Shown: positions 1-64,000 of the stretch, piece by piece | How positions within the stretch are numbered: the stretch's first letter is position 1 | Layout: each line of letters starts with the position of its first letter | DNA from: a virus | Taxonomy: Duplodnaviria > Heunggongvirae > Uroviricota > Caudoviricetes | Length of the DNA: 64,000 bases | IMG/VR virus record: IMGVR_UViG_2579778842_000003 | Direction: 5' to 3' (one strand) | Made by a program: the position numbers and the translations under genes | Notes under the pieces: model-generated | Seen by the model: the letters and a program-made list of their open reading frames with translations, nothing else | What the model was told of the DNA's origin: nothing | Database searches by the model: none

Positions 1-2621
<2,621 letters not shown>

Positions 2622-2687
2622 TTAATTAGAATAATTCGCATCGTGTTTGAACGGAATTTAACACTAGTCACTTGTTAAGGATTACCA

Positions 2688-5600
2688 ATGAACAAGCTAT
2701 CTATTGGGGTGTTTCGCTGTTCAAGTGTCAGCGAAATATTGAAATACATTAGGGCAATAACATCTCACCGAGCGCCGATTAAATACGGCGTGGAAAAGGT
2801 GGAAGGCAAAAGCTATGACCGACTGCGCCGGGAGGCGAATCAGAAGGCGATAGATTTGCTTAATTCACTGGTGGACAGCGCGACACTGACAGATGAACAG
2901 CGCCAGATCCTGGCTGGGTACACCGGTGAAGGCGGCATTGGCGGGTCCGTCTCCGAATATTACACACCAAAGCCGATCGCTGAAGGTGTCTGGGAGATCA
3001 TGAAGCTCTACGGCGCGGACGTAGGTAACACTCTGGAACCATCGGCGGGCACCGGCGTTTTTAATGAGACAAAACCGGTTGGTACGGTGATGACTGCGAC
3101 TGAGATCAGCAGTGTTTCCGGTCGTATAAACCAGTTGTTACACCCGGAAGACAGCGTACAGATTTCCCCGTTCGAACAGCTGGCTATAAGCACACCTAAC
3201 GATTCATTCGACCATGTTGTGGGTAACGTTCCGTTCGGCGGTCGTGATAACACACGCAACATCGATAAGCCTTACGCAGAAGAAACGGACATGGGTTCTT
3301 ACTTCATGCTCCGCATGCTGGACAAGATAAAGCCAGGCGGATTCATGTGCGTGATTGTGCCGCCGTCCATTGTTTCAGGTTCAAACATGAAGCGGTTACG
3401 CCTGCGCCTATCACGGAAAGCAGAATTTCTTGGTGCCCACCGCTTGCCTACCGGTACTTTTGACGCAAACGGGACCAGTACGGTCGTAGATGTGGTGCTG
3501 ATGCGCAAACATCCGGCAGAGATGGCTGAGAAAATCCCCCTGGTGGATGAAAGCACTCTTGAATCAGCAAATGTGCTTTGGCCAACGTTTATTTCTGGCA
3601 AGTGGTTTGAAAAGGATGGCCGCCGGTTTGTTCATGGCACCCAAGAAAAGGGCTTCCGGGGGCGTATTGAGGTTCGTGCCGACGGTCAGATTGATAACCA
3701 GGCTCTTAAAGCGAAGCTGATTCATCGTTTCGAAAGCCGTATCGACTGGTCTTTGCTCGATATGGCTGAACCGTCACCGACCGCAGACGTTGTTGGTGAA
3801 GGGGAAATGCGCCTGATTAATGGCGTATGGCAAAAATATGCTGGTGGTCGCTGGATTGAAGCTGATGCCGGGAAGGAACTTAAGATCGATGCTGCCAGTT
3901 ATGGCGCGGATAGCTGGGAGGCTCTTCAGCGTAACCTGACTACAACAGAAGGCCGTCTCGGTATGACATTTACCCAGATGGCAAATGTCCGCGATAAGTA
4001 CACCACATCAATCAGCGACGATATGGTGCAGCTGGTGGACTGGATTAACAGCCAGCCTGAAAAATACCGTGAACGCTTGTATCGCGGGGCGATGATTGGC
4101 CGGATGTTAATTGAATATCAGGATATGAAGGCCGCCGGGCATAGTGCTGAACAAATCGAACAGCAGCGCCTTTCTCTGGTATCCCGTTTGCAGGCAGAGA
4201 TTGACCGTTTTGGTAACCCCGGTCGCGGTCCGATAGCGAAATTATCGGGGAGCGGTGCGCGCGCCTGGTTTGCTTTCCGTGGTGCAATTAAGCTGGATGG
4301 CACTATTTCTGACGAGCTGACAGGAAAACTGGTTACGCATGATTCCAGCGCCAGTTATGACTCCACCAGCTATCAGGACACCCTGCGTTATCTCTACAGT
4401 GATCTCACTCGCGATCCAATCCAGCTCGATGATTTCCGCCTTGCGTTTACCGGCGAACTGCCAGCCAGTGATGATGAGTTGCTTAATTTATTGGCCAGCA
4501 CCCCTGGCATTGCGGTTTCACCGTATGGCGGGATTGTTCCGTTCGCCCGCGCCACCAGCGGCGACATTAACGAGATAGTGGCTCCAAAACAGGAATTCCT
4601 CGCCACGCTCCCCGACGGTCCAGTAAAGAACAACGTCCTTAATCAGCTGGCAGCGATCGAAGAGAAGCGCATCAAGACGCCAGCAGAGAATATCCGCTTT
4701 AAGCTCAATAGCCGTTGGTTCGACCGTTCCGTCATTCTGGAGTTTTTGCAGGAAAACGGCTATCCGGATCTGCGCTATGTGCAGTCAGTGCAGCTGGAAG
4801 GCGACGAAATGGTTTCTGACACCTATCACGGTGGTGATGGCCTGTTCGTCGGGCACCGATACGGTGTCGTCCAGCGCAAGGATAAAGAAACAGGCGAGAT
4901 CCGCTACGAGTGGGACCGTAAATCAGGAGAAAACGCGACCGGGTTCCCGGCACAGCTGGAAAAGTATCTCAATGGTGCGCGTATCGGTGGCAAAGATAGC
5001 GCGACGGCGAACGGCTATCGTGAGCAGATGGCACTGCTTGAGGACCAGTTCAATAAGTGGATCAAGACGCACGATCGCTACGATGAGCTGGTTGCCAAAT
5101 ACAACGATGTGTTCAATAGCAATATCCCGTATGAACACTCTGGCGATCCGCTTGGGTTGAAGGGATTAAGCGGTAAGCGCCAGCCATTTGATTACCAGAA
5201 TAGCGAGGTGCGCCGACTGTCCGAAGATGGGCGCGGCATCCTGGGCTTCGGTACCGGGCTGGGTAAAACCACGACCGCGCTGGCGCTTGAGACGTTCAAC
5301 TATGAGAACGGTCGCTCCACCCGTACTGCTTATGTAGTGCCTAAATCAGTGCTGGAAAACTGGTATTACGAAGCAAAAGAATTCCTGAGTGAAGAGGCAT
5401 TCAGTAACTACCTGTTCGTCGGTCTTGATGTGCTGATGGATGGCGATCAGATTCGCCAGGTGCCGGTGCTCGATGAGAACGGTAAACCTGTTCTTGGTAC
5501 TGATGGCACTCCAGTTATGCGCGATGCTCTTAAGCTGGCAGATGAAGCCACTATCACAGCGCGGATGAACGCGATCCCGCACTCAAACTACCGTGCAGTC

Positions 5601-8600
5601 GTGTTTACCAAAGAACAATACGCCCGCATTCCGCTACGTGATGACACCGTAGATGAGCATGCACAAGACATGCTTTATGACTTCGTTGCCGCCGGGCGCG
5701 TAGCCAGCGCAATGGATTCCGACTCCCATCGTAAAGAGGCGGCGCGTCGCTGGGTATTGTCGGAGTATTCAGATACCGGTACCGAAAAAGCAGAGAAGTA
5801 TCCGTACTTTGAGGATATGGGCTTCGATAGTGTGATCGCCGACGAAGGTCACAACTACCGCAATAGCTATAAAAATGGTCGCGAAGCGTCACAACTGGCC
5901 TATCTGCCCACCAGCGCGGTGGCGCAATCGGCGCGGGATATGGCAATCAAAAACGCGTACCTGATGAAAAAGAATGGCGGGCGCGGGCCGGTTCTCCTGA
6001 CTGCAACGCCAGTCGTTAACACCCCGATCGATGCATACAACATGCTTTCTCATGTTCTGCCGAAGGAATACTGGCAGAAGATGGGGATCTACGGTCCTGA
6101 TGACTTCGTTAAATTCTTCGGCAAGACCAGGCTGGAAACGGTACAGAAAATCAGCGGTGAAGTTGAAGAAAAAATGGCGCTGGTGGGCTTTGAAAACCTT
6201 GATGCGCTGCGCGGTATATTCCATCGCTGGGTAACGCTTAAAACGGCGGAAGACGTTAAGGATACCGTGGAGATCCCGGAACTGGACGAACACCAGCAGG
6301 ATGCACCACTTACTGAAGAACAACTGGCGGCGTATGAAGAATTGCGTCAGCAGGCGGAAGCGGCGGCCAAAGCCAACAATGGTGTAACGACCTCGGTCAA
6401 TGAAGACGGCGTGATTGAGCACGAGAAAGCCCGTCCGATCTTCTCAATAATCAGGGATATGGACCGCGTATGTACTGACATGGACCTGTACTATCGCCGG
6501 ATCACCTATCGTTTCCTGCCGGAGTACGCCGATGCGGTGCAGCAGCTGGCGGACAGTTTGCCTAAACAAGCCACCAGCGAAGACGACGACAGTGATGATT
6601 CAATCACGCAGCAATCGCAATACTCCCTGATAGATAAGGGCGAGTTTATTCAGTTGCAGGTTCCGGAAGCGTTCGAGCAGGAAGTGAATAAGCGCCTGGC
6701 CAGGTTTGGCATTGACGAACAGACCGTAACTCACCCCGTTACGCCGAAATACGCGAAGCTGATCGCCACGCTGAAGGAGTTTTTCCCGGAAGGGAAGCAA
6801 ATCATCTTCACCGACGAAAAAACGCAGCACCAGAAGCTCAAGCGCATTATCTGCAATGCTCTTAACCTTGAACCTTCAAAGGTAGGGATCCTGAATGCTC
6901 AGACTGTTGCCGAGGCAGGTAAAACCGGTAAGAAACTGAAAGCGGTTAAACCGCCGAAAGAGTTACCGGATGAACCAACAGATGCACAGATAGCGAAATA
7001 CAACGAGCAAATGGCTCTGTATGACGCCTATATCGCGCAGCAAAATGAAATGTCGTTGGGCGGTCTGGAAAAGATTGCAGCCGACTTCCAGGAGGGCCGG
7101 ACTCCGATCATCATCTGCAACAAAAAGGCAGAGGTGGGTATCAACCTGCATCGAGGAACGACTGACATCCATCATCTGACGTTGCCATGGACACCAGCCA
7201 GTATCGCACAGCGTAACGGTCGCGGTGCTCGAGTTGGCTCCAACCGTGCAAGCGTTCGCGTTCACTACTACTGCGGCAAGGGGTCTTTCGATGAATACCG
7301 ATTGAAGACGCTGAAGCGTAAAGCAGGCTGGATCTCCGATATCCTCCGTTCAGATAAGTCGGAAATGGAGAACGCCGACGCCAATGACATGATCGAAATG
7401 CAGATGTATACCGCGAAGGATGACGGCGAACGTCTGGCAATGATGCAGGTTCAAATGGATAAGGCGAAAGCTGCGAAACGCGCTCGCCAGAAAGAACAGG
7501 CTACTATCGACCTTCAGAATTACATCAAGGCGCAGCACGCAGCTGGCGAGGATGTGGAGGTACTTACCGCTGAATTAGAGCGAAGCAAAGCGGAACTTGA
7601 AAAGACCACCGCCGAGGTAGCTAAATTCAAACAGGCGGTAATGGCCAAAGCAGCTGATAACGCAGACTGGAAAGCCCGCTGGGGTAGCGTCCATCACACA
7701 GACCGTACGTTGTTAGCACAGTATCGCGCGTCGTTGAAAAGCGCCATTCAGCGCAAGGCTAATATCTCTCAGGCCATCTCCCGCTATGAGAAATTATTGA
7801 ACCGTACTCAGAAGGCCGCGACGGATATCAAACGCCTGCGCCCGCTGGTGGAGGATGCAATAAATAAAGGCATTCTGGATGTTGATCCTGATCTGGTTAA
7901 CCATGCGAATGAGTTCCTTGTTATCGGCGATCGCTCATGGCGTGTAGGCCAATACTACGATTGTGCCGGTGATATCGTTCGCATTAAGTCGCTGGACTTC
8001 GACAGCCAGCGCGCAGACGTGGAGATCATCTTTACCTTAAGAGGCACCAAATCGGGTAACTGGGATGTGAAGACGCTGGATAAACAGGTGGATGTAACTC
8101 CCGATGAAGATGCTGTTATGCAGAAAATCAGTGGTGGCGTCTCCATCGCCGGGATTAACGACATCATTTCCTGTGACGATTTCTACCGTTTCCAGCAGCG
8201 CGGCATGATCAAAATCACTGACTCGTACGGCGTTCAGACTACAGAGTCAGGCTATAGCATTGATTTTGTTGGTACCTATACGGACCCACTGAAGCATGCG
8301 GTTTACCCGGATCGCCGTGACGGCGCGCTGAAGTCGTCAATTGCAAAATGGGTGCTTGGTATGATGTCGGAAGGGAATAACCGCCAGATCCGTTCGGCAG
8401 AAACATTCCTGGTTGAATTGTTTGGCTCCAATTATGGCGATGTAATCGCGTCATACGGAGATACGCTATCCCCTGAAGCAATTCAGGAGAAAATAGCGGA
8501 TGCGATCGCCAGAATGCCGGAAAAAACAAGCCAGGGGTCTACTCGTAACGGGGATTCTGAACTTGAAGTCACCAATGCCATTTTCGGTACCAATGAGTTC

Positions 8601-9455
8601 CGGGCGTCAGATTATGAGATCACCACAGCACAGTTTGGCACCATTGGCATTTACAGCAATAAAGACGAGATCAAGCAGGCAATGGACGCAGCAAGTGCGC
8701 GCATTGCAGCAGAACGGAAAGCCAATCTGAATCATGCAGTCGCCGCGCTGACTCAATCGTGGGTAACAGCAATCAGGGAGGCCGCCACCACAGGAAAAAT
8801 CACACCGGCAATTGCGGATGTCGTAAACGACGGCTCTAAATTTATGGATGCCTATAAAATGGATGCGGTGCAGTTGCCATCAGTCTATGGCCAACTCAGC
8901 TATCGCATGACCTACAACCTGGTATCAATGTTTACTGACCTTGCCATCCTTGGGCTGGTGGACCTTAACGAGGTTACGCCGGAATTACTCAGCATGCGCA
9001 AGAATCATGTTGAGATATTGCAGAGAATTAACACGGTTCTTGCCGGGCGCACCGATGAAGAGAAACAGGCCGACGCTGATCGGATAAACCTGGCCCTAGG
9101 CAACATCACGGAGGAAGAAATTGCCGCCAGAAACGAGAAACAAGAAGAGTTATCATCAATACAGGGTGATGCCACCAGCATAGCTCAGTCTCTTGGGCTG
9201 AATTATCGCGTATCCACCGCCGACCTGAAGATGATGTACGCACCAAAATTCGCCGCTGGCGAGGTATTTGGGCTTCAGGAAGCCTCCGGCATGAAAGGGG
9301 TTCTTTTCCGTGCGAAAGACGCAATCAAGGCGAAATTCGGCGCTCGCTGGTTGCCAGCGAAGGCGAAGAACAGCGATTTCCCGGGTAACTGGTGGATTAT
9401 CGAGACAAAACACAACGTGGCGGACGTTCTGGCCGTCATCCAACAATACGCATAA
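2688..9455 (+). CDS. darB: DarB antirestriction protein, methyltransferase-helicase fusion, 2255 aa
   Basis: 2255 aa as recalled for P1 DarB; N-terminal adenine-MTase-like motif VGNVPFGG, Walker A GFGTGLGKT, DExH box DEGHNYRN; followed by ulx-lxc. Confidence 0.85.
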   Translation: MNKLSIGVFRCSSVSEILKYIRAITSHRAPIKYGVEKVEGKSYDRLRREANQKAIDLLNSLVDSATLTDEQRQILAGYTGEGGIGGSVSEYYTPKPIAEGVWEIMKLYGADVGNTLEPSAGTGVFNETKPVGTVMTATEISSVSGRINQLLHPEDSVQISPFEQLAISTPNDSFDHVVGNVPFGGRDNTRNIDKPYAEETDMGSYFMLRMLDKIKPGGFMCVIVPPSIVSGSNMKRLRLRLSRKAEFLGAHRLPTGTFDANGTSTVVDVVLMRKHPAEMAEKIPLVDESTLESANVLWPTFISGKWFEKDGRRFVHGTQEKGFRGRIEVRADGQIDNQALKAKLIHRFESRIDWSLLDMAEPSPTADVVGEGEMRLINGVWQKYAGGRWIEADAGKELKIDAASYGADSWEALQRNLTTTEGRLGMTFTQMANVRDKYTTSISDDMVQLVDWINSQPEKYRERLYRGAMIGRMLIEYQDMKAAGHSAEQIEQQRLSLVSRLQAEIDRFGNPGRGPIAKLSGSGARAWFAFRGAIKLDGTISDELTGKLVTHDSSASYDSTSYQDTLRYLYSDLTRDPIQLDDFRLAFTGELPASDDELLNLLASTPGIAVSPYGGIVPFARATSGDINEIVAPKQEFLATLPDGPVKNNVLNQLAAIEEKRIKTPAENIRFKLNSRWFDRSVILEFLQENGYPDLRYVQSVQLEGDEMVSDTYHGGDGLFVGHRYGVVQRKDKETGEIRYEWDRKSGENATGFPAQLEKYLNGARIGGKDSATANGYREQMALLEDQFNKWIKTHDRYDELVAKYNDVFNSNIPYEHSGDPLGLKGLSGKRQPFDYQNSEVRRLSEDGRGILGFGTGLGKTTTALALETFNYENGRSTRTAYVVPKSVLENWYYEAKEFLSEEAFSNYLFVGLDVLMDGDQIRQVPVLDENGKPVLGTDGTPVMRDALKLADEATITARMNAIPHSNYRAVVFTKEQYARIPLRDDTVDEHAQDMLYDFVAAGRVASAMDSDSHRKEAARRWVLSEYSDTGTEKAEKYPYFEDMGFDSVIADEGHNYRNSYKNGREASQLAYLPTSAVAQSARDMAIKNAYLMKKNGGRGPVLLTATPVVNTPIDAYNMLSHVLPKEYWQKMGIYGPDDFVKFFGKTRLETVQKISGEVEEKMALVGFENLDALRGIFHRWVTLKTAEDVKDTVEIPELDEHQQDAPLTEEQLAAYEELRQQAEAAAKANNGVTTSVNEDGVIEHEKARPIFSIIRDMDRVCTDMDLYYRRITYRFLPEYADAVQQLADSLPKQATSEDDDSDDSITQQSQYSLIDKGEFIQLQVPEAFEQEVNKRLARFGIDEQTVTHPVTPKYAKLIATLKEFFPEGKQIIFTDEKTQHQKLKRIICNALNLEPSKVGILNAQTVAEAGKTGKKLKAVKPPKELPDEPTDAQIAKYNEQMALYDAYIAQQNEMSLGGLEKIAADFQEGRTPIIICNKKAEVGINLHRGTTDIHHLTLPWTPASIAQRNGRGARVGSNRASVRVHYYCGKGSFDEYRLKTLKRKAGWISDILRSDKSEMENADANDMIEMQMYTAKDDGERLAMMQVQMDKAKAAKRARQKEQATIDLQNYIKAQHAAGEDVEVLTAELERSKAELEKTTAEVAKFKQAVMAKAADNADWKARWGSVHHTDRTLLAQYRASLKSAIQRKANISQAISRYEKLLNRTQKAATDIKRLRPLVEDAINKGILDVDPDLVNHANEFLVIGDRSWRVGQYYDCAGDIVRIKSLDFDSQRADVEIIFTLRGTKSGNWDVKTLDKQVDVTPDEDAVMQKISGGVSIAGINDIISCDDFYRFQQRGMIKITDSYGVQTTESGYSIDFVGTYTDPLKHAVYPDRRDGALKSSIAKWVLGMMSEGNNRQIRSAETFLVELFGSNYGDVIASYGDTLSPEAIQEKIADAIARMPEKTSQGSTRNGDSELEVTNAIFGTNEFRASDYEITTAQFGTIGIYSNKDEIKQAMDAASARIAAERKANLNHAVAALTQSWVTAIREAATTGKITPAIADVVNDGSKFMDAYKMDAVQLPSVYGQLSYRMTYNLVSMFTDLAILGLVDLNEVTPELLSMRKNHVEILQRINTVLAGRTDEEKQADADRINLALGNITEEEIAARNEKQEELSSIQGDATSIAQSLGLNYRVSTADLKMMYAPKFAAGEVFGLQEASGMKGVLFRAKDAIKAKFGARWLPAKAKNSDFPGNWWIIETKHNVADVLAVIQQYA

Positions 9456-9488
9456 CAGGAGCGCCCGGTTCGCCGGGCGTCGCATAAT

Positions 9489-9929
9489 ATGGCCACATTA
9501 TCTGATACAATAAAACCGAATAAAACATATCTTGAGGCGGTGCTGCGTACGGCGTTGTTAGGAAAGACAGAAGACGAATACGTTGATTTCTTCCTGTCAG
9601 GGCTACGCGGGCGATTACTGAAAAATCCCCGCCTGTACCGCAGTTATGGCCCATACTGGCCGGAAATTAAAAAATTATTACTGGAGCGCGGTTATGGTAA
9701 TTTCGGTCGTCTCGTTGACCGTGACGTTCGCAAAATTTACCGTTATGACCGCCCGGCGCTGACACTCATAGCCGCGACGCTCTACAGCCAGGAGCGTTTT
9801 GATAATGGTCAGATATACTCAGCCTGGCATTTACTGCCAGTGCCTGAAGAAGTTGACGACCAGGACTATGAGTTTGAGTCTTACGATTTGGAAGTTGAAG
9901 CCTTGGCACAGGCTGGAGAGAAAACTTGA
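9489..9929 (+). CDS. ulx: Ulx-like protein, 146 aa
   Basis: ORF between darB and lxc, stop overlaps lxc start; synteny only. Confidence 0.45.
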   Translation: MATLSDTIKPNKTYLEAVLRTALLGKTEDEYVDFFLSGLRGRLLKNPRLYRSYGPYWPEIKKLLLERGYGNFGRLVDRDVRKIYRYDRPALTLIAATLYSQERFDNGQIYSAWHLLPVPEEVDDQDYEFESYDLEVEALAQAGEKT

Positions 9930-10174
9930 AAAAGCGATACTACACAGTAAAGCATGGGACGCTACGAGCATTACAAGAGTTTGCTGACAAGCATAACGTT
10001 GAGGTGCGCAGGGAAGGGGGAAGTAAAGCTCTGCGTATGTACCGTCCGGATGGGAAATGGCGTACGGTCGTCGATTTCAAAACTAACAGCGTTCCCCAGG
10101 GCGTCCGTGACCGGGCATTCGAAGAATGGGAGCAGATCATCATAGATAACGCATTGCTCCTGAATGCTGATTAA
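9926..10174 (+). CDS. lxc: Lxc/Bof C1 co-repressor, 82 aa
   Basis: 82-aa ORF at the expected position, length as recalled for P1 Bof; followed by strong terminator. Confidence 0.6.
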   Translation: MKKRYYTVKHGTLRALQEFADKHNVEVRREGGSKALRMYRPDGKWRTVVDFKTNSVPQGVRDRAFEEWEQIIIDNALLLNAD

Positions 10175-10210
10175 TTTATCGGGCAGTTTTATCTGCCCGA
10201 TAAATTTTTA
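10175..10210. terminator. Bidirectional intrinsic terminator between lxc and the convergent SIR2-like gene
   Basis: Perfect 12-bp inverted repeat TTTATCGGGCAG / CTGCCCGATAAA with 6-nt loop, followed by TTTTTA. Confidence 0.6.
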
Positions 10211-10220
10211 TCGACCACAA

Positions 10221-11528
10221 TTACACTATATTCTTAACTATAAGGTTGGCGTCCTTCAAGGTGCCTAATGTTTCAATGTGGTTTTTTATCATTAATCTAT
10301 TTGAGGCAATTATTGCAGGCCATCGTGTTTCCCAAGCTCTGTAAGCATACCAAGAAACTCCCCAATTCCTTTCTTTACTCATATGACCCATCGAGTATTC
10401 AACTGCGTCTAAATATGTTTTTTCATACTTAGTATTGCTAACCTCTATGATGCTTCCAAAATATATAAGCCATTTTGCCAACTGTTCATATTGCTCCCAC
10501 GCTCCGTTATTCCTTGTTAACTTTCTCTTTTTTTCTATTATCCTTTCGAAAAGAGAAACGACTTTATCATCATTCCAATCTAAACCTTCCGATATAATTG
10601 ATGATATAATTTGATAAAATGAATCCTCTAATTTAAGATATTCATTTTTATAAGTATAAGCCCCCGAAACAACTTTTCTGATATTTTCGCGCGCTCTTTC
10701 AATGATGTCTTTAATGAGAGACATCTTATAACTTAATCGACTAAAGAAACAATCTATTTCTGTATTGTCAATTACCCTTATACCAAAGCAATAGAAGTAA
10801 TAATCCTTCATATCTTGACTTACTTTGTTGCGAGATATCAAAAAGATATTAGAGCACAGGGCATTATTTTTCGAAAATTTTTTATAGTCATTTATAATTG
10901 CTTTAAGATTTGTGTCGCTTAAAGAATACCCTAATATCGCAACTGTATTTTCATGCAGCATCGTACTAAGTTTTCGTGAAAAATAAGTATCGGAATTTAT
11001 AAATCTGAAGTAATCATCTGAAGTGACAATCATATTTTTTGGCGAATCAATAGAGCCATGAACATGATATATTTTCACCTTGGATGGATACTTTGGAATT
11101 GGCAGGCCGGGCGTGATAGACTGTACACTTTCATCTCCAACCAAGCATTCAGCCAACTTGTCATAATTTGTTGTAATGACACGGAATGAGTTTTTTTGGA
11201 AAAAATCTTTTATATTTGATATGTCTTCTCCAAGTTGAATTGGAGATATGATGTCAACAATTTCATCATAAATCGACTTACCCTCAATATTGAGCTTCAA
11301 AGATAGTATTTGTGCGGCTTCTTCAAGACTCAGTGCTGGTGGTTTATCATCAGGGAATAACGTGTCTTCCAACTTTTTGGCATTGTGAACTTTGCTGCAA
11401 ACTTTTTTTAATAGTTCCTTCCACGTTGGAGCTTCACCGTTCGAGACTGCCTTTGAAAAGCCAGTCCCGGTAAATAGACAAAGCCTGCTTGTAGCGGCAG
11501 CGTATGCTAACTCAACATATTCGCTCAT
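10221..11528 (-). CDS. SIR2-family (SIR2_2/ThsA-type) NAD-binding domain protein with uncharacterised C-terminal region, 435 aa
   Basis: Motifs in order: LFTGTGFS (GAGxS-like), PTWKELL, ITTNYDKLAE, YHVHGS (catalytic HG), ILGYSLSD; visibly AT-rich versus flanks; GGAG SD 8 nt before ATG. Confidence 0.7.
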   Translation of the reverse strand: MSEYVELAYAAATSRLCLFTGTGFSKAVSNGEAPTWKELLKKVCSKVHNAKKLEDTLFPDDKPPALSLEEAAQILSLKLNIEGKSIYDEIVDIISPIQLGEDISNIKDFFQKNSFRVITTNYDKLAECLVGDESVQSITPGLPIPKYPSKVKIYHVHGSIDSPKNMIVTSDDYFRFINSDTYFSRKLSTMLHENTVAILGYSLSDTNLKAIINDYKKFSKNNALCSNIFLISRNKVSQDMKDYYFYCFGIRVIDNTEIDCFFSRLSYKMSLIKDIIERARENIRKVVSGAYTYKNEYLKLEDSFYQIISSIISEGLDWNDDKVVSLFERIIEKKRKLTRNNGAWEQYEQLAKWLIYFGSIIEVSNTKYEKTYLDAVEYSMGHMSKERNWGVSWYAYRAWETRWPAIIASNRLMIKNHIETLGTLKDANLIVKNIV

Positions 11529-11584
11529 TACTTACTCCATTTACTTATAGTTCTATGGAGAAGTATACCCTAATGCATTGACGT

Positions 11585-12253
11585 TTATAGATAATTTCCT
11601 TTTCCAGTTAACTCCCCTTTAGGCACCCGTTTTTGTGCCAGTGTTTGGGTTCCGCGAATTATGTTAATCAGAGGGCTTAGTAACGATGATTCCTGGCGGG
11701 CATCAACTTCTCCTGCCATTGCCCTAATGTAGTCGGCGCTTGCAACGTTGTTATATTCCGTTGCGAAGCAGCATAACAACGTCAGAACGTGCTCTGTCGT
11801 TATTTCGCTCCAGTTGATGTTGAAAAATTCATCGCCTTTTTTGTCATGTTCGGAATCGAAGATGCTTTGGTGAAGGATGTATTTGCCGGATTCCTTGCGC
11901 GGTAACTTGATCGCTTTCTGGCGTTCCAATTCCTTGTAAATCTGCATCGCTTCAATCAGTACCGGTCTGCCGTTCATGAAGGGATCACGCAACCTTACAC
12001 GCTGGCCAACTCGACCGGTAATAAAGCTGTTTTCCTCTTCCACCAGCACGATAAAACCCTTTTCCTCTTTTTCTCGCAATTCGCGCAGCAGCTGGAGTTC
12101 CATATCGCGGCGGCGTTCAGGGTAGCTGGTCCGCTCAGCCATTATCAGCTCATTGTTGATCCATGCGGCAGTCATTGACGCCGGTTTGCCGACGCTCATC
12201 GAAACAACGCATATTTTCTTATCCATAGCGCCCCTACAAAAAAGAAAAGCCAC
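11585..12253 (-). CDS. Mat-like protein (position of P1 mat), 222 aa; true start may be internal Met
   Basis: ORF between ref and the cargo slot; synteny only. Confidence 0.35.
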   Translation of the reverse strand: MAFLFCRGAMDKKICVVSMSVGKPASMTAAWINNELIMAERTSYPERRRDMELQLLRELREKEEKGFIVLVEEENSFITGRVGQRVRLRDPFMNGRPVLIEAMQIYKELERQKAIKLPRKESGKYILHQSIFDSEHDKKGDEFFNINWSEITTEHVLTLLCCFATEYNNVASADYIRAMAGEVDARQESSLLSPLINIIRGTQTLAQKRVPKGELTGKGNYL

Positions 12254-12414
12254 CAGCGGCGGCTTAGCAATACAACTGAAGGTAGCGCCCGGTACTCAGA
12301 CTGTGCCGTCCATGGAATATTTGAAAAGGGATCCATCCGTACCGGGCGTGTGATGATTCTGACTGAAGTCACTTGTCAGTTGTCAATCATTTATCATTAA
12401 AAATAATATATTTA

Positions 12415-12975
12415 TTAGTGCATAATGTTTGTCATCTCATAGGCGTCAGCCAGTAACTCCATCTCTGACTTGTTCAGCAGGGTGAATTCTTTCTTGCCTC
12501 CAACCACACCATCGGCATGAACAGGGACCAGCCAGGGGTATTTTGCTCTTACTTCAGTCGGTGCTGCATGCTGGTGGTGCCATCTACAAAGTGGCAATTG
12601 CTTTTTATGACAACCCGGCGCAGTACGACCGGCGATATGGTGCAGAGACACCTCATTAGATATTACTCCATGCATATAGCAGGCAATGCAGGGGAGAGTG
12701 CCAAGAGCATTGGCGATGCGCCGTTCCTCCGCCGTTGGTGTTCTCCCCTTCAAGCCACGAGATTTTATTTTTACCGCGCTTTTCCGCGTTTTGCTGGCTG
12801 GTGGGCGCTCTTTCTGTTTAGCGATACGGCGGTCGATAGTATCCCGCATTTTCTGATATTGAGATTCTCGCCAGACCGGATCAGCCAACTTCTCCCGTTG
12901 CCGAGCGATCGCTCGTTCTCTGGCTGCCTTCTGCCACTTGCGGCACTGTTCAATTTTTTGTTCGATTGTTTTCAT
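12415..12975 (-). CDS. ref: Ref recombination enhancement function, HNH-type endonuclease, 186 aa
   Basis: 186 aa as recalled for P1 Ref; Cys/His-rich HNH-like segment CIACYMHG...HHIAG...CRWHHQH; downstream of cre. Confidence 0.75.
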   Translation of the reverse strand: MKTIEQKIEQCRKWQKAARERAIARQREKLADPVWRESQYQKMRDTIDRRIAKQKERPPASKTRKSAVKIKSRGLKGRTPTAEERRIANALGTLPCIACYMHGVISNEVSLHHIAGRTAPGCHKKQLPLCRWHHQHAAPTEVRAKYPWLVPVHADGVVGGKKEFTLLNKSEMELLADAYEMTNIMH

Positions 12976-12981
12976 ATGGTC

Positions 12982-13006
12982 AAAAAAAGGCGGCCTAATG
13001 GCCGCC
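12982..13006 (-). terminator. Terminator-like hairpin plus T7 run ending 6 nt upstream of the ref start codon
   Basis: Minus strand reads GGCGGCC-ATTA-GGCCGCC then TTTTTTT then GACC-ATG. Confidence 0.45.
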
Positions 13007-13221
13007 TATGATGTCAAGGAGTGAAGTAATGGCAACGTCTTCGTAGTTGACAAAAACTGCGACTCAATTATAGCAACCAATTAGAGCAATTAAAGTTGTT
13101 TATTTATCGCGAATCACATTTTTTCACTTCAGTACCTGTGTGCTATACTCCTTCTTGATTGATTGGATGCGGAATACAAACCCGCTCTTTTGTGCAGCCT
13201 GACTCCTTGCCAGGCTTTTTT

Positions 13222-13533
13222 TTATTTCATCATGGAAGCTGTTAACGCTTTGGACCTTGCTGAACTGATTGAGAGGGCTTTGTCAACGTGCCCCAAAAAT
13301 TCGCCAAACTCAGACATCACTTTAGCAAAACCGCGCCGTGCTTCTTCCTCGGTGGCATTCATCACGAAATGTTCAGCACCACGCATACTTTTGACAGGGA
13401 ACGCAACGGATATTGAATCAATATCAGGCATTCTATCGCTCAGCTTTACAGTGACAATGACGGCTGGCGACTGAATATTAGTGCTTACAGACAGCACTAC
13501 ATATTTTCCGTCGATGTTGAAATCCTTTCTCAT
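13222..13533 (-). CDS. Hypothetical protein downstream of cre (cra position), 103 aa
   Basis: ORF on cre strand between cre and ref; synteny only. Confidence 0.3.
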   Translation of the reverse strand: MRKDFNIDGKYVVLSVSTNIQSPAVIVTVKLSDRMPDIDSISVAFPVKSMRGAEHFVMNATEEEARRGFAKVMSEFGEFLGHVDKALSISSARSKALTASMMK

Positions 13534-13583
13534 ATGTCACCATAAATATCAAAGAATTAGAGCAATCATTTACGCGTTAATGG

Positions 13584-14615
13584 CTAATCGCCATCTTCCA
13601 GCAGGCGCACCATTGCCCCTGTTTCACTATCCAGGTTACGGATATAGTTCATGACAATATTTACGTTGGTCCAGCCACCAGCTTGCATGATCTCCGGTAT
13701 TGAAACTCCGGCACGGGCCATATCTCGCGCGGCTCCGACACGGGCACTGTGTCCAGACCAGGCCAGGTACCTCTGGCCAGAGTCATCCTTAGCCCCGTAA
13801 ATCAATCGGTGAGTTGCTTCAAAAATCCCTTCCAGGGCGCGAGTTGATAGCTGGCTGGTGGGTGATGGCGAGGCAACACCATTTTTTCTGACCCGGCAAA
13901 ACAAGTAGTTATTCGGATCATCAGCCACACCAGAGACAGAAATCCATCGCTCGACCAGTTTAGTTACCCCCAGGCTAAGTGCCTTCTCTACACCCGCGGT
14001 ACTAACCAGCGTTTTCGTTCTGCCAATATGGATTAACATTCTCCCACCGTCTGTACGTGAGATATCTTTAACCCTGATCCTGGCAATTTCGGCTATACGT
14101 AACAGGGTGTTATAAGCGATCCCCAGAAATGCCAGATTACGTATGTCCTGGCAGCGATCGCTATTTTCCATGAGTGAACGAACCTGGTCGAAATCAGTGC
14201 GTTCGAACGCCAATGCCTGTTTTGCACGTTCACCGGCATCAACGTTTTCTTTTCGAATCCGCCGCATGACCAGTGAAACAGCATTGCTGTCACTTGGTCG
14301 TGGCAGCCCGGACCGACGATGAAGCATGTTTAGCTGGCCCAAATGTTGCTGGATAGTTTTTACTGCCAGACCGCGCGCCTGAAGATATAGAAGATAATCG
14401 CGAACATCTTCAGGTTTTGCGGGAAACCATTTCCGGTTATTCAACTTGCACCATGCCGCCCATGACCGGCAAACGGACAGAAGCATTTTCCAGGTATGCT
14501 CAGAAAACGCCTGGCGATCCCTGAACATGTCCATCAGGTTCTTGCGAACCTCATCACTCGTTGCATCGACCGGCAATGCAGGCAAATTTTGGTGTACGGT
14601 CAGTAAATTGGACAT
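13584..14615 (-). CDS. cre: Cre tyrosine site-specific recombinase, 343 aa
   Basis: Protein begins MSNLLTVHQNLPALPVDATSDEVRKNLMDMFRDRQAFSEHTWKMLLSVCRSWAAWCKLNNRKWFPA and ends MVRLLEDGD, recognised as Cre; loxP lies about 420 bp upstream. Confidence 0.97.
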   Translation of the reverse strand: MSNLLTVHQNLPALPVDATSDEVRKNLMDMFRDRQAFSEHTWKMLLSVCRSWAAWCKLNNRKWFPAKPEDVRDYLLYLQARGLAVKTIQQHLGQLNMLHRRSGLPRPSDSNAVSLVMRRIRKENVDAGERAKQALAFERTDFDQVRSLMENSDRCQDIRNLAFLGIAYNTLLRIAEIARIRVKDISRTDGGRMLIHIGRTKTLVSTAGVEKALSLGVTKLVERWISVSGVADDPNNYLFCRVRKNGVASPSPTSQLSTRALEGIFEATHRLIYGAKDDSGQRYLAWSGHSARVGAARDMARAGVSIPEIMQAGGWTNVNIVMNYIRNLDSETGAMVRLLEDGD

Positions 14616-14622
14616 TTGACAC

Positions 14623-14844
14623 TCAGATAATGGTTTTAAGTAAAGTGTACAGGATCGGCTCTGCCTTTACCTGTTTATGGTTCTCGTCATAGAAACGCCA
14701 GCGACCGCGCGTGCGTTCTATTTTCTCTTCACCGCGCGATAATGACAGTTGACAACTATCACGATCAAACCCTTTTGCCCGCCAGTAACCACGGTTTTTC
14801 TCAAGCTCAATATGAGTGGACACTTTAGCAGCTGAATATCCCAT
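14623..14844 (-). CDS. Hypothetical small basic protein between loxP and cre, 73 aa
   Basis: ORF with SD GAGGTG 6 nt before ATG, preceded by CCAATCAATCA motif. Confidence 0.3.
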   Translation of the reverse strand: MGYSAAKVSTHIELEKNRGYWRAKGFDRDSCQLSLSRGEEKIERTRGRWRFYDENHKQVKAEPILYTLLKTII

Positions 14845-14941
14845 TTTTCACCTCTGATTGATTGGTGGTGCTAAGTGCGCTACGCGAAATCTAGAGCACA
14901 AACACTGCCAACATTTCGCAGATTTTACGTAGCGCAACCTT

Positions 14942-14961
14942 GATCAAATGATCAAGTGATC
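14942..14961. promoter_or_regulatory. Cluster of three GATC Dam sites within 20 bp in the region upstream of cre
   Basis: TGATCAAATGATCAAGTGATCAC; Dam control of cre promoters is described for P1. Confidence 0.4.
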
Positions 14962-15033
14962 ACTATTTGACCTGATAAGGTATTGAACTGTATGGATTTA
15001 CAGGTAAATTGATCATGTTCAATAACCCCTAAT

Positions 15034-15067
15034 ATAACTTCGTATAATGTATGCTATACGAAGTTAT
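15034..15067. other. loxP: loxP recombination site
   Basis: Exact ATAACTTCGTATA-ATGTATGC-TATACGAAGTTAT. Confidence 0.97.
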
Positions 15068-15110
15068 TAGGTCTGAAGAGGAGTTTACGTCCAGCTGCGC
15101 ATAAAAATCA

Positions 15111-15127
15111 ATAATTATTAGAGCAAT
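15111..15127 (-). promoter_or_regulatory. C1 operator-like site
   Basis: Minus strand ATTGCTCTAATAATTAT, 14 of 17 to recalled consensus ATTGCTCTAATAAATTT. Confidence 0.5.
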
Positions 15128-15193
15128 AAATTTTGAGAGAAAAATCCCACTCCACCAGCCAAAAACTGGATTGTTTTTCATAGTTGTTTGACA

Positions 15194-15210
15194 ATTGCTC
15201 TAATAAATTA
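15194..15210 (+). promoter_or_regulatory. C1 operator overlapping a TTGACA -35 element (coi-c1 promoter region)
   Basis: ATTGCTCTAATAAATTA, 16 of 17; TTGACA immediately upstream at 15189-15194. Confidence 0.7.
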
Positions 15211-15448
15211 TAGTTTTGCCGCCGTTTCGTAATACGACTTTGGATTCACTATTTAATGTGTCTTCAGCGTTGTAGAGCGGCTCAGAAGGAAATGAGCAAA
15301 CAGGGAAACCTTATACAACGGCATTACAGCTATGCATTGCTCATCTTACACACAGCGCAATGTTGTTAGATTACCCCAGCATGGATCATGGGTGAAACAG
15401 TAGGTCAGAGCTTCAGGCTCTGTGTTGTCAATACAGTGAGGCATAATT

Positions 15449-15658
15449 ATGGCTTTCATTCCACCAACCATCGACGACGTTAGACATTGCTCTAACGCTT
15501 TATCTGTAGACCCCGCCGAAACCGACGCTGCCCGCGCCATTGCTGAACACTACTCAAAGATATCCAATCAGGAGTACCGCATCACCCAAGACGACCTGGA
15601 TGATCTCACTGACACAATCGAATATCTCATGACCACTAACCAGCCAGACTCACAATAA
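15449..15658 (+). CDS. coi: Coi, C1 inactivator, 69 aa
   Basis: 69-aa ORF directly upstream of c1, length as recalled for P1 Coi. Confidence 0.7.
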   Translation: MAFIPPTIDDVRHCSNALSVDPAETDAARAIAEHYSKISNQEYRITQDDLDDLTDTIEYLMTTNQPDSQ

Positions 15659-15674
15659 ATGCACTAATAAATCT
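15658..15674 (+). promoter_or_regulatory. C1 operator-like site between coi and c1
   Basis: AATGCACTAATAAATCT, 14 of 17. Confidence 0.4.
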
Positions 15675-15768
15675 ATTATTTTCGTTGGATCCTTCTATAA
15701 TGGTGGCCAACAACTCCCAGCGTAATCCGCTGTGAGTTGTTGGCCATGTCAATTCTGGAGGAGGATCA

Positions 15769-16620
15769 ATGATAAATTATGTCTACGGCGAACAACTGTA
15801 CCAGGAGTTCGTCAGTTTCAGGGATCTCTTTCTAAAAAAAGCTGTTGCACGCGCCCAACACGTTGATGCCGCCAGCGACGGTCGTCCTGTTCGCCCGGTT
15901 GTCGTTCTGCCGTTCAAAGAAACGGACAGCATTCAAGCTGAAATTGATAAATGGACTTTAATGGCGCGGGAACTGGAACAGTACCCAGACCTCAATATCC
16001 CAAAGACTATTTTATATCCAGTGCCTAACATCCTTCGCGGTGTGCGTAAGGTTACAACTTATCAGACAGAAGCTGTGAACAGCGTCAACATGACCGCTGG
16101 CCGCATTATTCATCTGATTGATAAGGACATTCGCATCCAGAAAAGCGCGGGGATCAATGAGCACAGTGCGAAATACATAGAGAACCTGGAAGCAACAAAA
16201 GAGCTAATGAAGCAGTACCCGGAGGATGAAAAATTCCGTATGCGTGTACACGGCTTTAGCGAAACAATGCTGCGCGTCCATTACATTTCCAGTAGCCCTA
16301 ACTACAATGATGGTAAATCAGTTAGTTACCATGTGCCGCTGTGTGGTGTGTTTATCTGCGATGAAACTCTCCGTGATGGAATCATCATCAACGGTGAATT
16401 CGAGAAAGCAAAATTTAGCCTTTATGACTCTATAGAACCGATCATCTGCGACCGCTGGCCGCAGGCAAAAATATATCGCCTGGCAGATATTGAAAATGTA
16501 AAAAAACAAATTGCCATCACTCGCGAAGAGAAAAAGGTCAAATCAGCCGCATCAGTTACGCGCAGCCGTAAAACTAAGAAGGGGCAGCCAGTAAACGACA
16601 ACCCCGAAAGCGCGCAATAG
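15769..16620 (+). CDS. c1: C1 repressor of lytic functions, 283 aa
   Basis: 283 aa starting MINYVYGEQLYQEFVSFRDLFLKK, recognised as P1 C1; adjacent to coi and loxP. Confidence 0.9.
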   Translation: MINYVYGEQLYQEFVSFRDLFLKKAVARAQHVDAASDGRPVRPVVVLPFKETDSIQAEIDKWTLMARELEQYPDLNIPKTILYPVPNILRGVRKVTTYQTEAVNSVNMTAGRIIHLIDKDIRIQKSAGINEHSAKYIENLEATKELMKQYPEDEKFRMRVHGFSETMLRVHYISSSPNYNDGKSVSYHVPLCGVFICDETLRDGIIINGEFEKAKFSLYDSIEPIICDRWPQAKIYRLADIENVKKQIAITREEKKVKSAASVTRSRKTKKGQPVNDNPESAQ

Positions 16621-16644
16621 TTTCTATCCGGCATGGTCAATGAG

Positions 16645-18129
16645 TTATTCATTAAGCCATGCCAGAGCTTCATCAACCTGCGCTTCGTCTTCGACGCTAA
16701 GCACTTCATCCTGGGGAACATAATCCGCCAGCATAGCGAAACAATATGTATCCCAATGGTCTGGTGAGTGCAGGTTGAGTTTTTTCTTCATATCCTCCTT
16801 ACTCATCACCTTCCATTGACCTGCGGAGTTAATCCCTACAGGGATTTTCGACGCTTCCTCAATAGTTTCATTACCCTTATCCAGTCTCATACGACCAGAT
16901 TTTACGGCCTCTGCGGCTTGAACGTTGGCATAAGCACGTTTATCAAAGTACAGGCTCTTATCTTCACGGCTATGCATCTTTTTACCCCAGCGTATACGCT
17001 GTACGGTAATACCATAATACTCGTACATCAGATCCGCCGTTGCTTTACCCAGGCCATCGCCGTCTATCGCTATGGTGATATTTGGGAATCGCTCAGGATT
17101 ACATTCTGCGAAAATTTTGGCGGCAAGCTGCGTTTCTGTAACGTCTGTGTATTCCAGCATTCGATAGTTGATTACACGGCGTTTATTTCGCTGGCCGGAC
17201 ACCATCATGATATTGATAACGGACTTATCCCGTCCCGTACCACCAGCAACGTCCACACATGCAAGCCAGCCCCATCCTTTTGCAATCTTGACTTTCCGCC
17301 TCGTTGCACGTTCAACCTCATCACGTCCAAGAAGGAAGCCATCCTGTGATTTAGGGAATAGGCCGCGTACCTTAATCATGTACATAGGGTTATCACGCCC
17401 GCCGTACTCCGCCAGCTTCATTTTGATAAATGCTGGCGTTACCAGCGGTGATTCCTCACTGTTAAGCGTGATCGCCGTATAAACGCCATCAGGGTTACCA
17501 GGACGCTTGGCCAGTTTATGGTGAGTATCGTAGAAATAGCCGCTTGGGCGTGTAGGCTGTGACAGTAATAAGATGCGGTTATCCTGTCCGGTAAGAGCAC
17601 CGGTGATGATACCGAAAGCTCTATCACTGACACCGGAGGCTTCATCGATAATATACAGAAGATGATCTGCGTGTTCACCGGCGAGAGCTTCTTCACTTCC
17701 CAGACGAAAGCCCTTCGGTACTACAGTCCATACACCTTTACCAGTAACCTCATAGAAAGCGGTTTCTGTCAGAACAAAATAATCAGCAAGCCATGGAAAA
17801 CGGCTGGTGGCAGTAGCCCAGTTTATCTTGATGTACTTGAAAATACCGGTCATTACCTGCTGAATTTTGTTCGCAACGATAATGGCGCGGGCACCGGGAT
17901 ACATGATTATGAACAACATGATCATGATAGAAGTCATGTCTGATTTCCCGGTACCGTGACCAGACGAAACAGATGTCTTGCTACCCTGTTCCTGCACAGA
18001 CTCAATAATCAGATCCTGCTGCCAGGTAGGTGTTTTGCCGAACAAAACATCAGCGGCCGCAATCCAGTCATAACGATATAGCGCCACCAGCTCGCGCCAA
18101 CGTGGATCCGTTACGCAACTTCTGGCCAT
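16645..18129 (-). CDS. pacB: PacB, terminase large subunit, 494 aa
   Basis: 494 aa, start overlaps pacA stop, downstream of pac-containing pacA. Confidence 0.8.
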
Positions 18130-19322
18130 TAATCATCATCCCCGTATAGCTTGCGGGTAACTTCTTCGTCTTCCTCCTCGTCTTCGTCCAGGTCTTGTTC
18201 CAGCCATGGGTCGTTTGATACACCTTCAGTATCAACATCTCCATAACCGCCTGTATCAACGATATCGGCGATTTCTTCCCTACGCTGCTCAATCCACAAT
18301 GCGGCATCGGCGCGGCGGTTGGCGGCCCGTTCTCGCGCAACTTTATCCAGATCTTCAAGAGAAGGGCCACCGACGGCTGTTTGCCTTTCCTCATCATCGG
18401 TATTGGTCTTAGGAGCACGCAGATCGGCTTTGATTTGCTCCAGCATCAGGGGCGGAACTTTCCCACCATGCGCCTCGATGAATTCAGCTGCTTCCAGCAC
18501 TGACCAGTTATTTTCACGCTTTCGTTCGTATGCCAGCTTAACAATGCCAGCTTGCCCCATAGACAAAGCGTGCTTTTCCGCCTCCCGGCTTTCTTTTCGA
18601 TAGTTATTCCGGATGCTGTAAATGGTGTTGATCAGGCTGCTTATCTGCGCGGAACAGCTGTTTAGCATGCTCGCGATACGGTATTCAGGCGGAGTACCTT
18701 CATCATCGTCTTTTTGCTGATCGCGCATTTCCTGCACCAGGCGAATACACGTATCCCTGGCGTTCTCCAGCATAAGGAGATGAGAAAGAGACTTTTCAAG
18801 AAGAGTGGTTTCCAGAACATCGGCCCCGGACCGACGCAACATAGCGCGCGCGGCCTTCCGCGCTTCAACGTTATCTATCAGGTAATCGCCAGCTTCGAAT
18901 TCAAAGCGTTCACCATCATCATCCAGGGTGTCGCGTTCCAGGCGATCACGTAAGGTCCGGTGGGCGCGGGTGATCACGTCATGATCATCTGAACGATCAT
19001 TTATGCGCTTATTTTGGCGCTTCGCATTCTCGACTGCGGCACTGATAACGGCATTAACTCTCTGTTTTTCCGCTATTTCAGCCGCAATATGATCACCTGC
19101 ATGTTGATCATTAGAGTGATCAATGATCATGCTTTTTAGTGGCTTCCTGACTGGCTTATTTGGCTTGCGGCTGTCCGCAGTCCTGGAGTCTTCTTTGAAG
19201 GCACGGAGATAACGACGTGCGGTATTAGGGTTAAGATTAAACTCGGCGGCATACTGTGCGATGGTGTAACCACCATCTCGCGCCAGGCGAGCAAAATTCT
19301 TCTTGTGATCGTCCCAGGTCAC
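18129..19322 (-). CDS. pacA: PacA, terminase small subunit, 397 aa; contains the pac site
   Basis: 397 aa; coding sequence contains two clusters of TGATCA/TGATCG hexamers. Confidence 0.8.
18952..19129. other. pac: pac packaging site
   Basis: Four TGATC(A/G) hexamers at 18952-19000 and four at 19090-19129, about 90 bp apart, inside pacA. Confidence 0.7.
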
Positions 19323-19407
19323 TTATGCTTCCTTTCGTAAAAACTCTTTTTGACGCGAGGGTAACGAAAGTCACATGTCAAAAGGCCCGGAACGGGCAAG
19401 CAATCAA

Positions 19408-19860
19408 TCAGATACGTGCGGATGTGGCATTACCGTAATGACGGTGCTGACGGGCCACCTTATTGAAAAGTTGACGCGCCATTACCCAAGGCTGGTGCTC
19501 CCGGCGTTCCTTTTCGTCCTGCGTCATATAGAGTTCGTTCTGGAGTTTTTCATCAAACCGGCGCGGAGCGCGGCTACGGCGAAAGAATTCAGGATTCAGA
19601 GAGTGGATCTGAAATCTACGTGGGCGTGTACTGTCATCAATCAAAACAGACGAATACTTAGACACAGCGATAGCCTTTAAGCGCAGATAAACATCGCGCT
19701 TATCGACATCCAGATGCGGGTATTCCTTTTCAAGAATTGCTGCGAGTTCTTTCGCTGATAGAAGAGATTTAGTGCGGATCATGTAATCCGCAATCTCGTA
19801 CGATGTTATTCGTGAGTGATTTATTTCCATGAAGTGGCGTCCCTGCCAGTTAAGTAACAT
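19408..19860 (-). CDS. lpa: Lpa, late promoter activator candidate, 150 aa
   Basis: ORF immediately downstream of pacA operon region with a C1 operator-like site upstream; synteny. Confidence 0.5.
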   Translation of the reverse strand: MLLNWQGRHFMEINHSRITSYEIADYMIRTKSLLSAKELAAILEKEYPHLDVDKRDVYLRLKAIAVSKYSSVLIDDSTRPRRFQIHSLNPEFFRRSRAPRRFDEKLQNELYMTQDEKERREHQPWVMARQLFNKVARQHRHYGNATSARI

Positions 19861-19931
19861 CCTGTCACCTACTGATTAGCCCATGTCAACTAATCAACGT
19901 GGAATATAATACCCTCGATTAAAGAAATAGC

Positions 19932-19948
19932 AATACATTAGAGCAATT
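19932..19948 (-). promoter_or_regulatory. C1 operator-like site upstream of lpa
   Basis: Minus strand ATTGCTCTAATGTATTG, 14 of 17. Confidence 0.5.
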
Positions 19949-20992
19949 TTATATAACGCTCGACGAGTGACTTGTGATAGCGCCGACTCCAAGCGCGTAA
20001 TCAAAGAACAATCGTTGATGCATCGCCAGCCTACCGTGCGTCTTCTCCCAATTATCGCGGTCACGCTCAATATCACGCTGGCATGACTGGCACAGAGGAA
20101 TTGCGTAAATGTCATGCGCGCATAATCGACTATGACGAACGATATAAGGCGTAATGTGAGCGCCAGCTCCCGCCGCTCCACACCCACAGCATGGACGGGA
20201 AGCAACAAAGTCCATGTACTCAGGTAATTTTAGCGATTGCAGTTTTGGTATTTTGAAATGCGCCATGCCAGGGTCGGAGTCAACATCCACAGGGCATACT
20301 TTTGCACGCATCGGCGCGGCGCGTTCTTCCATCATCTGAACATATGCTGTAGCGCGATCGTCATACGGGCGAATATCCGCCTCTTTCAGAGGTCCGCTAT
20401 CCTGCGTTGCGGCTTTCATCTTATTTATTGATATACGGCAAACTTCTTCCGGCATCAGGTGCATCATGTTGCGCATGAAAGCCCACCAGCACAGTTCCTG
20501 AATACTTAGATCATGGCCATCTGAAAGCCCCATTTCCTGACGGGCGACATCCAGTATCCAGTTAACGCGATTATTATGCAGCGTTTCTTTCAGCTCATTA
20601 AAACCACGCATCCGGTAATGGTTATCGTGATGCCAGCACAACAACACCGCGCTATTGTCTCGTTCTGCGTGGACAATATGGTTGTCACACCAGCTACGAT
20701 CTGCGGCCTGGCATTGCCCCTCTTTCCTGCGCAACCACGCCACCAGCGCGTCAATTCCACCAATACGGCGAAACAGTTCATCGCTGTTAAAAAACGGCTG
20801 CAACGCCTCATTTGTTGCCATGGTTTGCTCGGTAACAACGAGGCCGTCTTCCATGTGCTCGATTAACTCGCGCGGCACCGGCTCCATAATAAATTTACGG
20901 CCAGCCTCCACCAGCTTTCTGACCTCCTGATCCACTTTGAACGTGGCGAGGCCAAGCTCTTTCTGTACAAAGGGAGTAATTACGGCTTTCAC
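19949..20992 (-). CDS. PdcB-like Cys-rich protein, 347 aa (GTG start)
   Basis: ORF downstream of doc; synteny with P1 pdcB. Confidence 0.4.
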
Positions 20993-21019
20993 ATCACACC
21001 TTTCATCACTGATTGGGCT

Positions 21020-21220
21020 TTATCTGCTGCCCGGCATTCTCTGTTTAAGCGCAACCATTTCCTGACGGCATAACACAGCAATAGCGGTCCTGACTCCAAT
21101 TTGCTTACCAACCAGGTATTGCTTTACCTTGCGGCGACTCACGCCATCAAGAAGCATCTTTAACGCTTCACGGGACAATTTGTTGTATTTGCGTGCCATT
21201 AATCTACTCCGCAGAACCAT
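21020..21220 (-). CDS. Small basic protein (pdcA position), 66 aa
   Basis: ORF overlapping doc 3' end; synteny only. Confidence 0.3.
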
Positions 21221-21584
21221 ACAATCTACGTAACGTGTCGGCGACAGAAGATACAGATATCTCTCCGGTCGCAGCCCCTACGGTAAGGTCTGCCAGTTCA
21301 GGTGAATCAAATACCTGCACCCCGTTACGGCGTAGAAATAACAGCGCACTGTTTAGCGCGGTACGCTTATTGGCATCATTGAATATATGCCCTCTCGCTG
21401 TAGCCACCAGGTAGGTGGCGGAGACTTCGAAAAGGTCGGTGATCTCTTCGTAGGCAACTCTGGCCTGAACTCTCCCGATAATGGCCTCTGCCCTACCAGG
21501 ATCTGACATTCCCGGCAGGCCGCCGTAGCGGTTTATATTCGCATCATGAAGCGCAATAAGTTCTTCCGGTGATATATGCCTCAT
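21204..21584 (-). CDS. doc: Doc toxin (Fic-fold kinase), 126 aa
   Basis: 126 aa starting [22 protein letters not shown], recognised as P1 Doc; stop-start overlap with phd. Confidence 0.92.
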
Positions 21585-21805
21585 TATCGGTTAACCAGTT
21601 CCTTGTTGGTGGAGTCCAGGGTGTCAAACAGGGATGCAAATTCAGCATCCAGCGCCGCTTTTTTGTAGGCTTCGAAAGTAGCCTTGCTGACAATTACTGC
21701 TGGCTCACGGCCTCTGCGGGTGATTTCAACCTCTTCCCCGGCTTCAACATTGTTGAGCACTTCAGAAAGGTTGCCGCGCGCGGTACGGAAGTTAATGGAT
21801 TGCAT
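21584..21805 (-). CDS. phd: Phd antitoxin, 73 aa
   Basis: Starts at internal Met of the 75-aa track ORF: [26 protein letters not shown], recognised as P1 Phd. Confidence 0.9.
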
Positions 21806-21811
21806 AAACAC

Positions 21812-21840
21812 CTCGTGTACTCGTTATGTGTACACAATTA
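21812..21840. promoter_or_regulatory. phd-doc promoter/operator region with GTGTAC palindromic repeats
   Basis: CGTGTACTCG and TGTGTACACA just upstream of phd start. Confidence 0.5.
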
Positions 21841-21877
21841 TAAACTTCACAGGCATAAAGCACCAGCACTTTGCAGC

Positions 21878-22267
21878 TTAAATGACCGGACAATCATCAA
21901 ACTCTCCACTCCGGGCATCATTGATGACATGAGTGATCACACCAAAAACAGCATTACTACCCGTGTAACCATCGTCATCTACTGGTAACGCCTCTTTCTT
22001 CCCGGTGCTTAAATCCTCCAGGTGCTGGCGCGGATACTTCCTGTATCTCTTTATGCGATATTCACCCTCCATAGCGCACACAAGCAGAGAACCATCAACC
22101 GGAGTAAGCGAGGAATCAACCACCAGCAAAGCACCCTGCAATATTCCCTCACGGTGATGGCTATCAGTTGCCCGCATGAAGTAGGTTGCTGATGGATGCC
22201 TGATTAGTTGCTGATCAAGAGAAATTCGGCTTTCAACATAATCCGCCGCAGGAGAAGGGAAGCCCAT
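21878..22267 (-). CDS. humD: HumD, UmuD'-like protein, 129 aa
   Basis: 129-aa ORF at the P1 humD position next to phd-doc; LexA box 22 bp upstream of start. Confidence 0.8.
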   Translation of the reverse strand: MGFPSPAADYVESRISLDQQLIRHPSATYFMRATDSHHREGILQGALLVVDSSLTPVDGSLLVCAMEGEYRIKRYRKYPRQHLEDLSTGKKEALPVDDDGYTGSNAVFGVITHVINDARSGEFDDCPVI

Positions 22268-22288
22268 AGCGTTTTCACCTCAATAATA

Positions 22289-22304
22289 CTGTTCATTTAT
22301 ACAG
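22289..22304. promoter_or_regulatory. LexA box (SOS operator) upstream of humD
   Basis: CTGTTCATTTATACAG fits CTGT-N8-ACAG. Confidence 0.65.
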
Positions 22305-22714
22305 TATACATTAAAGAGACACCTTTGGTGCAAACGCGTTACGTACATCAACCACCGCTGATGATTTTGTGCTCTTTGCTACTATTCATCACCAACGGAT
22401 CAGCGTAACCTCGTTGCCAATCAGTTAATAAGGAGATGCCGCAGCGACCGGATCATCAACAAGAAATTGTTGCTGAATTTTCCTCAAGGGATGAGATGAA
22501 TCTCTTCTCATTAAAGCAGGAAGAAAGGGATCGCGTCGAAGTGTCTCCAACTCTCGACCACAACCGGATGAACCTGGCCCAACTCGCCTAGTACAGCAAA
22601 GAATTAGAGATGTCTATTGCCCGACTTGAAAACGAAAAAGCCGCTATCCAAGTCCAGCACGAAGTAGTTCTGAACCGGATTAGAGAAATGCAAAACGATA
22701 ACAGGGGATTTTGA

Positions 22715-23071
22715 ATGGCTAAAGTCGAGTACCATCGCGATCGCGGTAATTACCTGGAAATATACGATCATGAATCTCTTAACGATATCAACGATGCGTT
22801 ATATGAATACTGTGAAAAAACGAGCATCACAGATGCACCTGATGCATTTGTCGAGCTGCCGGTATATCTCCGCGACATCTATGCAATACGAACACCGCCC
22901 GTATCGGTGATTCACATTGGCTATGTCCGCCTGTCCATCGAAGAAGATGAAGATCGTTATATCGTGCGCCACTATACATTGGACAGAAAAGAACTTCCTA
23001 ATGAATGGAACATGAGTAATTTCTACAACGGTGAATATGGCTTAAAATCCGCTAATAATTTACGGTCATAA
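22715..23071 (+). CDS. Hypothetical protein, 118 aa
   Basis: ORF on the opposite strand to humD, ATG overlaps stop of a small upstream ORF. Confidence 0.4.
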   Translation: MAKVEYHRDRGNYLEIYDHESLNDINDALYEYCEKTSITDAPDAFVELPVYLRDIYAIRTPPVSVIHIGYVRLSIEEDEDRYIVRHYTLDRKELPNEWNMSNFYNGEYGLKSANNLRS

Positions 23072-23933
23072 TCTATACAGGCATGTATAACAACAACGAG
23101 CCTATTAGCTGTCAACAACATTATTTTCTCAAATAAGAAAAAGCAGAAAACAAATTGTTTAAGATCACAAATTGTGGCCTTGATGGAGGAGGGAGGCTTA
23201 TTGGCTATGGCTAAAAATCAAATTAGACACTTCATGTTGCTGTAGCTCATCAAGATCCGAGGCCACAAAACCTTTTCCGAAAAACTTCACAAGTAACTCA
23301 CTAGCTGCATCATTGTCACCTATTACACGAAAGTCATACGGCAACGTCGCAAGTTGACGATGTAATCCTGCTGAGAAAGTCGAATCTAACAGCGCCCAGA
23401 ATTCCCACCGCAGGATAATACTCGCCTCTTAATACTGTATATATGTTGTTACGATATGTTTTTCTGTCTCTAAAAAAAGATGTTAATAGAATGCTAACCA
23501 TTGAAGGGGATAAAAATATACAATTCCAACAAACGTTATTTTTAACAATTTTTTTCTTTGCGTTGACTTTCCCTGACACCTTGTCTGACCGAAGGTGCGC
23601 GAAAGCCACTTTTTCCTTCCTGAGTTATCCACAAAGTTATGCACTTGCAAGAGGGCCATTTTCTACATATTGTGGTGGCTAACAGATGAAATGAATGTAG
23701 ATTAATTGAAGATAAGGAGAAAATTTGAGATGCAATCATGACGTTAATAGATAGGGTCTGCATTACAGACCCCACCCGCATCAAGGAATTAGCCGTTCCC
23801 TGATGTTTTTCCGAAAACATGTGCCGTAAGCTCACGTTAACGACTTTCATTCACCGAATCCAACTATATAGGGGTTGGGTTTCTACGTCAACGTGAGCAA
23901 GTGCACCTTTACATTTGACAAGGAACCACCTGA

Positions 23934-24071
23934 ATGAACGCTTTTTTTCAGTTCCTGAGTGCATTTTTAGATGCGCCTGTTATTAGCCAGATTCTGGCTA
24001 TTATCCTCATCATCGTTTTGATTTTGCTTTTAAGGTCAGTAAAAAATGGAATTATGCACTGGCTTACTTAA
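23934..24071 (+). CDS. Small hydrophobic single-TM peptide, 45 aa (candidate membrane toxin or small membrane protein)
   Basis: Own translation MNAFFQFLSAFLDAPVISQILAIILIIVLILLLRSVKNGIMHWLT; AAGGA upstream; perfect 8-bp inverted repeat hairpin just downstream; below the 60-aa track cutoff. Confidence 0.3.
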   Translation: MNAFFQFLSAFLDAPVISQILAIILIIVLILLLRSVKNGIMHWLT

Positions 24072-24146
24072 TGTTTCAGTGAAACATTAAAATATCCTTG
24101 ATGAGGAAACAATCATTTTCTGTATGTGCTGGTGGGCACCTGTAGT

Positions 24147-24509
24147 TCAGCTTTCGTTGGCATTTAACTTCGTCTTTGCTTTCTCCACCAGCAACTTCCA
24201 GATGCCTATTTCATTAGCAGCCGCCTTGATGGCGGCATAAAAAGCATCTTGCTGATCGTAACGCTGGATCTGTTTTTTCAGTTTTGCCTCCACCAATTTA
24301 ATTTCATTACGTGCTTTCTGAATCCGCATCACCGCCCGGTTACGTCTGTTCTTGTATAGCGTGTTAATCTCTGACAATTGCTTTAATTTACCAGCCTGAC
24401 TGCGGATTATCGCCTCCCTGGCTTCTGCCGTGCGTCTCATCTGATCTCTTAAGAGTTCACCGTTTTCGATAATTCTTTCAAGGTGTTTGATGTGATCTGC
24501 AACTCTCAT
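24147..24509 (-). CDS. Hypothetical coiled-coil protein, 120 aa
   Basis: ORF at downstream end of a long minus-strand gene block. Confidence 0.4.
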   Translation of the reverse strand: MRVADHIKHLERIIENGELLRDQMRRTAEAREAIIRSQAGKLKQLSEINTLYKNRRNRAVMRIQKARNEIKLVEAKLKKQIQRYDQQDAFYAAIKAAANEIGIWKLLVEKAKTKLNANES

Positions 24510-25180
24510 ACTTCACCCTCGCTTGTATCACCAGCGTCCACCAACGACAATAAAGCCCTGGCCATCTTATGAACCAACAGTGCATCAATAATGCCAAGCG
24601 TATGCCCCGGCTTAATGTTTAATGCTGCCTCAAGATGACACCTTTCCAGACCGCTTTTCTCGGCTTGTTTATGATGATATGGCGTAATAACGTCGCCCAA
24701 AACACGGCTAATTCTTTCTCGTAATTGCTGGGTGCCAGCACACTTGATCGCTGTATCGTGGAGACGGTTAACCAGTTCGCGATAAACATGCGGTTTAATG
24801 CGGATACGTTCACCGGTGACGCCCTTTCCTGGCCCTGGCACCGAACTATCCGGAATATCCGGATAGTTGCCAGCCTCGTAAGCTACCCGCAGCCAGTGCA
24901 TGAATGTTTCAGTAGACACACAACCACAGTCCACATCGATTTTTCCGCGTTGCTGTTCCAGCCACTGCTCAAAATTCAATCTACACGTATTACTTTCATG
25001 TTGCTCTTTTTGTCTTAAGGCCAGCACCTGTTGGGCCAGTTCCAGAACGATACCGGGTGACGCTAACCTCTCAAATTCCAATAAATAGTTTGCGTCAGGA
25101 TGACAAGTAGCCTCGCCTGCAAAAAATACCAATTGCTGTAAGTATGCTGTCGTTAGAGTAGTCATTTCTTTTTGCGCCAT
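24506..25180 (-). CDS. Hypothetical protein, 224 aa
   Basis: ORF with 4-nt stop-start overlap to the next gene. Confidence 0.45.
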   Translation of the reverse strand: MAQKEMTTLTTAYLQQLVFFAGEATCHPDANYLLEFERLASPGIVLELAQQVLALRQKEQHESNTCRLNFEQWLEQQRGKIDVDCGCVSTETFMHWLRVAYEAGNYPDIPDSSVPGPGKGVTGERIRIKPHVYRELVNRLHDTAIKCAGTQQLRERISRVLGDVITPYHHKQAEKSGLERCHLEAALNIKPGHTLGIIDALLVHKMARALLSLVDAGDTSEGEV

Positions 25181-25536
25181 TTCTTTTCACATTCCTTAGT
25201 CCATTTTTCAATGTTCATTTTGGCAATATCAGTCATTCCATCACCTAAGAAATACTTTTTCCGGTACGTCTTGCACTTAAACCACACTACAACAGCCACC
25301 AGCCAGAAAATAAAAGGCCATACAGCAATACCAACGACAGCCGCGATAAAGCCCAATAGCCATAAATGAAGCTCTCCAACTTCTGTTTCCGGCAATATTC
25401 TTAAAGAATTAAACAGCAGGCTGAACGAATGGTCGTATGCATTGGCAGTATAAGACATGCAATCCATATAATTAAAGTCATAGCCTGCGGCTGCCGCCCA
25501 TAATGGGCGGTCAAGAAAATGTTTTAGTGTCATCAT
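25162..25536 (-). CDS. Hypothetical membrane protein, 124 aa
   Basis: Hydrophobic segment LWLLGFIAAVVGIAVWPFIFWLVAVVVWF. Confidence 0.4.
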   Translation of the reverse strand: MMTLKHFLDRPLWAAAAGYDFNYMDCMSYTANAYDHSFSLLFNSLRILPETEVGELHLWLLGFIAAVVGIAVWPFIFWLVAVVVWFKCKTYRKKYFLGDGMTDIAKMNIEKWTKECEKKWRKKK

Positions 25537-25542
25537 ATAAAT

Positions 25543-25932
25543 TTAAGGTTCAGACCAGTTATCTTCAATAGCAATGCTTAATCTTTGTAGCCATTCTGCT
25601 AATTTCAGCATTGCTTCTCTTTCGCTTAAACCACGAGGAAAATCATCAAGCGAAATTGTTGGCTTGAATCCCCCGCAATTATCCATTTCAACTGTCAGAT
25701 TTTGTTCCAGCACGGTATTTCTTACGCGGCTATTGTGCCGGAGCAAATATACTGAGCATGATTTATTGGTTTTGTGGTCTAGCTTATATTCGGTAAGTAT
25801 CATCTGGCTTTTGCCATGATTATTACCTCTCCACATACTTACCTCACTTAATAAAACAACTCCATGCGTAGTTGATGATTTTTTCCCACGTAATATAAAT
25901 CTGCACTCCGGCAGTAAAACCAAAGCCAACAA
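25543..25932 (-). CDS. Hypothetical protein, 129 aa
   Basis: ORF in co-directional block. Confidence 0.3.
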   Translation of the reverse strand: MLALVLLPECRFILRGKKSSTTHGVVLLSEVSMWRGNNHGKSQMILTEYKLDHKTNKSCSVYLLRHNSRVRNTVLEQNLTVEMDNCGGFKPTISLDDFPRGLSEREAMLKLAEWLQRLSIAIEDNWSEP

Positions 25933-26014
25933 TTGCTGAAAAAATCAAAACATTTACTTTTGACATTATAAACTTTCTCTCGGTGTCGTAGGTGATAGCA
26001 CCATAATTGATAAT

Positions 26015-26248
26015 TTAGTGAGTTAGCAGTTCCATTTTTTTGATGATTTCCGCATGAGCATCATCGTTATCAACACTTAGCTCGTTTAATGCTTCTCGCA
26101 CTACATCAACTTCTTCAGGCTGAAAGAAGTCGTCGCGGTAATCACCAAATAGAACCGAAACCAGCCTGCTACCAGCAACATCAAGATTGGCGCTAACAGG
26201 TGGCTCTTTGCCATCCTCAAATTCGACTACAAAAGTTAATTTTCCCAT
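26015..26248 (-). CDS. Hypothetical acidic protein, 77 aa
   Basis: ORF in co-directional block. Confidence 0.3.
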   Translation of the reverse strand: MGKLTFVVEFEDGKEPPVSANLDVAGSRLVSVLFGDYRDDFFQPEEVDVVREALNELSVDNDDAHAEIIKKMELLTH

Positions 26249-26324
26249 CGTTACCCCCAGAAGATAAAAATAGCGGCAATCGCCATAGCTACGCCTACAA
26301 TCGCAAATGCTTCAGGCCAGCTTA

Positions 26325-26585
26325 TTACCTCACCTCCAGTCTCCATACCGCCTGACCAATCCGGCTGGCATGGGTATCTTTGGATACTGTTCCATCTTTA
26401 GCCAGCTCCATAAGAATTTTGCGCAAATCTGCCGAACGCCATTCTTCATCAGGAAATTCCTTCTCCATTGCCAACCGCAGATTCCAGGTTGCTATCGTGA
26501 ATGGATATTCCCCGCCGAGAGCTTTCTCTTGCAGGGCAGCACGGGAACGTATCACCTGCAAAACCTTCTCTTTTACATCCATCAT
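26325..26585 (-). CDS. Hypothetical protein, about 86 aa from internal Met
   Basis: Internal ATG forms ATGA overlap with stop of the upstream gene. Confidence 0.35.
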   Translation of the reverse strand: MMDVKEKVLQVIRSRAALQEKALGGEYPFTIATWNLRLAMEKEFPDEEWRSADLRKILMELAKDGTVSKDTHASRIGQAVWRLEVR

Positions 26586-27769
26586 TTTGCCTCCTGCGGC
26601 GGTTCTGGTAGCGGCATCCAGTGTGATGGTATCCACGACGCACCAGGTATTACCCACCCATCATTAGCGTCAGGATGCCCCGGGATGTAAGTCGCCCATT
26701 TCATTCGCCAGTCACCTTTCCTGTCAAACTCCCTGGCAACAAGAACGGCTGTTTTGGTATCCGGCATTCGCTCACTACAGCTTATCCAACTATCCGGAAT
26801 TACCGGAAAGTTGCGCATTGCGACCTTTAATGCCTCATAGAAGCACTCTTTCAAATTGTTGAACTGACACCCATTTAGAGGACCGTGTTCAGTCAGCATG
26901 TTGTGTAATTTCCATGCCGCGTCGTTTACTGCGTTGGATGACATGGGAGGCAACTTGTAAGCCTGGCTTACAGGCTCGGAACCATGAAGAATGGCGGCGC
27001 GGCAGGCATCCTCTACGCCCTTAACTGCATCTGCGCAGTAGTTATAGCGATTGCATTCCACTAACTTCTGCTTGAGATTTTCAATTGCTTGTGCGACATC
27101 AGCCTGTATTGGTGGAACGGCTGTCTGCTGCTCTCGAACGTCATTAGTCGCTATCGGTTCTGCTGCCAACTGACTGGCATATTTGTTAATGGTAACGATA
27201 AGCTCTTGCTCAGCCTCATCCAGACAATCACCGATACCTCGTCTGTCGCCGTCAAAATCATCGAAATCAGCACGAACTCTGGCAAACTTCAGGATTGCGG
27301 ACAACACCTCACCAGGAATTACCGGAGAGTTGGTTGACGTTTCCGCAATTTCCCGAAAATTATTGGTTGACGCATTCGCGTTTTTCCGAAAGTTTCCGGC
27401 ATGAAGCATAGCCGCGCGGCAGGCGTTCCAGCCTCTCACCTCTGCAATAGCGGCAACAGCATCGACCGCGTACATGCTAAGAGGGTTAGGCATTGGTTTT
27501 TCTTCCGGTACTACTGGCGCTGGAGGGGCAGTGTAAAGCTGGTGCGTTCCATCAGGTAGCGAGTGACCCACATACTCACCGACCCCGTCAATACACATGC
27601 CCCCATCTTCAACAATGCATTCCGCTACAGGCTCTGCTTCCAGTGATGCCAGCGCAATCCGTGCCAGCTCTTCCGCTTCTTCTGCTGGCAGTACAACGTT
27701 GCTACCAGGTCCGTATGTTTCGCGCCACTCCTTGATTGTCAGCAGTCGCTCTTTGGTAATAGTGATCAT
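26582..27769 (-). CDS. Phage protein with DUF551-like C-terminus, 395 aa
   Basis: C-terminal WIPSHWMPLPEPP pattern typical of a common phage domain. Confidence 0.45.
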   Translation of the reverse strand: MITITKERLLTIKEWRETYGPGSNVVLPAEEAEELARIALASLEAEPVAECIVEDGGMCIDGVGEYVGHSLPDGTHQLYTAPPAPVVPEEKPMPNPLSMYAVDAVAAIAEVRGWNACRAAMLHAGNFRKNANASTNNFREIAETSTNSPVIPGEVLSAILKFARVRADFDDFDGDRRGIGDCLDEAEQELIVTINKYASQLAAEPIATNDVREQQTAVPPIQADVAQAIENLKQKLVECNRYNYCADAVKGVEDACRAAILHGSEPVSQAYKLPPMSSNAVNDAAWKLHNMLTEHGPLNGCQFNNLKECFYEALKVAMRNFPVIPDSWISCSERMPDTKTAVLVAREFDRKGDWRMKWATYIPGHPDANDGWVIPGASWIPSHWMPLPEPPQEAK

Positions 27770-28281
27770 GCCGCGTTTCCTTCTTTCTTATTAACAATTA
27801 CACCGTCATATATTTCATTAAGGTGCCCTCTCAACTCCATGCGCCTTAATGCAGATAACATGTAATCGCATTCAACCTGCTTATTCCCAATAAAAGGTTT
27901 ATCTTCAGGGTTACCCCAACAGCAATTCCCCTTGGGCCATCCATGTACTTTCCGTACTCTTCCGTTAACAACGTGAAGTAATCCCCAGCCAGGAGGTAAA
28001 TCCTCAATTGAAATAATTCCCGGCTCACTAATAAAGAATCGCCAGTCGCCCATGCCAAGTGAGGGATTTTTACGGAAACGCTTTTTTCTATCTGCCAACA
28101 AATCAGCACGAGAACACTTCGCCTCTATCAGGCATGATGCTGAATTTCTGAATCCCATAGCATCTGGCTGTTCTCCGGTACTGGTTACAGCTATAAAGCG
28201 GTCATGAAAACAAACCTTGAACCCGTTGCGCTTAAGGAACTTGTACGCAATCTGACAGAGTTCGCGGTGTGTTAACGCCAT
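27766..28281 (-). CDS. PD-(D/E)xK nuclease-like protein, about 172 aa
   Basis: D...E-x-K arrangement (PDAMGF ... LIEAKCSRADL); start taken at internal Met just after upstream stop. Confidence 0.4.
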   Translation of the reverse strand: MALTHRELCQIAYKFLKRNGFKVCFHDRFIAVTSTGEQPDAMGFRNSASCLIEAKCSRADLLADRKKRFRKNPSLGMGDWRFFISEPGIISIEDLPPGWGLLHVVNGRVRKVHGWPKGNCCWGNPEDKPFIGNKQVECDYMLSALRRMELRGHLNEIYDGVIVNKKEGNAA

Positions 28282-28282
28282 A

Positions 28283-28951
28283 TCACTCTCCTTTGATGCG
28301 AATGCCAGCGGCGCGTGGCACATTAACTTCCACGATGCGCACAGTTGGTTTGTACATCTCAATCGCAGTCAGCCAGTCAGCGCCAGTCATGCGCTTTTCT
28401 GCATCGCCATTAGTCCACTTAACCGGTACACCAATAGCCTTCATCGCGATTTCTATTTCCCCGGCAATGGCGCTTTTTCCGCAACCAGTAAAACCAGATA
28501 CAACGACCAGAACTTCACCTTTGGCTGGTTTTATTTCCCGCGCTTCCAGTTCTGCTATGCGCTTACTTCCATCCGAGATAACACCTTCGTAATACTCACG
28601 CTGCTCGTTGAGTTTTGATTTTGCTTCCTCAAGCTCAACTCTCAGCTTCCCTACCGTTAGCGCAATATCCTCGTTCTCCTGGTCACGGCGTTTGATGTAT
28701 TGCTGGTTTCTTTCCCGTTCATCCAGTAGTGCCAGCACGGTTTCTGGTCCGGCCAGAAATTTGAAGGCGTTGAGCGCATCAATATCCACACCGTAATCTT
28801 TAAGTTCCTGTTCACTTAACAAATCATCATCAGCTGGCAACATTAACAGGCGTTCCATTGCTGGAATTGCACGTTCCGCCGCCTCACGCAGTGCCTGATA
28901 GTCAATCTTGCTCACTGGTTGCCTCCTTGGCGGAGTTGCGCTGCGATGCAT
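28283..28951 (-). CDS. Coiled-coil protein with C-terminal P-loop NTPase motif, 222 aa
   Basis: Walker A-like GFTGCGKS. Confidence 0.4.
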   Translation of the reverse strand: MHRSATPPRRQPVSKIDYQALREAAERAIPAMERLLMLPADDDLLSEQELKDYGVDIDALNAFKFLAGPETVLALLDERERNQQYIKRRDQENEDIALTVGKLRVELEEAKSKLNEQREYYEGVISDGSKRIAELEAREIKPAKGEVLVVVSGFTGCGKSAIAGEIEIAMKAIGVPVKWTNGDAEKRMTGADWLTAIEMYKPTVRIVEVNVPRAAGIRIKGE

Positions 28952-29151
28952 GAAAAAAAAGACTCCCGAGTGTGACAGTTAAGAGCTGGTGCGAACGCCG
29001 CGTTAAGAACGGCGGCATCACAGCCGTCATCAATATAGAGCGCAATTTTTTTCTCCAGGCGCGCTTTGGCTTCCTGCAACTGCATACCCCGGCACGCACG
29101 CGGGATATAATCAGCAATTTGAGCGATAGCTTTTTCGTTCTGTTTAAACAT
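28912..29151 (-). CDS. Hypothetical protein, 79 aa
   Basis: Small ORF with overlap coupling in the block. Confidence 0.25.
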   Translation of the reverse strand: MFKQNEKAIAQIADYIPRACRGMQLQEAKARLEKKIALYIDDGCDAAVLNAAFAPALNCHTRESFFSCIAAQLRQGGNQ

Positions 29152-29347
29152 GCTTCACCTCGATAGGCTTGATGGTGTCTAACAGCAGTCGGCGGCGCGT
29201 ATTTTCTGCAAAATGGCGGCGCCCAGTTTCTTTGTGGTAAAACTCGTTTTTGCCGACGACCCACATCCGCTCTGTTTGGTGCAGTTTTTTTACCTTCGGG
29301 CCATCTTTGGTGATCACGGTACCGGTATGGGTTTTTACGATTGTCAT
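29144..29347 (-). CDS. Hypothetical protein, 67 aa
   Basis: ATGA overlap with upstream PP-loop gene. Confidence 0.3.
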   Translation of the reverse strand: MTIVKTHTGTVITKDGPKVKKLHQTERMWVVGKNEFYHKETGRRHFAENTRRRLLLDTIKPIEVKHV

Positions 29348-30222
29348 TCCACTACCTCTTCGAATTTCAACTCCAATTGGTCACCCCAGATTTCACATGA
29401 TTCGGAACACGAACCAGTATCAAACCGCTTGGCCAGCACCATCGCCTGATACAAATTTCTGTAGTCACTGTCGGCATACATTCTGGCAATCCCGTCAAGC
29501 GTCAGGTGGCCACGGTACATAACGTCTTTACCTGTTCTGCGCTGACCATCCCTGACGTGTTTGCCTGTAACCAGTTCATTAAAAACCCGCATCAGACCTG
29601 GTTCGTCTTTACATGCAAGCCCCAGCTTTTGCGTTGACTTTTTGATGCAAAAAACACAGTTCCCGAGGTGCTCCGGGATTTGCAAATCAAAAGGTTGTTT
29701 TCGCCACCACCGGATAACATCCGACTTATCAAAATCTGACAGTTCGGCAAGATACCGGACGCCCGGTTTCGGTTTCAGCCTACGGGGTTCGTCCGCACGA
29801 ATACCGAGCCATGTGATGTAATTCCCTCGCCCAAAATGATCATCGCAATATTTCGTGAAAGGGGTGAGTTTTAGCCTGTCGGTACAGAACGCGCCGCCGA
29901 TGTATGGCGTACCGTACTTTTTAACCATGTCCATAAACGGTTTAAGCACCGGCATTCGCGTCTGAATATCCTTTGGTTCCCATTCCGTATAACCATTTGG
30001 CTGCCCAAGTTCTGGATTTATATCGACCTGCAACACCGTTAGCGGTACGTTCCAGAACTTCACAACCTCACGAATAAAGCGATACGTCAGAGGATGTTCA
30101 CAGCCGGTATCCATAAAAATGAAATGGACGCTAGCGCCAGCTTTTCGCTGTGCTTCCATCAGATGAACGAGATAAGCCGATGTTCGTCCACCTGAAAAGC
30201 TGACAACTTGATGCATACTCAC
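29344..30222 (-). CDS. PP-loop ATPase, PAPS reductase-like family, 292 aa
   Basis: N-terminal VSFSGGRTS PP-loop motif. Confidence 0.55.
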   Translation of the reverse strand: MSMHQVVSFSGGRTSAYLVHLMEAQRKAGASVHFIFMDTGCEHPLTYRFIREVVKFWNVPLTVLQVDINPELGQPNGYTEWEPKDIQTRMPVLKPFMDMVKKYGTPYIGGAFCTDRLKLTPFTKYCDDHFGRGNYITWLGIRADEPRRLKPKPGVRYLAELSDFDKSDVIRWWRKQPFDLQIPEHLGNCVFCIKKSTQKLGLACKDEPGLMRVFNELVTGKHVRDGQRRTGKDVMYRGHLTLDGIARMYADSDYRNLYQAMVLAKRFDTGSCSESCEIWGDQLELKFEEVVE

Positions 30223-30225
30223 GGT

Positions 30226-30954
30226 TTATTCCTGAATGCGCTTAAACTCGATTACCCACACCCAGGGATTAGCGTTCCAGCTTTCTTCACCATAGATGGA
30301 TTCCCACAGGCGCTGGAACGCAACCTTGGCCATTGCGAAATCCCCCTTGGGAGTAAGGAATGTTCCCGGGTGATCAGGAAGCAAACTTCCAGCAGGCGGA
30401 ACGCCCTCATCCCTTGCATCGCATTCGCTGATATCGTTCAACCGCTCAACGCGCACGTTGGTAATTTCCAACAGGATGCGTGATGCCCATCGCGGCATGT
30501 GAATTGATGGACGCCACCCACCATCAAACTTTTCATTCACTGTGTGAGGTTTCCAGTCGGCATCATCTGGTATCGACCATAAACCGTAATCACCAGGCTT
30601 TTGCTCACAACTGGCCCGATAAATCCTTGCTGCGTTCTTCTCATCGCCACGACAAAGGTTGTCGTTCCAGTCCACACTGCAACCATCTTCATTGCCTAAT
30701 ATCGCCCATGTTTCACGAACCCAAATTCGATCGCCGACGATACCAAAGGGGCAATTGAAAACACTGCTTACACCATCAGCCCCGTACCACTGAAAACCTG
30801 CACCAATTTTTCTAACCATCACTGGTGCTTCTGGACCAACTTCCGCAGGCTGATTTTTCATTATCCGCCGCGTCTGCGTTTTCCTTCCTTCGAGGATGGC
30901 CCGGACCATCTCATCGTTGAAAATCATGCCGCGCTCTTTCACTTCGCCTTTCAT
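30226..30954 (-). CDS. Phage protein with ASCH-like N-terminus, 242 aa
   Basis: N-terminal FNDEMVRAILEGRKTQTRR pattern common in phage ASCH-like proteins. Confidence 0.4.
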   Translation of the reverse strand: MKGEVKERGMIFNDEMVRAILEGRKTQTRRIMKNQPAEVGPEAPVMVRKIGAGFQWYGADGVSSVFNCPFGIVGDRIWVRETWAILGNEDGCSVDWNDNLCRGDEKNAARIYRASCEQKPGDYGLWSIPDDADWKPHTVNEKFDGGWRPSIHMPRWASRILLEITNVRVERLNDISECDARDEGVPPAGSLLPDHPGTFLTPKGDFAMAKVAFQRLWESIYGEESWNANPWVWVIEFKRIQE

Positions 30955-31079
30955 GCATCCCCCTTACCCATGCGCGACGATGCCGCCAAAAGTGATAGAG
31001 AACAGCCAGAAATAGATCGCGGCCATAATGATTTTGAATGCCGTGTTCATATTTTCAGCTCCTGTGATTGATTGGATAC

Positions 31080-31104
31080 ATGCCGCGCCTTGCGGCATGT
31101 TTTT
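31080..31104 (+). terminator. Orphan plus-strand intrinsic terminator directly after a GATTGATTGG motif
   Basis: ATGCCGC-GCCTT-GCGGCAT then G TTTTT; no plus-strand gene upstream. Confidence 0.5.
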
Positions 31105-31132
31105 ATTTTCACTTTCTCTGTTTTAAAAATCA

Positions 31133-31149
31133 AGATTTATTAGAGCAAT
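31133..31149 (-). promoter_or_regulatory. C1 operator
   Basis: Minus strand ATTGCTCTAATAAATCT, 16 of 17. Confidence 0.65.
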
Positions 31150-31655
31150 TATTGTTGATGAAGAAGCGCATTTTCATACTCCCTGACCATTAACGTAAGC
31201 ACGCCGTGCCTCCTGAAAACACGCGCCACTTCAATCTTATCTTCCAGCGCGAACGCGATTTTACTTAGACCAATTTTCTTAAGGAGATCAATCTTTGCTG
31301 GGCCGTCATTTCTGTCATCGGTGGCAGGACGCATAGATAGCAAAGGCTCAGCCCCGTTTGTTACGTACTTCCGCAGCCAGGCTCGTGTTTTATCCCTTGC
31401 GATCTCACAGCGCCCGGTTACAAACCAGACCGTGTAAACGCTAAATAACTGGCGCACCATATCAATAACTGGAGTGATGGGAGTATCGGTGTCACAGGCG
31501 AGATTAAACTCGTTCCAGTCCTTTGTTAATGCACCTTTACTTGGTGGCGGAAGCAAATGCAGTCTGTCTTCAGTTGCCTCTGATATTGTTCCATCAATAT
31601 CGACTATGACGATATACGGACGTTCCTGGTGTGCATGTTTATTGAAAATACTCAA
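31149..31655 (-). CDS. HAD-superfamily phosphatase-like protein, 168 aa
   Basis: DxDGT motif in VDIDGTIS near N-terminus. Confidence 0.5.
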   Translation of the reverse strand: MSIFNKHAHQERPYIVIVDIDGTISEATEDRLHLLPPPSKGALTKDWNEFNLACDTDTPITPVIDMVRQLFSVYTVWFVTGRCEIARDKTRAWLRKYVTNGAEPLLSMRPATDDRNDGPAKIDLLKKIGLSKIAFALEDKIEVARVFRRHGVLTLMVREYENALLHQQ

Positions 31656-31727
31656 ATGCCCTCCTCATTGGATGAAAAAAATGCTGGTGGGCGCACTCCA
31701 CCAGCATTAAAAGTGACACTGTAACTA

Positions 31728-32990
31728 TCAGCGGACGTAAATAGTGCCGCCGTTCTCTTTTTCCCATGCATCGCTACGTGCATAGCAAACATCGAGAAGT
31801 CTTCTTGCCGCTGTTTCCTCTAAACCCAATTCGACAACCAACTGCTCATGACGGCGGGTAACCACATCAAACAGGGTATGCAACCCTTTAGTTGCCAGAT
31901 CATCAATGAATTCCGGTTCGAACGGCAGCTCTGCATCTGCCAACATAACCTCTTGCGCCCACTCAACTCGACGGACCAATTCCGGGCGGCGGCTTTCCAT
32001 CTCTTTACAGATCAATTCATGGAAGAACTCTACCCAACCTTCCGGCTGGAACTCGCGGAAAATTGCCAACGGCTGGAAGTTTGGCATCAACCATTCGTTG
32101 ATTCGGATATCAATGGCATAGCCCATGTCGCAGCAGAACTGATAAGCAAAGTCCAGCTTAGAAACGATATAAGGACGCTCGTTATTGAACTCTTTAGGCG
32201 ATGAGATCCCATAAGCCAGGAGGCGCGGGAAGAAGGAGATTTGCCCTAACGTCGGATGAAGTTTGCTTGCAGGGAAACGGCGCTCAGTAATGCCATACAT
32301 TTCCTTCTTGAGCGTCGCAAATTTGGCATTCTCATTAACCAGCGCGGTAACCTCTGCTTTTTTATTAGCAAATGCCACGCGCGCCTCGCTTGCATCTTTA
32401 ATAGTTTTTTTGAGCTGTTGGTTAAGGTCGGCGACCTGCTTACGCAGTTCCTGTCGCTCGCTTTTAGCTTTGTTATAGCGTTTCTCAAGGTTAAAAGGAT
32501 CAAGTTTCATGATCTCTTTATATTGAGATTTTAGCGTTGAAATCTGTGAGTTCCGCAGTTCAACCATCGCGGTCATTTCATTGAGTTTTGTTTCCAGCTC
32601 AATGCTTATACGTTCGGCATTATCAGCACGCTGGTTGGCGTCATGCGTCGCATCGTCGATCGCGTCCTGTTGCTGGCGTTTCAAATGTTCAATTTGCAGC
32701 TGAAGCTCTTCAATTTCTTTACCCTTCAGACCGAGATCCAACTGCATATTTTCAGCTGCATCTACCAGGGAGTTATGGCTATCAGCTTCTGCGTTATAAA
32801 CATCAATAAGCTGTGCGTGAAGCATCTCCGCTGACTGAACCGCATTATCAAAAAAACGTGCTGTGAGGTCATCACAACTAACGCGGCGTTGCGCGGCCCG
32901 GATGTTCTGGATAATGGCCGGGATACCGGCATTCAGGACGTCAGGGATAGATACATTTTCGATTGATTGGTTTTGTGCTGAAGTGCTCAT
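31728..32990 (-). CDS. Coiled-coil protein with C-terminal globular domain, 420 aa
   Basis: Large ORF; Q/E/K-rich heptad-like central region. Confidence 0.45.
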   Translation of the reverse strand: MSTSAQNQSIENVSIPDVLNAGIPAIIQNIRAAQRRVSCDDLTARFFDNAVQSAEMLHAQLIDVYNAEADSHNSLVDAAENMQLDLGLKGKEIEELQLQIEHLKRQQQDAIDDATHDANQRADNAERISIELETKLNEMTAMVELRNSQISTLKSQYKEIMKLDPFNLEKRYNKAKSERQELRKQVADLNQQLKKTIKDASEARVAFANKKAEVTALVNENAKFATLKKEMYGITERRFPASKLHPTLGQISFFPRLLAYGISSPKEFNNERPYIVSKLDFAYQFCCDMGYAIDIRINEWLMPNFQPLAIFREFQPEGWVEFFHELICKEMESRRPELVRRVEWAQEVMLADAELPFEPEFIDDLATKGLHTLFDVVTRRHEQLVVELGLEETAARRLLDVCYARSDAWEKENGGTIYVR

Positions 32991-32991
32991 T

Positions 32992-33210
32992 TCAAAGTTC
33001 CGTATTAGCTTGTGCTTCGGTCATTTTTCCTAAGTATGAAGGTGGAAGGACTACGCAATTTGTATCCAGCCCCTCACCCAGGGCAGCCTGTAAAATTCTG
33101 GCTAAGGAGAGTCTCTTGTTGCGATACCGGGTGATGACATGCCTGATATCGCCGGACGGCGTAACAAAGGCGATCAGCCAGTAGTGATATTTCCGTCGGA
33201 ATGGCCACAT
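32992..33210 (-). CDS. Hypothetical protein, 72 aa
   Basis: Small ORF directly upstream of the 420-aa gene. Confidence 0.3.
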   Translation of the reverse strand: MWPFRRKYHYWLIAFVTPSGDIRHVITRYRNKRLSLARILQAALGEGLDTNCVVLPPSYLGKMTEAQANTEL

Positions 33211-33224
33211 AGTGCACCTTATGG

Positions 33225-33241
33225 ATTGCTCTAATAAAAAA
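33225..33241 (+). promoter_or_regulatory. C1 operator-like site
   Basis: ATTGCTCTAATAAAAAA, 14 of 17. Confidence 0.5.
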
Positions 33242-33262
33242 CGTGATGAGTGTACATCACGT
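33233..33262 (-). terminator. Intrinsic terminator flanked by two C1 operator-like sites
   Basis: ACGTGATG-AGTGTA-CATCACGT with T-run on the minus strand. Confidence 0.5.
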
Positions 33263-33273
33263 TTTAAAAATAT

Positions 33274-33290
33274 GGAATTATTAGAGCAAT
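33274..33290 (-). promoter_or_regulatory. C1 operator-like site
   Basis: Minus strand ATTGCTCTAATAATTCC, 14 of 17. Confidence 0.5.
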
Positions 33291-33291
33291 A

Positions 33292-33993
33292 TTATTCTGA
33301 TTCTTGCTCAAAAAACGCGCTAATGAGAGGAAGCCAATCCTCTGACACTTCACGCGGTCGCGGTTTGCCATGGAAGAAGATTATTCGGCAGTCTTTTGGT
33401 AATGCCCCATTCCCCCTGGAGTAGCGCGCACTTGCATATTTCGAACCAGGTTCCACAACATCGGCCTTGTAACTTACAAACCATCCCGGATACAGATCCT
33501 GAAATGCTGGTGTATCATCGCCCATAACCTTCCGTAAGAACCCCTGATCACCCCAGCATTCAGTAGTAACACAATGAGCAATCCAACCTTCCGGATCTTG
33601 CCAGAATGCACTCCAGATATGCGCTTTTACACTATTTGGTATCCACAGGGCACCGCTGCCACGATATTGTGGATGGTAAAAATCCCTAAGCATGGTGAAG
33701 CTGGTTGGTGGATCCTCAAGGATTGGGCGTATATCACCGGCAATAACCGTGTCCAAATCCAGATAAAACAGATCATCGGTTATATCCGGTCGGAACAACT
33801 CGATTTTCGCCCACCAGCCACGGCACTTTTGCCACTGGTTGATCAATGGGATAACTTTGACGCCAGGTACATGTAAACGCTTCAGGTCTGTCAGGCAAAT
33901 AATTTCATAGCCTTTTGGCAGTTGATTAACCAGCCACTGCACATCGGAAGCGTTATAGTCGCCACCAGAGCGAAGAACTAAAGCAATCTTCAT
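33292..33993 (-). CDS. Putative nucleotide-sugar transferase-like protein with DxD motif, 233 aa
   Basis: [14 protein letters not shown]-terminus and FYLDLDTV DxD-like motif; assignment tentative. Confidence 0.35.
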
Positions 33994-34682
33994 GCTGCAC
34001 CATCACCTTTCACTTTCATCAATGTCAGGTTTCCGCAAAATACGGCACCAGTGTCGATATAATGCTGATTCCAGAATGTCTTCGGGCTTTTCACCGGAGT
34101 GTGACCAAAGATAAAACGATCTGCGCCCGAAATTTCGCCACCAATATCATCCATCGAATCACTGATACGCTCGCGCGCCCAGACAACGTTGAAAAGCGGC
34201 ACCTCCTTACCGAATTGATATTCATTATCCGGATAGTCGGCATGGGCTATAACGATAGTTTCTTGCCCGGTGTTCAACTCAATGATATAGGGCAGTCGTC
34301 TTACCAACTCCACCAGCGCCCTGGCTAATATTTCCTGATCAGTGTCCAGCATGAAGAACCATTGTCCGCCATTCATTAGCCAGTTATTCACGTTGCCATC
34401 AGGACTTAACGCATCGAGCATCAACCGCTCATGGTTCCCCATTACTGCCCTGAACCAGGGCATCTGCAATAGTTCCAGACATTCGACATTTTCAGTACCG
34501 CGATCGATAAGGTCGCCGACCGATATCAGTAAATCCTGCGCCGGGTCAAAATCCACACGATGGAGTTCGGACATCAGTCTGGTGTAGCAACCATGCAGAT
34601 CACCAACAACCCAGATATTCCTGTATTTGGTACCGTCGATACGGTGATAAATTGTTGGTGCCATCATGTATTCTTCAGCCAT
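33990..34682 (-). CDS. ppp: Ser/Thr protein phosphatase (lambda PPase-like calcineurin fold), 230 aa
   Basis: Metallophosphatase motifs GDLHG, GDLIDRG, GNHE. Confidence 0.8.
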
Positions 34683-35290
34683 TCTTTAAGAGTCATCTGC
34701 GGAATACCTCCCATTTTCCCGCATGAAACAACGTCAATCTGTTCACGCGCAGACTGGAATAACAAAGGCAGGTGACTTAGATTTTTTGGCGTGCCGCCGG
34801 AGTGAACGCGTGGTTCTTGCGTAGCGTCAACGCCCACCAGGGCGACATGTTTGAATCCGATATGGAAAGCCAGGTTCAGAGCACCATATGCACTATTGCC
34901 GCTGGCAATTTCATTCTCATCTTCACAAAGGCCGAAATGTGCGGACCAGCGCCACGCCCACCACTCGGGAGAATTCGTATTTTTTGGCTCCGTGCCGCGT
35001 TCAGCCACACGACGGAAGCACAGAACGCCATCTCTGACTTCACGTTCTTTAACATCGGGTAGTGCCATGCAATAACAAACACCACGGCGACGGCGGCCAC
35101 GACCAACGCGCCGCATATTGTCTGGCGATGGATCAAGTGTGAAAAAATAAGAAGCGCGGTTAAGCCAGTCGATGGCCCCATTGACCGCTATAATCGGCAC
35201 TCCGCGCGGCGCAACAAAGTTTGCGGCGCTTGGGCCACTGCCGACGATAATAACGCGATCACTGCCTCTAAATTTATTCTTGGGAAACAT
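34664..35290 (-). CDS. MptE/Maf-like (DUF115-type) protein, 208 aa
   Basis: IIVGSGPSA motif; paralogue of adjacent gene. Confidence 0.4.
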
Positions 35291-35850
35291 TGAATTGCAC
35301 TGCTCCTACTTGCATTCAAAATATGTAAATCTGCGTGTTTTTTGCGGGTATCCAGGAACTGCTGTTGCCATTTTGAAATAGACACCTGCGTTGGATTCCG
35401 TAGTGCTTGAGGGTGCGCGCCATGCCAATGAAGGCCGTTTTGCAGAGAACAGTCATAGCCGACTAATACCACTACTTCAGCCCCTGATTCAGCAGCCAGA
35501 CTGATAGCCTGCGCGCCGCTATTTACCCCTTCCGCCGGTCCACAATATCGCCTGTACTCCAACGAAAATGATTTCGCCGCCGCCAGGTTGGCTGTCACTT
35601 TGCGGAATCTCCCTCCCGGTATGGTGGATCCGTATTGCTTCCACCATGACAAATCACCGGCGTATAAGGCATAAATGTCATCGAACATCTGCCAGGAATT
35701 GTTAACCGCGATGATTGAACAGCCAGTTTTTTCTATAGCAGCACAGTCCTCACGAGTGAGTGACGGACCGCTACCGACACAAAAAACAGTCCTAGTCGCC
35801 CTGGGTGGTATGTTCATTCTCAGCTGCAAATTCAGCCTCCAGGCGAGCAT
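35188..35850 (-). CDS. MptE/Maf-like (DUF115-type) protein, 220 aa
   Basis: VFCVGSGPSL motif; 3' end overlaps paralogue by about 100 nt in another frame. Confidence 0.4.
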   Translation of the reverse strand: MLAWRLNLQLRMNIPPRATRTVFCVGSGPSLTREDCAAIEKTGCSIIAVNNSWQMFDDIYALYAGDLSWWKQYGSTIPGGRFRKVTANLAAAKSFSLEYRRYCGPAEGVNSGAQAISLAAESGAEVVVLVGYDCSLQNGLHWHGAHPQALRNPTQVSISKWQQQFLDTRKKHADLHILNASRSSAIQCFPRINLEAVIALLSSAVAQAPQTLLRRAECRL

Positions 35851-36013
35851 TCATTTCAGCGATTACAGGGTCCACTACAGCATCTGTTTCCTGTTCATTA
35901 CGCGGCATGACCGATGCCAGCGACTCATAATTAACCTTGGATGACACGATTATTCTCCCGATGTTAAAGTGCACTACCACAAAGAGCGTACATGCACTAA
36001 TTAATTTATTATT

Positions 36014-36592
36014 TTAAGCAGCATGCAACCACTTATCGCCGTTCAATACATGCTCAATAGCCTCACCCTTTTTAAGACTTATGTATTCCAGGATGGCGGT
36101 AATCGCTTGTTCTGCACCATACGCAAGAACAACGTAGTAGCCTTCCTCTCTAAGCCTGCGCATCCAGGCGATCTGCTCTTTCGTCGGGGCTTTACCATTT
36201 GGTTCTTTAAGCTCAATTCGCATGCCGTGATAAATACCGCATGCTTTATCGAGACTCATGTCCGGATAACCTTTTTTCTGCCCTTCAGCCTTCATTTTCC
36301 CGGCGGTTGCTTTTGAACGTTTCCCTCCGTTAGGCGTTGCATGCAACAGCTCATAGATGTCAGGGTGCTTGCGTTCGAAGTAATCAAAAATGAAAACCTG
36401 CTCGAAGTGCTCGCAATTTCCGTCGCGCAGGTCTGGGTTCTTTGCAAGTGCTGCAAGTGCCTTCGCATGTGGAGAAACTTCTTTTACCGGCGCAAGCGAT
36501 AAGAATGGATCCTTTTTGGTTTTTGGCCTGGACCGCCCCTTATTTCGACGCTCACTAAAAGCCTGAAACTCTTCCTCAGTAAAGCGCAACAT
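36014..36592 (-). CDS. VRR-NUC-like nuclease domain protein, 192 aa
   Basis: PD-(D/E)xK-like D...E-L-K pattern (DMSLDKACG ... RIELKE). Confidence 0.4.
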   Translation of the reverse strand: MLRFTEEEFQAFSERRNKGRSRPKTKKDPFLSLAPVKEVSPHAKALAALAKNPDLRDGNCEHFEQVFIFDYFERKHPDIYELLHATPNGGKRSKATAGKMKAEGQKKGYPDMSLDKACGIYHGMRIELKEPNGKAPTKEQIAWMRRLREEGYYVVLAYGAEQAITAILEYISLKKGEAIEHVLNGDKWLHAA

Positions 36593-36594
36593 AA

Positions 36595-36840
36595 TCAGTC
36601 AAATCCTGCCGGTCGCATGCCATATTTACGCTGTTTTGCGGCCTGCTCTTCCCTGTGCCATTGCGCACATTCAGCGTCACAATAAATGCCTGATTCAATC
36701 GATTCATTGCAGTAACGACACTTCCCTGTAAATACCTGGCTCACGACCTGTGCCTGCTTTCTGATGTTATCGATGGCCATGTCTTTGAGAGCTTCTAACT
36801 GATTCATGCTCAGCTCTGCATCATCAACACGTTCTGCCAA
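36595..36840 (-). CDS. TraR/DksA-like C4 zinc-finger protein, 81 aa
   Basis: CRYC ... CDAEC paired cysteines; first gene of minus block. Confidence 0.45.
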   Translation of the reverse strand: MAERVDDAELSMNQLEALKDMAIDNIRKQAQVVSQVFTGKCRYCNESIESGIYCDAECAQWHREEQAAKQRKYGMRPAGFD

Positions 36841-36897
36841 TTTTGTTTCCTCGTGAAGAACCTACTTAAGGGCAGAATGATACATTTCACAATCAAA

Positions 36898-36914
36898 ATT
36901 GCACTAATAATTTT
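36898..36914 (+). promoter_or_regulatory. C1 operator-like site in divergent promoter region
   Basis: ATTGCACTAATAATTTT, 15 of 17; between divergent gene blocks. Confidence 0.5.
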
Positions 36915-36986
36915 CTTTTATTGAGTTAAATATTCAACAAATGACTAGCGGTAGAATCACCATCATCTATTTCTGGCAGGCTGACT

Positions 36987-37364
36987 ATGGCTACATCAAT
37001 CACTACAACCCAAAGCACCCGGCAATATCCTCTGTCGCGGTATGACGACCGCAACATAGCCGATCCAATACTCAGGGCAGAGCTACGCAAAGAGGTGATG
37101 CTTATGTGTGAATCGAACGACAAGAATATGACGATTTATTACGTTCTTCCCGATGAGCAATATCGCCCGGATTTGCTGGCTTACCGTATGTGGGGCATAG
37201 CAGAGCTACGCTGGGTTGTGACGCTCGCCGCCGGGCTTGAGGATGAGTCTCAGGGTATGACTGTTGGCAAAAAATTAAAACTCCCACCTGCCACCTGGAT
37301 CCGCGAAATGATTCGCCATTTCCAATACGACGGCCAGGTAATAGGGACATTATCCATTGCGTAA
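36987..37364 (+). CDS. Hypothetical protein, 125 aa
   Basis: First ORF of plus-strand structural block. Confidence 0.4.
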   Translation: MATSITTTQSTRQYPLSRYDDRNIADPILRAELRKEVMLMCESNDKNMTIYYVLPDEQYRPDLLAYRMWGIAELRWVVTLAAGLEDESQGMTVGKKLKLPPATWIREMIRHFQYDGQVIGTLSIA

Positions 37365-37373
37365 GGGAAATGA

Positions 37374-38591
37374 ATGCCAACTGAATATGCTCGCGACAAC
37401 CTTGGTCGCTATCAGACTGATGGATTAAGTGCAAAAGACTTTAACAAGGTCTTCGATCTTATCCGTAAACAGCAGCGTCAGAATCGGCGAAACGCGCGAC
37501 GTACACTCACCCCAAGGATTATGGGGATGCGTAACCGCGAACTTGAGGCATTCCTCAGCCTTGGGAAAAAGAAAGATGGCACCTACTTTACGCCCGAAGA
37601 TATACGCAGTTTCAACACCTCAAGGCAGGCTCATAAAACCAAATTCAAGAGCACGGTACCCGGCATTACCTATGCTCAGCTGGTGGCGCAGTCCACCAGC
37701 ATTGATATAAAACGCGCTAACAACAAGGTTTCTGATGGCACAGGGATCAAAGCCGCGACATTCCTCGGGCTAAAACACAACCTTGCATTGATATCTGTTA
37801 ATGCCTCGGATGAGTCGGTCCACCAGCATCACCGTGTCAGAATTCGATTTGAGGAATGGGATAAAGCCGTTGAGGAAATTGCTGAAGACGGTGCGAAAAA
37901 AGCCCGAATCGCTGCCGATCTCTGCAAGGGCCGGGTATCTTTCGACTGTGATTGTGGACGCCATCAATACTGGTATCGTTATATGGCCACTGCTGGTAAC
38001 TATGCTGTCGCGCCGCCAAAAGAGTATGCATTCCCCAAGATCCGCAACCCTGATCTGACTGGTGTAGCCTGCAAACATGTGTTGCACGCTATGACGCGTT
38101 TTCAGTCTCCCACATGGCACAAGGCCATCATTATTGCCCTGGAAAAAGCAGCTGAACAGGTAGCCTTCGGCGATGACAAGCGGAAGACAACAACCTATTT
38201 CAAAGGCGAACTGGCTAAATCGCTCGCGCGCAACCGGACAACAACGACGGATCAGGCTAAAGCGGCGCGTGAGTATGAGTTATATCTGAAATCTCAGGAT
38301 GCATTAGGCAAAAAACTACGCGCCAAAGATAGCGCCACGGACAACGTTCGCCGGTTGTTAAAAAAAGCTCGCACCACGGCAAACAGGAAGAATGCCGAAC
38401 TAAAAGCATCGCGGGTGAGGGAAGCCCAGGCTCGCGCTGAAGCCGACGCTCTCAAAAAAGCCCTGCAAACGCAGGCGAACAACCTCATAAAGTTTTTCAT
38501 GAGTCAGGGAATGGACAAGGCCGCTGCCACTGCGCAGGCGCGAAGCATTCTTGAGACACAAATTAACGAAGCCCGTAAACGGAAAGGATAA
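37374..38591 (+). CDS. SWIM zinc-finger protein with basic coiled-coil C-terminus, 405 aa
   Basis: CDCGRHQYW ... CKHVLHAM (CxC ... CxH SWIM pattern). Confidence 0.45.
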   Translation: MPTEYARDNLGRYQTDGLSAKDFNKVFDLIRKQQRQNRRNARRTLTPRIMGMRNRELEAFLSLGKKKDGTYFTPEDIRSFNTSRQAHKTKFKSTVPGITYAQLVAQSTSIDIKRANNKVSDGTGIKAATFLGLKHNLALISVNASDESVHQHHRVRIRFEEWDKAVEEIAEDGAKKARIAADLCKGRVSFDCDCGRHQYWYRYMATAGNYAVAPPKEYAFPKIRNPDLTGVACKHVLHAMTRFQSPTWHKAIIIALEKAAEQVAFGDDKRKTTTYFKGELAKSLARNRTTTTDQAKAAREYELYLKSQDALGKKLRAKDSATDNVRRLLKKARTTANRKNAELKASRVREAQARAEADALKKALQTQANNLIKFFMSQGMDKAAATAQARSILETQINEARKRKG

Positions 38592-41738
<3,147 letters not shown>

Positions 41739-41784
41739 GAAAAGCCCGGCGATCGGGCTTTTCTGTTATGACGGGTTCAATTTT

Positions 41785-42783
41785 TTATCCGTTACCGCGC
41801 GACGGTTTCTGCGTGATAAACGTCTCAAGCATCTTTTCCGCAATTGCCGACCAGGTGTGACACTGGACCTTTTCAGCATTTTTCACGCGATCAACGCGAG
41901 CAATAACCTCATCCCAATCAATCCGCGACTTGATAACCATATGGTTCACCAACTCCAGGCGATCCGGCGGAAGGCAATCGGGCGGAGTTAATATCAACGC
42001 TCCACACATTGCCGCCTCAAGAACAGTTAATCCAAGGCTTTCGGGATGCGTAACGATAAAAACGTCACTCTTACGCAATTCAGCTGCAAATTCGGTTGCT
42101 GGCACCGGCGTCCGCCTGTATGGAGTTACCGAAATATTCCCCGGATCAATGGTAACCAATCCGTCATCAGTCAACGTTCTGGCCTCATACGGAACGGTCA
42201 GACGCTGAAGGTTCATAAGGATACTTAAGGAGTGATCAAAACCACTAACATCAAATGCAGCGTGGTCTACAAAAATACGCAGAATATCGTCTGTTTTGGT
42301 TTCCAGATGGAACAGCTCCTGATTCGCTGCCCATCCAACATGTTTGTTAAAACGATTATGACGCTCTAACCTGCCGGGATTATCCAGGTACCGCCAGGTA
42401 TCATCGCGGACAGTAAAAGTAATATCGACTGGTGCCGAATCCAGCATAGAACCGTCATATACCTGGGCTACCCATCCAGAGAATCGGCGACACAGTTGCA
42501 TGCCTATTTCCCTGGGTACCGTAGTAAAATACCTCAATCCTGGTGCCAAAATGGCCTTCGCAGAACATGCGGTCGCAGCAGTCAACACAGCTTCAACATA
42601 ATCCTCCGGGCTTTCGACGCCAGGGGAATATGGACGATGGTATTGCAATGTTACCCCTGCCTCACTAAAGGCGCAGGCCAGGTTATAAGCCCACATTTCC
42701 GTATATGTTTTCACATCACTGATAGCTTCAAATTTTCGCCCAATGATCAGGATGTTCATCGGCTTTTCCTCATTCCATTGCAT
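41785..42783 (-). CDS. GT-B (GT4-like) glycosyltransferase, 332 aa
   Basis: C-terminal E-x7-E motif THPESLGLTVLEAAMCG; start overlaps ban stop. Confidence 0.5.
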   Translation of the reverse strand: MQWNEEKPMNILIIGRKFEAISDVKTYTEMWAYNLACAFSEAGVTLQYHRPYSPGVESPEDYVEAVLTAATACSAKAILAPGLRYFTTVPREIGMQLCRRFSGWVAQVYDGSMLDSAPVDITFTVRDDTWRYLDNPGRLERHNRFNKHVGWAANQELFHLETKTDDILRIFVDHAAFDVSGFDHSLSILMNLQRLTVPYEARTLTDDGLVTIDPGNISVTPYRRTPVPATEFAAELRKSDVFIVTHPESLGLTVLEAAMCGALILTPPDCLPPDRLELVNHMVIKSRIDWDEVIARVDRVKNAEKVQCHTWSAIAEKMLETFITQKPSRGNG

Positions 42784-44153
42784 TAATAATCCTCTTGCCA
42801 GTCAGCACCAGCATAGTTATCAAACCGTGAGTATTGGCCGTTAAAAGCCAATCTCACCGTGCCAATTGGGCCATTTCGTTGCTTTCCGATAATTACCTCG
42901 GCAATGCCCTTCATTTCGCTATCCGGGTGATAAACTTCGTCGCGATACAGAAACATGATCAGGTCTGCGTCCTGCTCAATTGCTCCTGATTCACGTAAAT
43001 CTGAATTTACCGGTCGTTTGTCCGCACGCTGTTCAAGCGATCGATTAAGTTGTGACAATGCCACCACCGGTACTTGTAATTCCTTCGCCAACGCCTTCAG
43101 TGAGCGAGAAATCTCGGCAATTTCCAGCGTTCGGTTATCTTGCAGCTCGGGGACGCGCATAAGTTGCAGGTAGTCGATCATAATCATGCTCAAACCACCA
43201 TTTTCTTTATAAACACGACGAGCGCGGGAACGAAGCTCTGTAGGTGTCAGGGCGCTTGAGTCATCAATAAAAATATTCTGCTTGTCCAACAGAATACCCA
43301 TTGCGCCAGAAACCCGCGCCCAATCCTCGTCGTTAAGTTGCCCTGTCCGAATACGAGTCTGATCAACGCGTGCAAGAGAAGCCAGTGAGCGCATCATCAG
43401 CTGGTGGCTCGGCATCTCAAGGCTAAAAACCAATACGGGCTTATCGTTACGAACTGCGGCATTTTCGACGAGATTCATCGCAAACGTGGTCTTCCCCATA
43501 GATGGGCGGGCGGCGACAATGATGAGATCGGACGGCTGAAGCCCTGCCGTCTTCTTATTGAGATCGGTAAATCCCGTATCAAGCCCCGTTACACCATCAT
43601 GTGGTCGCTGAAACAACTCTTCTATGCGAGATACCGTTGCATCGAGAATGCTGGCGATATCTTTTGGACCACTACCGCTCTTTTGTCGTTTTTCAGCTAT
43701 TTCAAAAACGCGGCGCTCGGCCATATCTAGCAATTCATTGCTGCCCCTGCCATCCTGCGCATATCCAGCTTCGGCTATTTCATTTGCGACGGAAATCATT
43801 TCACGAACAACCGCGCGTTCACGAACGATATCCGCATAAGCACAAATATTTGCCGCGCTGGGCGTGTTCTTTGACATCTCCGCAAGGTACGCAAAACCAC
43901 CGGCGCGTTCTAATTTACCGTTCTGTTCAAGTGCTTCAGCAAGTGTTATCAAATCAATCGGTTTGCCATGACTTAATAACCTCTCCATCTCACTGAAAAT
44001 TTCACGATGAGCACTGGTATAAAAATCATCAGCAACTATACGATCTGCAACTTCATCCCAGCGGCAGTTATCAAGCATTAAGCCACCAAGTACAGCTTGT
44101 TCTGCACTAAGGGAATTTGGCATGGATTCAAGAGGGGATGCAGACATTAGCAC
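42783..44153 (-). CDS. ban: Ban, DnaB-family replicative helicase, 456 aa
   Basis: N-terminus SAEQAVLGGLMLDN ... DDFYT and Walker A ARPSMGKTTFA are DnaB hallmarks. Confidence 0.9.
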   Translation of the reverse strand: MLMSASPLESMPNSLSAEQAVLGGLMLDNCRWDEVADRIVADDFYTSAHREIFSEMERLLSHGKPIDLITLAEALEQNGKLERAGGFAYLAEMSKNTPSAANICAYADIVRERAVVREMISVANEIAEAGYAQDGRGSNELLDMAERRVFEIAEKRQKSGSGPKDIASILDATVSRIEELFQRPHDGVTGLDTGFTDLNKKTAGLQPSDLIIVAARPSMGKTTFAMNLVENAAVRNDKPVLVFSLEMPSHQLMMRSLASLARVDQTRIRTGQLNDEDWARVSGAMGILLDKQNIFIDDSSALTPTELRSRARRVYKENGGLSMIMIDYLQLMRVPELQDNRTLEIAEISRSLKALAKELQVPVVALSQLNRSLEQRADKRPVNSDLRESGAIEQDADLIMFLYRDEVYHPDSEMKGIAEVIIGKQRNGPIGTVRLAFNGQYSRFDNYAGADWQEDY

Positions 44154-44433
44154 TCCACCCAGGCGTGCTGAATGTCAGATATAATCGGCATACTCAAATC
44201 ACTCCTAACGATATGAGTCATCACCAGAAAATCAGGATTAATGCGCCGGACTCTTCCCGGCTGTCACACCGAATCGCCAGGATGGTGAATCCCTTTACCC
44301 GAGAAACAACAAACGGTGGCTTGCACATTCCGGCTACCTGGTTCGTTGCCTGAGCTAGGGGCAAGGTTCCCCCCTTTTAACGTCACCAGACCGCTAACGA
44401 CGCATGTGCCAGACGCCGTGTTACAACCAAATA

Positions 44434-44509
44434 TGGTGGCCCCTACCGGACTTGAACCGGTGACCGTGCGATTATGAGTCGCCAGCTCTAACCACTGAGC
44501 TAAAGGGCC
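44434..44509 (-). tRNA. trnI: tRNA with CAU anticodon, Ile2-like (lysidine type)
   Basis: 76-nt cloverleaf ending CCA, anticodon loop CTCATAA; resembles E. coli ileX as recalled. Confidence 0.7.
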
Positions 44510-44536
44510 GGATTACTGCCAATTTTGCTTACGCTT

Positions 44537-45364
44537 TTATTTCACCGGAACAAACGGAACAGCGGTATTACTGGTCATATACTGCGGTAATGTACCGTTC
44601 CATTTGTTGATCGCTTCCAACTCCATAACACCGGGGTTCTGGCGCAGAGCTTCACCACGTAAACGAATGGCATCAGCTTCGGCCTGGGCTTTTGTGCGAA
44701 TAGCATCAGCCTGTCCGGCAGCTTCCGCGCGCAGCATGTTGGCCTCTGCTTCACGTTGTTTGACCTCTTGCTCGCGTTGCAGGGTTTTTTGGTTTGCCGT
44801 GACTTTGGCGTTAATACTGTCAATAACTGTTGGCGGGTATTCTGGCTTACCTACATAAGAGAGGCTCATCACCTGAATGCCGATTGGCGTCATTTCTTCC
44901 TGAATGTCTTTAAGGGCTGCATCAAGCAATTCAGATTTGCCACCGTCGATAAATTTGTCGGTGGTCATTTTGCTGGCTAACCGGTTCAGAGCATCTGCAA
45001 CCTTCTGGCGTAGATCGGTATCAGTAATATCATCTACACCTTTGCGATAGGTCTGAAATACCGTTGTGACTTTTGCTGGATCAACCTTGTAGGCTACGCC
45101 GATGTGGTAACCAATGGTTGTTCCGTCGCTCATCTGGAAGCTGAACGGCTCATCGTATGTCTTCATTTGCTTAAAGGTCGGGAAGATATAAACTTCAGTA
45201 TTCAAGCCTGTCCAGTAGCGACCAACGCCAACTACTTCACCGATACCTTTATCATCCCCCAGCTTATTTACTTTGATCCCTACGTTACCTGGCTCTACCC
45301 GATCGCATCCGGTCAGACATAAAGAACCCAAAATAATCGCTGCACTAATCAACGTTTTTTTCAT
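44537..45364 (-). CDS. plp: SPFH/band-7 domain lipoprotein, 275 aa
   Basis: Lipobox LCLTGC after signal peptide; position as P1 plp. Confidence 0.55.
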   Translation of the reverse strand: MKKTLISAAIILGSLCLTGCDRVEPGNVGIKVNKLGDDKGIGEVVGVGRYWTGLNTEVYIFPTFKQMKTYDEPFSFQMSDGTTIGYHIGVAYKVDPAKVTTVFQTYRKGVDDITDTDLRQKVADALNRLASKMTTDKFIDGGKSELLDAALKDIQEEMTPIGIQVMSLSYVGKPEYPPTVIDSINAKVTANQKTLQREQEVKQREAEANMLRAEAAGQADAIRTKAQAEADAIRLRGEALRQNPGVMELEAINKWNGTLPQYMTSNTAVPFVPVK

Positions 45365-45581
45365 TAATTAATTTCCTGGTTTTTTCACGAAAAAAGACTA
45401 CTGCGAAAGCCGGGTAAATGAGCGCGAGAAGGACTCCCAACAATACAAGTATTGTGCTGTTAGATGAGATCATATTTGGCAAAAGCCAAACATACAGAAC
45501 CAGTGACACAATCAAACAGAGGACGGCATAAATATATAACCGCACCCATAGCGTTCGACATTTGTTCGGATTGTTCTGCAT
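45345..45581 (-). CDS. upl: Small membrane protein, 78 aa
   Basis: Two hydrophobic helices; directly upstream of plp. Confidence 0.4.
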   Translation of the reverse strand: MQNNPNKCRTLWVRLYIYAVLCLIVSLVLYVWLLPNMISSNSTILVLLGVLLALIYPAFAVVFFREKTRKLINEKNVD

Positions 45582-45740
45582 CCTCTCACTCCATTATTTA
45601 ACGAATAAAAAAGCTGCGGTGCCGGGTGCCTCCCGGTGTCCTTTGGCTGGTTATCCACCGTGGACGGGGAAACAAGGAGAAATGAATGGACTGATATAAC
45701 CATTTCCCCGCGTGCGCTTAGCCGCATTCACCGCAACGGA

Positions 45741-46310
45741 AAGAGCATTCTTGGTGGACCTGTAGATTGGGATATGAACCCGTTACAGGAGAATGCTCTT
45801 ACCTGTTACGTGCTCCGTTTCGTGGAGCTAACGGCGGGTGATCGGGCCGCACCAGGCTGGACTTATTTCAGCGTTATGCTCATGCCAGAGAATCAAACTG
45901 TGATGGTCGGTGCTGAACTCCGACACAGGGTTGTAGCAAGCCCCGCAAAGCGCGCACTACTGTAGTTGCGGCACATCAGCCTGTGCATTCACCACAATGT
46001 TGAGAACACTGGTTGTCACGCTGCAACGCAACATTTATTCGTAGATTGGGATATGACCCCGTTACGCCAGTGTTCTCAACGTTGTAGTGCCGGTTACGGT
46101 TCCGGCCAGGCCTCTTCCTCAACGGGGTGTTCTCCATACGGACTACCGTTTATTGGTCGTTCCTGCGGTTTATGTTGTGAAGCCAGATGCTTATCTTCTG
46201 GTTGCTTCAAAGAGCTGCACTTCATCACAACGGTAAGGGTACTTCGTAGGGATTCGAACCCTCTGCCAAGCTCGGCGATCTCCGACGTCGCAAAATACCC
46301 TTACCTGTTG
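45741..46310 (-). repeat. Three tRNA-like minihelix elements (long stem enclosing a T-arm-like hairpin) upstream of the tRNA pair
   Basis: Direct repeats GTAGATTGGGATATGA(A/C)CCCGTTAC at 45762-45786 and 46041-46065 inside long inverted repeats; third at 46236-46310 with GGGTTCGAATCCC; none folds as a canonical cloverleaf. Confidence 0.45.
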
Positions 46311-46313
46311 TGC

Positions 46314-46389
46314 TGGTGCCGATTAACGGACTCGAACCGCTGACATCCTGCTTACAAGGCAGGCGCTCTACCAACTGAGCTAAACCGGC
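46314..46389 (-). tRNA. trnT: tRNA-Thr (UGU)
   Basis: 76-nt cloverleaf with CCA, anticodon loop CTTGTAA, T-loop TTCGAGT. Confidence 0.8.
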
Positions 46390-46391
46390 AT

Positions 46392-46467
46392 TGGCGATGG
46401 TGGATGGATTTGAACCATCGACCCGTTGATTAACAGTCAACCGCTCTAACCGCTGAGCTACACCATC
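46392..46467 (-). tRNA. trnA: tRNA-Asn (GUU)
   Basis: 76-nt cloverleaf with CCA, anticodon loop CTGTTAA, T-loop TTCAAAT. Confidence 0.8.
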
Positions 46468-56797: not shown

Positions 56798-58504
56798 TTG
56801 AGTAACTTACGCGAATACCAGAATCGTATTGCAGATATCGCAAAACGCTCTAAAGCTGTGCTTGGCTGGGCAAGCACTGCGCAGTTCGGTACTGATAACC
56901 AATTCATTAAAGATGATGCCGCGCGTGCCGCATCTATCCTTGAAGCTGCACGTAAAGACCCGGTTTTTGCGGGTATCTCTGATAATGCCACCGCTCAAAT
57001 CGCTACAGCGTGGGCAAGTGCACTGGCTGACTACGCCGCAGCACATAAATCTATGCCGCGTCCGGAAATTCTGGCCTCCTGCCACCAGACGCTGGAAAAC
57101 TGCCTGATTGAGTCCACCCGCAATAGCATGGATGCCACTAATAAAGCGATGCTGGAATCCGTCGCAGCAGAGATGATGAGCGTTTCTGACGGTGTTATGC
57201 GTCTGCCTTTATTCCTCGCGATGATCCTGCCTGTTCAGTTGGGGGCAGCTACCGCTGATGCGTGTACCTTCATTCCGGTTACGCGTGACCAGTCCGACAT
57301 CTATGAAGTCTTTAACGTGGCAGGTTCCTCTTTTGGTTCTTATGCTGCTGGTGATGTTCTGGACATGCAATCCGTCGGTGTGTACAGCCAATTACGTCGC
57401 CGCTATGTGCTGGTGGCAAGCTCCGATGGCACCAGCAAAACCGCAACCTTCAAGATGGAAGACTTCGAAGGCCAGAATGTACCAATCCGAAAAGGTCGCA
57501 CTAACATCTACGTTAACCGTATTAAGTCTGTTGTTGATAACGGTTCCGGCAGCCTACTTCACTCGTTTACTAATGCTGCTGGTGAGCAAATCACTGTTAC
57601 CTGCTCTCTGAACTACAACATTGGTCAGATTGCCCTGTCGTTCTCCAAAGCGCCGGATAAAGGCACTGAGATCGCAATTGAGACGGAAATCAATATTGAA
57701 GCCGCTCCTGAGCTGATCCCGCTGATCAACCACGAAATGAAGAAATACACCCTGTTCCCAAGTCAGTTCGTTATCGCGGCTGAGCACACGGTACAGGCGG
57801 CGTATGAAGCACAGCGTGAATTTGGTCTGGACCTGGGTTCCCTACAGTTCCGCACCCTGAAGGAATACCTGTCTCATGAACAGGATATGCTGCGTCTTCG
57901 CATCATGATCTGGCGCACTCTTGCGACCGACACCTTTGACATCGCTCTGCCGGTTAACCAGTCCTTTGATGTATGGGCAACCATCATTCGTGGCAAATTA
58001 CAGACTGTATATCGCGACATTATTGAGCGCGTTAAATCTTCTGGTGCGATGGGGATGTTTGCTGGTGCTGATGCAGCATCTTTCTTCAAACAGTTGCCGA
58101 AGGATTTCTTCCAGCCAGCCGAAGACTATATCCAGACTCCGTATGTTCACTACATCGGTACCCTGTTCGGTAACGTGAAAGTGTACGAAGTACCTGCTGG
58201 TATTTGTAAGAACTTAACGACAGATAACATTCAGTTCAGCTCGATGGATGTGCTGTGCTACGTCCGTGATGAAAATCCGGGTAAAGCAGGCTTCGTGACT
58301 GGTGATGCTGTCCCGGCCATCCCGTTCCAGCATCCAACCACTCCGGCGCTGGTCAACCGTACCACGCTGTGGGGTTCGGCTATCAACGATATGCACCCAC
58401 GCAACGGCGCTGATTACTTCACTCGTGTAACGCTGACAATGGCCAAAAAAGGCGGGCTTAACTTCATAAGCGGCGACACGATTGATGCCGGTGACTCTGA
58501 GTAA
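56798..58504 (+). CDS. Major structural protein (P1 gene 23 position, putative major head protein), about 568 aa; start uncertain (TTG at 56798 or 56777)
   Basis: Large ORF after parS; AAGGAAG SD 6 nt before TTG; no in-frame ATG near the 5' end. Confidence 0.45.
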   Translation: MSNLREYQNRIADIAKRSKAVLGWASTAQFGTDNQFIKDDAARAASILEAARKDPVFAGISDNATAQIATAWASALADYAAAHKSMPRPEILASCHQTLENCLIESTRNSMDATNKAMLESVAAEMMSVSDGVMRLPLFLAMILPVQLGAATADACTFIPVTRDQSDIYEVFNVAGSSFGSYAAGDVLDMQSVGVYSQLRRRYVLVASSDGTSKTATFKMEDFEGQNVPIRKGRTNIYVNRIKSVVDNGSGSLLHSFTNAAGEQITVTCSLNYNIGQIALSFSKAPDKGTEIAIETEINIEAAPELIPLINHEMKKYTLFPSQFVIAAEHTVQAAYEAQREFGLDLGSLQFRTLKEYLSHEQDMLRLRIMIWRTLATDTFDIALPVNQSFDVWATIIRGKLQTVYRDIIERVKSSGAMGMFAGADAASFFKQLPKDFFQPAEDYIQTPYVHYIGTLFGNVKVYEVPAGICKNLTTDNIQFSSMDVLCYVRDENPGKAGFVTGDAVPAIPFQHPTTPALVNRTTLWGSAINDMHPRNGADYFTRVTLTMAKKGGLNFISGDTIDAGDSE

Positions 58505-58564
58505 TCAGGGGAAGTTCTCCGTTTAACATAGCGCCCCCGTGCGGGGCGCATAACAGGGAAAGTT

Positions 58565-60154
58565 ATGTCTCAATATTCAATTCAACAGTCATTAGGTAAT
58601 GCATCCGGCGTCGCGGTTAGCCCGATCAATGCCGATGCGACGTTATCTACCGGTGTTGCATTAAATAGCAGCTTGTGGGCTGGTATTGGCGTATTTGCGC
58701 GTGGCAAGCCGTTTACTGTTCTTGCGGTTACTGAGTCCAATTACGAAGATGTTCTCGGCGAACCGCTGAAGCCGTCTTCCGGCTCACAGTTCGAACCAAT
58801 TCGCCATGTATACGAAGCTATTCAGCAAACGTCTGGTTATGTTGTTCGCGCTGTTCCGGATGATGCGAAGTTCCCGATTATTATGTTCGATGAATCAGGC
58901 GAACCGGCTTACAGTGCGTTGCCATACGGTTCTAAAATTGAACTTGATAGTGGCGAAGCCTTTGCTATCTACGTTGATGATGGTGATCCGTGTATTTCAC
59001 CTACCCGTGAGTTAACCATCGAAACGGCAACAGCGGACAGCGCGGGTAATGAACGCTTCCTCTTAAAACTGACCCAGACGACTTCGCTCGGCGTGGTAAC
59101 GACCCTGGAGACACACACTGTGTCTTTGGCGGAAGAAGCGAAAGATGACATGGGCCGCTTGTGTTATCTGCCTACGGCTCTGGAAGCCCGTTCTAAATAT
59201 CTGCGCGCGGTTGTTAATGAAGAGCTGATTTCGACAGCGAAAGTAACAAACAAAAAATCGTTGGCGTTCACTGGCGGTACCAACGGCGATCAGTCGAAAA
59301 TCTCAACCGCTGCGTACCTGCGTGCGGTGAAAGTGCTGAACAATGCGCCGTACATGTACACCGCTGTTCTTGGCTTGGGCTGCTATGACAATGCGGCTAT
59401 CACCGCATTAGGTAAAATCTGTGCAGATCGCCTGATTGATGGCTTCTTTGATGTCAAACCGACATTGACGTACACGGAAGCGATCTCTGCTGTTGAAGAT
59501 ACCGGTTTACTTGGTACCGATTATGTAAGCTGTGCTGTCTATCACTACCCGTTCTCCTGCAAAGACAAATGGACCCAATCCCGTGTGGTCTTTGGTCTGT
59601 CTGGCGTGGCGTATGCGGCGAAAGCTCGTGGCGTCAAGAAAAACTCTGATGTCGGCGGTTGGCATTACTCACCGGCTGGTGAAGAACGTGCCGTCATTGC
59701 TCGTGCGTCAATTCAACCGCTGTATCCGGAAGATACCCCGGACGAAGAAGCTATGGTCAAGGGCCGTCTCAATAAAGTATCTGTTGGCACCTCTGGCCAG
59801 ATGATCATCGACGATGCTTTAACTTGCTGCACGCAGGATAACTATCTGCACTTCCAGCACGTCCCATCCCTGATGAATGCAATCAGCCGTTTCTTTGTCC
59901 AGTTAGCCCGACAGATGAAGCATAGCCCGGACGGTATTACTGCGGCTGGCCTGACTAAAGGGATGACCAAACTTTTAGATCGCTTTGTCGCCTCCGGCGC
60001 TCTGGTGGCTCCTCGTGATCCTGATGCTGACGGTACAGAACCGTATGTGCTGAAAGTTACGCAGGCGGAATTCGATAAATGGGAAGTAGTCTGGGCCTGC
60101 TGCCCGACTGGCGTAGCCCGTCGTATCCAGGGCGTACCGCTGCTTATTAAGTAA
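58565..60154 (+). CDS. Putative tail sheath protein (P1 gene 22 position), 529 aa
   Basis: Size and position consistent with contractile sheath; synteny-based. Confidence 0.4.
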   Translation: MSQYSIQQSLGNASGVAVSPINADATLSTGVALNSSLWAGIGVFARGKPFTVLAVTESNYEDVLGEPLKPSSGSQFEPIRHVYEAIQQTSGYVVRAVPDDAKFPIIMFDESGEPAYSALPYGSKIELDSGEAFAIYVDDGDPCISPTRELTIETATADSAGNERFLLKLTQTTSLGVVTTLETHTVSLAEEAKDDMGRLCYLPTALEARSKYLRAVVNEELISTAKVTNKKSLAFTGGTNGDQSKISTAAYLRAVKVLNNAPYMYTAVLGLGCYDNAAITALGKICADRLIDGFFDVKPTLTYTEAISAVEDTGLLGTDYVSCAVYHYPFSCKDKWTQSRVVFGLSGVAYAAKARGVKKNSDVGGWHYSPAGEERAVIARASIQPLYPEDTPDEEAMVKGRLNKVSVGTSGQMIIDDALTCCTQDNYLHFQHVPSLMNAISRFFVQLARQMKHSPDGITAAGLTKGMTKLLDRFVASGALVAPRDPDADGTEPYVLKVTQAEFDKWEVVWACCPTGVARRIQGVPLLIK

Positions 60155-60163
60155 GGGAATACA

Positions 60164-60979
60164 ATGAGCAAAAACTTTTTTCAATCCGGGGCATTTTTGG
60201 GGAATGGACTGTCCCGTTTCGCTTTGAACTCTGATCCTGTGCAGCTGATGGAGTCTGCCCGAGCAAGCGCCGAACCGCCAACAGATCCGGTTATTAATAA
60301 TAATCCGGAACCGGCGGCACAGACTAACGATAACGTTCCATCTGATCCGGCTCCTGAGCAAATCCTGGAAGAGAAAGACGGTAAAGAATGGACCGTTGAA
60401 CAGGCGCACCAGATGATTCTGGAAGCTGCAAATCGAAGTGCGATGCAGAATGCGTTGAGTGATGCGGCCGACGCCGTTTTCGCCTGGGCTGATAGCGGTG
60501 ATCTGACTTTCGACTCCCTTGATGGTTTCGTTCAGGCTATCGCTGGTATCTCTGATGACGACGACTCCGAAGTTACAGAAGAACAGGACGATGCCTATAA
60601 CGAAGCATGGGCAAATGTTGCTGACTTCCTCGCAGCATGCGGTGTAGATGATGACATGATCGAAGCACTGGCTGACGATGAAGACGACGACGCTGCTGCT
60701 GATGTTGGTGCCTCTATCGCTGGTTTAGATAGCGACGACCGCGACGAACTGGAAGCGGCGTTTGTTGTTGCTGGCACTTCTGATGAAATGCTGACTGAAG
60801 CATTTAAGAAGGTTGTTCGTAACGGTGAGATCAAACTCATCCGTAAACGCCTGCGGAAAAAACGTCTGACTGCGGCTCAAAAATCGGCGCTGAAAAAAGC
60901 GCGTCGAAAAGCCCAGACCGGCGCGGCAAAACTTGCCCGCAAAAAGTCAATGAAACTGCGCCGTAAGCGCCTTGGCTAA
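60164..60979 (+). CDS. Structural-module protein with acidic body and highly basic C-terminal tail, 271 aa
   Basis: C-terminus KLIRKRLRKKRLTAAQKSALKKARRKAQ. Confidence 0.4.
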   Translation: MSKNFFQSGAFLGNGLSRFALNSDPVQLMESARASAEPPTDPVINNNPEPAAQTNDNVPSDPAPEQILEEKDGKEWTVEQAHQMILEAANRSAMQNALSDAADAVFAWADSGDLTFDSLDGFVQAIAGISDDDDSEVTEEQDDAYNEAWANVADFLAACGVDDDMIEALADDEDDDAAADVGASIAGLDSDDRDELEAAFVVAGTSDEMLTEAFKKVVRNGEIKLIRKRLRKKRLTAAQKSALKKARRKAQTGAAKLARKKSMKLRRKRLG

Positions 60980-61014
60980 AGGAGGAGGCCGGAGAACTCC
61001 GGCCTTTAACTTGA

Positions 61015-61596
61015 ATGGCACCTATACCTTATGGGGTTTACAGCCAGGCTGATGGTGTATCGCCATTTCTGAAAGTTACTTTAACGAACTCTCAGTACCA
61101 GGTTACCGGATATATCAGCCAGGGGGCAGCAATGAACATGGCCCAGAATTGGGAAGCGCCGTTTACCGGTATGTCCATGGGGTCTGTTGCTGGTGCTTTC
61201 AGTGGTTTTGCGCAGGTTGGTACTGAAACAACGTCGGTGGCCCGTTGGAACAGCTTAATGGTTTGGGAGGGGGGAACACCGCCGACTTTCACGCTGCCAG
61301 TAACTTTCATCGCTTTGTTTGACCCATTCACGGAGGTTTCAGGAGCTATCGCCGCATTGTCAGCGATGATTAGCCCGGAACTTAAAGATGCCAGTATTGG
61401 TGGTCGAATCCCGGAGCGTGTGACGCTAAACATTGGTCGCCGGATCAACATCATTGATGTCGCTATCCAGGACATAAGTTTCGATCTCGATGCACCCAGG
61501 GACAGCAATGGGCATTTCCTGAAAAACACCGTCAACCTCCAGTTGACCGGTTCTTCGATATATAACAGCTCCGATATTGTTCGGGCGTTCCAGTAA
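61015..61596 (+). CDS. Structural-module protein, 193 aa
   Basis: ORF with SD in the structural operon. Confidence 0.4.
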   Translation: MAPIPYGVYSQADGVSPFLKVTLTNSQYQVTGYISQGAAMNMAQNWEAPFTGMSMGSVAGAFSGFAQVGTETTSVARWNSLMVWEGGTPPTFTLPVTFIALFDPFTEVSGAIAALSAMISPELKDASIGGRIPERVTLNIGRRINIIDVAIQDISFDLDAPRDSNGHFLKNTVNLQLTGSSIYNSSDIVRAFQ

Positions 61597-61607
61597 AAGG
61601 ATTTTAT

Positions 61608-62117
61608 ATGGGGCACAATAACACTAAGGGAAACCGTAAATTTATTAAGGGCCGCTATACTGCCAACGCGGCCAAAGGCGAACGACTGGTATCTTCTGAA
61701 TTCCAGCTCACTTTTGCAGGCCATGAAGATATCAGCGTACTGGTTCGCACGTCGCAAATTCCTGAAATGACCCGCGAGGATGTGGAGGACTATGGTCCGA
61801 ATGGTGTGAAGTTCAACCAGCACGGTCCAATTCGAAACTCTGGGGAAATCCAGGTCCAGTGCGTGGAGACTATCGAAGGCGATATTCTTCAGTTCATTAA
61901 AGATCGCATTGCGGCGAAGGACTATGTTGATATCACGATGGCTGCTACCCCTGAATCCAAATCTTCCGGGGTTAACGCTGTGACAAAAGCTGCTACAACA
62001 ATTGAAATGTTGGACTGCAAAATCTACAGTGATGCAATCGACTTTAGTACCGAAGATGTGACTGCCGCTGTGCGCCCGTCACTTCGTATCGTCTACAACT
62101 GGATTGAGTGGGATTAA
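61608..62117 (+). CDS. Structural-module protein, 169 aa
   Basis: Last gene of operon, followed by terminator. Confidence 0.4.
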   Translation: MGHNNTKGNRKFIKGRYTANAAKGERLVSSEFQLTFAGHEDISVLVRTSQIPEMTREDVEDYGPNGVKFNQHGPIRNSGEIQVQCVETIEGDILQFIKDRIAAKDYVDITMAATPESKSSGVNAVTKAATTIEMLDCKIYSDAIDFSTEDVTAAVRPSLRIVYNWIEWD

Positions 62118-62148
62118 GTGTTATCCCTTGTACTTTTAATCTTCTTCG

Positions 62149-62166
62149 GGGGAGGTTTACCTCCCC
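62149..62166 (+). terminator. Terminator hairpin at the end of the structural operon
   Basis: GGGGAGGT-TT-ACCTCCCC then TTGA. Confidence 0.5.
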
Positions 62167-62414
62167 TTGATACAACCGCATTCCACCGCCTAGCGAATAG
62201 AGTAAAATAACATCTTGTAAATACTCTGGTATGAAGTGAGTGTAAACTAACAGTTACCTATTAATAAATACTCCTATACTTTTCTACCTTAAATATTTAG
62301 TATGCACATGGTTAAATTTATGTAGCGTCAAAGTTTGTGAAGGCAAGATGTCCGTTAATCTTTGTCGAAGCATATATGGTTCTAGGAAGTATTGGCTTAT
62401 TTAAGAGGAATGTC

Positions 62415-63407
62415 ATGTTACGTATCAATGATATGAGCAATATTATTGTAGGTATTTACAGCAAAAAAAATGAAGAAAAATCATTTGAGTATATGTACTC
62501 TTATCTGACAAGGAAAACAGCTTATTTAACACGTGAGTTTATTCGTGATGGTAATCAGGATAAAGAATTATTAAAAAATACCTATATAGAAGCATTGTCT
62601 TGGCTTTTTGCAATCTGTGATAAACTTGAAATACAACCACAGGAAGCATTTTATAAAAAATTTCCTAGTTGCTGTCCTTATTGCTTAGGGGCGCCTTGTT
62701 CCTGTTCTCAAACACACAGAAAGCCAGAGAAAATAAGAAGCGCAAAAGGAATTAAAGATGAGCTTTTCAATAAATATAACGCTATTAAACCTATGCAATT
62801 TCCGCCTTATGCGCCACGAATGATTAATGACATCTATCCGTCGAATAGAACCATTTGGTCTACTTTTGGTGGGTTTTATCATTCATCCAGGTTATTCGAA
62901 GAGTTGGGTGAGTTGCAAGAGGCTTATGCTAAATCAATTGAAGATAAAAATTACAACAAAGAAAATCTTCATGAAGAGTGTGCTGATATATATGCTTGGT
63001 TGTTTTCTTTATGGGGGATTATTTTTAAAGATGATGATCTTGGCGAGGCGTTTGAAAGTTATTATCTAAATGGTTGTCCTGTCTGCAATAAAAGAGAATG
63101 TGTTTGTGTCAGTTATTCAGGGAAGATTAGTAAAACTGATGAGAAAAGAGCATCATTGGAAAAACTTAAACAAGAGTTAGAACTTCTCTTGAAGGATGAG
63201 ACGACAGGTGAGTTTAAGGAGAATTTAGAGTCTGCTATATCTGCAATTAAAGATGCGATAGACTCAGGAAAAGATGCAGATAGCAGAAGAACTTTATCGG
63301 AAGTCGAAAGTGTTCTTGACTCAATCGAAAAAAATTCAGCCAAGATGTCTAGTGTGGCAAGTAACGCCCTTAATGTTTTTAATGTAATCAGTAAGTTATT
63401 CCAATAA
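62415..63407 (+). CDS. AT-rich cargo protein with MazG-like NTP-pyrophosphohydrolase motifs and two Cys clusters, about 330 aa
   Basis: FEELGELQEAY and HEECADIYAWLFSL resemble the paired MazG/HisE helices; CCPYCLGAPCSC and CPVCNKRECVC; AAGAGGA SD before ATG at 62415; strongly AT-rich. Confidence 0.5.
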   Translation: MLRINDMSNIIVGIYSKKNEEKSFEYMYSYLTRKTAYLTREFIRDGNQDKELLKNTYIEALSWLFAICDKLEIQPQEAFYKKFPSCCPYCLGAPCSCSQTHRKPEKIRSAKGIKDELFNKYNAIKPMQFPPYAPRMINDIYPSNRTIWSTFGGFYHSSRLFEELGELQEAYAKSIEDKNYNKENLHEECADIYAWLFSLWGIIFKDDDLGEAFESYYLNGCPVCNKRECVCVSYSGKISKTDEKRASLEKLKQELELLLKDETTGEFKENLESAISAIKDAIDSGKDADSRRTLSEVESVLDSIEKNSAKMSSVASNALNVFNVISKLFQ

Positions 63408-63749
63408 TGGTGCCCACCGGTTTGTTAGAAAATGAACCGGTGTTGTATTATTTATTATTAAATTAATTTTAATCCTAATAGATGGATGTTTGTTGTGGAT
63501 ATAATTTGTTTAAGTTTTAGGTGTATTTTTCCATATATAATCTAGGTGGTATTAGCAAAGCAAGTATGGAATTTTGTTAACAGCTAGATATTTCTGAAAG
63601 TCATCATGTCGCGAAGGCTATTGGGAGATATGGTCTGAATCTTTGCATGATGTGAAATAACTCCTTCTACTTCATTGTGTTTTACACTATTGGGGAGAAA
63701 AGGGTGCATTGAGGTTACCAGACACACGAAGAGTGGCGGGGATCACTCC

Positions 63750-64000
63750 CATAAGCGCTAACTTAAGGGTTGTGGTATTACGCCTGATATGATTTAACGT
63801 GCCGATGAATTACTCTCACGATAACTGGTCAGCAATTCTGGCCCATATTGGTAAGCCCGAAGAACTGGATACTTCGGCACGTAATGCCGGGGCTCTAACC
63901 CGCCGCCGCGAAATTCGTGATGCTGCAACTCTGCTACGTCTGGGGCTGGCTTACGGCCCCGGGGGGATGTCATTACGTGAAGTCACTGCATGGGCTCAGC
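63750..64000 (+). mobile_element. IS186 (IS4 family), left end, truncated by window edge
   Basis: Terminal repeat CATAAGCGCTAACTTAAGGGTTG at 63750; flanking G/C-rich target GGCGGGGATCACTCCC. Confidence 0.75.
63805..64000 (+). CDS. IS186 transposase, N-terminal part only
   Basis: Own translation MNYSHDNWSAILAHIGKPEELDTSARNAGALTRRREIRDAATLLRLGLAYGPGGMSLREVTAWAQ, recognised as IS186 transposase N-terminus. Confidence 0.75.
   Translation, partial: MNYSHDNWSAILAHIGKPEELDTSARNAGALTRRREIRDAATLLRLGLAYGPGGMSLREVTAWAQ

What the first reader, a model, noticed from the sequence alone, without database searches (positions are those of the whole stretch)
62200..63749. Second AT-rich cargo gene with MazG-like pyrophosphohydrolase motifs and Cys clusters, adjacent to IS186
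After the structural-operon terminator, composition switches to strongly AT-rich DNA. It encodes a roughly 330-aa protein with two helix motifs typical of MazG/HisE-type all-alpha NTP pyrophosphatases (EELGELQEA and EECADIYAWL), a possible degenerate second MazG-like half (IEALSWLFAICDKLEI), two CxxC-type cysteine clusters and a coiled-coil tail. It is followed by about 340 bp of AT-rich non-coding DNA and then IS186. Phage MazG-like enzymes are linked to nucleotide-signal or alarmone hydrolysis, so this could be a counter-defence or a nucleotide-depleting defence gene.
Basis: partly seen in the sequence, partly recalled or inferred. Interest (0 to 1): 0.7.

Follow-up and report, generated by a model that had tools for sequence, protein, structure and literature searches.

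The report
Tandem MazG-like cargo gene in P1
A rare, horizontally acquired gene in a P1-type phage-plasmid encodes an uncharacterised nucleotide-pyrophosphatase-like enzyme whose relatives are fused to classic bacterial immune domains, so it is most likely a new single-gene anti-phage defence, though nobody has tested it.

Summary
Window 62415-63407 (+) encodes a 330-aa protein in a 1.54-kb AT-rich cassette (62151-63689, GC about 0.33 against 0.50). The cassette lies between the P1 tail gene bplB and a hok/sok locus. IS186/IS421 starts at 63750.

The family has about 1,000 clusters at 50% identity, spread patchily across bacteria. The acidic residues are 93-96% conserved and all eight cysteines about 100%.

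Relatives carry TIR, CHAT, cytidine deaminase, PD-T4-6-like kinase or GGDEF domains. One clade always has a two-TM partner gene. Close homologues sit in moron slots of P2-like, lambdoid and filamentous prophages.

The gene is in 19 of 5,426 complete E. coli genomes, about 3% of P1-like elements. It is essentially absent from lytic phages and matches no PADLOC model.

Best reading: a nucleotide-targeting defence or superinfection-exclusion gene. This is inferred, not shown. Counter-defence is less likely.

The parts
62151..63689 (+). AT-rich cargo cassette of about 1.54 kb, inserted between the bplB terminator region and the 3' flank of hok
   Evidence: Compared with a P1-like plasmid whose slot is empty (L016). 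Homology stops about 33 bp after the bplB stop codon and resumes at window 63690. GC is 0.30-0.37. No other E. coli DNA matches it at 65-70% identity or more.
62148..62166 (+). GC-rich hairpin GGGGGAGG-TTTA-CCTCCCC after bplB, at the left edge of the cassette
   Evidence: Read directly from the sequence. It differs from the bplB terminator of empty-slot plasmids.
62403..62409 (+). Shine-Dalgarno AAGAGGA, with 5 nt between it and the ATG
   Evidence: Sequence. It supports the ATG at 62415 rather than the GTG at 62337.
62415..63407 (+). Gene for the 330-aa tandem MazG-like zinc-knuckle protein (WP_000944483.1, annotated 'MazG-like family protein')
   Evidence: AlphaFold model mean pLDDT 81.9, with the core at about 90.
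62433..62723 (+). Repeat 1 (aa 7-103): degenerate MazG-like hairpin plus the first knuckle. The catalytic positions are R33, K34 and Y37.
   Evidence: hhalign repeat 1 against repeat 2: probability 99.5%, E 1e-22.
62673..62705 (+). Cys knuckle 1, C87-P-Y-C90-x4-C95-x-C97
   Evidence: C87, C90 and C95 are Cys in 160 of 160-161 aligned relatives and C97 in 158 of 160.
62811..63125 (+). Repeat 2 (aa 133-237): catalytic MazG-like hairpin with E162, E163, E166 ... E188, D191, plus the second knuckle
   Evidence: Pfam MazG weak hit. PHROG 2245 E 4e-6. PDB profile hit 1vmg E 9.7e-5 over aa 156-218. Acidic residues 93-96% conserved.
63075..63107 (+). Cys knuckle 2, C221-P-V-C224-x4-C229-x-C231
   Evidence: Cys in 167-168 of 167-168 relatives.
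63123..63404 (+). C-terminal four-helix tail (aa 237-330). It varies between clades.
   Evidence: Helices 237-259, 262-284, 287-307 and 312-329, pLDDT 58-79. Only generic helical-bundle hits.
63415..63452 (+). Intrinsic-terminator-like hairpin CACCGGTT...AACCGGTG followed by a T-rich run
63453..63689 (.). AT-rich non-coding remainder of the cassette, with no assignable feature
   Evidence: No ORF of 20 aa or more lies wholly within this stretch (the only one entering it, the 47-aa GTG ORF at 63584-63727 on the minus strand, runs across the cassette boundary at 63690). No Rfam match. Folding z-score -1.6. No remnant of the partner gene.
63690..63749 (-). Conserved 3' flank of the hok/sok locus, ending in half of the hairpin GGCGGGG-ATCACT-CCCCGCC that IS186 split
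   Evidence: 97% identical to the empty-slot plasmid L016. In relatives without the IS, the hokD stop codon lies 12 bp beyond this point and the sok RNA scores 113.9 bits.
63750..64000 (+). Left end of IS186/IS421 (not part of the gene). It continues past the window end.
   Evidence: The terminal repeat starts at 63750. The transposase is annotated 'IS4-like element IS421 family' in the identical plasmid NZ_CP020936.1. Ten of 17 plasmids with the gene lack the IS, since their matches stop at query base 1601.

Best explanation
The gene is a horizontally acquired, self-contained accessory ('moron') gene of a P1-type phage-plasmid. It most likely protects the lysogen against other phages by acting on nucleotides.

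Architecture: the protein is a single-chain pseudo-dimer of two MazG-type all-alpha NTP-pyrophosphatase repeats, each capped by a four-cysteine (presumably zinc) knuckle. Only repeat 2 keeps the Mg2+-binding EExxE...ExxD site. Repeat 1 has basic residues (R33, K34) at the same positions. I infer that repeat 1 helps bind the phosphate chain or an allosteric nucleotide.

Proposed mechanism: on infection the enzyme hydrolyses (d)NTPs, or a phage-specific or modified nucleotide, to the monophosphate plus pyrophosphate. This would starve phage replication. The four-helix tail would serve for oligomerisation or regulation.

Shown here: the anatomy, the fold, the conservation of the catalytic and Cys residues, the cargo status, and the immune-type fusions and contexts of relatives.

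Inferred only: enzymatic activity, substrate, trigger, zinc binding and the anti-phage phenotype.
For: Fold and active site:
- The family profile hits MazG SSO3215 at E 9.7e-5.
- The internal repeat is supported at E 1e-22.
- E162, E163, E166, E188 and D191 are 93-96% conserved and the eight Cys about 100% conserved in 175 diverged relatives.

Immune associations of the same module:
- N- or C-terminal TIR, CAP12-type TIR, cytidine/dCMP deaminase, Ser/Thr kinase and GGDEF fusions.
- CHAT protease fusions.
- The fused kinase matches the validated PD-T4-6 defence family at E 6e-57.
- A deaminase-fused relative lies beside a 1,471-aa STAND NTPase and an HD-CE protein.
- Most fused members keep the catalytic motif.

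Partner gene: a conserved 248-aa two-TM protein follows the gene in every complete locus of the roughly 54%-identity clade, in four different contexts.

Moron behaviour:
- The cassette fills a variable P1 slot that is otherwise empty or holds pmgF-rlfB-rlfA.
- A 79%-identical copy lies between gpS and gpV of a P2-like phage. An accessory/defence hotspot is described among the P2 tail genes, downstream of GpL. I did not check that it is this same S-V gap.
- Other copies are in lambdoid early/nin regions, at a prophage end and in the accessory slot of a Vibrio inovirus.

Distribution:
- It is rare and patchy: 19 of 5,426 E. coli genomes against 688 with P1-type bplB.
- Scattered hits occur in many phyla, often with GC below that of the host.
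- One of 50,697 phage records holds a homologue.

Literature: MazG has been predicted, but not validated, as a defence domain (PMC13092281). MazG is also proposed as an NTP-targeting effector that replaces calcineurin-CE in PUA-Cal-HAD systems.
Against: - There are no experimental data for this protein or family.
- No PADLOC model matches it.
- The window protein alone is below Pfam's MazG cut-off.
- Foldseek against PDB gave no significant hit with the full-length model.
- Effector domains are swapped onto an otherwise constant module. That pattern fits a sensor at least as well as an effector, so in the solo protein the killing or blocking step is uncertain.
- About 10 of 175 relatives have lost the acidic residues, so hydrolysis is not universally required.
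- Two distant relatives sit next to thymidylate kinase among housekeeping genes. This hints that some members may have a metabolic role.
- The E. coli clade has no partner gene, and nothing shows how activity would be held in check.
Confidence: 0.55

Rival explanations
1. Counter-defence. The phage-plasmid uses the enzyme to destroy host immune or stress nucleotides that contain a pyrophosphate bond, such as (p)ppGpp/(p)ppApp, ADPR-derived Thoeris signals or dITP-type signals. This would let P1 replicate in defended hosts.
For: The active site is of the MazG type. The gene is carried by phages. P1 relatives are known to invest in anti-restriction functions such as Dar (own knowledge).
Against: Only 1 of 50,697 phage records has a homologue, and it is a temperate filamentous phage. 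Only 16 of 2.9 million viral contigs carry it, and the nearest ones are the P1-like element (11 loci 100% identical) and P2-like phages; the rest were not classified. Many relatives are chromosomal in non-phage contexts and are fused to TIR, CHAT, deaminase or PD-T4-6-like kinase domains, or are paired with a membrane protein. Those are architectures of host immunity, not of inhibitors. The gene is followed by its own terminator-like hairpin and lies outside the phage operons, like a lysogenic-conversion gene; no promoter was identified.
Confidence: 0.1
2. House-cleaning or nucleotide-pool enzyme. It would act as a dimeric-dUTPase-like or DCTPP1-like sanitising pyrophosphatase that removes dUTP or non-canonical dNTPs for the benefit of phage or host DNA replication, with no immune role.
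For: The best structural matches are dimeric dUTPases. The all-alpha NTP-PPase superfamily is classically 'house-cleaning' (Moroz et al. 2005, cited). Two distant relatives are adjacent to thymidylate kinase. Mobile MazG genes without known immune roles exist, for example integron iMazG (PDB 2q73 among the weak hits; the rest is own knowledge).
Against: The gene is present in only about 3% of P1-like elements, so it is not needed for the phage. E. coli already has Dut and MazG (own knowledge). The fusions to TIR, CHAT and kinase domains and the two-TM partner are unexplained by a sanitising role. Two zinc knuckles, a degenerate regulatory-looking repeat and a helical tail are unnecessary for simple house-cleaning.
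Confidence: 0.15
3. Sensor-first immune module. The tandem MazG core binds, and perhaps slowly hydrolyses, an infection-derived nucleotide and acts as a switch. The actual effector is elsewhere. In relatives it is the fused TIR, CHAT, deaminase, kinase or GGDEF domain, or the two-TM partner. In the P1 protein it would be the C-terminal helical tail, through oligomerisation or membrane action, or a host factor.
For: Effectors are swapped at either end of a constant 230-330-aa module. Some members lack the acidic residues. The two-TM partner is conserved in one clade, and a TM plus coiled-coil neighbour occurs in Pseudomonas. The E. coli clade has a hydrophobic or amphipathic C-terminus where the partner-bearing clade is hydrophilic.
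Against: 93-96% conservation of all five metal ligands points to real catalysis. The tail is poorly conserved and modelled with low confidence. No trans-acting effector is evident in the window.
Confidence: 0.17

Closest known systems
MazG-type all-alpha NTP pyrophosphohydrolases (e.g. S. solfataricus SSO3215, PDB 1vmg; A. fulgidus AF_0060, 2p06; integron iMazG, 2q73)
   Different: The known proteins are about 100 aa and form homodimers or tetramers. Here two repeats are fused in one chain and one is catalytically dead. Each repeat carries a CPxC-x4-CxC knuckle, and a 95-aa helical tail follows. The window protein is below the Pfam threshold.
Dimeric dUTPases (S. aureus phage Dut, PDB 5myd; C. 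jejuni 1w2y; trypanosomatid 1ogk)
   Same: They are the best structural match over about 140 residues, that is, over both repeats together. Foldseek also ranks them top.
   Different: Sequence identity is 6-8%. There are no Cys knuckles in those enzymes. Substrate specificity is untested. The phage Duts act in nucleotide sanitation and SaPI derepression (own knowledge), not as morons in hotspots.
Nucleotide-depletion defences (dCTP deaminase and dGTPase of Tal et al.; AvcD; PUA-Cal-HAD dNTP-depleting filament)
   Same: The proposed logic is the same: attack the (d)NTP pool. Some relatives of this protein carry a cytidine/dCMP deaminase domain with a weak PADLOC dCTP-deaminase match. MazG is proposed as an alternative effector in PUA-Cal-HAD-type systems.
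   Different: There is no homology between the window protein and those enzymes. No depletion has been measured. The trigger is unknown.
PD-T4-6 (single-protein Ser/Thr-kinase defence)
   Same: One relative (P0146) is a PD-T4-6-like kinase with this tandem-MazG module as its C-terminal domain.
   Different: The window protein has no kinase domain. The link is by domain fusion in a distant relative only.
Canonical P1 genes at the same slot (pmgF, rlfB, rlfA/DUF3800)
   Same: They occupy the same position between bplB and repL.
   Different: The sequences are unrelated. The MazG-like cassette replaces them, and other P1-like plasmids have the slot empty apart from hok/sok.

Membership tests
All-alpha NTP pyrophosphohydrolase superfamily (MazG / HisE / dimeric dUTPase) | All-alpha four-helix core fold | tested here: met
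All-alpha NTP pyrophosphohydrolase superfamily (MazG / HisE / dimeric dUTPase) | Metal-binding motif EExxE-(12-28 residues)-ExxD | tested here: met
   E162-E163-x-x-E166, then 21 residues, then E188-x-x-D191. Each position is 93-96% conserved in 175 relatives. The motif is absent from repeat 1.
All-alpha NTP pyrophosphohydrolase superfamily (MazG / HisE / dimeric dUTPase) | Significant sequence or profile match to curated MazG models | tested here: inconclusive
   The window protein scores 14.5 bits against a cut-off of 22 for Pfam PF03819. PHROG 2245 'NTP pyrophosphohydrolase' gives E 4e-6. The family profile against PDB 1vmg gives E 9.7e-5. Relatives P0142 and P0158 pass the Pfam cut-off at 27.1 and 29.1 bits.
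All-alpha NTP pyrophosphohydrolase superfamily (MazG / HisE / dimeric dUTPase) | Mg2+-dependent hydrolysis of (d)NTP to (d)NMP plus PPi | not testable with these tools
   This needs a biochemical assay.
Canonical two-domain MazG (E. coli MazG type) | Tandem of two full MazG domains without Cys knuckles, detectable by sequence or structure | tested here: not met
   E. coli MazG 3cra appears only at Foldseek E 4.2. No NCBIfam MazG model is hit. The repeats here each carry a CPxC-x4-CxC knuckle.
Dimeric dUTPase | Fold match plus dUTP/dUDP specificity | tested here: inconclusive
   The fold match is the best in PDB, but identity is 6-8% and specificity is untestable here.
Catalogued anti-phage defence systems (PADLOC-DB v2.0.0) | Match to a model of a known or candidate defence protein | tested here: not met
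   Only a spurious LmuB coiled-coil hit at E 0.018. Homologue P0014 has no hit.
Prophage-borne defence / lysogenic-conversion 'moron' | Atypical composition, own terminator, variable presence at a fixed slot, and recurrence in accessory slots of unrelated temperate phages | tested here: met
   GC 0.33 against 0.50. Terminator-like hairpin. Slot variants. Copies in P2-like, lambdoid, inovirus and prophage-end contexts. Carried by 19 genomes against 688 with P1-type bplB.
Prophage-borne defence / lysogenic-conversion 'moron' | Measured protection against phage infection | not testable with these tools
   No experiment was found in the searchable literature.
Phage anti-defence nucleotide hydrolases (e.g. 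phage MazG, Acb/Apyc-type enzymes) | Widespread in phage genomes, including lytic ones, with no immune-effector fusions | tested here: not met
   One of 50,697 phage records. Relatives are fused to TIR, CHAT, deaminase and kinase domains.

The most novel reading that the evidence does not exclude
The tandem-MazG zinc-knuckle module is a previously unrecognised, widespread immune sensor-enzyme. It would read out, and hydrolyse, an infection-specific nucleotide. Evolution has wired it to interchangeable effectors: TIR, CHAT protease, cytidine deaminase, PD-T4-6-type kinase, GGDEF and two-TM membrane proteins. The P1 version would be the minimal, stand-alone form that blocks superinfecting phages by selectively destroying phage-type or bulk dNTPs.
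Probability: 0.3. Interest if true: 0.8.

Novelty: new variant of a known kind. Interest (0 to 1): 0.62.

Why it matters
MazG-type pyrophosphatases have been predicted as immune domains, but the papers searched here report no validation. This family offers a compact 330-aa single-gene candidate. It lives in E. coli on a P1-type element, so it is directly testable with standard phage panels.

If it works, three things follow:
- A new enzymatic route (NTP to NMP plus PPi) would join the nucleotide-depletion defences.
- A new sensor or effector module shared by TIR-, CHAT-, deaminase- and kinase-containing immune proteins in many phyla would be defined.
- The bplB-repL gap of P1-like phage-plasmids would be shown to be a defence hotspot. 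P1-like elements are present in about 13% of complete E. coli genomes.

If it is instead a sanitising enzyme, the finding is of modest interest.

Tried and rejected
- Megablast of the cassette against 50,697 phage records found no match.
- The afdb50 fold library was unavailable.
- NCBIfam gave only spurious hits, so the PGAP name 'MazG-like family protein' does not come from an NCBIfam HMM.
- Rfam on 62000-64000 gave nothing.
- The 3' non-coding 300 nt does not fold unusually, z-score -1.6.
- There is no remnant of the two-TM partner gene downstream in the window. The up- and downstream DNA shares no similarity with the P2-like, lambdoid or Providencia copies, so only the CDS is shared.
- The sigma-70 consensus scan found no convincing promoter in 62151-62414. 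Its only upstream hit is the one inside bplB that corresponds by position to the predicted P2pmgF promoter of P1. The gene's promoter is therefore not identified.
- Literature searches for the accession, for MazG-like with phage-plasmid, and for MazG with TIR or deaminase fusions found no description of this family. The Rousset 2022 P2/P4 hotspot paper does not mention MazG. The DefensePredictor supplements do not list WP_000944483.
- I considered that the gene forms a unit with hok/sok and rejected it. hok/sok is present in plasmids whose slot is empty.
- I considered that IS186 brought the gene in and rejected it. Ten of 17 plasmids carry the gene without the IS.
- Context look-ups for three relatives failed.
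Full report
WHAT IS THERE

The window is 100% identical over this stretch to E. coli plasmid NZ_CP020936.1, a P1-type IncY phage-plasmid. The late operon 23-22-21-pmgG-bplB ends at 62117. After that, GC falls from about 0.50 to 0.30-0.37 until about 63700.

The mechanical ORF list gives a 356-aa ORF from a GTG at 62337. Three things place the start at the ATG at 62415 instead, giving 330 aa with a stop at 63405-63407:
- the 28-member family alignment;
- an AAGAGGA ribosome-binding site at 62403-62409;
- the RefSeq annotation, WP_000944483.1 'MazG-like family protein'.

A terminator-like hairpin follows at 63415-63442. The next roughly 300 bp hold no credible ORF, no Rfam family and no unusual RNA structure.

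The IS186 terminal repeat starts at 63750. The transposase is annotated IS421 family, and IS421 is an IS186 isoform from my own knowledge.

CASSETTE BOUNDARIES AND THE SLOT

P1-like plasmids with an 'empty' slot have only 116 bp between the bplB stop codon and the stop codon of a convergent hokD gene. Aligning one of them (L016) to an IS-free plasmid that carries the gene (L012) shows a 1.54-kb insertion. This corresponds to window 62151-63689.

Window 63690-63749 is the conserved 3' flank of hok. In IS-free relatives, hokD and a sok RNA (Rfam 113.9 bits) follow immediately. IS186 sits in a GGGG-ATCACT-CCCC hairpin 12 bp beyond the hokD stop codon. This matches the GGGG-N6/7-CCCC target preference I recall for IS186.

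Ten of the 17 PLSDB plasmids with the gene lack the IS, so the IS is a later, unrelated event.

Canonical P1 has pmgF, rlfB and rlfA (DUF3800) in this slot, and so do some plasmids. The gap between bplB and repL is therefore a variable cargo slot with at least four states.

Among 5,426 complete E. coli genomes, 688 carry P1-type bplB and 19 carry this gene. All 19 copies are on plasmids and are 99.6% identical or better. No other plasmid type among 72,556 records has it.

THE PROTEIN

Single-sequence searches are weak:
- Pfam MazG: E 0.045, 14.5 bits against a cut-off of 22.
- PHROG 2245 'NTP pyrophosphohydrolase': E 4e-6.
- PDB AF_0060 and SSO3215: E 0.03-0.3.

A profile of the 28 homologues raises SSO3215 (a MazG, PDB 1vmg) to E 9.7e-5 over aa 156-218.

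The AlphaFold model built from that alignment has mean pLDDT 81.9. The core is at about 90 and the tail at about 60-79.

The remaining hits are generic helical bundles that match the tail. Foldseek of the whole model gave no hit at E of 0.001 or better, although dimeric dUTPases and phage NTP-PPases top the lists.

Profile-profile alignment of aa 7-103 against aa 133-237 gives probability 99.5% and E 1e-22. The protein is therefore an internal duplication. Each repeat is a MazG-type helical hairpin followed by K/R-F/Y-P-x-x-C-P-x-C-x4-C-x-C.

Repeat 2 has E162, E163, E166 and E188, D191 with a 21-residue spacer. This is the classical EExxE...ExxD metal site of the superfamily (Moroz et al. 2005, cited). 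Repeat 1 has R33, K34 and Y37 at the first three of these positions.

THE FAMILY

The word-indexed search found only 28 clusters, mostly from Enterobacterales. The exhaustive profile search found 992 clusters at 50% identity with E of 0.001 or better. Of these, 449 are at 1e-10 or better and 100 at 1e-30 or better.

In the best 175 sequences, conservation is as follows:
- the five acidic residues: 93-96%;
- the eight cysteines: about 100%;
- also conserved: Y15, N19, W63, P84, the I-Y-P motif (aa 140-142), N144, K/R159 and W195.

About ten members have replaced the acids with K or R.

Most members are 325-350 aa like this one. Some are core-only, at about 230 aa. Others are longer.

The longer ones carry the following added domains:
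- N-terminal TIR (P0039, P0042, P0052, P0139);
- C-terminal TIR (P0057, P0066, P0067, P0085);
- CAP12/Pycsar-type TIR (P0172);
- N-terminal cytidine/dCMP deaminase (P0061, P0065, P0149, P0169);
- N-terminal Ser/Thr kinase (P0146, P0166);
- C-terminal GGDEF (P0145, P0153, P0158, L050);
- C-terminal CHAT protease (L045, L053).

The fused kinase matches the PADLOC PD-T4-6 and mad6 models at E 6e-57 to 4e-63. Most fused members keep the catalytic motif and the cysteines.

Named hosts include Acidobacteria, Longimicrobium, Pseudomonas, Aliivibrio, Burkholderia, Anaerolineales, Patescibacteria, a planctomycete and a Woesearchaeote. The gene's GC is often well below that of its contig.

CONTEXTS OF CLOSE HOMOLOGUES

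- The 79%-identical copy lies between gpS and gpV of a P2-like phage. [quoted passage not shown] I did not verify that the S-V gap is that hotspot.
- The 78% copy lies next to the lambda-P-like and DnaT-like replication genes of a lambdoid prophage.
- The 57% copy lies at the outer edge of a Providencia prophage, beyond the tail-fibre genes.
- The 54% copies lie in a lambdoid nin region, beside the integrase of a P2-like prophage, and in a small Pectobacterium island.
- The 29% copy lies between the gene I (zot-like) homologue and the repressor-like gene of an 8-kb Vibrio filamentous phage. CTXphi carries its toxin genes at the corresponding position (own knowledge).

In every complete locus of the roughly 54%-identity clade, the gene is followed by a conserved 248-aa protein with N- and C-terminal TM helices and a coiled-coil middle (L007, L008/L009, L014, L037). 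A Pseudomonas homologue is followed by an unrelated TM plus coiled-coil protein.

The E. coli clade has no partner and no remnant of one. A deaminase-fused relative lies beside a 1,471-aa STAND NTPase and an HD-CE protein. Two distant relatives lie directly upstream of thymidylate kinase.

INTERPRETATION

Four things are shown here:
- the protein has an all-alpha NTP-PPase fold built as a single-chain pseudo-dimer with one intact and one degenerate site;
- it has two conserved four-Cys knuckles;
- it is mobile cargo in a variable slot;
- the same module recurs in accessory positions of four unrelated kinds of temperate phage, and fused or paired with hallmark immune effectors.

From this I infer that it is an anti-phage defence or superinfection-exclusion gene acting on nucleotides (confidence 0.55).

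The simplest mechanism for the stand-alone P1 form is Mg2+-dependent hydrolysis of dNTPs, or of a phage-type nucleotide, to the monophosphate plus PPi. Repeat 1 would supply basic ligands or an allosteric site, and the tail would mediate assembly or regulation.

The deaminase fusions fit a dCTP to dUTP to dUMP logic, given the dUTPase-like fold. That is inference only.

Effectors swapped onto a constant module fit a sensor role equally well (rival, 0.17). The two readings are not exclusive.

Counter-defence (0.10) is disfavoured by the near-absence from phage collections and by the immune-type architectures of relatives.

A pure house-cleaning role (0.15) is disfavoured by rarity among P1-like elements and by the fusions. 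It is kept alive by the dUTPase-like fold and the thymidylate kinase neighbours.

COMPARISON WITH WHAT IS KNOWN

The protein belongs to the all-alpha NTP-PPase superfamily by fold and motif. It is not a canonical MazG, a dimeric dUTPase or any catalogued defence protein.

MazG as a defence domain has been predicted but, per a 2026 paper, not validated (PMC13092281). It has also been proposed as an NTP-targeting effector in rare PUA-HAD systems.

I found no description of this tandem, knuckle-bearing family or of its fusions in the searchable literature. That library omits most subscription journals.

VERDICT

The MazG-like reading is supported. Function is unproven but most likely defensive. 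I rate it a new variant of a known kind, with interest 0.62.

Noticed in passing
window 10221-11528 (-): A second AT-rich island (GC 0.36-0.41 at 10001-12000) encodes a 435-aa SIR2_2-domain protein (Pfam E 1e-23). It matches the PADLOC candidate system PDC-S25 (E 1e-26) and, more weakly, ThsA/LmuA-type SIR2 models. It is probably another defence cargo gene on the same phage-plasmid.
   Followed up: partly
window 63690-63750; L012 7541-7937: IS186/IS421 is inserted in a GGGG-ATCACT-CCCC hairpin 12 bp beyond the stop codon of a convergent hokD gene. That is inside the 3' end region of the hok mRNA of a hok/sok locus (sok Rfam 113.9 bits in IS-free relatives). Whether this changes hok mRNA processing or toxicity was not examined. 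hok itself lies beyond the window end.
   Followed up: partly
L008 11080-11826; L014 9077-9823; L007 11068-11805; L037 5187-5909: A conserved 248-aa protein with two TM helices and a coiled-coil middle always follows the MazG-like gene in the Pectobacterium/Pantoea clade (about 54% identity), in four different genomic contexts. It has no Pfam or PADLOC match. It is absent from the E. coli clade.
   Followed up: partly
L020 3619-4272; L054 9153-9779: Two distant relatives, one kinase-fused from a metagenome and one from an Anaerolineales MAG, are each immediately followed by a thymidylate kinase gene. This could be coincidence with housekeeping tmk or a functional nucleotide link.
   Followed up: no
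L003 10202-11832 (phage P1); L017 6522-7226: The same bplB-repL slot in canonical P1 holds pmgF, rlfB and rlfA. rlfA is a DUF3800 protein of unknown role. Other P1-like plasmids have the slot empty. The slot behaves as a cargo hotspot, and its other occupants may deserve the same scrutiny.
   Followed up: partly
L019 8977-14726: Beside a deaminase-fused family member lie a 1,471-aa STAND-type NTPase (nSTAND_NTPase5, faint hit) and an HD-CE domain protein. This looks like a defence-island neighbourhood in an uncultured bacterium.
   Followed up: no
window 62337-62414: The mechanical ORF extends 26 codons upstream from a GTG. Homologues and the ribosome-binding site show that the real start is the ATG at 62415. 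The upstream stretch is probably 5' UTR or promoter, and no convincing sigma-70 promoter was found in it.
   Followed up: yes
L045 2785-4485; L053 7971-9704: Acidobacterial and Methylocapsa relatives fuse the tandem-MazG module to a C-terminal CHAT (caspase-like) protease domain. I have not seen this combination described.
   Followed up: partly

Follow-up and report, generated by a model that had tools for sequence, protein, structure and literature searches.

The IS186 copy found at the right end of the analysed stretch of a P1-like phage-plasmid (64,000 nucleotides in all, hereafter the window) arrived by simple insertion into a GGGG-N6-CCCC hairpin placed directly after a hok gene. The event separated the hok ORF from the tail of its mRNA and has probably put an end to post-segregational killing by the locus. 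The window is the reverse complement of NZ_CP091040.1 (64000/64000 bases; positions 49546-97720 plus 1-15825), a 97.7-kb IncY P1-like plasmid of a pig Escherichia coli isolate. This identity made it possible to read the sequence past the right end of IS186, which lies beyond the window. The locus in this record is referred to below as L001, its counterpart in the IS-free relative NZ_CP010146.1 as L002, and that of NZ_KX880944.1 (pMCR-1-P3) as L003.

The preliminary description of the window had placed the left terminal repeat of IS186 at position 63750, and the start of a transposase reading frame that leaves the window at 63805. Both assignments are confirmed by the exact match of the repeat and by the identity of window positions 63750-64000 to the two copies of E. 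coli K-12 MG1655, IS186A and IS186B (251/251), which excludes a chance match. The complete element of NZ_CP091040.1 (1340 bp, positions 48457-49796) is 99.93% identical to K-12 IS186A, with a single indel, and is bounded by two perfect 23-bp repeats, the right one (L001 10068-10090, in the identical record) being the reverse complement of CATAAGCGCTAACTTAAGGGTTG. Its identification as IS186 is thus upheld over the full length. The translated transposase equals K-12 InsL1 across residues 1-361, and sister records annotate it as 'IS4-like element IS421 family transposase'. In the source record the element contains a run of eight C residues, C8 (C7 in K-12), located outside the window (L001 ~9882-9889, IS position ~1132-1139); it alters the last ~9 codons of the transposase, giving 376 instead of 370 aa, and could represent either a genuine frameshift or a homopolymer sequencing error. 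The transposase CDS of NZ_CP091040.1 is missing from the PLSDB gene table.

Reading beyond position 64000, as the preliminary description had proposed, revealed the right end of the element followed by the second copy of a 10-bp target-site duplication, GGATCACTCC. Comparison of the flanks with an IS-free P1-like relative, also proposed there, allowed the uninterrupted locus to be rebuilt from L002, whose flanks are identical to those of the IS-bearing plasmid over 750/750 bp to the left and 410/410 bp to the right of the insertion point. Here L002 differs from the IS-bearing plasmid solely by the lack of IS186 and of one copy of the duplicated sequence, which it contains once. The arrival of IS186 was a simple insertion that interrupted no protein-coding gene and removed no sequence. 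The flanks are therefore contiguous with no gene disrupted, as far as protein-coding genes are concerned, the outcome that had been expected to contradict the original proposal; the 3' tail of the hok mRNA was nevertheless split. The features of the region are collected in Table 1.

Table 1. Features at the right end of the window (window positions; L003 and L007 are relatives devoid of the cargo module)
Feature	Position	Strand	Basis
AT-rich cargo module, 1539 bp, GC 0.28-0.37	62151..63689	+	local BLAST against L003, L007 and P1
MazG-like CDS	62415-63407	+	as annotated; longest ORF from GTG 62337
Non-coding tail of the cargo module	63408..63689	+	module boundary, composition
Terminator-like hairpin right after the MazG-like stop codon	63415-63442	+	terminator scan
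Orphaned 3' tail of hok mRNA, ~60 nt	63690..63749	-	homologous to the stretch downstream of hok in module-less L003 and L007
Predicted fold-back inhibitory (fbi) element, CCUCAAUGCACCC	63702..63714	-	complementary to the hok mRNA 5' end, GGGUGCUUGAGG
Target hairpin GGCGGGG-ATCACT-CCCCGCC, left half	63735..63749	.	empty site read in L002
Target-site duplication, left copy, 10 bp, GGATCACTCC	63740..63749	.	repeated after the right IS end, L001 10091-10100
IS186, left 251 bp	63750..64000	+	251/251 to the K-12 copies; remainder beyond the window
IS186 left terminal inverted repeat, 23 bp, CATAAGCGCTAACTTAAGGGTTG	63750..63772	+	exact match
IS186 transposase frame, 5' part (IS4-family, IS186/IS421)	63805..64000	+	starts with ATG, MNYSHDNWSAILAH...; runs off the window

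IS186 recognizes the motif 5'-GGGG(N6/N7)CCCC-3', which may be used in either orientation (PMC5009759). The empty site, GGGG-ATCACT-CCCC, matches this motif, and the duplication spans its core. The hairpin of which it forms part lies 12 bp past the hok stop codon. When IS186 and one copy of the duplication are removed, the rebuilt plasmid (96.4 kb) contains two consensus sites: the hok hairpin, which is its sole GGGG-N6-CCCC site, and an N7 site at window position 44358. The latter (GGGGCAAGGTTCCCC, window 44358-44372) is located between a gene encoding an SPFH-domain protein and a dnaB/ban-like gene. The motif and a 10-bp duplication were present in 6/6 IS186 junctions inspected, i.e. those of the present plasmid, two other P1-like plasmids, K-12 hokC, a Klebsiella plasmid and an F-type plasmid; at hokE, the one junction read shows the GGGG half of the motif. 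It is the target specificity of IS186 that explains its position; the MazG-like cargo plays no part in this.

Two of these junctions, originating from a Klebsiella IncFIB plasmid (L008, OW969858.1) and from the leading region of an F-type plasmid (L009), share 14-16 bp of flank with the site analysed here. They were set aside, as they represent other GGGG-N6-CCCC hairpins with no adjacent annotated hok. In L008 (2501-2516 / 3855-3870) IS186 resides in a hairpin with the core of the hok hairpin, GCGGGGATCACTCCCCGC, and is flanked by the same duplication as in the window; no hok gene is annotated beside it.

The hok ORF lies outside the window, 22 bp beyond the right end of IS186, in convergent orientation, and is transcribed towards the MazG-like gene. 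Its 51-aa product belongs to the Hok/Gef family (PF01848, 78.7 bits; cut-off 22) and is annotated under the same accession (WP_001313475.1) in both IS-bearing and IS-free records. The hok leader and Sok region match the full Rfam model RF01794 (113.9 bits; gathering score 59) at L002 8913-9087, minus strand. The 5' end of the hok mRNA was predicted from this match; a promoter-like site stops 7 bp short of it. Also present is a mok-like ORF of 68 aa with an ATG start (L002 8770-8976, minus strand), which overlaps hok in another frame.

In L002, where hok and its tail are contiguous, the intact 393-nt transcript gives a minimum free energy (MFE) fold of -156 kcal/mol (z = -7.1), in which the GC hairpin is formed directly after the hok stop codon. 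Nucleotides 1-12 of this transcript pair with nucleotides 373-385 in both the MFE and centroid folds, which corresponds to a predicted tac/fbi pairing; this fold-back is an in-silico prediction made on the L002 relative and lacks covariation support. In the plasmid carrying the window, the hok promoter, leader, Sok region, and mok and hok ORFs lie beyond IS186, and the tail with the predicted fbi element is left on the window side. The hok ORF and its 3' tail are thus physically separated, and the tac and fbi partners are placed 1.34 kb further apart. The hok locus (L002 8651-9100) shows 87-90% identity to hokW/hokD-type loci of Stx-converting, Rac and other lambdoid phages, and ~98% identity to the corresponding region of several P1-like phage records, in which the hairpin is uninterrupted.

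The likely consequences may be considered in the light of the R1 hok/sok system, for which a model of regulation by tac/fbi fold-back of the hok mRNA has been described (PMC9841398), and of K-12 gef/hokC; the functional steps given below are inferred from these two cases. A full-length IS186 inserted at its sequence-specific target, the hairpin downstream of hok, and duplicated 10 bp. The hok transcripts would now extend into IS186 through its right end and be unable to form the 5'-3' fold-back, and with no fold-back in the chimeric transcript the stable inert pool of full-length hok mRNA would be lost. Sok would keep repressing the translation of Hok, and post-segregational killing by the locus would disappear.

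Chimeric transcripts of 393, 500 and 930 nt are predicted to fold in agreement with this scheme, their 5' end being engaged in local pairing (nucleotides 20-34). The predicted fold of a 644-nt chimera speaks against it, as the 5' end pairs there with IS sequence at the arbitrary 3' end of the molecule. The best duplex between the hok 5' end and its complement within the IS read-through reaches -17.9 kcal/mol, a value attained by 53% of shuffles of the 1-kb read-through and by 4% within its first 100 nt. A substitute fbi element inside IS186 was therefore rejected, being no better than shuffled read-through and ignored by the 393-, 500- and 930-nt MFE folds. The search for an intrinsic terminator of the chimeric hok transcript yielded one weak candidate (L001 9536-9517, minus strand), ~920 nt from the 5' end, which disagrees with the transcript of ~644 nt reported for gef (PMC3562002).

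It might be argued that the insertion was neutral for hok/sok, either because the locus was already inactive or because the chimera provides a usable inert mRNA, with IS186 being a mere passenger of a hot spot. The perfect motif does make the position explicable without selection, the read-through contains the above-mentioned weak complement to the hok 5' end, and K-12 gef bearing IS186 is still transcribed and still regulated by the antisense RNA (PMC3562002). However, uninterrupted alleles retain an intact Hok ORF, a leader and a strongly predicted fold-back, and the complement provided by the IS is of a strength that shuffled read-through matches in more than half of cases. These features of the uninterrupted alleles argue that the locus was functional before the insertion, and we consider neutrality unlikely. 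Since K-12 gef with its IS is both transcribed and regulated, inactivation of hok by the severing of its tail should be understood as the loss of killing after plasmid loss, and not as the loss of expression.

The distribution of the insertion was analysed in PLSDB, 444 records of which contain this hok 3' region. The site is uninterrupted in 214 or more of them (one place covering at least 80% of the query). The left junction observed in the window occurs in 179 records and the corresponding right junction in 161, and a further arrangement, with IS186 at the same position in the opposite orientation, in 36. The hok hairpin is thus occupied in ~48% of the 444 records, a proportion of database records rather than of insertion events, which clonal spread and recombination inflate. 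The hairpin loop occurs as two alleles, ATCACT and ATCTCT. In one plasmid of the opposite orientation (L012) the two copies of the target-site duplication are identical, GGATCTCTCC, and agree with the loop allele found in the lineage of this plasmid. This duplication, together with the existence of two orientations, points to at least two independent insertions.

In L003, the two copies of the duplication differ: the left one (7213-7222) is GGATCTCTCC, i.e. the loop allele of the lineage devoid of the cargo module (as in L007), while the right one (8562-8571) is GGATCACTCC, the allele of the window lineage. Such mismatched copies suggest homologous recombination through IS186 between two occupied plasmids.

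Could the disarming of hok have been selected, so that the insertion benefits the phage-plasmid or its host beyond the effect of a hot spot? The occupancy of about half of the records by at least two independent events would fit such a benefit, as would the other consensus site (N7), uninterrupted in 546/555 related PLSDB records, and the hok site itself, which was empty in all P1-like phage records among the matches listed in a search of a phage collection. Nevertheless, the counts concern records and not events, N6 sites are far more commonly used than N7 sites in mutation-accumulation data (41 versus 16 of 59; PMC5009759), and the N7 site lies upstream of the dnaB/ban-like gene, where an insertion may just be harmful. 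We therefore regard a selective benefit as improbable. The more specific proposal, that the post-stop hok hairpin is a recurrent IS186 trap in which insertion is selected in P1-like phage-plasmids by disarming the killing or re-regulating hok, would explain the occupancy of about half of the records, the empty sites in the phage records listed and the rarely hit N7 site, but we find it quite improbable. Record counts do not separate a hot spot from selection.

On its left side, the split hok tail adjoins a cargo module, which stands in for ~11 bp of the relatives without it and is unaltered by IS186. The region between the MazG-like stop codon (63407) and IS186 (63408-63749, 342 bp) had been presented as an AT-rich non-coding spacer of 340 bp. 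It is AT-rich (GC 0.285-0.33 across 63400-63699, climbing to 0.44 in the last ~100 bp before IS186) and contains no credible ORF, the sole one being a 47-aa ORF with a GTG start on the minus strand, unannotated in related records. An Rfam search of window positions 62100-64000 detected no RNA family at E ≤ 1. According to local BLAST against the module-less relatives L003 and L007, the module ends at 63689 and the hok tail takes over at 63690, so that the spacer is composed of 282 bp of the cargo-module tail and 60 bp (63690-63749) of the orphaned hok mRNA 3' end. To this last extent the earlier reading of the spacer had to be amended.

The name of the MazG-like protein comes from the RefSeq annotation. 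Its sole family match is PHROG 2245 (NTP pyrophosphohydrolase, E = 3.5e-6), limited to residues 145-196, with weak matches in PDB to 2p06 (E = 0.027) and 1vmg (E = 0.31), and no match in Pfam, NCBIfam or PADLOC. The weakly matching NTP-pyrophosphohydrolase core is flanked by Cys-rich motifs, CCPYCLGAPCSCS and CPVCNKRECVCV, and the C-terminal tail of the protein is charged and helix-like.

The original proposal that IS186 interrupted a downstream cargo gene or deleted a partner of the MazG-like gene is extremely improbable. In its favour are the proximity of the element to an AT-rich accessory module and the existence of L003, in which IS186 lies beside bplB and the module is absent. However, IS-free L002 possesses this module too, in identical surroundings, and shows no additional gene after the MazG-like one, and the intact 10-bp duplication indicates that no adjacent deletion took place; disruption of a cargo gene and adjacent deletion are both rejected on these grounds. 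Moreover, all four combinations of presence and absence of the module and of IS186 exist (L001, L002, L003 and L007), and plasmids lacking the module occur both with and without IS186 (L003, L007, L012), which makes the presence of the module independent of the IS. In the module-less plasmids the hok tail follows right after bplB, with ~11 bp in place of the 1539-bp module.

The event described here is an ordinary IS186 insertion, already annotated in public records, and implies no new mechanism. Its recognition is of value for annotation, because what appears to be a non-coding AT-rich spacer is in part the severed tail of a toxin mRNA. By analogy with the R1 and K-12 systems, the hokD-type gene, which more than 200 P1-like plasmids (among them carriers of mcr-1 such as pMCR-1-P3) have annotated as intact, has probably ceased to work as an addiction module. 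The locus is also a clear example, from a plasmid, of what the K-12 chromosome shows too: the GC hairpin conserved in hok loci falls within the narrow target specificity of IS186.

The junction differs from that of canonical P1, as had been supposed: the GenBank record of P1 contains pmgF-rlfB-rlfA upstream of repL at this place, and no hok. The accompanying statement that P1 carries IS1 near res-mod proved incorrect in detail. In the P1 reference record IS1 (22626-23393) has isaA and isaB on its two sides and is adjacent to ssb, ~13 kb from res-mod, and the IS inside mod is IS5 (allele mod749::IS5). A search of the plasmid carrying the window detected no homology to IS1, IS5 or res-mod; its ssb-equivalent locus falls outside the window. 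The slot of the P1 EcoP1I res-mod genes is occupied by a SIR2-family gene (window 10221-11528, minus strand; record 4298-5605), placed between a mat-like gene and the lxc/darB side, which may represent a swapped defence cargo.

Among known systems, hok/sok of plasmid R1 shares with the present locus an mRNA of ~390 nt, the 5' tac/3' fbi fold-back (here predicted), the GC hairpin after the stop codon, the overlapping mok and the antisense Sok. Unlike in R1, the 3' part is here displaced by 1.34 kb of IS sequence. Other hot spots of IS186, in the lon promoter, fimA and menC, resemble the hok site in the motif, the 6-bp core and the use of both orientations at one site (PMC5009759). There, however, the targets are promoter or coding sequences, whereas in the present case the target is a 3'-UTR hairpin encoding an RNA structure.

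The closest precedents come from E. coli K-12. At hokE (IS186B; NC_000913.3, 608007-609351) IS186 resides 18 bp beyond the hok stop codon in a GGGG-N6-CC.. hairpin; it differs from the present case in the loop (AGTAAT) and in its orientation to hok, which is opposite and is shared by the 36 P1-like plasmids mentioned above. At hokC/gef (IS186A; NC_000913.3, 15387-16731) the same element (99.93% identical) has entered the same hairpin past the hok stop codon, GGCGGGG-ATCACT-CCCCGCC, with the same duplication, GGATCACTCC, and the same convergent orientation. The two cases differ in that hokC is a chromosomal locus, while the present one resides in a P1-like phage-plasmid, and the loci are just 74.8% identical over 412 bp, the present one being closest to the hokD/hokW type of lambdoid and Rac prophages (87-90% identity). 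The accepted view of the insertion next to gef/hokC, as given in PMC3562002, is that it destroys the fbi element and upsets normal processing of the mRNA. The severing of a hok mRNA from its regulatory tail by IS186 is therefore a pattern known from the K-12 chromosome, now repeated on a phage-plasmid.
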